A stretch of 32,000 bases of DNA from Vulcanimicrobiota bacterium (GTDB lineage: Bacteria > Vulcanimicrobiota > Vulcanimicrobiia > Vulcanimicrobiales > Vulcanimicrobiaceae). Below are positions 1 to 32,000 of the stretch, in pieces. Position 1 is the stretch's first letter. Every line of letters begins with the position of its first letter. The DNA lies in contig PLDA01000002.1 in the NCBI GenBank assembly GCA_003134965.1, positions 1,388,415 to 1,420,414 of the forward strand, written 5' to 3'. The notes under the pieces were generated by a model, which was given only the letters and a program-made list of their open reading frames with translations, ran no database searches and was not told the origin of the DNA. Both the position numbers and the translations under genes were made by a program.

Positions 1-666
1 GCGGTCGGCTATCCGTGCCTGCGCCTCTCGGGCCACTATCTCGCGCTGGCGACGATCGGCTTCGGCATCATCACCCAGCTCGTGCTGATCAACTGGAAGA
101 GCGTCACCAACGGCAGCGACGGGATGGGCAACATCCCCGCGCCGCAGATCGGGTCCTTCGTCTTCGACAGCTACGCCCGGTACTATTACATCGTCCTCGT
201 CGCCGTGTTGGCATGCGCGTACGTGGCGTGGCGAATCAAGACGACGCGGGTCGGCCGCGCGCTCGAAGCGATCCGCGAGAACGAGATCGCCGCGCGTGCG
301 ACCGGGATCGACGCCACGCGGTACAAGATCATCGCCTTCGTACTGGCCGGCGCGTACGCGGGGCTCGCCGGCAGCCTGTTGGCCCACATGACGAAGTTCA
401 TCAGCCCCGACTCGTACTCGTTCGATCAGTCGGTGGTGTTCCTCGTGATGCTCATCGTCGGCGGTTCGGCGTCGATTAGCGGCGCGATTCTGGGCGCGGT
501 GCTGCTGTGGTTCTTGCCCGAGGTCTTACGGCCGCTGAAGACGTCGTACATCATGGTGTACGGCGCTGCCGTCGTCGCGATGATCGTCTTCATGCCCCGC
601 GGTCTGGTCGGTTTGCTCGAAACGCTGCGGTCGCGCTTCGTGCGCCGGCGGCCGGACGCGGCATGA
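1..666 (+). CDS. livM: Branched-chain amino acid (HAAT-family) ABC transporter permease, LivM-like; 5'-truncated by the window edge
   Basis: Frame 1 is open from nt 1, so the track ORF 82..666 starts at an internal GTG. The sequence is hydrophobic and LivM-like (NGSDGM, IAARATGID, FMPRGL). The stop overlaps the next ATG (ATGA at 663-666). Confidence 0.85.
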   Translation, partial: AVGYPCLRLSGHYLALATIGFGIITQLVLINWKSVTNGSDGMGNIPAPQIGSFVFDSYARYYYIVLVAVLACAYVAWRIKTTRVGRALEAIRENEIAARATGIDATRYKIIAFVLAGAYAGLAGSLLAHMTKFISPDSYSFDQSVVFLVMLIVGGSASISGAILGAVLLWFLPEVLRPLKTSYIMVYGAAVVAMIVFMPRGLVGLLETLRSRFVRRRPDAA

Positions 667-1466
667 GCAGCGCCGACGACGTCGCGGCGGCGGCGAGCGG
701 CCTGCTCGAGGTGCGCGGCCTGGTGAAGCGTTTCGGCGGCGTCACGGCCGTGAACGCGCTCAACATGACCGTGCGGGCGGGCGACGTTCACGCGCTCATC
801 GGGCCGAACGGTTCCGGCAAGACGACCACGCTCAACGTGATCTCGGCGCTGTACCGCGCCGACGGCGGCTCGATCCGCTTCGACGGCGGCGAGCTGGCCG
901 GGCTTCCCGCGCACGCGATCGCCCGGCTCGGCGTCGCTCGCACGTTCCAGAACATTCGGTTGTTCGGCGACCTGAGCGTCGTCGAGAACGTGATGATCGG
1001 CCGCCATGTCCGCACGCGCGTCGGCTTCATCGGCGCGTTGCTTCCGGGCGGTGCGACTGCGCGCGAGGAGCGCGAGACGCGCGAGAAGGCGCACGAGCTG
1101 CTGCGCTTCGTCGGGCTCGAGCCCGTCGCCGGTCTCCCAGCCCGCAGCCTGCCGTACGGTGACCAGCGGCGCGTCGAGATCGCGCGCGCGCTGGCGAGCG
1201 AGCCGCGCTTGCTGCTGCTCGACGAACCGGCTGCCGGGATGAACCCGGCCGAGACCGATACGCTGGTCGCGCTGCTGCGCAGCATCCGCGAGCGGGGGAC
1301 CACGCTGCTCCTGATCGAGCACGACATGAACCTCGTGATGTCGGTGAGCGACCGCATCACCGTCCTCAACTTCGGCCAGCACATCGCCGAAGGCCCGCCG
1401 GCCGAGATCGCCCGCAACCCCGACGTCATCACCGCGTACCTCGGGGGGACGCTCGATGCTGCTTGA
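663..1466 (+). CDS. livG: HAAT-family ABC transporter ATP-binding protein, LivG-like
   Basis: Start chosen at ATG 663 inside track ORF 507..1466. Walker A GPNGSGKTT, LivG-type LLEVRGLVKRFGG, signature YGDQRRVEIARAL, Walker B LLLLDEP. Confidence 0.9.
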   Translation: MSSADDVAAAASGLLEVRGLVKRFGGVTAVNALNMTVRAGDVHALIGPNGSGKTTTLNVISALYRADGGSIRFDGGELAGLPAHAIARLGVARTFQNIRLFGDLSVVENVMIGRHVRTRVGFIGALLPGGATAREERETREKAHELLRFVGLEPVAGLPARSLPYGDQRRVEIARALASEPRLLLLDEPAAGMNPAETDTLVALLRSIRERGTTLLLIEHDMNLVMSVSDRITVLNFGQHIAEGPPAEIARNPDVITAYLGGTLDAA

Positions 1467-2190
1467 GATCGAGGGGCTCGTCGCGCGCTACGGCGCGGTT
1501 GAAGCGCTGCACGGCATCTCGCTCGACGTCGCCGAAGGCGAGATCGTCTCGCTGCTCGGCGCGAACGGGGCGGGCAAGAGCACCACGCTCAAGGTGATCT
1601 CGCGCGTAATCGCGCCGGCCGCGGGCGAGGTGCGCTTCGACGGGCGTTCGCTCGACGGGCTCGATCCCGAGGACGTCGTCGCGCTTGGGATCGCGCACGT
1701 CCCCGAAGGCCGCCGCATCTTTCCGGGGCTCACCGTGCTCGACAATCTGCGTCTCGGCGCGACCGCGCGGCGCGCGCGCCGCGTCGAGATCGAGCGCGAC
1801 GTGGACGAAGTTCTGACGATCTTCCCGAAGCTGCGCGGGCTCGCCGCGAAGCTGGGCTGGACGCTCTCCGGCGGCGAGCAGCAAATGCTCGCGATCGCGC
1901 GCGGGCTGATGGCGCGCCCGAAGCTGCTGCTCCTCGACGAGCCCTCGCTGGGGCTCGCGCCGCTGGTGGTCAAGGACGTGATGGAGACGATCGCGCGGAT
2001 CGCGCGTGCCGGAACGACCGTGCTCCTGGTCGAGCAGAACGCTCACCTCGCGCTGCAGATCGCGCGCCGCGCCTACGTTCTGGAGACGGGACGCGTCGCG
2101 CTCAGCGGCGATGCCGGAACGCTCCTCCAGAGCGAAGAGATGCGCGCCGCCTACCTCGGCAGCGCCGTCCGCGTCGCCGCCTCGACGTAG
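1456..2190 (+). CDS. livF: HAAT-family ABC transporter ATP-binding protein, LivF-like
   Basis: Walker A GANGAGKST, signature LSGGEQQMLAIARGL, Walker B LLLLDEPS. Overlaps livG by 11 nt. Confidence 0.9.
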   Translation: MLLEIEGLVARYGAVEALHGISLDVAEGEIVSLLGANGAGKSTTLKVISRVIAPAAGEVRFDGRSLDGLDPEDVVALGIAHVPEGRRIFPGLTVLDNLRLGATARRARRVEIERDVDEVLTIFPKLRGLAAKLGWTLSGGEQQMLAIARGLMARPKLLLLDEPSLGLAPLVVKDVMETIARIARAGTTVLLVEQNAHLALQIARRAYVLETGRVALSGDAGTLLQSEEMRAAYLGSAVRVAAST

Positions 2191-2217
2191 CGCTCGCTTT
2201 CAGAGTAGAATGAACGC

Positions 2218-2421
2218 ATGAAGCGTTATGACGTCTTCCTGAGCGACGGCCACCGGCTCACGACGAACGAGGACGGATACCGCGCGATCCGCGCCGGCTT
2301 CGCCGCGACGCTCGAAGCGCGTTTGGTACGGCTCAACACGGTCCGCGGCGAGCGCGTCGCCCACAACGTCGAGGTCAGCGTCGACCACATCGTCACGATC
2401 AGCGCCGTCGACGAAGCGTAG
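2218..2421 (+). CDS. Small hypothetical protein (67 aa)
   Basis: ATG-initiated ORF 27 nt after the livF stop on the same strand. Third codon positions are strongly G/C, as in the real genes here. No recognisable SD and no recognised domain. Confidence 0.4.
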   Translation: MKRYDVFLSDGHRLTTNEDGYRAIRAGFAATLEARLVRLNTVRGERVAHNVEVSVDHIVTISAVDEA

Positions 2422-2429
2422 GAGTCCGC

Positions 2430-3320
2430 TCAGGCCCTCGCTGCCGCCGGCGCGACGTCGACCGTCGTGACGCGGCGCAGGTCGCGGCGCTGCGTCGCCT
2501 CGTCGAACGCGAGCCCGCGGTGCATCGTGCAGCGGTTGTCCCAGATGACGAAGTCGCCGGCGCGCCAGGTGTGGCGGTACACGAACTGCGGCAGCGTCGC
2601 CAGCGCCGTCAGCTCGCGCAGCAGGATGCGGCCTTCGGGGACCGGCCAACCGATCACGTGCGAGGCGTGCGAGGCGAGATAGACGCTCGTTCGGCCGGAA
2701 CCGGGATGGACGCGCACCAGCGGCTGTTCCGCGCCGGGGAATAGCGCGCGCTCCGCGTCGCTGAAATCGGTGAACCCGATCGTCGAACGCGAGTAGATGA
2801 TCGAATGAAACGCGCGCAGCCCTTCGATCTCCGCCTTCATCGCGGCGGGCAGCGCGTCGTAGGCGGCCCGCATGTCGGCGTACTCGGTCTCACCGCCCAC
2901 GCGCGGAACCTCTTTCGCCGAGAGCATCGAGTACCGCGCGATCGGCTCTTGGAACGAGGAGTCGGTATGCCACAGGCGGTTGCCGAGCGAGTACATCCGG
3001 CGCCGGTCGTCACGGGCGATGATCTGCTGGTGTTCGTCCAGGTTGGAGATGTCGGTCATGCCGGGCTCGGTCAGCCGTGCGGCATGGTCGATCACGCTGC
3101 GCCCGACCTTGGTGACGATCTCGCCGCCGCCGAGCCGCCGCGCGAACGCGACCTGTTCGGCATCGTCGAACGGCTGCTCGCGCACGACGAGCACCGCAAA
3201 CCGATCCATCAGCGCACGCATCTCGTCGATCCCGCCGCCGTCGAGCGCCCGGAGGTCGACGCCGCTCAGCTCGCCGACGAAGAACGGGTGCAGTTGCCTG
3301 AGCTCCGTCGTCCTTGTCAT
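2430..3320 (-). CDS. TauD/TfdA-family Fe(II)/2-oxoglutarate-dependent dioxygenase
   Basis: C-terminal 296 aa of track ORF 2430..3758, starting at MTRTTELRQLHPFF. HxD facial-triad motif LWHTDSSF and distal His in WDNRCTMHRG. The upstream 146 aa of the ORF are Arg/Pro-rich junk. The start was set by residue counting. Confidence 0.8.
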   Translation of the reverse strand: MTRTTELRQLHPFFVGELSGVDLRALDGGGIDEMRALMDRFAVLVVREQPFDDAEQVAFARRLGGGEIVTKVGRSVIDHAARLTEPGMTDISNLDEHQQIIARDDRRRMYSLGNRLWHTDSSFQEPIARYSMLSAKEVPRVGGETEYADMRAAYDALPAAMKAEIEGLRAFHSIIYSRSTIGFTDFSDAERALFPGAEQPLVRVHPGSGRTSVYLASHASHVIGWPVPEGRILLRELTALATLPQFVYRHTWRAGDFVIWDNRCTMHRGLAFDEATQRRDLRRVTTVDVAPAAARA

Positions 3321-3364
3321 CGTGCCTACGACGGGCGGGCGACGGCGCGGGGTTTGCATCGGGG

Positions 3365-4087
3365 TCACGTCCCCGCGGCTGCGACGTCGAGGCCCATGAG
3401 CATGCGGATGCGGTCGCGGTCGGCGGCGAGCTCGGCGGCGGCACCGGAGTGGACGATGCGGCCGCTGTCGAGGACGTAGGCGCGGTCCGCGATCTTCAGC
3501 GCCAGCAGCGCGTTCTGCTCGACGATCAGGATCGCGACCCCGGTATGCTTGAGCTCGCCGAGGATGCGGTAGACATCCTCGACGATGAGCGGTGCGAGCC
3601 CTTGCGAGGGCTCGTCGACCAGCAGCAGGTGCGGGTTCGCCACCAGCGCGCGCCCGATCGCGAGCATCTCCTGCTCGCCACCGGAGAGGCGGCCCGCCTT
3701 GCGCCCGCGCAGTTCGGCGAGCTTGGGCAGGTGCTCGAACACGCGCGGGATCGTCCACGCGCCCCCGCGCCCGTTTTCAGCGAGCTGCAGGTTCTCGAGC
3801 GTGGTCAAGTCCTTGAACATCCGGCGCCCTTCGGGGACGTACCCGACGCCGAGCCGCGCGACCCGGTAGGCCGGCCAGCCGGTGATGTTCTGCCCGGCGT
3901 ATTTCACCGTGCCGGCGAGCGGCGGCGTGAGGCCGAGGATGCTGCGCATCGTCGTCGTCTTGCCGGCACCGTTGAGCCCGAGCAGCGCCACGACCTCGCC
4001 TTCGCCGACCGTCAGCGAGACGTCGCGCAGGATGCGGATCTTGCCGTAGTTGGTGCAGACGCCGTCGAGCGCAAGCAGGTCAGACAT
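3365..4087 (-). CDS. livF: HAAT-family ABC transporter ATP-binding protein, LivF-like (second system)
   Basis: Start MSDLLALDGV at residue 25 of track ORF 3365..4159. Walker A GLNGAGKTT, LSGGEQEMLAIGRAL, LLLVDEPS. 8-nt ATGTCTGA overlap with the upstream ATPase stop. Confidence 0.85.
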   Translation of the reverse strand: MSDLLALDGVCTNYGKIRILRDVSLTVGEGEVVALLGLNGAGKTTTMRSILGLTPPLAGTVKYAGQNITGWPAYRVARLGVGYVPEGRRMFKDLTTLENLQLAENGRGGAWTIPRVFEHLPKLAELRGRKAGRLSGGEQEMLAIGRALVANPHLLLVDEPSQGLAPLIVEDVYRILGELKHTGVAILIVEQNALLALKIADRAYVLDSGRIVHSGAAAELAADRDRIRMLMGLDVAAAGT

Positions 4088-4856
4088 GATCGAGCACACC
4101 TTCGCCGAGGTACGCGCTGCGCACCGCTTCGTTCGCGGCGATCTCCGCCGGCGTCCCATCGGCGAGCAGCTTGCCGCGATCGAGCACGGTGATACGGTCG
4201 GCGAGGCTCAGCACGACGCGCATGTTGTGTTCGACGAACAGCACCGTCAACCCGAGACGTACGCGCAGGTCGCGGATCACGCCGATGATGCGGTCGGTCT
4301 CGGCCTCCGCTAGCCCGGCCATCGGCTCGTCGAGGAGCACCAGGACCGGATCGGTCGACAGGCTCATCGCGATCTCGCACAGCCGCTGCGAACCGTGGGC
4401 CAGCTCCGCCAGCGGCCGGTCGCGCTGCGCGATCAGATTGACGAAGCCGAGCAGCTCGTCGACGCGGCCGTCGACCGCCGCCTTCGCCTCGCCGCGCGGT
4501 GCGCGCAGCCGGAACGCCTGCTTCGCGTGCGCGCTCACGCCGAGCCGCACGTTTTCGTCGACCGTCAGCTCGGGGAAGATGCTGGGCGTCTGGAACGTCC
4601 GCCCCATCCCCATCGCGATCCGCCGCCAGTTGACCAGCCGCGTCACGTCTGTGCCGCGGAACGTCACGCGACCGCGCTCGGGGAACGCGAACCCCGAGAT
4701 CGCGTTGAAGAACGTCGTCTTGCCGGCGCCGTTCGGCCCGATGAGCGCGTGGATCGTCCCTTCGCGAACCTGCAGCGAGACGTCGTCGACGGCCCGCACG
4801 CCTCCGAACGCCTTCGTTATCCCGGTCGCTTCGAGCAGCACGCCGTCAGACGCCAC
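4080..4856 (-). CDS. livG: HAAT-family ABC transporter ATP-binding protein, LivG-like (second system)
   Basis: GTG start. GITKAFGGVRAV, Walker A GPNGAGKTT, Walker B LVLLDEPMAGL, H-loop FVEHNM. Confidence 0.85.
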   Translation of the reverse strand: MASDGVLLEATGITKAFGGVRAVDDVSLQVREGTIHALIGPNGAGKTTFFNAISGFAFPERGRVTFRGTDVTRLVNWRRIAMGMGRTFQTPSIFPELTVDENVRLGVSAHAKQAFRLRAPRGEAKAAVDGRVDELLGFVNLIAQRDRPLAELAHGSQRLCEIAMSLSTDPVLVLLDEPMAGLAEAETDRIIGVIRDLRVRLGLTVLFVEHNMRVVLSLADRITVLDRGKLLADGTPAEIAANEAVRSAYLGEGVLDHV

Positions 4857-5868
4857 GACCGGCCTCCCCCGCCGCGTTCGGGTCGAACGCCGCGTTGGCG
4901 TCGACGTCGTCGTCGCCGAACGCCTGCGGCGCGCGCCCGAGCGCTTGGAGCGTCCCCAGGATCCCGCGCGGAAAGAAGAGGACGCATGCGACGAACAGCG
5001 CGCCGAGGAAGATCTGCCACCACGACGTGATCGTCGAAATGATGTCGTTCCCGATCACGTAGATGAACGCACCGACCAGCGAACCCCACACGGTCCCCGC
5101 GCCGCCGAGGATCATCGAGAGCACGAAGTAGCCGGACTGGTGCCAGTCGAGCTGGAGCGGAAACGCGAAGTTGATGAGCAGCCCGGAGAGTGCGCCGCTC
5201 AGACCGGCCATCGTCGAGGCGATGAGCAGGGCGACAAAGATGAACCGATCGGTGTTGAGCCCGAGGTAGCGAACGCGCGGTTCGTTCTGCCGGATCGCGA
5301 TCAGCGTCCGGCCGAACGGCGAACGCACAATCGTGCGGAACGCGATCACCGCGATCACGAAGAACGCCAGCGCGACATAGTAGAACCCGAAGTCGCTCAC
5401 CGTCGCGTGGGCATTCGCGAGCACGAAGAGCGGCCGCGGAACCTGCATGCCGTCCTCACCCCCGGTCACGTCCGTGTAGCGGTACGCGATGAAGTAGAAG
5501 ACTTGCCCGAACGCGATCGAGAGCAGCCCGAAATAAATCCCGCGCCGGCGCAAGAGGAACGGCGCGAGGATGAGGCCGCCGAGCAGGCCGGCGACCGTGC
5601 CGATGACGATCGCCTCGGCGAAGTGTACCTGGAAGTACTTGACGGAGAGGGCCGCGCCGTACGAGCCCAACCCGAAGTAGGCGGCGTTGCCGAAGGCGGG
5701 CAGCCCGGTGTACCCGAGCAGCAGGTTGACGCTCATCACCGCGATCGCGATCACCAGCACGCCGCTCACGATCGAGACGTCCAGATGCATGAGCGGCGAG
5801 ATCCAGGGGCCGAACGCGAACAGCACGACGACGGCCGCTGAGAGGAGAAGCTCCTTGCGTGCGGTCAC
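4846..5868 (-). CDS. livM: HAAT-family ABC transporter permease, LivM-like (second system)
   Basis: Polytopic hydrophobic protein with the motifs GYTGLPAFGNAAYFGLGSY and IRQNEPRVRYLG. GTG start in a GTGA overlap with the LivH-like stop. Confidence 0.85.
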   Translation of the reverse strand: MTARKELLLSAAVVVLFAFGPWISPLMHLDVSIVSGVLVIAIAVMSVNLLLGYTGLPAFGNAAYFGLGSYGAALSVKYFQVHFAEAIVIGTVAGLLGGLILAPFLLRRRGIYFGLLSIAFGQVFYFIAYRYTDVTGGEDGMQVPRPLFVLANAHATVSDFGFYYVALAFFVIAVIAFRTIVRSPFGRTLIAIRQNEPRVRYLGLNTDRFIFVALLIASTMAGLSGALSGLLINFAFPLQLDWHQSGYFVLSMILGGAGTVWGSLVGAFIYVIGNDIISTITSWWQIFLGALFVACVLFFPRGILGTLQALGRAPQAFGDDDVDANAAFDPNAAGEAGRGV

Positions 5869-6737
5869 CCGAAGATGCCCTCTTCTCCGAAGAGGCCGCG
5901 CGGCCGCACCAGCAAGACGATCGCCATCAGCACGTACATCGAGACTTCGCTCGCAGCCGGGATGAACAGCGTCGTCATCGAGATCGCGATCCCGACCAAC
6001 AGGCCGCCGATGATGCTGCCGAACAGGCTGCCCATCCCGCCGATGATCACGGTGACGAACGCCGGCATGAGCAGGTTGTTACCGCTGGTCGGCGAGAGGC
6101 CCAGCATCCCGCCGGCGAGCACGCCGGCGATCCCCGCCAGAAAGATCCCGAGGCTGAAGTTCACCGCGTACAGGACCTGCGTGTTCGTCCCCAGCGCCGC
6201 GATCATCTCGGTGTCCTGCACGGCGGCACGCAGCCGCAGGCCGAAGCGCGTGCGGGTGAGGAACAGCGCGAGCGCCGCGATCGCGATCAGGAGTACGACG
6301 ACGATGAAGATGCGGAAGGTCGGAAACTGCATGAAACCCAAGCTCGCCGCGCCCGCCAGCGCCGGCGGCGGCGAAAACGGCACGCCGTTCGGTCCCCAGA
6401 TCAGGCGGAAGGCCTCCTCCGCCATCAGCGAGAGTCCGAAGGTCATCAGCAGGCTATAGAACGGCTCGCGCTTGTAGAGCGGACGCACCAGCGTCCGCTC
6501 TACGATGATCCCGACGAGGACCGCGATCAGCGGCGCCAAGATCAGGGCCCAGCCGAACGGGATCTTTCGCAGCACCATCGTGTACGCCAGGTAGCCCGCG
6601 AGCGTCATGAAGCTCCCGTGCGCCATGTTGATGGTGCCGGTGAGGTTCATGATCAGCGAGAGCCCGAGTGCGACGATCGCGTAGAACGCGCCGAGCACCA
6701 GCCCGTTGAAGAGCTGGGGCCCGAGGTGCTCGATCAT
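5865..6737 (-). CDS. livH: HAAT-family ABC transporter permease, LivH-like (second system)
   Basis: N-terminus LFNGLVLGAFYAIVALGLSLIMNLTGTINMAHGSF is typical of LivH. ATG start 6 nt after the binding-protein stop. Confidence 0.85.
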   Translation of the reverse strand: MIEHLGPQLFNGLVLGAFYAIVALGLSLIMNLTGTINMAHGSFMTLAGYLAYTMVLRKIPFGWALILAPLIAVLVGIIVERTLVRPLYKREPFYSLLMTFGLSLMAEEAFRLIWGPNGVPFSPPPALAGAASLGFMQFPTFRIFIVVVLLIAIAALALFLTRTRFGLRLRAAVQDTEMIAALGTNTQVLYAVNFSLGIFLAGIAGVLAGGMLGLSPTSGNNLLMPAFVTVIIGGMGSLFGSIIGGLLVGIAISMTTLFIPAASEVSMYVLMAIVLLVRPRGLFGEEGIFG

Positions 6738-6743
6738 GCGGTG

Positions 6744-8018
6744 TTACGCGCCGGGGTAGCCCAGCTTGCAGACCGCTTCTTTTTGCGCGATCGTCTGCTC
6801 GACGGCTTCCGCCGCGTTGATGTCGGTCACGTCGAACAGGTCGTATTTGTCGCCAGGCGTCCCGTTCGGCCGGATCTTCGCGACCCACATCGGCCACATC
6901 AGCTGGTGATCCTCTTTGCGGTAGTACGCGCTGCCGGCGAAGATCGAGGTGAAACGGACGCCCTCGATGGCTCGCGCGACCTTCACGGGATCGGTGCTCT
7001 TCGCGTCGTTCATCGCGTGCGCCAGGCGGTCCAGCGTGATGTACCCGAAGGCGTTGCGCGCCGTCGGCGGCCGGCCGTAGCGTTTGATCGACTCGGCGAC
7101 GAACTCCTGAGCCACCTTGTTGTTCTTGCCCAGGGTCTTCTCGCTCTTGTAGTACCATTCGATGCCCCAGTAGCCTTCGCGCGCTTCCGGGCCGAGGCCG
7201 AACAGCGGCTCGAGCTCGACTTGCGGTCCGCCGACCGGGTACTTCTTGAGCAGCCCGAACTGGTTCATCTGCTTGAGGCAATTGGTGTAGTCGTCGCCCT
7301 GCACCAGGACGAGCACGAGGTCGGGCTTCGCCGCATCGATCTTGGTGAGGTACGAGCTGAAGTCGGTCGTCCCCAGCGGTGTGAGCTCGTTGCCGACGAT
7401 GCGACCGCCGTTGTGTGCGAGCACGTCCTTGAAGCCCTCTTCGAGAGAGTGGCCGTACGCGTAGTCCGGCGTGATGAGGAACCACTTCTTGCCGAAGCGC
7501 TTCTGCAGCGCGTACCCCGTCGCGTGCGTCTCCATCCACGTGCTGTGACAGGTGCGGAACACGTTCCAGTGACAGCTCTTGCCGGTCACGTCGTCACTGT
7601 GGCCGCCCGAGTCCATGAAGAGCGTGCCGAGCGTGTTCGCGACGCCGGCGACCGAGAGCGAGACGCCGCTCGAGACCGTGCCGCAGAGCGCGGCGACCTT
7701 GTCCTGGTTGACCAGCTTGCGGGCCTTCTGGGCGGCGACGCCGGGGTCGTTCTGCTCGTCTTCCTTCACCAGCTCGATCTTGCGGCCCATGATCCCGCCG
7801 CGCTTGTTCCACGCGTCGGTAGCCATCTCGAAGCCATGGGTCTCGTTCTCGGCCGGACCCGCGTAGACGCCGGTGTACGGTTCGAGCAGACCGATCTTGA
7901 TCGCGTCGGCCGCCTCGCCGACCCGCGGGATGTAGGCCGGGATTCCGAACACCGCGGCGGCACTGCCGGCCCCCGCGATGGTGACGAACTTGCGGCGATT
8001 GAGAACCGGACGGCTCAT
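6744..8018 (-). CDS. ABC transporter substrate-binding protein (LivK/Peripla_BP_6-like) with twin-arginine signal
   Basis: C-terminal 424 aa of track ORF 6744..8948. ATG at 8018 is preceded by AGGAGG (8024-8029, - strand) with 5-nt spacing. Tat-like N-terminus MSRPVLNRRKFVTIAGAGSAAAV. KIGLLEPYTGVYA is typical of type I binding proteins. Confidence 0.85.
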   Translation of the reverse strand: MSRPVLNRRKFVTIAGAGSAAAVFGIPAYIPRVGEAADAIKIGLLEPYTGVYAGPAENETHGFEMATDAWNKRGGIMGRKIELVKEDEQNDPGVAAQKARKLVNQDKVAALCGTVSSGVSLSVAGVANTLGTLFMDSGGHSDDVTGKSCHWNVFRTCHSTWMETHATGYALQKRFGKKWFLITPDYAYGHSLEEGFKDVLAHNGGRIVGNELTPLGTTDFSSYLTKIDAAKPDLVLVLVQGDDYTNCLKQMNQFGLLKKYPVGGPQVELEPLFGLGPEAREGYWGIEWYYKSEKTLGKNNKVAQEFVAESIKRYGRPPTARNAFGYITLDRLAHAMNDAKSTDPVKVARAIEGVRFTSIFAGSAYYRKEDHQLMWPMWVAKIRPNGTPGDKYDLFDVTDINAAEAVEQTIAQKEAVCKLGYPGA

Positions 8019-8168
8019 GGGACCTCCTGAGCAAACGCGCGAGGCGCCCCGCTGAGCTGGGCACCGGTGGAGATTCCCAGTTAAGACTTTCGTCGCAGCG
8101 AGCCCTCTCGTCGGCGAGGAAAAAGATGCGCGTGGGAGAGACGCCGCCCGTCGAGAATCCTTCCGGCC

Positions 8169-9368
8169 ATGTCCACGGTAGTCAATCCTGGCCTCGAAGG
8201 CGTCGTCGTTGGCGAAACGGTCCTGAGCAACGTCGAGGGGGAGGCGGGCCGGCTCACCTATCGCGGCTACGACATCCACGACCTGGCCGAGAACGCCAGC
8301 TTCGAAGAGGTCATGCACCTGCTGCTGTTCGGGCAGCTCCCGACGCACCAGGAGCTGATCGACCTGAACGCGCGCCTCACCGCGCGCCGGGCGCTCCCGT
8401 CCGGGCTCCTCGCGATGCTGCACGCGATCCCGCGCGACGCCTGGCCGATGGACGTGCTGCGCACTGGGGTCTCCGCGGTCTCGCAGTTCATCCCGCACCG
8501 CCCCGACGGTTCGCACGAGACGTCGGTCGAGACGGCGATCGACTTGATCGCGAAGTTCCCGACGATCGTCGCCGCTTGGGACCGCATGCGCCGCGGCCTC
8601 GAACCGATCGCTCCCGATCCGAAGCTGAGCACCGCCGCGAACTTCCTCTTCATGCGCACCGGTGAAATGCCGATCCCGGAGGCCGAGCAGGCCCTCGACA
8701 CCTATCTGGTGCTGCTGGCCGACCACTCGTTCAACGCATCGACGTTTTCGGCGCGCGTTACCGCGTCGACCGGTGCCGACATCTACTGCGCGGTGACGTC
8801 CGCGGTCTCGACGCTTGCCGGCGATTTGCACGGCGGCGCGCCGAGCAAGGTCATGGTGCACCTCGAGGAGATCGGCTTGCCGGAGAAGGCCGAGCCGTAT
8901 GTCCGCGACCTGCTCGCGCGACACGAGAAGATCATGGGGATGGGGCACCGCGAGTACAAGATCCGCGACCCGCGCGCCGCGCAGCTCGAGCAGATGGCGA
9001 AGAACCTGACCGAGAAATCACACACGAAGTGGTACCTGATCGCGCGCGCGCTCGAAGACGCGGCCGACAAGGTGCTGCGCGAGCAGAAGCCCGGCAAGCA
9101 GATCTACGCGAACGTCGAGTTCTACACCGCGCCGACGCTCTCGAGCCTCGGCATCCCGGCCGACGAGTTCACCTGCATGTTCGCCTGTGGGCGCATTGCG
9201 GGTTGGACCGCGCACGTGCTGGAGCAGTTCGCGCACAACCGGCTCATCCGGCCGCAGGCGACGTACACCGGCCCCGCGGTGCACCCGTACGAGCCGATCG
9301 CCACGCGGCGCTCGACCGCCGCGCCCGGCACGAACGGCCACCCTCACCCTTCGACAGGCTCAGGGTGA
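8169..9368 (+). CDS. gltA: Citrate synthase (short, CitZ/2-methylcitrate-synthase-like type) with an unusual C-terminal tail
   Basis: Motifs LHGGAPSKV, MGMGHREYKIRDPRA and NVEFYTA. About 25-30 extra residues follow the conserved RPQATYTGP end. The last residues (HPHPSTGSG) are encoded by a REP-like element. Confidence 0.9.
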   Translation: MSTVVNPGLEGVVVGETVLSNVEGEAGRLTYRGYDIHDLAENASFEEVMHLLLFGQLPTHQELIDLNARLTARRALPSGLLAMLHAIPRDAWPMDVLRTGVSAVSQFIPHRPDGSHETSVETAIDLIAKFPTIVAAWDRMRRGLEPIAPDPKLSTAANFLFMRTGEMPIPEAEQALDTYLVLLADHSFNASTFSARVTASTGADIYCAVTSAVSTLAGDLHGGAPSKVMVHLEEIGLPEKAEPYVRDLLARHEKIMGMGHREYKIRDPRAAQLEQMAKNLTEKSHTKWYLIARALEDAADKVLREQKPGKQIYANVEFYTAPTLSSLGIPADEFTCMFACGRIAGWTAHVLEQFAHNRLIRPQATYTGPAVHPYEPIATRRSTAAPGTNGHPHPSTGSG

Positions 9369-9369
9369 C
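9345..9369 (-). repeat. REP-like 25-nt motif, copy A (reverse complement reads GTCACCCTGAGCCTGTCGAAGGGTG)
   Basis: Matches 22245-22269 at 24/25 positions in inverted orientation. Contains the 6-bp inverted repeat CACCCT/AGGGTG. An extra CACCCT lies immediately upstream at 9339-9344. Confidence 0.8.
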
Positions 9370-9961
9370 ATTGAAGCGTAGCGCGCACGTCACGCGGGAG
9401 ACGCGCGAGACGCGGGTCGAGCTGCGGCTCGCGCTCGACGGCGGCCCCGTCTCGATCGCGACCGGCGTCGATTTCTTCGACCACATGCTGGGCGCGCTCG
9501 CGACGCACGGCGGACTCGGTTTCGAGTTGACCGCACGCGGCGACGGGATGGATCACCACCACGTGATCGAGGACGTCGGGATCACGCTCGGGCGCGCGAT
9601 CGACGAATCGCTCGGCGACAAGCGCGGGATCGCGCGCTTCGGCTCGATCGCGATCCCGCTCGACGACGCGCTCGTGCAATGCGCGCTCGACCTCAGCGGA
9701 CGGCCGTACTTGAACTACGACGTCCCGCTCTCGGTCCCGGCGCTCGGCGCGCTGCCGACCGAACTCGTCCCGCACTTCTTCCGCAGCGTGGTCGACCACG
9801 GTAAGTTCAACCTGCACCTGCTGCGTTGGGCCGGCACGAACAACCACCATCTGTGCGAGGCGGCGTTCAAGGCCTTCGCTCGCGCGTTTGCGCAGGCGAA
9901 GGTGCTCACCGCATCGAGTGAGGTCCCGTCGACGAAAGGCTCGCTGACCGAAGGGGGCTGA
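9365..9961 (+). CDS. hisB: Imidazoleglycerol-phosphate dehydratase
   Basis: RETRETRVELRLALDGG, FFDHML, DHHHVIEDVGITLG, HHLCEAAFKAFARA. GTG start in a GTGA overlap with the citrate synthase stop. In-frame TTG 9371 is an alternative start. Confidence 0.9.
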   Translation: MTLKRSAHVTRETRETRVELRLALDGGPVSIATGVDFFDHMLGALATHGGLGFELTARGDGMDHHHVIEDVGITLGRAIDESLGDKRGIARFGSIAIPLDDALVQCALDLSGRPYLNYDVPLSVPALGALPTELVPHFFRSVVDHGKFNLHLLRWAGTNNHHLCEAAFKAFARAFAQAKVLTASSEVPSTKGSLTEGG

Positions 9962-9997
9962 GGGGCTTCGACGTGGCTAAGCCCCGGCTCGAGCCGG
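9962..9997. terminator. Two overlapping hairpins between convergent genes (possible bidirectional terminator)
   Basis: GGGGCTT (9962-9968) pairs with AAGCCCC (9979-9985). A perfect 14-nt palindrome CCGGCTCGAGCCGG lies at 9984-9997. There is no U-tract. Confidence 0.35.
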
Positions 9998-9999
9998 CG

Positions 10000-10140
10000 T
10001 CAGACGCTGAACATCACGGCGATCACCACGCAGACGACGGCGATGCCGATCCCGGCGACCGAGAAGTCGTGTTCCGGCGGTAGGCTTCGCTCGCGTCTGC
10101 GATCCTTGCGCGAGCGCCGACGCCCCGCCACGTTCGTCAC
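10000..10140 (-). CDS. Small (46 aa) Arg-rich, C-terminally membrane-anchored protein; absent from the ORF track
   Basis: GTG at 10140 is preceded by GGAGGG about 8 nt upstream. Translation: VTNVAGRRRSRKDRRRERSLPPEHDFSVAGIGIAVVCVVIAVMFSV*. Third codon positions are strongly G/C. Confidence 0.4.
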   Translation of the reverse strand: MTNVAGRRRSRKDRRRERSLPPEHDFSVAGIGIAVVCVVIAVMFSV

Positions 10141-10312
10141 CCCCACTGCCCTCCTAGCTCCGGGTCGGTTCCGTTACGAGGCTCTTTCCGTGATGAGCGA
10201 GGGGCCTAACGCTTTTTGCAACGGAGCGCTGCGTGAGGTTCGACCTGTCCTGTTTCGCCCGATCGGCGCGCTCGCCGGAGGGGCCGGGCGCCTGCGACCG
10301 GTAGAGCCGAGC

Positions 10313-11470
10313 ATGCCGGTTCGGCGACTGCTTGGTCCGCTTGCCTTGATCGTCCTCGTCGTCGCGGTCGGTTTCGCCATCGTGCTCTCGACGCGCGAGG
10401 CCGGCCGGCAGCGGGCGGCCCGCGCCGTCGTCGCGGTCCACGGCCTCGTCGGTTCCGAAAAAGAAGCGTACCTGCGCGACCCGCGCGTGCTCGACGAGCT
10501 GCGCAAGAACGGCTTCGATCTCCGCATCGAGACCGCCGGTTCGCGCGAGATGGCCAAGCGTACCGATCTCTCGACCTATGATTTCGCGTTCCCGGCCGGA
10601 GCGCCGGCCGGCCAGCGGCTGAAGGTGATCGTCAAGGCCAAGGACGTTTATACGCCGTTCTTCACGCCGATGGCCGTCGCGTCGTGGAAGACCATCGCGA
10701 ACATCATGATCGCGAACGGCATCGTGAAGATCGACGGCGGACACTACATGATCGTCGACATGCCGAAGCTGCTCGCGGCAGAGAACGAGGGAAAGCGCTG
10801 GCACGATTTCAAGGCCTCGAGCGGCTACGACGTCAACAAGTCGGTCCTGGTCACCACCACCGACCCGCGCAAGTCGAACTCCGGTGTGATGTACGCGGCG
10901 CTGGCGTCGTACGTCCTCAACGGAAACCAGGTCGTGCAGAGCGACGCGCAGGTCCAGCGCGTGCAGACCCAGATCAACGGTTTGTTCCTGCGCCAAGGTT
11001 TTCAGGAGTCGTCGTCGGCCGGCCCGTTCGAGGACTACGTCGAGATCGGGATGGGGAAGGCGCCGCTGGTCATGATCTACGAGTCGCAGTTCATCGAGTA
11101 CTTGCTCGCGCACGCCAACGACCGCGGCGGCCAAAAGGTGCTGCTCTATCCGCGTCCGACGATCTACACGAAGCACACCTTCGTACCGATCGACGAGGCG
11201 GGCGACCGTCTCGGGCAATTGCTGCAGACGGATCCGGTGCTGCAGCACTTGGCCGTGGAGCACGGCTTTCGCATCCAGGACTCGGCGTACTCGAGCGACT
11301 TCTGGAAGCGCAACGGGATCTCGGTCCCCGAACAGCTGATCGACGTCGTCGACCCGCCATCGTTCGAGTTCCTCGAAGATCTCATCACCGGCGTCGAGCG
11401 CGCCTACACCTCGAATCAGGAGGTTCCCCGAGATGGATCCAACGACAGCCGCCCCGGCCGCAACAGTTGA
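10313..11470 (+). CDS. Membrane-anchored periplasmic-binding-protein-like protein (first gene of the TelA operon)
   Basis: ATG at residue 91 of track ORF 10043..11470 gives MPVRRLLGPLALIVLVVAVGFAIVL, an N-terminal TM anchor. The upstream part of the ORF has poor GC3. Motif TTTDPRKSNSG parallels MTNPSTSNSG in the vWA protein downstream. Confidence 0.65.
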   Translation: MPVRRLLGPLALIVLVVAVGFAIVLSTREAGRQRAARAVVAVHGLVGSEKEAYLRDPRVLDELRKNGFDLRIETAGSREMAKRTDLSTYDFAFPAGAPAGQRLKVIVKAKDVYTPFFTPMAVASWKTIANIMIANGIVKIDGGHYMIVDMPKLLAAENEGKRWHDFKASSGYDVNKSVLVTTTDPRKSNSGVMYAALASYVLNGNQVVQSDAQVQRVQTQINGLFLRQGFQESSSAGPFEDYVEIGMGKAPLVMIYESQFIEYLLAHANDRGGQKVLLYPRPTIYTKHTFVPIDEAGDRLGQLLQTDPVLQHLAVEHGFRIQDSAYSSDFWKRNGISVPEQLIDVVDPPSFEFLEDLITGVERAYTSNQEVPRDGSNDSRPGRNS

Positions 11471-12608
11471 ACCGCTGACCCCACCCGCCCCGGTCGCTGC
11501 GGTGACGCCGCAGACCGCGCTCGCGATGGTGCAGCTCACGCCGGATCAAACGGCGAAGCTCGACGCCCAAGTCGACGGGTTCGCGAAGGATTTGCTCGGG
11601 CTGCCCGTCCACTCGGACGACTTCAAGAACCGCGTCAATGCGATCTCCGCGATGGGAAATGAGGAGATCGCGCATTCGGCCGGACTCGCGAACCGGCTGC
11701 TCGACCGGCCCGCGCGGGCGATGAACGGCGGAATCTTCGACAGCGGCTCCGACGTGGCCAAACAGCTCGTGTCGCTGCGCGATACCGTCGAACGGCTCGA
11801 TCCCGTCTCGCACGGCGATCTGTTCGCGCCGCGCAAGCTGCTCGGCTTCATCCCGTTCGGTTCCGCGATGCTCGACTATTTCCGGTCCTATGAGTCTTCG
11901 CAGACGCATCTCAACGCGATCATCAACGGTCTGTACGCCTCCCGCGATCAGCTGCTGCACGACAACGCCGACATCGAGCAAGAGCGCGAGAACCAATGGA
12001 CCCTGATGGGGCAGCTCGAACAGTTCGCCTACCTCGCGAAGAAGGTTGCCGACTCGTTGGACGGACAGATCGCGAGCGTCGCGGCGACCGACCCGGAGCG
12101 CGCCAAGATCCTCAAGGAAGACGTGCTGTTTTACGCGCGTCAGAAGCAGGTGGACATCGCGACCCAGCAGGCCGTCAACGTGCAGGGGTACCTCGCGCTC
12201 GACCTGATCCGGAAGAACAACGAAGAGCTGATCAAGGGCGTCGACCGCGCGACGACGACGACGGTCGCCGCGCTGCGCACCGCCGTGATCGTGGCCCAAG
12301 CGCTGACCAACCAGAAGCTGGTGCTCGATCAGATCGACGCGCTGAACGCGACGACGAACAAGGTGATCGCGGACACCGCGACCATGCTCAAGCAGAACAC
12401 CGAGCGCGTCTTCGAGCAGGCGTCGAGTTCGACGGTCAGCATCGACACGCTCAAGCAGGCTTTCGCCGACACGAAGGCCGCGATCGACGGCGTGAGCGAG
12501 TACAAGGAAAAGGCCCTGGTCTCGTTCCAGCAGACCGTGCAAGCCCTGCAGCCTGCGATCGACGACGCGCAAAAGTACATCGCGGCGCACCGCGACACCG
12601 GAGCGTAG
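11433..12608 (+). CDS. telA: TelA/KlaA-family toxic anion resistance protein
   Basis: 391 aa. AGGAGG lies 9 nt upstream of the ATG. The layout is TelA/YaaN-like: LTPDQTAKLDAQVDGFAKDLL..., LGFIPFGSAMLDYFRSYESSQTHLNAIINGL, then long helical segments. Overlaps the upstream gene by 38 nt. Confidence 0.8.
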   Translation: MDPTTAAPAATVEPLTPPAPVAAVTPQTALAMVQLTPDQTAKLDAQVDGFAKDLLGLPVHSDDFKNRVNAISAMGNEEIAHSAGLANRLLDRPARAMNGGIFDSGSDVAKQLVSLRDTVERLDPVSHGDLFAPRKLLGFIPFGSAMLDYFRSYESSQTHLNAIINGLYASRDQLLHDNADIEQERENQWTLMGQLEQFAYLAKKVADSLDGQIASVAATDPERAKILKEDVLFYARQKQVDIATQQAVNVQGYLALDLIRKNNEELIKGVDRATTTTVAALRTAVIVAQALTNQKLVLDQIDALNATTNKVIADTATMLKQNTERVFEQASSSTVSIDTLKQAFADTKAAIDGVSEYKEKALVSFQQTVQALQPAIDDAQKYIAAHRDTGA

Positions 12609-12613
12609 CGGCG

Positions 12614-14188
12614 GTGCGCCCGCGGATCCTCGCTCCTGCCCTGGCGGCGTTGCTGCTCGTCGCGGCGGCGGCGTGCGGCGGACCGTCGGCGCCGAAGGAG
12701 ACACTCGACGTCTTCGCGGGCTCCGAGCTGAAAGATGTCGAGCCGATCCTGGCCGATGCGGAGCGGGCGACGGGCGTGCACGTCGCGATGACGTACACCG
12801 GGACGATCTCCGGGATCGACCGGCTCGCCGGCGGCGAACGGCACGATGCCGCCTGGTTTGCGCAGGACAAATACCTCGCGCTCAGCAGCGCCGGCAAATC
12901 AGTGCGCACCCGCACGAGGATCATGCTCTCGCCGGTGATCCTCGGCGTCAAGCACTCGGTCGCCGAGCGGCTGGGCTGGAGCGGCGGAAAGCGCGTCTCG
13001 TGGCGCGACGTGCAGGGCGCGATCGCGGCGGGCCACTTTCGCTACGCGATGACGAACCCGAGCACGTCGAACTCGGGCTTCTCCGCGGTGCTGAGCATCT
13101 CGACCGCGCTCGCCGGCACCGGCGATGCGCTGCGGCCCTCCGAGGTGAACCGGGCTGCGATCGCGGCGTTCTACCGCGGCCAAAAGGTGGTCTCGGGCAG
13201 CAGCGGCTGGCTCAGCGACGCGTTCCTCGCCGCGCAGGATCGCGTCGACGGGATCATCACCTATGAAGCCAGCATCGCGGCGCTGGACGCGAACCCCGCG
13301 CTGCGCGAGAAGCTCGACCGCGTCTATCCGTCCGACGGTCTCGTCACCTCGGACTACCCGCTGGATCTGCTCGACGAGTCGAAGCACGACGCGTACGACC
13401 GGCTCGTCGCGTATCTCAAGAGTCCCGAGGTGCAGAAGCGCATCGCCGAGACGACGTACCGCCGGCCGATCGACCCCTCCGCCGCGACGCAGCAATATCC
13501 GGCGGTCCTGCAAGAGACGGCGTTCCCGGCCTCCGCCGCCGCGGTTCAGCAGCTGCTGCTGCGATTTCTCAACCAGGATCGCGTTCCGGCGCACTCGTTC
13601 TACGTGCTCGACAAGACCGGGTCGATGGACAATGAGGACGGCACGGGGAAGAGCCGCATTCAGCGCGTGCGCGAAGCGCTCGACGTCCTGGCCGGTGGGG
13701 ACGACTCCTTGACCGGACAGTTCGCGCGATTCGTCGACCGCGAGCGGATCACGATCATTACCTTCAGTCAGGCCCCCGAGATCGATCGAACGTTTCAGAT
13801 GACGCGGGCGAACGATCCGGGGGTGTTCGCGGCGGTGCGCGCGCTCGGCGCCTCCCTCGCCCCCGACGGCAACACGGCGATCTATACCGCGCTCGAAACG
13901 GCGCTGCAGGAAGCGGTGCGCGACGAGACCGACGATGCCGGTCGGTACGCGACGATCGTACTGATGACCGACGGTGAGAACAATCGCGGCGACGACTTCG
14001 CGCGTTTCCAGCGCAAGTGGAACGCGTTGTCGCAGTACGGGCGGCACATCCACATCTTCCCGATCTTCATCGGCGAGGCGAATCCCAAGGAGCTGCAGCA
14101 GATCGCCGACCTGACCGGCGGACGCGCGTTCGACGCGCGTTCGCAGTCGCTGGCCGAGATATTCAAGGAGATCCGGGGCTACCAGTGA
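12614..14188 (+). CDS. Lipoprotein with an N-terminal PBP-like domain fused to a C-terminal von Willebrand factor A domain
   Basis: GTG start 5 nt after the telA stop, inside track ORF 11996..14188. Signal peptide and lipobox VRPRILAPALAALLLVAAAAC. MIDAS-like elements FYVLDKTGSMD, NTAIYTAL, LMTDGENN. Confidence 0.8.
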   Translation: MRPRILAPALAALLLVAAAACGGPSAPKETLDVFAGSELKDVEPILADAERATGVHVAMTYTGTISGIDRLAGGERHDAAWFAQDKYLALSSAGKSVRTRTRIMLSPVILGVKHSVAERLGWSGGKRVSWRDVQGAIAAGHFRYAMTNPSTSNSGFSAVLSISTALAGTGDALRPSEVNRAAIAAFYRGQKVVSGSSGWLSDAFLAAQDRVDGIITYEASIAALDANPALREKLDRVYPSDGLVTSDYPLDLLDESKHDAYDRLVAYLKSPEVQKRIAETTYRRPIDPSAATQQYPAVLQETAFPASAAAVQQLLLRFLNQDRVPAHSFYVLDKTGSMDNEDGTGKSRIQRVREALDVLAGGDDSLTGQFARFVDRERITIITFSQAPEIDRTFQMTRANDPGVFAAVRALGASLAPDGNTAIYTALETALQEAVRDETDDAGRYATIVLMTDGENNRGDDFARFQRKWNALSQYGRHIHIFPIFIGEANPKELQQIADLTGGRAFDARSQSLAEIFKEIRGYQ

Positions 14189-14796
14189 GGCTCCCCCTCT
14201 ACGTCTACAGCAATCGGAACATCGCGGGGAGCGCTCTGGGCCTGCTCGCGCTCGGCGCGTACTTCGCCGGCGCGATCCACGAGCTGTGGTACGTGATCGT
14301 CGTCGGGAGCTACGGGATCGGCGCGCTGCTCGGGCGCGACGGCGGCGAGCTCGAGACGCACTTGAACGACGAGATGAGCGTGCAGGATGCCGTCGACGGC
14401 GTCGGCCGGCTCGCCGCCGAAGCCCAGAAGCGCTTCCCGCCCGAGATCGCCGCGCTGGTCGCCGAGATCGCGACCGACGTCGCGACGGTTCTTCCGCGGC
14501 TCGCCGCGCACGGCGTCGCCGACGCTACCTTCGCCGACGTGCGCTCGACTGCGATGAGCTATCTGCCGGATACCCTCAACGCGTTCCTCGCCGTGCCGGC
14601 GGCCTACCGGAATACCGCACCGATCGCCGACGGCAAGACAGCGCGCCAGATCGTCGTCGCGCAGCTCACCGTGCTCGCGGCGAAGATGAAGGAGATCGCC
14701 GAGAACGTGACCGCCGACGACGCGCAAGCGCTGCTCGCGAACGGGCGTTTTCTCAAGGAGCGTTTCGCGGCGGCCCCGATGTTCAAACCGGCATGA
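14185..14796 (+). CDS. XpaC-like (5-bromo-4-chloroindolyl phosphate hydrolysis protein family) two-TM protein
   Basis: GTG in a GTGA overlap with the vWA gene stop. 203 aa with two N-terminal TM helices (NIAGSALGLLALGAYFAG, WYVIVVGSYGIGALLG) followed by a helical domain. Size and topology match B. subtilis XpaC, whose gene sits next to its TelA homolog yaaN. This is a family-level call by eye. Confidence 0.5.
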   Translation: MRLPLYVYSNRNIAGSALGLLALGAYFAGAIHELWYVIVVGSYGIGALLGRDGGELETHLNDEMSVQDAVDGVGRLAAEAQKRFPPEIAALVAEIATDVATVLPRLAAHGVADATFADVRSTAMSYLPDTLNAFLAVPAAYRNTAPIADGKTARQIVVAQLTVLAAKMKEIAENVTADDAQALLANGRFLKERFAAAPMFKPA

Positions 14797-15116
14797 CGGA
14801 GCCCGCGATCATCACGTTCGCCGGCGATCTCGAGCTGGCGCGTTATCCGGCGGCGCACGGCATCCTCGAGGCCGCAAAGCTCTCGAAGGGGCGCTCCCTC
14901 GTGCTCGACCTCTCGGCCGCCGATCGCGTCGACCCACTGATCGCCGGTGAGCTCGTCCTGTTTATCCGCCGTTCGCTGCGTTACGGCGCCCTGGTGGCGG
15001 TCGTCCCGCCGCACCGCCCCAACGAATGGCTGACCCATGCCGGCTCGATTCGCGACGCGCATTTCCGCCAAACGCGCGAAGAGGCGCTCGCGCTGGTCGG
15101 CGGCGCGGCTCCGTAG
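14793..15116 (+). CDS. STAS-domain protein (anti-sigma-factor-antagonist-like)
   Basis: ATG in an ATGA overlap with the upstream stop. 107 aa. FAGDLELARYP...LVLDLSAADRVDPLIAGELVLF aligns by eye with the SpoIIAA/RsbV core. Confidence 0.6.
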   Translation: MTEPAIITFAGDLELARYPAAHGILEAAKLSKGRSLVLDLSAADRVDPLIAGELVLFIRRSLRYGALVAVVPPHRPNEWLTHAGSIRDAHFRQTREEALALVGGAAP

Positions 15117-15119
15117 GCG

Positions 15120-15911
15120 TCAGGCGGCGGCGCGGTAGTAACGCCGCGCGCGCCCGATGATCTCGTCCGCGTACGCCGGCAGGTAGGCGCGCAGCCAAAG
15201 GATCATCGCTTCGGCGTTCGGGAGCGCCGGCCACGCCGGGCGCCCGTGGCGATCGCTGAGCTCACGCACGCCGTCCGCGCGCGGTCCCAACACCTCGTCC
15301 ATCGCACGGTCGACCGCGCGCTGCAGCGCGGCGTCTCCGGCCGGCAGGAGGTGGGTGTGGTTCGCCAGCAGCGCGTCGACGTCGTCGGGCCGAAACCCCT
15401 CGCCGAAGACGTCGATCGGGTAGGCGCAGAACAGCTTGAAGCCGCCTTCCGCGAGCAGGGCGTTCCAGAGCTCCTCGAGACGGATCGCGGCGGCGTAGCG
15501 CTCGGCCGACCAAAGGACGCCGACCATCTCGCCGTAGGCGCGAATCCCCCGGCTTCCCGTGCGCGCGCCAAGGTCGCGCATCAGCGAACCGACGACCTCG
15601 GTGAACCGCTGCGGATTGGGCTGTCCGTCGACCATCAGGCGGTCGAGTGTCTCGTGCGCGTCGAGCAGCACGAGCTGCCCGTCGCAGAGCGCCGCCTCGG
15701 GGGCGAAACCGGCCTTGGCAACCGCCGCGGGGACACCCGCCCGATGACCCTCCGTTGCGATGACGAGCGCGACCTCGCCGCGCACCAAGCCTTCGGCGAG
15801 GTAGCGTCCGATGTTGGCGAGCAGGACGGCATCGTCGGTGGCGTCATGCAGCTGCACGAAGTGCGATTGCGGGCGCGCTTCTCCGAGCAGCTCCCGCGTG
15901 ACATCGGACAT
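15120..15911 (-). CDS. MEDS-domain protein
   Basis: MEDS hallmarks: HFVQLHD near the N-terminus, RAYGEMVGVLW, LEELWNALL, LFCAYPIDVF. The stop lies 3 nt from the stop of the convergent STAS gene. Confidence 0.75.
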   Translation of the reverse strand: MSDVTRELLGEARPQSHFVQLHDATDDAVLLANIGRYLAEGLVRGEVALVIATEGHRAGVPAAVAKAGFAPEAALCDGQLVLLDAHETLDRLMVDGQPNPQRFTEVVGSLMRDLGARTGSRGIRAYGEMVGVLWSAERYAAAIRLEELWNALLAEGGFKLFCAYPIDVFGEGFRPDDVDALLANHTHLLPAGDAALQRAVDRAMDEVLGPRADGVRELSDRHGRPAWPALPNAEAMILWLRAYLPAYADEIIGRARRYYRAAA

Positions 15912-15993
15912 ATCGTGAACGCCTATACCCAGCCCGGGAGAGCCTTCCTACCTGACAGCGGCTCGTTCGACGGCGCCGGCGGACGCCGCGCGC

Positions 15994-18057
15994 TCATAGC
16001 ACCGCGTCCCGGCTGAGGCTCGCGGCGCCGCGGTAGTGCGTCTGCCCGCGCAGGACGGCGCGCGCATGGCTGCCGCCGCCGCGGCGCCGCTCGACCGTCA
16101 GCTCTTCGGCGAACGCCGTGACGAGGAACAGACCGCGGCCCCGCTCGGAGAGGAGGTCGGCCGGCAGCCGCGGCCGGAACTCGAAACCGCGGCCGTCGTC
16201 GACGACGTGCAGCACGGCGGCTTCGCCCGAGACGTCGAGGATCACCTCGATCGGTCCGGGTGCGTATCGCACGACGTTTCCGAGCAGCTCGCCGAAGACG
16301 AGCTCGGCGCTGAACACGTCCGCTTCGCCGAGCCCCGCTGCGTGCAGCTGCACGATGCAGTCGCGGCGCGCACGCTGCGCCGCGTCGGAATCGGTGACCC
16401 CGAAGCGCCACCGTGAGGCGCGGCGTGGACCGTCGATCGTGGTGAGCGGCCGGTCGAACGAGACGGCGAGGATCGCGACGTCGTCGTGCGGCGGAAGGCC
16501 GCCCGAGACGCCGGCGTAGATCGCGTGCGCGATCTCCTGGTCGGTCGTGGCGAGCGCGGCGGCGACGACCGACTCGCCGAGCAGCGCGTCGCGATCGAAC
16601 TCGGTGAGCCCGTCGGTGTAGCACAGCAGGACCGAGCCCGGCTCGATGTCGACCGTCGTCCCCGCGCCGTCGGCGTGCCCGCGGATTCCGAGCGGCAGAT
16701 CCGGCGCGAAGAGCGGACGCACCGTGCGGTCCGGGCCGCGCAGCAGCGGCGGCGGGTGTCCCGCCGACGCGAACGTGAGCTCGAAGCAGACGGGATCGAG
16801 CACGCCGACGAACGCGGTGACGAACGGCGCACGGCCCATCGCGCGAACGATGCGGTCGACCGCGTTCAGTACCGCGACCGGCTCGGGGTTGATGAGCGCG
16901 GCGGTGCGGATGCTCTGCCGCACGCTCGCCATCGCGACCGCCGCGTCGAGCCCCTTGCCTGCGACGTCACCGACCGAGAGCACCAGGCGCCCGTCGGGGA
17001 GCCGGAACGCATCGTACCAGTCACCGCCGACGGTCGCCTCCAGCATCGCGGCTTGATAGATCGCGTCGAACGCGATTCCCGGGATGTCGGGGAGCGACGC
17101 GCTCAGCGCCGCCTCCTGAAACGTCGTCGCGACGCGCCGTTCGCGCTCGTACGCCGTTGCGTTGCCGATCGCCGGCGCGATGCGGCGCCCGAGCTCCTCG
17201 AAGAACGGCACGTCGGCGCGCGTATATGCGCGGCCGCTGCTGCGCAGGACGGCGTTCAGCGTCCCGACGATCCGTCCGCCGGAGATGAGCGGTACGATCA
17301 GCGCCGAGTCGTACCCGATCCGTGCGAACGCCTCTCCGAACGGCGCTTCGATGCTTTCACGACCGAACTCTTCGGTCAGCGCCTCGTAGACGACGGGCCT
17401 CCCGGTGCGCAGCACCTCCGCCGTCCCGCTGCGCGCAGCCAAGTTCGCATACGGCTGCCCCCGCAGCTCGTCGAGCGCGGCGCGCAGCGCTTCATCGCGG
17501 TGGTACGCGGCCGAGAGACGAACCTCGCCGCGATCGTCGATGAGGTTCACGGTCGCCCAGTCGGCGAACTCAGGTACGATGCGCCGCGTGATGACGCGCA
17601 GCGTCTGATCGAGAGAGAGCGCGCCCGCGAGCTCGGCACCGAGCTGCGAGAAGAACCGTTCGCGAAGGCGCGCGCCGCGCGCACCGTCGATGTCGGTATT
17701 CGTTCCGAACCAGCGCACGACGCGGCCGTCGTCGTTGCGCAACGGCGTCGCGCGGGTGAGGAACCAGCGGAAGCGCCGGTCCGCGCCGCGCAGCCGGAAC
17801 TCCATCTCGAACGGTTCGCCGGTCGCGATCGAGCGCGCCCACGCGCGCATGACCTCGGGCAGATCCTCGGCGTGGTGAACCGCTTGCCACCCCCAGCCTT
17901 CCGCTTCGTCCCGCGTCTGCCCGGTGTAGTCGTACCAGCGCGCGTTGTACCAATCGATCCAGCCGTCGGCCAGCGCCGACCACATCATCTGGGGCACGGC
18001 GTCCGCGATGACGCGGAACGACGCCGCCTCGGTCCAGGCGAAGGGCTGGACGTCCAT
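15994..18057 (-). CDS. Multidomain PAS-GAF-PP2C(SpoIIE)-HATPase (RsbW-like) signalling protein
   Basis: PAS: WIDWYNARWYDYTG...RWFGTNTDI. PP2C/SpoIIE: GGDWYDAF, VGDVAGKGLDAAV, YTDGLTE. HATPase: ELLGNVVRYA, VVDDGRGF. ATG 18057 is preferred over the track's TTG 18060. Confidence 0.85.
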   Translation of the reverse strand: MDVQPFAWTEAASFRVIADAVPQMMWSALADGWIDWYNARWYDYTGQTRDEAEGWGWQAVHHAEDLPEVMRAWARSIATGEPFEMEFRLRGADRRFRWFLTRATPLRNDDGRVVRWFGTNTDIDGARGARLRERFFSQLGAELAGALSLDQTLRVITRRIVPEFADWATVNLIDDRGEVRLSAAYHRDEALRAALDELRGQPYANLAARSGTAEVLRTGRPVVYEALTEEFGRESIEAPFGEAFARIGYDSALIVPLISGGRIVGTLNAVLRSSGRAYTRADVPFFEELGRRIAPAIGNATAYERERRVATTFQEAALSASLPDIPGIAFDAIYQAAMLEATVGGDWYDAFRLPDGRLVLSVGDVAGKGLDAAVAMASVRQSIRTAALINPEPVAVLNAVDRIVRAMGRAPFVTAFVGVLDPVCFELTFASAGHPPPLLRGPDRTVRPLFAPDLPLGIRGHADGAGTTVDIEPGSVLLCYTDGLTEFDRDALLGESVVAAALATTDQEIAHAIYAGVSGGLPPHDDVAILAVSFDRPLTTIDGPRRASRWRFGVTDSDAAQRARRDCIVQLHAAGLGEADVFSAELVFGELLGNVVRYAPGPIEVILDVSGEAAVLHVVDDGRGFEFRPRLPADLLSERGRGLFLVTAFAEELTVERRRGGGSHARAVLRGQTHYRGAASLSRDAVL

Positions 18058-18067
18058 CAACCGCGCA

Positions 18068-19222
18068 TTAGAGCCGCACCGGCCTCACACGGTAGACGGC
18101 ACCGTTCGCGTCGTCACTCACGAAGAGCGAACCGTCGTTTCCGACCGCCACGCCGCTGGGCCGGCACGCGCGCGCACCGTCGGCGCTTTGACAGCCGCCG
18201 CCGAACTCGGTCCACTGCGCATCGGGATTCGACCAGTCGACGGCCTTCGCGGGTTCGCCGTTCCTGAACGGGACGAAGGCGACGCGCGGCGGGACCGGCG
18301 GCTGGTGCCACGAGCCGTGCAAGGTGACGAACGCTCCGCCGCGATACCTCGCCGGAAACGCGTGCGCGCCTTTGAGGTCGAGCGGATAGAACGCCGCGCC
18401 GATCGGCGTGTCGTACGCCGGGAACACGACTTTCGGCACGACGACGTTCGCGCAGCTCGCGCCCCCGATCGGTTTGCGGTCGTCGTAGCACTTCATCCAG
18501 CCGTAGTCCGGCGTGCCGGCGTGGGACGTGACGTCGTCGAAGATCTCGTACGGGTGGCCGTGCTCCAGATCGTCGCGCCCCGCGACGCCGGCCCAGAGCG
18601 CGCCGGTCTCCGGTTTCACCGCGAGCGCGATGGCGTTGCGAATGTCGACTGCGCGCGCGCGCACGTTCTTGCCGTCCGGCGTCATCGCTTGAATCGTCGC
18701 GCGCGTCGGATCGCTTTCGTCGCACGCGTTGCACGACGAGCCGACGCTCGCGTACAGCGTTCCGTTGGAGAGCGCGATCGTCGTCGTCGAGTGGCCGCGG
18801 CCGCCGCCGGTGCGGACGCTCGCGATCTTTTGAGGACCGCTGCGCGCTTCGCGGTCGCCGGTCCGGTATGCGATCTTGTACACTCCGCCCTGGCCGCCCG
18901 CGAATACCGCGTCGCCCGCCACCAGCACGCCCGCGACCGGGCGGTCGTCGACCGACGCGAACCGGCGCGGTTCGCCGGGATTGCCCTCGGCGTCCGGAAC
19001 GACGTAGATCGCGTTCCCCGACGTGCCGACGAACAGATCGCCGTTCGGCGCAACGGAGAGTTCGCGCGCCCAGGTGATGGTCGCGATGCGCTCGGCGACG
19101 AAGCCGGTTGGAACGGTGAGGGCGACCGCCCCGGCCGCCTGGCCGGTGAGCGGTGCGGCAGCCGGGGCCGCGGCGACGAGGACGCACGCCGCAGCGAAGG
19201 CTAGGAAACGGTGCGAGACCAT
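18068..19222 (-). CDS. Secreted sorbosone/glucose dehydrogenase-like beta-propeller protein (paralog 1)
   Basis: ATG start. Signal peptide MVSHRFLAFAAACVLVAAAPAAA. Motifs GSSCNAC, DYGW, HGSWH, SLFVSDD..GAVYRV are typical of the GSDH/sorbosone dehydrogenase family. Confidence 0.7.
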   Translation of the reverse strand: MVSHRFLAFAAACVLVAAAPAAAPLTGQAAGAVALTVPTGFVAERIATITWARELSVAPNGDLFVGTSGNAIYVVPDAEGNPGEPRRFASVDDRPVAGVLVAGDAVFAGGQGGVYKIAYRTGDREARSGPQKIASVRTGGGRGHSTTTIALSNGTLYASVGSSCNACDESDPTRATIQAMTPDGKNVRARAVDIRNAIALAVKPETGALWAGVAGRDDLEHGHPYEIFDDVTSHAGTPDYGWMKCYDDRKPIGGASCANVVVPKVVFPAYDTPIGAAFYPLDLKGAHAFPARYRGGAFVTLHGSWHQPPVPPRVAFVPFRNGEPAKAVDWSNPDAQWTEFGGGCQSADGARACRPSGVAVGNDGSLFVSDDANGAVYRVRPVRL

Positions 19223-19253
19223 CTCAGCCCTGGTTCCCCCGCGCGCGCGTTCT

Positions 19254-20528
19254 CTACCGGCGGTCAGCCCCCGAGGTGGCCGTCCCGGCCGGCCGGATCC
19301 GGTAGACCGCGCCGGCCGTATCGTCGGCGACGAACAGGCTCCCTTGCGCGCCGACCGTTACCCCGGTCGTCCGTCCGATGCGGGCCGTCCCGTTCTGGAA
19401 TCCGGTGAAGAAGTCGTTCCACTGCGCGGTCGGATCGCTCCAGTTGACCGCGCGCGCCGGTGCGCCGCCGGCGAACGGCACGAACGCGACGTGCGGCGCA
19501 TCGACCGGGTTCCCGTTCGCGGCCGTGTGCCACGACCCGTGCAGGCTCACGAACAGACCGCCGCTCCAGGCGGACGAAAACGCGTACGGGCCGGGTTGCG
19601 CGGCGGGGTAGAACGCGGCGCCGATGATCGTCGAGTAGGCCGGAAACGCCACCGCCGGGACGACGACGTTCGCGCAGTTCGCGCCGCTCGTGTACGCGAC
19701 GCGGTTCTCCTCACAGTCCGGCCAGCCGTAGTCGGCCGGCGCGCCGTGCGCCGAGACGGGGTCCATGAACTCGTACGGATGGCCTGGCGCCAGACTGTCC
19801 TGACCGGCGCCGCCGGCCCAGACGGTGCCGGTCGACGGATCGGTCGCGAGCGCGATCGCGTTGCGCCAGCGCTTCGCCTGCGTCGTCATCCCGAGCCCGT
19901 CGATCCCCATCCGCTGCACGGTCGCGCGGGTCGGATCGGTCTCGACGCATGCGTTGCACGACGAGCCGACACCGACGTACAGCGTCGAGCCGCTGACCGC
20001 TGCCGAGCTCGTGGTGTGGGTGTCGCCGTCGGTACCCGCGATCGAACCCGTCCGCACCGACGCGATCGGCGTCACCGTCCCGCTGTGCGCGCCAGCGGCA
20101 TACGCTATCTTGTAGACGCCGAGCTTCGTCGTCACGAAGACGAAGCCGGCGCCGTAGGCGACACCCTGCGCCGGCCCCTCCGGCAGCGTCGCAAACGTCA
20201 ACGGAGCGTCGGCGGCGCCGGGGCTTTCGGCGTTCGGGACGATGACCACCGTCTGGCCGAGCGTCCCGACGATCAGGTCGCCATTGGGCAGCGCCGCCAG
20301 CTCTCGCGCGCCGCCGACCTGCGCGATGACGCTCACGATGAAGCCCGAAGGGACGTGCAGGCTCGCGTTCGCCGACGGCGCGCTCGGTCCGGTGAAGGGC
20401 GTGGGGCTCGGCGTGGGGCTCGGCGTCGCAGTCGGCAGCGGCGCCGCGGCCGGCTGCACGCCGCTCCCGCCGCCGCTGCACGCGGTCAGCGCGCAGGCAA
20501 GCAACGCCGCCCCGGCGAGCGAACGCAG
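19254..20528 (-). CDS. Sorbosone/glucose dehydrogenase-like lipoprotein (paralog 2); start codon uncertain
   Basis: Roughly 50% identical by eye to paralog 1, with the same GSSCNAC, DYGW, HGSWH and SLFVADD..GAVYRI motifs. A Pro/Thr linker follows the lipobox LTAC. Only a CTG at 20528 gives a sensible signal peptide (M)RSLAGAALLACALTAC. The track's TTG 20795 would overlap hisH antisense by 261 nt. Confidence 0.65.
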   Translation of the reverse strand: MRSLAGAALLACALTACSGGGSGVQPAAAPLPTATPSPTPSPTPFTGPSAPSANASLHVPSGFIVSVIAQVGGARELAALPNGDLIVGTLGQTVVIVPNAESPGAADAPLTFATLPEGPAQGVAYGAGFVFVTTKLGVYKIAYAAGAHSGTVTPIASVRTGSIAGTDGDTHTTSSAAVSGSTLYVGVGSSCNACVETDPTRATVQRMGIDGLGMTTQAKRWRNAIALATDPSTGTVWAGGAGQDSLAPGHPYEFMDPVSAHGAPADYGWPDCEENRVAYTSGANCANVVVPAVAFPAYSTIIGAAFYPAAQPGPYAFSSAWSGGLFVSLHGSWHTAANGNPVDAPHVAFVPFAGGAPARAVNWSDPTAQWNDFFTGFQNGTARIGRTTGVTVGAQGSLFVADDTAGAVYRIRPAGTATSGADRR

Positions 20529-20534
20529 AAGCCG

Positions 20535-21149
20535 ATGACGGTTCCGAAGATCGCGGTAATCGACTACGGCGGCGGCAACGTCGGCTCGCTGATCGCCGCG
20601 CTCGAGCGGCGCGGGGCCGCGTTTACGCTGACCGAAGACCCGCGCGACGTCGACCGGGCGCAGGCGGCGATTCTGCCCGGCGACGGAGCGTTCGGGGCGA
20701 CGATCGACGCCATTCGCGAGCGGAAACTCGATGGTGCGATCGACCGGGCGATCGCCGCGGGGCGACCCTTTCTCGGGATCTGCGTCGGTATGCAAGTGTT
20801 GTTCGACTCCAGCGACGAGTACGGCGGCGCCCTCGGCCTCGGTATCTTACCCGGCGAGGTACGCCGCTTCACCGGCGCTCCCCGCGTCCCGCACATGGGC
20901 TGGAACGATCTCGTGATCGAGCGCACGCACCCGTTCGTCGACGGCATCGCGAGCGGAGCGTGGGCATACTTTCTCCACTCGTACCGCGTCACCGGAGCCG
21001 ACTCGGTCGTCGCGTCGTGCGAGTACGGCGAGCGCTTTGCCGCGATCGTCGCCCGCGACAACGTGATGGCCACGCAGTTCCACCCGGAGAAGAGCCGCTC
21101 CACCGGAGCCCGTCTGCTCGACAACTTCCTCCGCATCGCCGCCGCGTGA
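20535..21149 (+). CDS. hisH: Imidazole glycerol phosphate synthase, glutamine amidotransferase subunit
   Basis: MTVPKIAVIDYGGGNVGS, catalytic FLGICVGMQVL, FLHSYR, ATQFHPEKS. ATG at residue 505 of track ORF 19023..21149. Confidence 0.9.
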   Translation: MTVPKIAVIDYGGGNVGSLIAALERRGAAFTLTEDPRDVDRAQAAILPGDGAFGATIDAIRERKLDGAIDRAIAAGRPFLGICVGMQVLFDSSDEYGGALGLGILPGEVRRFTGAPRVPHMGWNDLVIERTHPFVDGIASGAWAYFLHSYRVTGADSVVASCEYGERFAAIVARDNVMATQFHPEKSRSTGARLLDNFLRIAAA

Positions 21150-21874
21150 GAACGCTGACGCTTTATCCGGCGATCGATCTGCGCGGCGGACACGCCGTGC
21201 GTCTCGAGCGCGGCGACCCGTCGCGTGAGACGCGCTATGACGCCGATCCCGTTGCGCGCGCGCGCGCGTTCGTCGCCGACGGCGCGCAAGCGCTGCACGT
21301 CGTCGATCTCGACGGAGCGTTCGGCACCGGCGAAAATCAGCGCGCGCTGCGGGAGATCTGCGCGGCGGTCGACGTTCCGGTCCAAACCGGCGGCGGGATC
21401 CGCAGTGCGGACGACGTCGCCGCGCGCTTCGCCGCCGGCGCGAGCGCGGTCGTGATCGGCACGCTGCTGGTCGAACATCCGAACGACGCGCGCGTGATCG
21501 CCGACCGCTGGGGCGACCGTATCGTCGCCGGGATCGACGCGCGCGGGGAACGCGTCGCGACGCGCGGCTGGCTCGCCGAAACCGCGATCTCTCGCGACGA
21601 CCTCGTCCGCACGGTCGCATCGTGGGGCGTGCACCGCGTCGTCTACACCGAGATCGCGCGCGACGGCATGGGGGCCGGCTACGACGTGGCAGCGCTGGCC
21701 CACGTCGCGTCGCTCGCGCCGCTCCACATCACCGCCAGCGGCGGCGCACGAACGCTGGACGACCTGCTCGCGCTGCGCGACGGCACGCCGCCGAACGTCG
21801 ACGCGGCGATCGTCGGACGCGCGCTCTACGAGCAGACCCTGCACCTCCCCGACGCGCTGGCCGCGCTGCGATGA
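21146..21874 (+). CDS. hisA: 1-(5-phosphoribosyl)-5-[(5-phosphoribosylamino)methylideneamino]imidazole-4-carboxamide isomerase
   Basis: GTG in a GTGA overlap with the hisH stop. LYPAIDLRGG, VVDLDGAFG, QTGGGIRS, ASGGARTLDDL, IVGRALYE. Confidence 0.9.
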   Translation: MRTLTLYPAIDLRGGHAVRLERGDPSRETRYDADPVARARAFVADGAQALHVVDLDGAFGTGENQRALREICAAVDVPVQTGGGIRSADDVAARFAAGASAVVIGTLLVEHPNDARVIADRWGDRIVAGIDARGERVATRGWLAETAISRDDLVRTVASWGVHRVVYTEIARDGMGAGYDVAALAHVASLAPLHITASGGARTLDDLLALRDGTPPNVDAAIVGRALYEQTLHLPDALAALR

Positions 21875-22224
21875 CGAGCAAACAAGTCATCGTCGTGCGC
21901 AACGACTTGAACATGCGCAAAGGTAAGATGATCGCGCAGGGTGCGCACGCCTCGCTCGCCGCGTTCATGGAAGCCGATCCCGACGACCCCGCACTGCTCG
22001 ACTGGCTCGACGGCGCCGGCGCGAAGATCGCGGTCTCCGTGCCGAGCGAAGAGGCGCTGCTCGACGTCTACGAACGGGCTCGCGCCGCCGGCCTTCCGTG
22101 CGCGCTGATCACCGACGCCGGCCGAACCGAGTTCGGCGGCGTCCCGACGCGCACCGCCGTCGCGGTCGGCCCCGCCTGGTCCGACGCAGTCGACGCGATC
22201 ACGGGAGAACTGAAGCTGCTCTAA
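21871..22224 (+). CDS. pth2: Pth2-family (archaeal/eukaryotic-type) peptidyl-tRNA hydrolase
   Basis: ATG in an ATGA overlap with the hisA stop. VVRNDLNMRKGKMIAQGAHAS and ITDAGRTEFGGVPTRTAVAVGP match PTH2 hallmarks. 117 aa. Confidence 0.75.
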   Translation: MTSKQVIVVRNDLNMRKGKMIAQGAHASLAAFMEADPDDPALLDWLDGAGAKIAVSVPSEEALLDVYERARAAGLPCALITDAGRTEFGGVPTRTAVAVGPAWSDAVDAITGELKLL

Positions 22225-22226
22225 TT

Positions 22227-22269
22227 GTCACCCTGACCCTCGATGTCACCCTGAGCTTGTCGAAGGGTG
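22227..22269 (+). repeat. REP-like motif, copy B (GTCACCCTGAGCTTGTCGAAGGGTG at 22245-22269), preceded by a partial copy GTCACCCTGA at 22227-22236
   Basis: 24/25 match to the reverse complement of 9345-9369. Lies in the 51-nt spacer between the convergent pth2 and the Pro-rich protein gene. Contains the CACCCT/AGGGTG inverted repeat. Confidence 0.8.
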
Positions 22270-22275
22270 CGGCCC

Positions 22276-23580
22276 CTACGTCGGAACCGGTGACGGCGGC
22301 GCAGTGCGCCGGATGAGCGGCCGCCGCGTGCGGACCGGCGACGGTGTCGGAACCGGCGTTGCCGTCGGAGCCGCGGTCGGGGGCGCCGGCGTGCGCAGCA
22401 ACGGCGCGCGCGTCGGCACGCGCGTCGGCACCGGACCAGGCGTCGCGACGAGTATGCTGCGCCGCGCCGGCGCCGGCGTTGCGCCGGGAAGCGGTGTCGG
22501 TGTCGGCACGACGACCGAACGGCGCACCGGAATCGCGCGCGGGATCGGCGTCGGTGTGCCGTACGGATTGACCGGAGCAGGGAGCGCCTTGGTGAAGATG
22601 TTGACGAGCTGCGGCATCACGATCGTCGTGGTCTGTCCGTTCGGCAGCGTGATCCGCGCGGCGACGCGCGCGTTCGGCTGGTACACGCCGGGTGGTACGA
22701 AGACGTGCGCGACGTACGAGGTCGCGCTGTTGACGACCAGCGGAAAGAACCCGCCGATCCCGTCGACGCCGACGTAGCCGGTGATGCCGGGCGCTCCCTC
22801 GACGTAGACGTCGAACGCGCTCGTTCCCGGCGTGATCCAGCGGTCGATCCAGATCGCGCCGATCGGGAACGGCGTCGGCGCCGGAGCCACCGCGAAGGTG
22901 AAGCTGTCGTTGAACGACCACTGCTGCGCGAGCGGCGTGCCGGTCGCATCGCGTCCGGTGATCGAGACGTCGTGCGGGCCGGGCGGCAGCGCGCGGCGCG
23001 GCGTGAACAGCACCTGATCGCCGATCACCGCCACTTCGGCCGTCACGTCGCGCCCGTCGACGATCACGCGCAGGGAGTGCGGATCGATCGAGGCGGCGCC
23101 GGCGAAGCGCGCCGAGATCGCCGGATACGGGTCGTGGACCTCGGCCCCGGACGGCGGCTGGAGCGTGACGGTGTAGGTCGCCGGCTGCGCGTACGACGAC
23201 GGCGGCGGTATCGTGGGCGGCGCGGTCGCGCGTGCGAGCGGCGGCGCGGCGGCGCTCTCGTGAAGCGCGACGACCCGCGCGCCGGCTTCGTAGCCGACGC
23301 TGAGCCCGAAGGCGGCCGCGACGAGCCGCAGCGGCACGTACGCCTTGCCCCCGATATTGCAGCCCGGGCAGTTGAACGCGATGCGCGCCGTGTGGGATCC
23401 GCGCTGCACCGTGATGATGTGTGTGTGACCGTCGTAGCCGATATCCGCGCCGACCGCATTTCCGAGCGTGCGAATCGGGAGCAGGACGTGACCTGCCAAG
23501 ACCGCCGCGCGCGCGTGCGGCAGCACAGTCTTCCCGTCGAGGGTCACCGTGTAGGCGGCGAAGGTGAGTGCGTGGATCAC
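22276..23580 (-). CDS. Copper-amine-oxidase-N-terminal-like (stalk) domain protein with Ig-like domains and a basic Pro/Thr-rich C-terminal tail
   Basis: GTG 23580 in a GTGA overlap with the alr stop. Only the last 434 aa of track ORF 22276..24531 are used. VTLDGKTVLPHARAAVLAGHVLLPIRTLGNAVGADIGYDG...AYVPLRLVAAAFG resembles CuAO-N repeats. The tail is rich in TPxP. No obvious signal peptide. Confidence 0.6.
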   Translation of the reverse strand: MIHALTFAAYTVTLDGKTVLPHARAAVLAGHVLLPIRTLGNAVGADIGYDGHTHIITVQRGSHTARIAFNCPGCNIGGKAYVPLRLVAAAFGLSVGYEAGARVVALHESAAAPPLARATAPPTIPPPSSYAQPATYTVTLQPPSGAEVHDPYPAISARFAGAASIDPHSLRVIVDGRDVTAEVAVIGDQVLFTPRRALPPGPHDVSITGRDATGTPLAQQWSFNDSFTFAVAPAPTPFPIGAIWIDRWITPGTSAFDVYVEGAPGITGYVGVDGIGGFFPLVVNSATSYVAHVFVPPGVYQPNARVAARITLPNGQTTTIVMPQLVNIFTKALPAPVNPYGTPTPIPRAIPVRRSVVVPTPTPLPGATPAPARRSILVATPGPVPTRVPTRAPLLRTPAPPTAAPTATPVPTPSPVRTRRPLIRRTAPPSPVPT

Positions 23581-24695
23581 GGTTCGGTAACGACGTACGA
23601 GCGCGGAACGTGCGCCGGGAGCCGCGCGACGATCTCGTAGCCGATCGTCCCGCAGCCGGCCGCGAGTTCCTCGGCGGTGATCTGCGCGCCGCGGTCCGTT
23701 CCGATCAGCGTTACAGGATCGCCGTTCGCGGCATCCGGAACGCCGGTCACGTCCAGGAAGGCCATGTCCATGCAGATCCGCCCGACGAACGGCACCCGCG
23801 TGCCGCGGACCAGCGCGTGCGCCGCGTTGCCGGCGGCACGCGGGAGGCCTTCGGCGTAACCGATCGGCAGCGTCGCGATGCGCGCACCCCGCTCCGCCCG
23901 CCAGCTCCGCCCGTAGCCCACCGTGGTGCCGGCGTCGATCTCGTGCAGCGCGACGATCCGCGTCGTCCAGCGCAGTGCCGGTTCGAGGGCGAGCCCGCGC
24001 TCGCGCATCAGCGTCTCCGACTCCGCGCTCGGCCAGATGCCGTAGAGCCCGATGCCGCAGCGCACCGCGCCGAGCCGCGCCTCGGGCCACAGGATCGCCG
24101 CCGCGGTCGCCGCCGCGTGCCGCTCGACCGCGACATCGACGTTCGCCGTCGCGTGCAAGAAGCGCGAGAGCTGCTCCAGCGTGAAGGTCGAGTCGATCTC
24201 CTCGGCCGCCGCCAAGTGCGTGAACGCGCCGGCGAGTTCGAACTCGGGTGTCGCGGCGTAGCGCGCGAGCACCGCCGGCGCTTCGTGCGGGGTGAGCCCG
24301 AGCCGGATGACGCCGGTGTCGACCTTCGCGTGGATGGCGAAGCGCCGCCGTCGCCGGCGGGCGACGCTCGCGACCTGCCGGGCGTAGAGCCCATCGTCCC
24401 ACAGCGTGATCGCGGCGCCGCTCGCGTGCGCGACGTCGAGGTCGCCCGGCGCGATCGGCCCCAGTACGTGGATCGGTGCGGTGATCCCGGCGTCGCGGAG
24501 CGCGACCGCTTCTTCCAGCGCGTAGACACACAGCCGCGCGGCGTGCGGGGCGAGCGCGCGCGCGACCGGGACCAGACCGTGACCGTAGGCGTCGGCCTTC
24601 ACCACGGCGGCGAGCCGCGCCGGTGCGGCGAGTCGCGCCAGCGCGCCGGCGTTGCGGGCGATTGCGCCCAGATCGACCGCGAGTTCCGCGATCAC
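23577..24695 (-). CDS. alr: Alanine racemase
   Basis: PLP-lysine motif AVVKADAYGHG. Also LPIGYAEG and VGRICMDM. GTG start 4 nt after the upstream stop. Confidence 0.9.
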   Translation of the reverse strand: MIAELAVDLGAIARNAGALARLAAPARLAAVVKADAYGHGLVPVARALAPHAARLCVYALEEAVALRDAGITAPIHVLGPIAPGDLDVAHASGAAITLWDDGLYARQVASVARRRRRRFAIHAKVDTGVIRLGLTPHEAPAVLARYAATPEFELAGAFTHLAAAEEIDSTFTLEQLSRFLHATANVDVAVERHAAATAAAILWPEARLGAVRCGIGLYGIWPSAESETLMRERGLALEPALRWTTRIVALHEIDAGTTVGYGRSWRAERGARIATLPIGYAEGLPRAAGNAAHALVRGTRVPFVGRICMDMAFLDVTGVPDAANGDPVTLIGTDRGAQITAEELAAGCGTIGYEIVARLPAHVPRSYVVTEP

Positions 24696-24699
24696 TCCG

Positions 24700-25182
24700 T
24701 CATCCCGAGCCTGTCGACGGGCGCAGTTGTCGTGACGCAGTCACCGCGAGCGGGATCCCGAACCAGACGATGTAGGCCGCGAGCTGGATCAGCAGCACGT
24801 CGAAGTCCGGCCGGTGATAGAGGCCCGCCGTCAGCAGCATCACCTGCATGACGATGTAGACGATTAGCCCGAACGCCGCTCCGGAGAGCCACGGCCGAGC
24901 CAGGAGCTGCGGCGACGTTTGGCTCGCCGAGACGTAGCCGACGCCCCAGCCGGCCGAGATCGCGAAATGGAGGAGGAACGCCAACCCGATCGCGACATCG
25001 AGGCGGGAACCGGGCGGCAGCACGGTCGTCGTGACGTAGCCGGTGACCAGCGGCACCTGATCGGCCTGGACCTTGAACGCCCAGTCGGCCGCGCGATAGA
25101 ACGCCTCGATCACAAGGCCGCCGGCGAGGCCCGCGACGAGCCCCGCCGTGAGCTGGGCGCGCAAGGTAACGGTCCGCTCCAC
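24700..25182 (-). CDS. Integral membrane protein of unknown function (about 4 TM)
   Basis: 160 aa with four hydrophobic segments. Good GC3. Same strand as alr and tightly spaced. Confidence 0.55.
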   Translation of the reverse strand: MERTVTLRAQLTAGLVAGLAGGLVIEAFYRAADWAFKVQADQVPLVTGYVTTTVLPPGSRLDVAIGLAFLLHFAISAGWGVGYVSASQTSPQLLARPWLSGAAFGLIVYIVMQVMLLTAGLYHRPDFDVLLIQLAAYIVWFGIPLAVTASRQLRPSTGSG

Positions 25183-25203
25183 GGCGTCGGCCCTTCGCGA
25201 GGG

Positions 25204-25728
25204 CTAGGCGGTGGTCCCCGACGCTGCGCTGCCGCGGAGCGACGCCTGGCGCGTCTCCATCTCGACGGCGAGCCGGTCGAGCAGATCGCCCATGGTGGCG
25301 CGGGCGATCCGGCGGCCGATCAGGGCGTCGAAGACCGCTCCCAGCGCGCCGAACGGGGGCCGGTACTCGCCCTCGAGGGTCAGCAGCGTCTCGTCGACCG
25401 AGGCGATCCGCAGCCGCAGCGTCCCGCGGAAGTCCGGGAAGAAGCGCGTCCCCGCGGTCCAGCAGACCTCGAAGGCATCGTGGGCCCGCCCGGGTTCCGC
25501 GTCGTCGGGGCGCTGCATCGCCACGATCCGCACCGGCTCGTGCAGCCGTCCGCCGAGCGTGGGGACCAGGCTCTTGAGCGGTACGCCGACTTCGGCGCCT
25601 CCTGCGGCCGCGCGTGCGAAAAATGCCGCCGCGTACTCGTGCGCGACAGAAAACGGGCAGCGCGTGCTCCGCTGGACGAGGACACGGGAAACGGCGGTCA
25701 CGATGGGTTCTTCTACCCGTTTCGGCAA
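25204..25728 (-). CDS. Hypothetical protein (possibly SRPBCC-like)
   Basis: 174-aa ORF with coding-like GC3, first gene of the alr-containing string. Start uncertain: ATG 25728 or GTG 25701. The fold assignment is only a guess. Confidence 0.45.
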   Translation of the reverse strand: MPKRVEEPIVTAVSRVLVQRSTRCPFSVAHEYAAAFFARAAAGGAEVGVPLKSLVPTLGGRLHEPVRIVAMQRPDDAEPGRAHDAFEVCWTAGTRFFPDFRGTLRLRIASVDETLLTLEGEYRPPFGALGAVFDALIGRRIARATMGDLLDRLAVEMETRQASLRGSAASGTTA

Positions 25729-25759
25729 ACCGGACGAGATCGTGGCCAGTCAAGATTCT

Positions 25760-26452
25760 ATGGCCGGCGGGCCGTCGATTCCGGCCGGATGGAACGTCCT
25801 CGTCCGGCATTACGAAGAGTGCATGGCGCAGCACGGCGCCACGCCGCGCGGCGTTGATTGGCCGAACGGTGACGACCTTGCGGCGCGTTTCGGCGTGATG
25901 CTCGAGGTCCTGGCCGAGACCGGCGAACGGCCGAGACTGCTCGATCTCGGTTGCGGGCCCGGCCTCCTCCTCGACTACCTCGCCGCGACGAGCGGTGTCG
26001 ATCGGATCCGCTATCAGGGCATCGACCTGTCGAGCGCGATGGTGGACGCGGCCCGTGAGCGCTGGCCCGAGCACGAGTTCTCATGCCGGGACATTCTCTC
26101 AGCCCCGCTTCCGGAGCAGAGCGTGGACGTCGTCATCATGAACGGTGTGCTGACCGAACGGGTTTCGCTGAGCGTTCCGTCGATGACGGCTCTGGCGCAA
26201 GCCCTCGTCGCGGCGGCGTTCAGCGTCGCGCGCGTGGGCATCGCGTTCAACGTGATGAGCGCGCACGTGGACCGGGAGCGTGACGATCTTTTTCACTGGC
26301 CGTTCGACGCGCTGGCCGGGTTCCTCGAGCGCGAGGTGAGTCACAACTACACGTTCCGGGCCGACTACGGGCTCTACGAGTACACCTGCTTCGTCCGGCG
26401 TCAGCCGCACCGGCCTTCGGCGGGACCGCCGGAAACCTGGTGGAAGCGATGA
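25760..26452 (+). CDS. Class I SAM-dependent methyltransferase
   Basis: Motif I LLDLGCGPGLL and post-I GIDLS, within track ORF 25211..26452. ATG 25760 is preferred. ATG 25703 is possible but would overlap the divergent gene. Confidence 0.75.
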   Translation: MAGGPSIPAGWNVLVRHYEECMAQHGATPRGVDWPNGDDLAARFGVMLEVLAETGERPRLLDLGCGPGLLLDYLAATSGVDRIRYQGIDLSSAMVDAARERWPEHEFSCRDILSAPLPEQSVDVVIMNGVLTERVSLSVPSMTALAQALVAAAFSVARVGIAFNVMSAHVDRERDDLFHWPFDALAGFLEREVSHNYTFRADYGLYEYTCFVRRQPHRPSAGPPETWWKR

Positions 26453-26459
26453 AGGTTTC

Positions 26460-27398
26460 TCACGTTCGCCGATCGAGGATGGCGCACCCGAACCCCTCCG
26501 CCCCAAAGCCGTTGCCGTTGTAGAACATCATCAGTTTTCCGTCGACGTCCAGGACGGCGGGGTACGCCTGCATCAGACCGTCCCAGCATCCGGGAGCGCC
26601 CACTTGGATGCCCGCATTCTCATCGTCGCGCCGCCAAACGATCCCGTCCTCGGACTCGGCGTAACCGATTCGGTACGCGCCCGCTCCGTCGCGAAAATCC
26701 TCGCTGCTGCGGAAGCAGAACCACATGCTGTAGCCCGCCTCCGACTTGACCACGGTCGCGCGCGTGTTCGCTTCGTGAGCGGTAGCCGGGTGTATGCACG
26801 TAACGTTGTTGCGCGTCCAACGGATTCCGTCGTCCGACTCGCCGTACTTGATGACGTAGAGCGGCTCGAGCACATCGGTTCCGACGTCGAGCCAGTCGGT
26901 TCCCGACGAGTACCACATCCGAAACCTCGCGCCTTCGCCGAGAATCCACGCGCCAACGGCAAAATAGGGTTCCTGCGCGGTCCGGTCGATGATCGGTCCT
27001 TCAAAGGCCCTCCGAAACGGCGCTGCGCCGCCGTCGCTCACCGCGAGTCCGATCGCGTTGCCCCAAGGAACGACGACACGCCGGTTATAGCCGTGGTAGT
27101 AGAGAAAAATCTTCCCCTCGCGCGCCATGGCGAAGTTGGTGAGCGTCCCGCTGTCATCGAACGAACCGGGTCGTCCGATCTCCAAGATCGGTTCATCGGG
27201 CACGTGGACGACACGCGTGGGATCCTTCCGGTCCAGGTCGACGAAACTCATGCGACTGATGTTGGACTGTTCGCGCGTCGTGAAATAGACCCGGATCACG
27301 TCTTCCATGAGCAATGGAGTAGGAAGCATGGCGTGACTTCTCATCCACCCTTTGCCGTGTGTTCGAACCGAGAAGACGAGCCCGAGTTTTTCCCACAT
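26460..27398 (-). CDS. Five-bladed beta-propeller protein (GH43/32/130-like fold) of the kind found in glycan-biosynthesis loci
   Basis: 312 aa. Blade-like repeats: GSFDDSG..FLYYHG, GLAVSDGG.PF.R, YVIKYGESDDGIRWTR, IGYAESEDGIVWRR, MMFYNGNGFG. Lower GC, with A/T-ending codons. Confidence 0.55.
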   Translation of the reverse strand: MWEKLGLVFSVRTHGKGWMRSHAMLPTPLLMEDVIRVYFTTREQSNISRMSFVDLDRKDPTRVVHVPDEPILEIGRPGSFDDSGTLTNFAMAREGKIFLYYHGYNRRVVVPWGNAIGLAVSDGGAAPFRRAFEGPIIDRTAQEPYFAVGAWILGEGARFRMWYSSGTDWLDVGTDVLEPLYVIKYGESDDGIRWTRNNVTCIHPATAHEANTRATVVKSEAGYSMWFCFRSSEDFRDGAGAYRIGYAESEDGIVWRRDDENAGIQVGAPGCWDGLMQAYPAVLDVDGKLMMFYNGNGFGAEGFGCAILDRRT

Positions 27399-27411
27399 TC
27401 CGATCGGGACG

Positions 27412-28011
27412 CTATCGAGTGCTTTTCTGCATGAACCGGCTCGAGGCCAGGAGCTCTTGGCCTTTCCCGATCGCGTCGCGGCGCCGCTCTTTGATCGGTC
27501 TCGCCGGTACTCCGCCGTAGATCGTCCACGGTTCGGTCGACCGTCCGATCAAACTCAGCGCGCCGAGCACCGAGCCCTCCGCCAGCGTCACCCCGGGCAG
27601 GATGATCGCGCCGGCGCCCGTGATCGTGTGCTCTTCCATCACCACTGCTCCGTGACTGAGGCAAAGCAGATCGGGCGGGATCGTCGGTCCCATCAAATGT
27701 TCACCCGAGTAGTCGTCGTTGATCGTGTAGATGCGCGCGCCATGCGCGATGTTCGCAAAGTTCTTCATCTCGAAGCCGGCTTTGGCGGCGATGAAGACAC
27801 CCGCCGCAATGTGCGTGTAGCATCCGACGGTCAACGGCCCGGTCGCGAGAAGGATGACATCCGGATCGATCCGCACGTGGGATCCAATCGAGATGTTTTC
27901 AATGCCGACGAGCGTTACACGTTCGTGGATCATCACGTCATGTCCCAGTGATTTGAAGGGCATGCCGGCGAGCACCTCGGGAGTAAGATAGTCAGCGCGA
28001 TAGTTCGTCAT
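27412..28011 (-). CDS. Left-handed beta-helix (hexapeptide-repeat) acyl/acetyltransferase
   Basis: Repeated [LIV]-G-x4 hexapeptides: ISIGSHVRIDPDVIL, ITGAGAIILPGVTLAEGSVLGALSL, then GGVPARPI. ATGA overlap with the upstream gene. Confidence 0.8.
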   Translation of the reverse strand: MTNYRADYLTPEVLAGMPFKSLGHDVMIHERVTLVGIENISIGSHVRIDPDVILLATGPLTVGCYTHIAAGVFIAAKAGFEMKNFANIAHGARIYTINDDYSGEHLMGPTIPPDLLCLSHGAVVMEEHTITGAGAIILPGVTLAEGSVLGALSLIGRSTEPWTIYGGVPARPIKERRRDAIGKGQELLASSRFMQKSTR

Positions 28012-29198
28012 CTCGCCCCTCGGTGCAGAGCCAGCGCTCGAAGAACGTCGAGCCTCGGCGGGAGTTGGGTCTCGCGGCCGAAGAGCTCGGTGAGCTGAAT
28101 CCGGCCGTTCTTGCCGATGCGCGCCAGCGCGCCCCGCTCCGCAATGAGGGGCGACAGTCGTCGTACGATGTCATCGACGCTCGGTTCTACGAGCACGATG
28201 TCAACGCCGTCTCGATAGTCGGTATTCATGTTGAGGACGTCGGTACAACAGATGACGCCCTCTTGAAGCCCGACCGCAACGCAGCTTCCGGTCGGAAAGC
28301 CGTCAAAGGCGCCGTTCCCCAGGACGCCCGGCCGATTCGGTGACAAGACCACGTCGAGCGTTCGTCCGATCTCGCGTAACCGCTCCGTGCCCACGAAGCC
28401 GTGAAACACGAATCGCGCGGAGAGATCTTCCATCGGCACGATGCTCCCGTCCCACGGACCGACGACATGATATCGTGCGTCCACGCCGTTCCGAGTGAGC
28501 GCGCGGGCCGTTTCAATGAAGAGATCGTAGCCCTTGTCCTCGCCCTTCGCCGTGTATCGATTGGCCACGAAACCGATGTCGAGCACGGCCTTGTCGATGC
28601 CGAAGTATGTGCGGTCTTTCGGTATGCCGAACGCCGCGGAGGGGATCACGCCGCCGGGCACATGGCAAATCTTTGATGCAACGAGCGGATATCTCTTGAT
28701 AAGATAATCGAGCGTATAGCGCTGCGTGACGATGATCCGTTGCAAGAACGGGCTGTTGCAAACGCGATCGAGCCGATCGTCCGAACCCTTTTCGCCGACG
28801 CAGAACCCTCCTCCGGGGTACAGGGTGAACGCAAACGGCTTCTCGGTCCGCTCGATGGCATCCAAGTATTGCGCCGTATTCTGGAGAAAGACCGCATAGT
28901 ATGCGTCGGCGTCCGGGATCTGATCCGGGCTGAGCGGATGGACGCGGCCCGCGTGGCGAGGGTTCGCCGCAACGTATTCGGCGATGACGGCGTCGACCGG
29001 GCGCGGCCCGCCTACCCAGTGAAAAGCGTTGCCGTCACAGTAGGCGGAGACGGATACCTCCGGCATGTCGTCCAGATACGCGACAAACTCTTCGAGACGA
29101 ATCCCGGACATCGGATGGGGGAACAGGTCGTCCAAAATCGCAATCCGCGGTCGCACGACGCGCCGGCGCGAATGCACGATACGCTCGAGAAACCTCAT
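28008..29198 (-). CDS. GT-B-fold (GT4-like) glycosyltransferase-like protein
   Basis: Starts at MRFLERIV, residue 126 of track ORF 28008..29573, in an ATGA overlap with the upstream stop. The C-terminal half has the GT1/GT4 layout: GFVANRYTAKGEDKGYDLFIE...VVG...FHGFV...DVVLSP...FDGFPTG..VAVGLQEGVICCTD. The canonical E of the EX7E motif is not obvious. Confidence 0.55.
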   Translation of the reverse strand: MRFLERIVHSRRRVVRPRIAILDDLFPHPMSGIRLEEFVAYLDDMPEVSVSAYCDGNAFHWVGGPRPVDAVIAEYVAANPRHAGRVHPLSPDQIPDADAYYAVFLQNTAQYLDAIERTEKPFAFTLYPGGGFCVGEKGSDDRLDRVCNSPFLQRIIVTQRYTLDYLIKRYPLVASKICHVPGGVIPSAAFGIPKDRTYFGIDKAVLDIGFVANRYTAKGEDKGYDLFIETARALTRNGVDARYHVVGPWDGSIVPMEDLSARFVFHGFVGTERLREIGRTLDVVLSPNRPGVLGNGAFDGFPTGSCVAVGLQEGVICCTDVLNMNTDYRDGVDIVLVEPSVDDIVRRLSPLIAERGALARIGKNGRIQLTELFGRETQLPPRLDVLRALALHRGAR

Positions 29199-30169
29199 CG
29201 TGAGTCCCGGTACGGCGGAAAATAGCCCGACGACCGGTCTTCCGCTCGTGCCTCGCGACAGAGCGCCGCGAATCGCTCGTGCATGTAGACCTGCTTCAAT
29301 ACCGGGACGCCGACGGATCTCCCGCCGAAGCGTCGCTTGAATGCATCCAGGTCGTCGCCGCTGCGCGCGCCGCCGCCGAGATTGAAGAAGCGGACACCGC
29401 GGCGCTTGAGTTCGCGAAGGGCGGCCCAGAGCAGCGTTCGCGTGTGGCTGCGCCCCTGGGTCGTGCCGGCGCTGATGAAGAAATCGGCGATCTCGCTCGT
29501 GTAGAGGCAAAGGACGACGGCCTGCGGCGGTTCGCCCACGCCGAGCAACAGGGAGCCGGGTGAAGAGAGCCACGCGTTCAGCGTCGTTCGTGAAAAGCGA
29601 TACGTTTCGGAGGCGCCGACGCGTGCCAGCGTATCGACGTAGAGCGACGGCAATGCGCGCCGAAGCGAATCACCGTCCGTCACGACGGATTCGAGCAGCA
29701 CGAGGCTCTTGCGGACCTCGCGACGGTGCGTCGGATGCATCGACGCAAGCAAGAGATCTTCGTCGAGCGACAGATCGAGCGCGTATATCGTACTGCCGCG
29801 TTCGAGGCCGTCAGCGGCGGCGAATGGGTGCGGAAGAAGGGGATTCAGCGCGAGGTATCCGCAGATCCAGCCCTGCGCGCTTGCGAAGCGACGAAATGCA
29901 TCCGGCAAACCGTCGCAGCGGCCTTGAGTAGTAAAGCCGCCGAAACCGTAGGGCGTTGCGATGTCGACCGAGTCTCCGTAGCGACGCAGCAGAAGAGGGC
30001 AGGCAGCCCGATTCTCACCGTCGCCATAGTCGAACAGCACGATCTGGTCGTCCGTGCTTGCCGACAGTGCAGCGTTGTACCAATGCGTGTGGCCCGGGCC
30101 GTGCGGCATCCGGCTGATCGTGGCGGCCCATTCCTCGGGATTCGCGAGCGAGAGCAGCCGTACGCTCAC
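29195..30169 (-). CDS. FemAB-like / GNAT (Acetyltransf_6, BioF2-like) family protein
   Basis: GTG 30169 in a GTGA overlap with the MBL gene stop. VSVRLLSLANPEEWAATI...HTHWYN...TPYGFGGF...MHPTHRREVRKS...FFISAGT...LLWAALRELKRRGVRFFNLGGG...LDAFKRRFGG matches the FemAB-like layout. Confidence 0.6.
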   Translation of the reverse strand: MSVRLLSLANPEEWAATISRMPHGPGHTHWYNAALSASTDDQIVLFDYGDGENRAACPLLLRRYGDSVDIATPYGFGGFTTQGRCDGLPDAFRRFASAQGWICGYLALNPLLPHPFAAADGLERGSTIYALDLSLDEDLLLASMHPTHRREVRKSLVLLESVVTDGDSLRRALPSLYVDTLARVGASETYRFSRTTLNAWLSSPGSLLLGVGEPPQAVVLCLYTSEIADFFISAGTTQGRSHTRTLLWAALRELKRRGVRFFNLGGGARSGDDLDAFKRRFGGRSVGVPVLKQVYMHERFAALCREARAEDRSSGYFPPYRDSR

Positions 30170-31632
30170 GGCACCGGCTTGCGGGTGCGCCACGGAGCCG
30201 CGCGCTGCCACTCCCCTTCGAGCGGAAACACGCCGTGCCCGGGACGAATGCGCTCGGCGATCTGCGGGTGCAGGGCTCGGTCGACCAACGCTTGCGGATT
30301 CCGATTGTTGAGATCGATATACGTCTCGAACCAAAACCAGAAGTGCGCGATCTCCAGGCGAAACTCCCCGTGCTGCCGGTTTTCCGCTGCCCATTGGATG
30401 TTGTTCAGCAGCACCTTGCCCTCCAGCACCGCGGCCCAAAGGGATTCGCGGATGAAGAGCTCTTGATCGACCGGCGCCTCGTCGTCCCATGCGGCCTCGA
30501 ATCCCGTTTCCGGCGTACAGCGCATGACGAAGGCGAAATCGCTGTTTGGTCCCTCGATGTTGACGCGAATGCGCGTGCGGAACGTGACGTTGCCGCGATG
30601 GATCCAGGCGTTGATGTGCGCGATGAACCGTTCGCTGCGACGACGCATGTCCGAGACGTCGGAACCGTCGATCCACTCGCGGATCGCCTCGACCTTCGGC
30701 TTCAGCCGCAGCCGCAGGCGCTCGATCTCTCCCAGATAGTCGGTCCAGTCGATCTCCGGATGATTGCGCTCGAGGCCACCTTCCAGCGTCCACCTGTCGG
30801 AGGGGTACATGATCACGACCTCGATCTTCTTGTCGGGATAATTCGTCGTGACGAAGTCCTCGAACAACGTGGGGGTCGCCCGGTTCGACCAGTTGCAGTG
30901 CATCATCCGGTCGTCCAGCCAAGCGAAGTCCCCGGCAAACGGGGCGAGGCGCCGGACGCGCAAGAGTTCGATCGCATTCTTTTGCTGGATCCAGCTCACT
31001 TTACGGCGGGCCGATGCCGCTCGCATTTCCTCCACCGGCATGCGGTAGCAGCCCGGGAACATCGAAACACCGGAATACTGCACGAAGGCGATATCGATCT
31101 CACCGAAGCGGCGATCGATCTCCGCACACAGCTTCGCGTCGGTCGGGCAATCGTTCAGGTTCAACAGCGTGCAATCGCCGTGTTCGAGCACGAAACCGGA
31201 GTTTTCCCAGTCCCACCATTTGGTCTCACAACCGGGTATGACCGTGAGCGACGTATCGTTGCCGAGCTTCACCGTCTCCCAAGGGCGAAGCTTGCGAATG
31301 CGATGGAAGCCGAGCTCTCGCATGGTGCGTTCCACGGTCTGCGCGCGCAGGCCGGGATCGCTCAGATACTCCGGCAACAGGACCTCGACGTCGCGCGGGA
31401 GGCAGTCCAGCGAGGGAACGTGCAGATGATCTTCGTGGGGATGCGACAGATACAGGTAGTTCAGCCCGGCCGTGAGTTCTTCGGGAGGGAGCACGGCGGC
31501 TGGAAATTTCCACGTCGTGAACGCATAGACCGGCTCGTTCAGAATCCACGGATCGCAGATGAGACGGCCGAAGTCCCCGTCGAAGAGGAGCGAAGCATGC
31601 GAGACGTAAGTAACGGTGAGATGTTCGTTCAC
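30166..31632 (-). CDS. MBL-fold metallo-hydrolase with a ~250-aa C-terminal domain of unknown function
   Basis: GTG start. N-terminus TVTYVSHASLLF...DPW. HxHxDH motif LSHPHEDH. The C-terminal half has no domain I recognise. Confidence 0.7.
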   Translation of the reverse strand: MNEHLTVTYVSHASLLFDGDFGRLICDPWILNEPVYAFTTWKFPAAVLPPEELTAGLNYLYLSHPHEDHLHVPSLDCLPRDVEVLLPEYLSDPGLRAQTVERTMRELGFHRIRKLRPWETVKLGNDTSLTVIPGCETKWWDWENSGFVLEHGDCTLLNLNDCPTDAKLCAEIDRRFGEIDIAFVQYSGVSMFPGCYRMPVEEMRAASARRKVSWIQQKNAIELLRVRRLAPFAGDFAWLDDRMMHCNWSNRATPTLFEDFVTTNYPDKKIEVVIMYPSDRWTLEGGLERNHPEIDWTDYLGEIERLRLRLKPKVEAIREWIDGSDVSDMRRRSERFIAHINAWIHRGNVTFRTRIRVNIEGPNSDFAFVMRCTPETGFEAAWDDEAPVDQELFIRESLWAAVLEGKVLLNNIQWAAENRQHGEFRLEIAHFWFWFETYIDLNNRNPQALVDRALHPQIAERIRPGHGVFPLEGEWQRAAPWRTRKPVP

Positions 31633-31639
31633 TGGGCTG

Positions 31640-32000
31640 TCACAAGGCCGCTCCCAGGGAATAGAAATCCACGTTATACCAATGTTTCGGGTGCGTCCCC
31701 TCGACGCGCATTCCGCAGCGCTCGTAGAAGCGTTTGGCTCGCTCCGATGGAGCGGTGAGCTTCATCTTATGAGCACCCACGTCGCGGTAGACATGACAGG
31801 CGGCATCGTACAGCGCCCGGCCGACCTCATGGCCGCGCCAGCGAGCGTCGACGAGCAGCCACACGATCGTGCCGACGCCTCCTTCCGGTGCGTTGCCGGA
31901 GACGAGTCCGACGATTTCACCGGCAGCGAAAGCCGCGATGAGCAGATCGGCACCATGTGTCAGCCGGGAGACCACGGCTTCACGCGTCCACGGCTCGAGA
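31640..32000 (-). CDS. GNAT-family N-acetyltransferase; 5' end probably beyond the window
   Basis: The acetyl-CoA-binding core VDARWRGHEVGRALYDAA matches the R/Q-x-x-G-x-G/A pattern. The frame stays open to nt 32000 upstream of the track's GTG 31975. Confidence 0.7.
   Translation of the reverse strand, partial: LEPWTREAVVSRLTHGADLLIAAFAAGEIVGLVSGNAPEGGVGTIVWLLVDARWRGHEVGRALYDAACHVYRDVGAHKMKLTAPSERAKRFYERCGMRVEGTHPKHWYNVDFYSLGAAL

Follow-up and report, generated by a model that had tools for sequence, protein, structure and literature searches.

Five closely packed genes on the forward strand, one of them a telA homologue, were read in a preliminary description as a single translationally coupled, TelA-centred envelope module with a STAS output. 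Which of these genes belong together, and what might they do? The window analysed here is a 32,000 nt stretch of contig PLDA01000002.1 (GCA_003134965.1), whose positions are used throughout. Re-reading of the open reading frames returned the five same-strand genes (g1-g5, Table 1) exactly as described: g1 and g2 overlap by 38 nt, 5 nt separate g2 from g3, and g3/g4 and g4/g5 overlap in GTGA and ATGA, respectively. An independent metagenome gene call gave the same products at the same lengths. The coupled envelope module is borne out for the first four genes, which form a strongly conserved unit. As a five-gene unit it stands only in part: g1-g4 are conserved together across phyla, whereas g5 falls outside the unit in a neighbourhood survey of 39 loci. 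These four genes, at positions 10313-14796, are one instance of a self-contained cassette that is widespread.

Table 1. Features of the locus; nucleotide positions are those of the window, residues those of the encoded protein
Feature	Position	Strand	Length, basis, or detail
48-aa ORF	10000..10146	-	C-terminal hydrophobic segment; between hisB and g1; also called as gene
g1	10313..11470	+	385 aa; signal-anchored, type II periplasmic-binding fold (predicted)
g1 TM	residues ~6-24 (nt 10328-10384)	+	hydrophobic segment
g1 PBP domain	residues ~38-367	+	predicted structure
g2, TelA (toxic anion resistance protein family)	11433..12608	+	391 aa
g2 TelA domain	residues 65-384	+	PF05816
g3, SBP_bac_11 + vWA lipoprotein	12614..14188	+	524 aa
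g3 lipobox	Cys21	+	signal peptide and conserved Cys
g3 SBP_bac_11 domain	residues 32-280	+	Pfam
g3 vWA domain	residues 331-517	+	Pfam; MIDAS D333-x-T335-x-S337...T421...D453
g4, small two-helix membrane protein	14185..14796	+	203 aa
g4 Gly-rich helical hairpin	residues 10-49	+	alignment, AF2 model
g4 cytoplasmic helical domain (predicted)	residues ~66-194	+	motifs YLP...LP...G(K/R)T...QL...DAQALLANGRFL
g5, STAS-like protein	14793..15116	+	107 aa
MEDS-domain (RsbA-like) protein	15120..15911	-	PF14417 E 5.7e-21; weak NF041045 match
PAS-GAF-PP2C(SpoIIE)-HATPase_c_2 protein (OsaC-like kinase/phosphatase)	15994..18060	-	Pfam

The order g1-TelA-SBP/vWA-g4 is kept in every one of the 39 sampled loci (36/36 seeded with g4 and 3/3 seeded with g1), with intergenic distances mostly of -4 to +30 nt. 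Carriers among metagenome-assembled genomes are labelled Eremiobacterota, Alpha-, Beta-, and Gammaproteobacteria, Solirubrobacterales, Bacteroidota, and Gemmatimonadales, and cultured carriers include Delftia, Tahibacter, Derxia, Plasticicumulans, and Sphaerotilus. In the last of these the cassette is plasmid-borne, and RefSeq annotates its g1-g4 as hypothetical, toxic anion resistance, vWA domain-containing, and hypothetical, respectively. Among 134 flanking ORFs we found no recurrent gene family and no recurring ABC permease or ATPase, and the called genes of three loci (L001, L044, and L046) include no permease or ATPase adjoining the cassette. As every sampled locus has the same order amid unrelated flanks, this clustering goes beyond chance. 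The cassette, which contains no transporter, enzyme, or DNA-binding component, is widely conserved and uncharacterised. One locus, L045, has unrelated oligopeptide-type permease genes ~3-5 kb upstream of the cassette on the opposite strand.

The identity of g2 as a cytoplasmic TelA is upheld by a match to PF05816 (E 2.8e-78), which scores 263.8 bits where the cut-off is 30 and spans positions 5-331 of the 332 in the profile, and by a sequence that on inspection has no hydrophobic or TM segment. A Shine-Dalgarno sequence, AGGAGG, ends 8 nt upstream of its ATG, and a search for a solved homologue of the protein found none. Genetic studies tie TelA homologues to protection against tellurite and cell-envelope antibiotics (PMC12791056, PMC6811118).

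The protein encoded by g1, described earlier as a TM-anchored protein resembling periplasmic binding proteins, earns that description from its structure model and not from HMM searches, which found no match in Pfam or NCBIfam at E up to 10; a 26-sequence profile run against PDB sequences also matched nothing. The AlphaFold (AF2) model (pLDDT 87.8, pTM 0.81) confirms, as a prediction, the two-lobed alpha/beta PBP-II fold. Searched with Foldseek, it gives 251 PDB matches at E <=1e-3, headed with probability 1.00 by the SubI (sulfate), FbpA (ferric), and ModA (molybdate) binders (E ~1e-8 to 1e-6), with TM-scores of only 0.4-0.6 to these fold neighbours. The family has at least 2539 homologues, every one annotated 'hypothetical'; it is unnamed and has no Pfam or NCBIfam model. 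A conserved M-x-x-R-[KR] n-region followed by the hydrophobic segment suggests an N-in/C-out topology, the charge balance being ambiguous in the window's clade (N-flank +2, C-flank +3).

The second binding protein, g3, matches SBP_bac_11 (E 8.6e-17, 62.1 bits, cut-off 25), VWA_2 (E 1e-11, 45.8 bits), and VWA (E 2.3e-10, 41.4 bits), and its profile finds vWA proteins in the PDB along with a weak match to ModA. In an alignment of 26 orthologues the lipobox Cys21 is near-invariant and the MIDAS residues D333, S337, T421, and D453 are invariant (26/26), while Ser or Thr occupies position 335 in 24/26, L012 and L018 having Ala and Asp there; the window protein reads D-K-T-G-S at the start of this site. 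These matches and conserved columns confirm the predicted assignment of g3 as an exported SBP-vWA lipoprotein with a complete putative MIDAS metal site, and the signal peptide and lipobox Cys support the proposed extracytoplasmic location of its vWA domain. The further claim that the binding domains of g1 and g3 are paralogous receives modest support: hhalign aligns g1 with the SBP domain of g3 over 244 columns (E 1.8e-4, probability 48%), with the SNSG and Ser-rich loops in register, whereas BLASTP found no significant match between them.

Is g4 an XpaC protein, as its neighbour might lead one to expect? The likeness holds for its architecture, two TM helices followed by a helical domain, and for its adjacency to telA, but not for family membership. 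The AF2 model (pLDDT 79.6) has an N-terminal helical hairpin and a helical bundle and matched no PDB fold. The family, with 1957 cluster representatives at 50% identity, has no Pfam model. The window protein did not match XpaC PF10112 at E up to 10, and a search with 25 family members (E up to 1) was equally negative; with the identical tool, genuine XpaC proteins match PF10112 at 1e-61 to 1e-68. When the g4 family is aligned with genuine XpaC by hhalign, the TM hairpin alone is matched (41 columns, probability 14.7%). By these searches g4 has no detectable membership of the XpaC family, and it would be at most an architectural and functional analogue. Other genomes encode fusions of PspC with two copies of the g4 domain. 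One such fusion neighbours a TelA that is 50.5% identical to g2, and that locus lacks both g1 and g3, which points to g4 and TelA as a pair independent of the PBP parts; the window g4 itself was searched for a PspC domain and has none. From the pairing we infer that the cytoplasmic domain of g4, which has no Pfam model, is a predicted TelA-partner domain.

In the preliminary description all five genes were one envelope-stress sensor, in which TelA and an XpaC-like protein would relay signals from the PBP and vWA proteins to a STAS output and on to partner switching. The ATGA overlap of g4 and g5 on one strand speaks for this reading. In all four Elarobacter-type genomes that have the cassette, g4 and g5 lie next to each other (with a 25-nt gap in L002-L004), a gene for an RsbW-like HATPase_c_2 protein lies directly upstream of g1 in L002-L004, and the window has PP2C-HATPase and MEDS genes near g5. 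That g5 is STAS-like is a weak call for the window protein, which stays under the Pfam cut-offs (STAS_2/STAS, E 0.1-0.17, 13.3 and 12.1 bits), but a credible one for its family: the L003 orthologue reaches 22.3 bits against Pfam STAS, several of the 48 homologue clusters have precomputed PF01740/PF13466 assignments, and the five PDB matches, although weak (E 0.27-0.86), are all STAS proteins. As a property of the module, however, the partner-switching output does not hold. No STAS gene is present in 36/39 cassette loci, the remainder being solely the closest Eremiobacterota relatives, and the g5 family is limited to close relatives (all clusters >=62% identical). In alignment with RsbS and TM1442, Pro48 of g5 occupies the canonical phospho-Ser position, and this column is unconserved in the family (P/A/S/T/Q/G among 27 homologues). 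The absence of a detectable XpaC relationship of g4 also counts against the proposed chain.

Synteny weakens the five-gene reading further. Orthologues of g5 occupy the identical hisB...TrAA12-hisH position in three loci that lack the cassette (L047, L048, and L049), and these loci also carry RsbW-like, MEDS, and PAS-GAF-PP2C-HATPase genes. The MEDS gene, convergent with g5 and 3 nt away from it, co-occurs with the g5 orthologue in L048, where a 76% identical PAS-GAF-PP2C-HATPase orthologue adjoins the g5 orthologue; this kinase/phosphatase is likely the functional context of g5. At the other end, copies of the 48-aa ORF (57-78% identical) are found in L002-L004 and L047-L049, i.e. with and without the cassette, and this ORF marks the upstream edge of the insertion. 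Because orthologues share the locus in genomes without the cassette, g5 is best explained as a resident gene of a partner-switching island (RsbW-like, STAS, MEDS, and PAS-GAF-PP2C-HATPase) found between hisB and hisH in this Eremiobacterota lineage, and not as a component of the cassette that appears to have been inserted there; the MEDS gene likewise belongs to the island. A single five-gene sensor is thus, in our judgement, unlikely. Given the g4-g5 adjacency in four genomes and the RsbW-like gene upstream of g1, a lineage-specific functional link between the cassette and partner switching may nevertheless exist.

In light of a four-gene cassette, what might its role be? We think it rather probable that an extracytoplasmic binding module is coupled through g4 to TelA in a membrane-stress device. 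By predicted topology, both PBP-II domains, like the MIDAS site, would sit outside the cytoplasmic membrane. There the PBP-II domains would bind a small ligand, at a guess an oxyanion or metal-anion species, because they have Ser-rich loops at helix N-termini and because sulfate, molybdate, and ferric binders are the nearest folds, and the vWA domain of g3 would add a metal-dependent protein contact. Occupancy, or a perturbation of the envelope, would reach the cytoplasmic domain of g4 by way of the g1 anchor and the hairpin of g4 itself, and this domain could recruit or release TelA at the inner membrane face, by analogy with PspC-PspA and LiaI-LiaH; TelA would then supply the protective function known genetically for its homologues. 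Co-transcription with g5 may add a local regulatory link in this genome, which would not be a property of the cassette. A bolder proposal, possible but doubtful, is that the g4 domain is an unnamed TelA-partner adaptor, attached either to its own Gly-rich hairpin or to PspC, and that together with the unnamed PBP family of g1 it makes the cassette a new, transcription-independent envelope sensor-effector in which an oxyanion or metal bound outside the cytoplasm would exert direct control over TelA at the membrane. If so, TelA, three decades unexplained, would gain a testable input and a testable partner.

Alternatively, the cassette might serve in defence against phages or colicins, as a module of the Ter/TelA type. 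Phage and colicin resistance are established properties of ter and kilA-telAB loci (restated in PMC12054061), and patchy cross-phylum spread, unrelated flanks, and carriage on the Sphaerotilus plasmid would suit such a role. The seven proteins scanned, including all five encoded by g1-g5, matched no PADLOC-DB 2.0 model, however, the cassette has no nuclease, NTPase, or other effector, and no defence genes recur in its flanks, all of which makes this reading very improbable. Least credible of all is that the two PBP-type proteins bind substrate for an uptake system of the ABC, TRAP, or TTT type, with TelA and g4 as accessories: the SBP_bac_11 match of g3, the resemblance of the g1 fold to ABC-transporter binding proteins, and a Vibrio plasmid TelA cluster with an SBP and an ABC permease downstream speak for it, but no permease or ATPase occurs in the cassette or recurs in the flanks of the 39 loci, and with one SBP fused to vWA and the other TM-anchored, a sensor or scaffold suits better than a shuttle.

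How does the cassette, taken as a membrane-stress device built on g4 and TelA, compare with known systems? The g5 island resembles RsbV/RsbW/RsbU partner switching, having a STAS-like protein by MEDS and PAS-GAF-PP2C-HATPase_c_2 genes and, in relatives, a stand-alone RsbW-like gene; it differs in that the island is independent of the TelA cassette and g5 has no phosphorylatable Ser. With TerY/TerY-P of the ter clusters, g3 shares a vWA domain with an intact MIDAS and a tellurite-resistance-family context, but here the vWA domain is predicted to be exported as a lipoprotein and is fused to an SBP. No PADLOC model, where TerY-P would be expected, matched in the seven-protein scan, Pfam scans confined to the same seven proteins (g1-g5, MEDS, and PP2C) found no TerD, TerB, or TerC families, and the nearby PP2C belongs to the resident island.

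The Psp and Lia systems (PspC-PspA and LiaI-LiaH) likewise pair a small membrane anchor with a soluble all-helical effector, and some members of the g4 family, which neighbour TelA, have a real PspC domain where the window g4 has its hairpin. TelA does not, however, belong to the PspA/ESCRT-III family by any test run, the hairpin of the window g4 is not a PspC domain, and recruitment of TelA is our inference. The xpaC-telA (yaaN) operon of Bacillus, Listeria, and Enterococcus also combines TelA with a ~200-aa protein having an N-terminal two-helix hairpin and a helical C-terminal domain, and is genetically linked to resistance to tellurite and envelope-active antimicrobials (PMC12791056, PMC6811118). 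xpaC is adjacent to telA in 13/17 metagenomic XpaC loci. Its genes run in the opposite order to those of the cassette, the TelA proteins of the two share only ~21-24% identity, and neither PBP nor vWA genes occur in this Firmicute operon.

Anantharaman, Iyer and Aravind reportedly predicted, in 2012, membrane-associated TelA/TerB sensory complexes, and with them the general association of TelA with PBP-II domains. Like the cassette, these complexes join TelA to PBP-II domains, in some loci with vWA and OmpA, and the TelA cluster of Vibrio plasmid pAM7 encodes OmpA, vWA, a PstS-like SBP/OmpA, a hypothetical protein, TelA, and an SBP. The cassette differs in having no OmpA and in its fixed set of four genes, in which SBP and vWA are fused in one protein, another PBP is TM-anchored and comes from a family without a model, and the g4 domain is present.

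We conclude that g1 (a signal-anchored protein with a type II periplasmic-binding, or PBP-II, fold), g2 (TelA), g3 (a lipoprotein with SBP_bac_11 and vWA domains) and g4 (a small two-helix membrane protein) form a self-contained, mobile and widespread cassette. This is based on their fixed order in all surveyed loci, their unrelated flanks and the large size of their families. In a survey seeded with g4 (one genome per species; search alignment of 13 sequences; 35 loci plus 1 from a contig look-up), tblastn placed g1, g2, g3 and g4 in that order and on the same strand in 36/36 loci, with intergenic distances mostly of -4 to about +30 nt. An independent sample of three loci, taken from g1 homologues and including one of Gemmatimonadales, showed the same four genes throughout. 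The g1 family has at least 2539 homologues and the g4 family 1957 representatives of 50%-identity clusters. Among the 134 nearest flanking ORFs, no Pfam family occurs in more than 2 loci, and no ABC permease or ATPase is recurrent.

Carriers in the g4-seeded survey bear MAG labels of Eremiobacterota, Alpha-, Beta- and Gammaproteobacteria, Solirubrobacterales and Bacteroidota, and among the cultured carriers are Delftia acidovorans, D. tsuruhatensis, Tahibacter soli, Derxia lacustris, Plasticicumulans acidivorans and Sphaerotilus sulfidivorans. The S. sulfidivorans cassette lies on a 303-kb plasmid, where it is annotated as hypothetical, toxic anion resistance, vWA domain-containing and hypothetical. 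PhoX and ExeM/NucH neighbours in Sphaerotilus prompted us to consider a role in phosphate scavenging, which we rejected on finding PhoX in 1 of 65 upstream ORFs.

In the window, the five same-strand genes and their junctions stand as they were first described, both from the ORF coordinates (see table) and from independent gene calls on a 100% identical metagenome contig, which give the same products of 385, 391, 524, 203 and 107 aa. The start of g2 is backed by an AGGAGG ending 8 nt 5' of its ATG. The nearest matches are labelled Candidatus Eremiobacterota or Elarobacter, and a promoter and terminator scan returned no signal exceeding shuffled expectation. The g1/g2 overlap (11433-11470) is seen only in the window genome, the g1 stop lying 10 to 154 nt before telA in 36 other cassettes; the window g1 also has a low-confidence C-terminal tail of 15-20 residues (pLDDT <50, residues 370-385).

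Coordinates of the cassette genes and surrounding features in the window
Feature	Position	Strand	Remark
hisB	9371-9961		5' border of island
48-aa ORF	10000-10146	-	Arg-rich N-terminus, C-terminal hydrophobic segment
g1	10313-11470	+	38-nt overlap with g2
g2	11433-12608	+	5-nt gap to g3
g3	12614-14188	+	GTGA overlap with g4
g4	14185-14796	+	ATGA overlap with g5
g4 hairpin (residues 10-49)	14212-14331	+	HA2 profile match
g5	14793-15116	+	last of five ORFs
hisH-hisA	~20535-21874 (L043 coordinates)		3' border of island

The g2 product is an unambiguous TelA (PF05816, E 2.8e-78). In g3, Pfam finds SBP_bac_11 (E 8.6e-17) followed by vWA (E 1e-11); the 26 orthologues compared share an almost invariant lipobox Cys and fully invariant MIDAS residues D333, S337, T421 and D453 (D-K-T-G-S in the window). 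These matches and conserved columns confirm the earlier reading of a TelA and of a vWA protein with a MIDAS-like site, the latter a lipoprotein by predicted topology. The g1 product has no match in Pfam or NCBIfam at any threshold, and its family profile retrieved none of the PDB sequences. Its AlphaFold model (pLDDT 87.8, pTM 0.81) adopts a PBP-II fold, with sulfate-binding SubI, ferric-binding FbpA and molybdate-binding ModA as Foldseek neighbours (E 1e-8 to 1e-6, probability 1.0). As in a signal anchor, a short M-x-x-R-[KR] n-region precedes a hydrophobic segment, the C-flank also being positive in the window clade. The preliminary description had called the two PBP-like domains paralogous. 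The model and Foldseek neighbours bear this out for the fold, while common ancestry is plausible from a profile-profile alignment of the g1 and g3 families (244 columns, E 1.8e-4, probability 48%) that sets the GSE, SNSG and Ser-rich loops in register, a kinship not visible by BLASTP alone. In two Moraxellaceae loci (L017 5337-6299 and L019 5441-6412), the TelA slot holds a shorter protein of ~320 aa, only 27% identical to g2, with g1, g3 and g4 conserved as elsewhere (35-48% identity); it may represent a fast-evolving TelA or a displaced one.

The g4 product, which has neither a Pfam nor an NCBIfam model, was previously thought to be XpaC-like. Our comparison set came from a metagenome scan with an XpaC query, which recovered 17 loci; telA is directly downstream in 13 of these, and the 8 products tested score 1e-61 to 1e-68 on the XpaC HMM, PF10112. 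The same HMM matches neither the window g4 nor 25 diverse members of its family, and hhalign of the two family alignments pairs the membrane hairpin only (41 columns, probability 14.7%). Thus, on sequence comparison, g4 has an XpaC-type architecture and TelA linkage, yet is not a detectable member of the XpaC family. A Bacillus "plasmid" TelA was dropped as a route to XpaC, being a different TelA paralogue beside a methyltransferase and a DUF3974 gene.

In the g4 model (pLDDT 79.6), residues 10-49 form a Gly-rich helical hairpin at the N-terminus and residues 66-194 a helical C-terminal domain, which is predicted to be cytoplasmic because the N-terminus is basic. Foldseek of this model against PDB folds returned only generic helical-bundle noise (all E ~1 or worse). 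In PDB, the family profile matched influenza haemagglutinin HA2 over its fusion-peptide and helix A region (E ~6e-5); we rejected homology, as the match is probably compositional (the hairpin being helical, hydrophobic and Gly-rich, with a conserved Trp), though it hints that the hairpin may be interfacial and not a classical TM pair. One g4 homologue, in an alphaproteobacterial MAG (L006 7980-9230), extends to 416 aa against the usual ~205, the extra part having no Pfam match; fusion, duplication, or an overlooked stop or frameshift could explain this length.

In three long members of the g4 family (P0262, P0270 and P0342), the cytoplasmic domain of g4 occurs as a tandem pair after a PspC domain. 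The divergent neighbour of P0342 is a TelA 50.5% identical to g2 (L052 4743-7398), and the PBP and vWA genes g1 and g3 are absent near this locus. From these proteins we conclude that the g4 cytoplasmic domain is a TelA-associated module usable on more than one kind of membrane anchor, including that of the phage-shock response. Along with the xpaC-telA precedent, the fusions lend support to a pairing in which, by analogy with PspC-PspA or LiaI-LiaH, g4 would be the membrane adaptor and TelA the soluble effector.

What, then, of g5? Its product alone is a marginal STAS protein (E 0.1-0.17); its orthologues give weak Pfam STAS matches and are annotated as anti-anti-sigma factors, and all five PDB profile matches are STAS proteins, but at E 0.27-0.86. 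The neighbourhood survey upholds the first four genes of the proposed five-gene order in every locus, while g5 adjoins g4 only in the window and, among the g4-seeded loci, in its three closest relatives (L002-L004). The g5 family comprises 48 clusters, none below 62% identity, and the decisive look-up was of three of its more divergent members (L047, L048 and L049), where orthologues occupy the same place without the cassette (see table).

Gene order around g5 and its orthologues; (-) marks minus-strand genes
Locus	Order	Cassette
Window	citS-hisB-48aa(-)-[g1-g4]-g5-MEDS(-)-PP2C/HATPase(-)-TrAA12 x2(-)-hisH-hisA	yes
L002-L004	...48aa(-)-RsbW-like-[g1-g4]-g5-TrAA12...	yes
L048	citS-hisB-48aa(-)-RsbW-like-NMO-STAS(-)-g5 orthologue-MEDS(-)-PAS-GAF-PP2C-HATPase(-)-TrAA12 x2-hisH-hisA	no
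L047, L049	g5 orthologue between 48-aa ORF and TrAA12	no

The simplest history suggested by this synteny is that the cassette was inserted into a resident partner-switching island splitting the his genes, which would be how g4 came to adjoin g5. In addition, the window g5 has Pro48 where SpoIIAA/RsbV/RsbS have their canonical phosphorylatable Ser, in an alignment column that varies as P/A/S/T/Q/G across the family. Given this synteny and the variable site, a STAS output, as previously proposed, is not a property of the module, although a lineage-specific link between g5 and the cassette may exist through co-transcription. The STAS link, which had made the finding look most novel, thus becomes a local accident of insertion and the finding less surprising.

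The island itself separates hisB from hisH-hisA by ~10.5 kb (within 9371-21900) and contains the 48-aa ORF, the TelA cassette, the STAS gene, MEDS, PAS-GAF-PP2C-HATPase and two TrAA12-family genes, of which relatives hold differing subsets at the same site. Every relative examined has the 48-aa ORF beside hisB (57-78% identity), whether or not it carries the cassette. The variable residue 48 would make regulation by phosphorylation at the canonical site impossible in most g5-family members, despite RsbW-like kinases and PP2C phosphatases nearby. Elsewhere, G+C falls from about 0.71-0.72 to 0.60-0.64 over 26000-32000, which may be a compositionally distinct segment; its ORFs include a group 1 glycosyltransferase, a metallo-beta-lactamase-fold protein and several without a Pfam match.

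Overall, the preliminary description was largely correct in what it observed and partly so in what it made of it: the four-gene TelA cassette stands and partner switching does not. We propose a device, free of transcriptional and transport components, in which the exported PBP-II domains and the MIDAS site would provide the input, coupled by the g1 anchor and g4 hairpin to a cytoplasmic output formed by the g4 domain with TelA. From the fold neighbours and Ser-rich loops, our guess at the ligand class would be an oxyanion or metal-anion.

TelA proteins affect resistance to tellurite, nisin, bacitracin and daptomycin by a mechanism that is not known (PMC12791056, PMC6811118) and was still called unknown in 2026 (PMC12791056). 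A compact, rigidly conserved cassette offers TelA defined predicted partners in the form of two ligand-binding domains and a MIDAS domain, all exported, together with a membrane adaptor. The PspC-g4 fusion beside TelA also ties it to the Psp membrane-stress world. Since the cassette is present in cultivable bacteria (Delftia acidovorans, Sphaerotilus sulfidivorans, Tahibacter soli, Derxia lacustris), questions of ligand and interaction are directly addressable, and with the rigid cassette and the g4-PspC-TelA link these carriers put the long-standing TelA question within easier reach of experiment. Describing the g1 and g4 families would improve annotation, as neither has an existing model.

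Among the closest systems are the Firmicute xpaC-telA operon and the TelA/PBP-II/OmpA "membrane-associated sensory complexes" that Anantharaman, Iyer and Aravind reportedly predicted in 2012. That study is cited in PMC12054061. Full-text literature searches, whose reach did not extend to this 2012 Ter/TelA comparative-genomics study, found no description of the g1-TelA-SBP/vWA-g4 cassette, and its components matched none of the PADLOC defence models. The Vibrio rotiferianus plasmid pAM7 (L042, 1-6154) offers a different arrangement of the same ingredients: OmpA-family, vWA, [quoted passage not shown] (PstS-like), hypothetical, TelA, SBP and ABC permease. Thus, the cassette is a variant of the predicted TelA membrane-complex kind; two of its families lack an existing model, and the STAS gene beside which it was inserted is unrelated to it.
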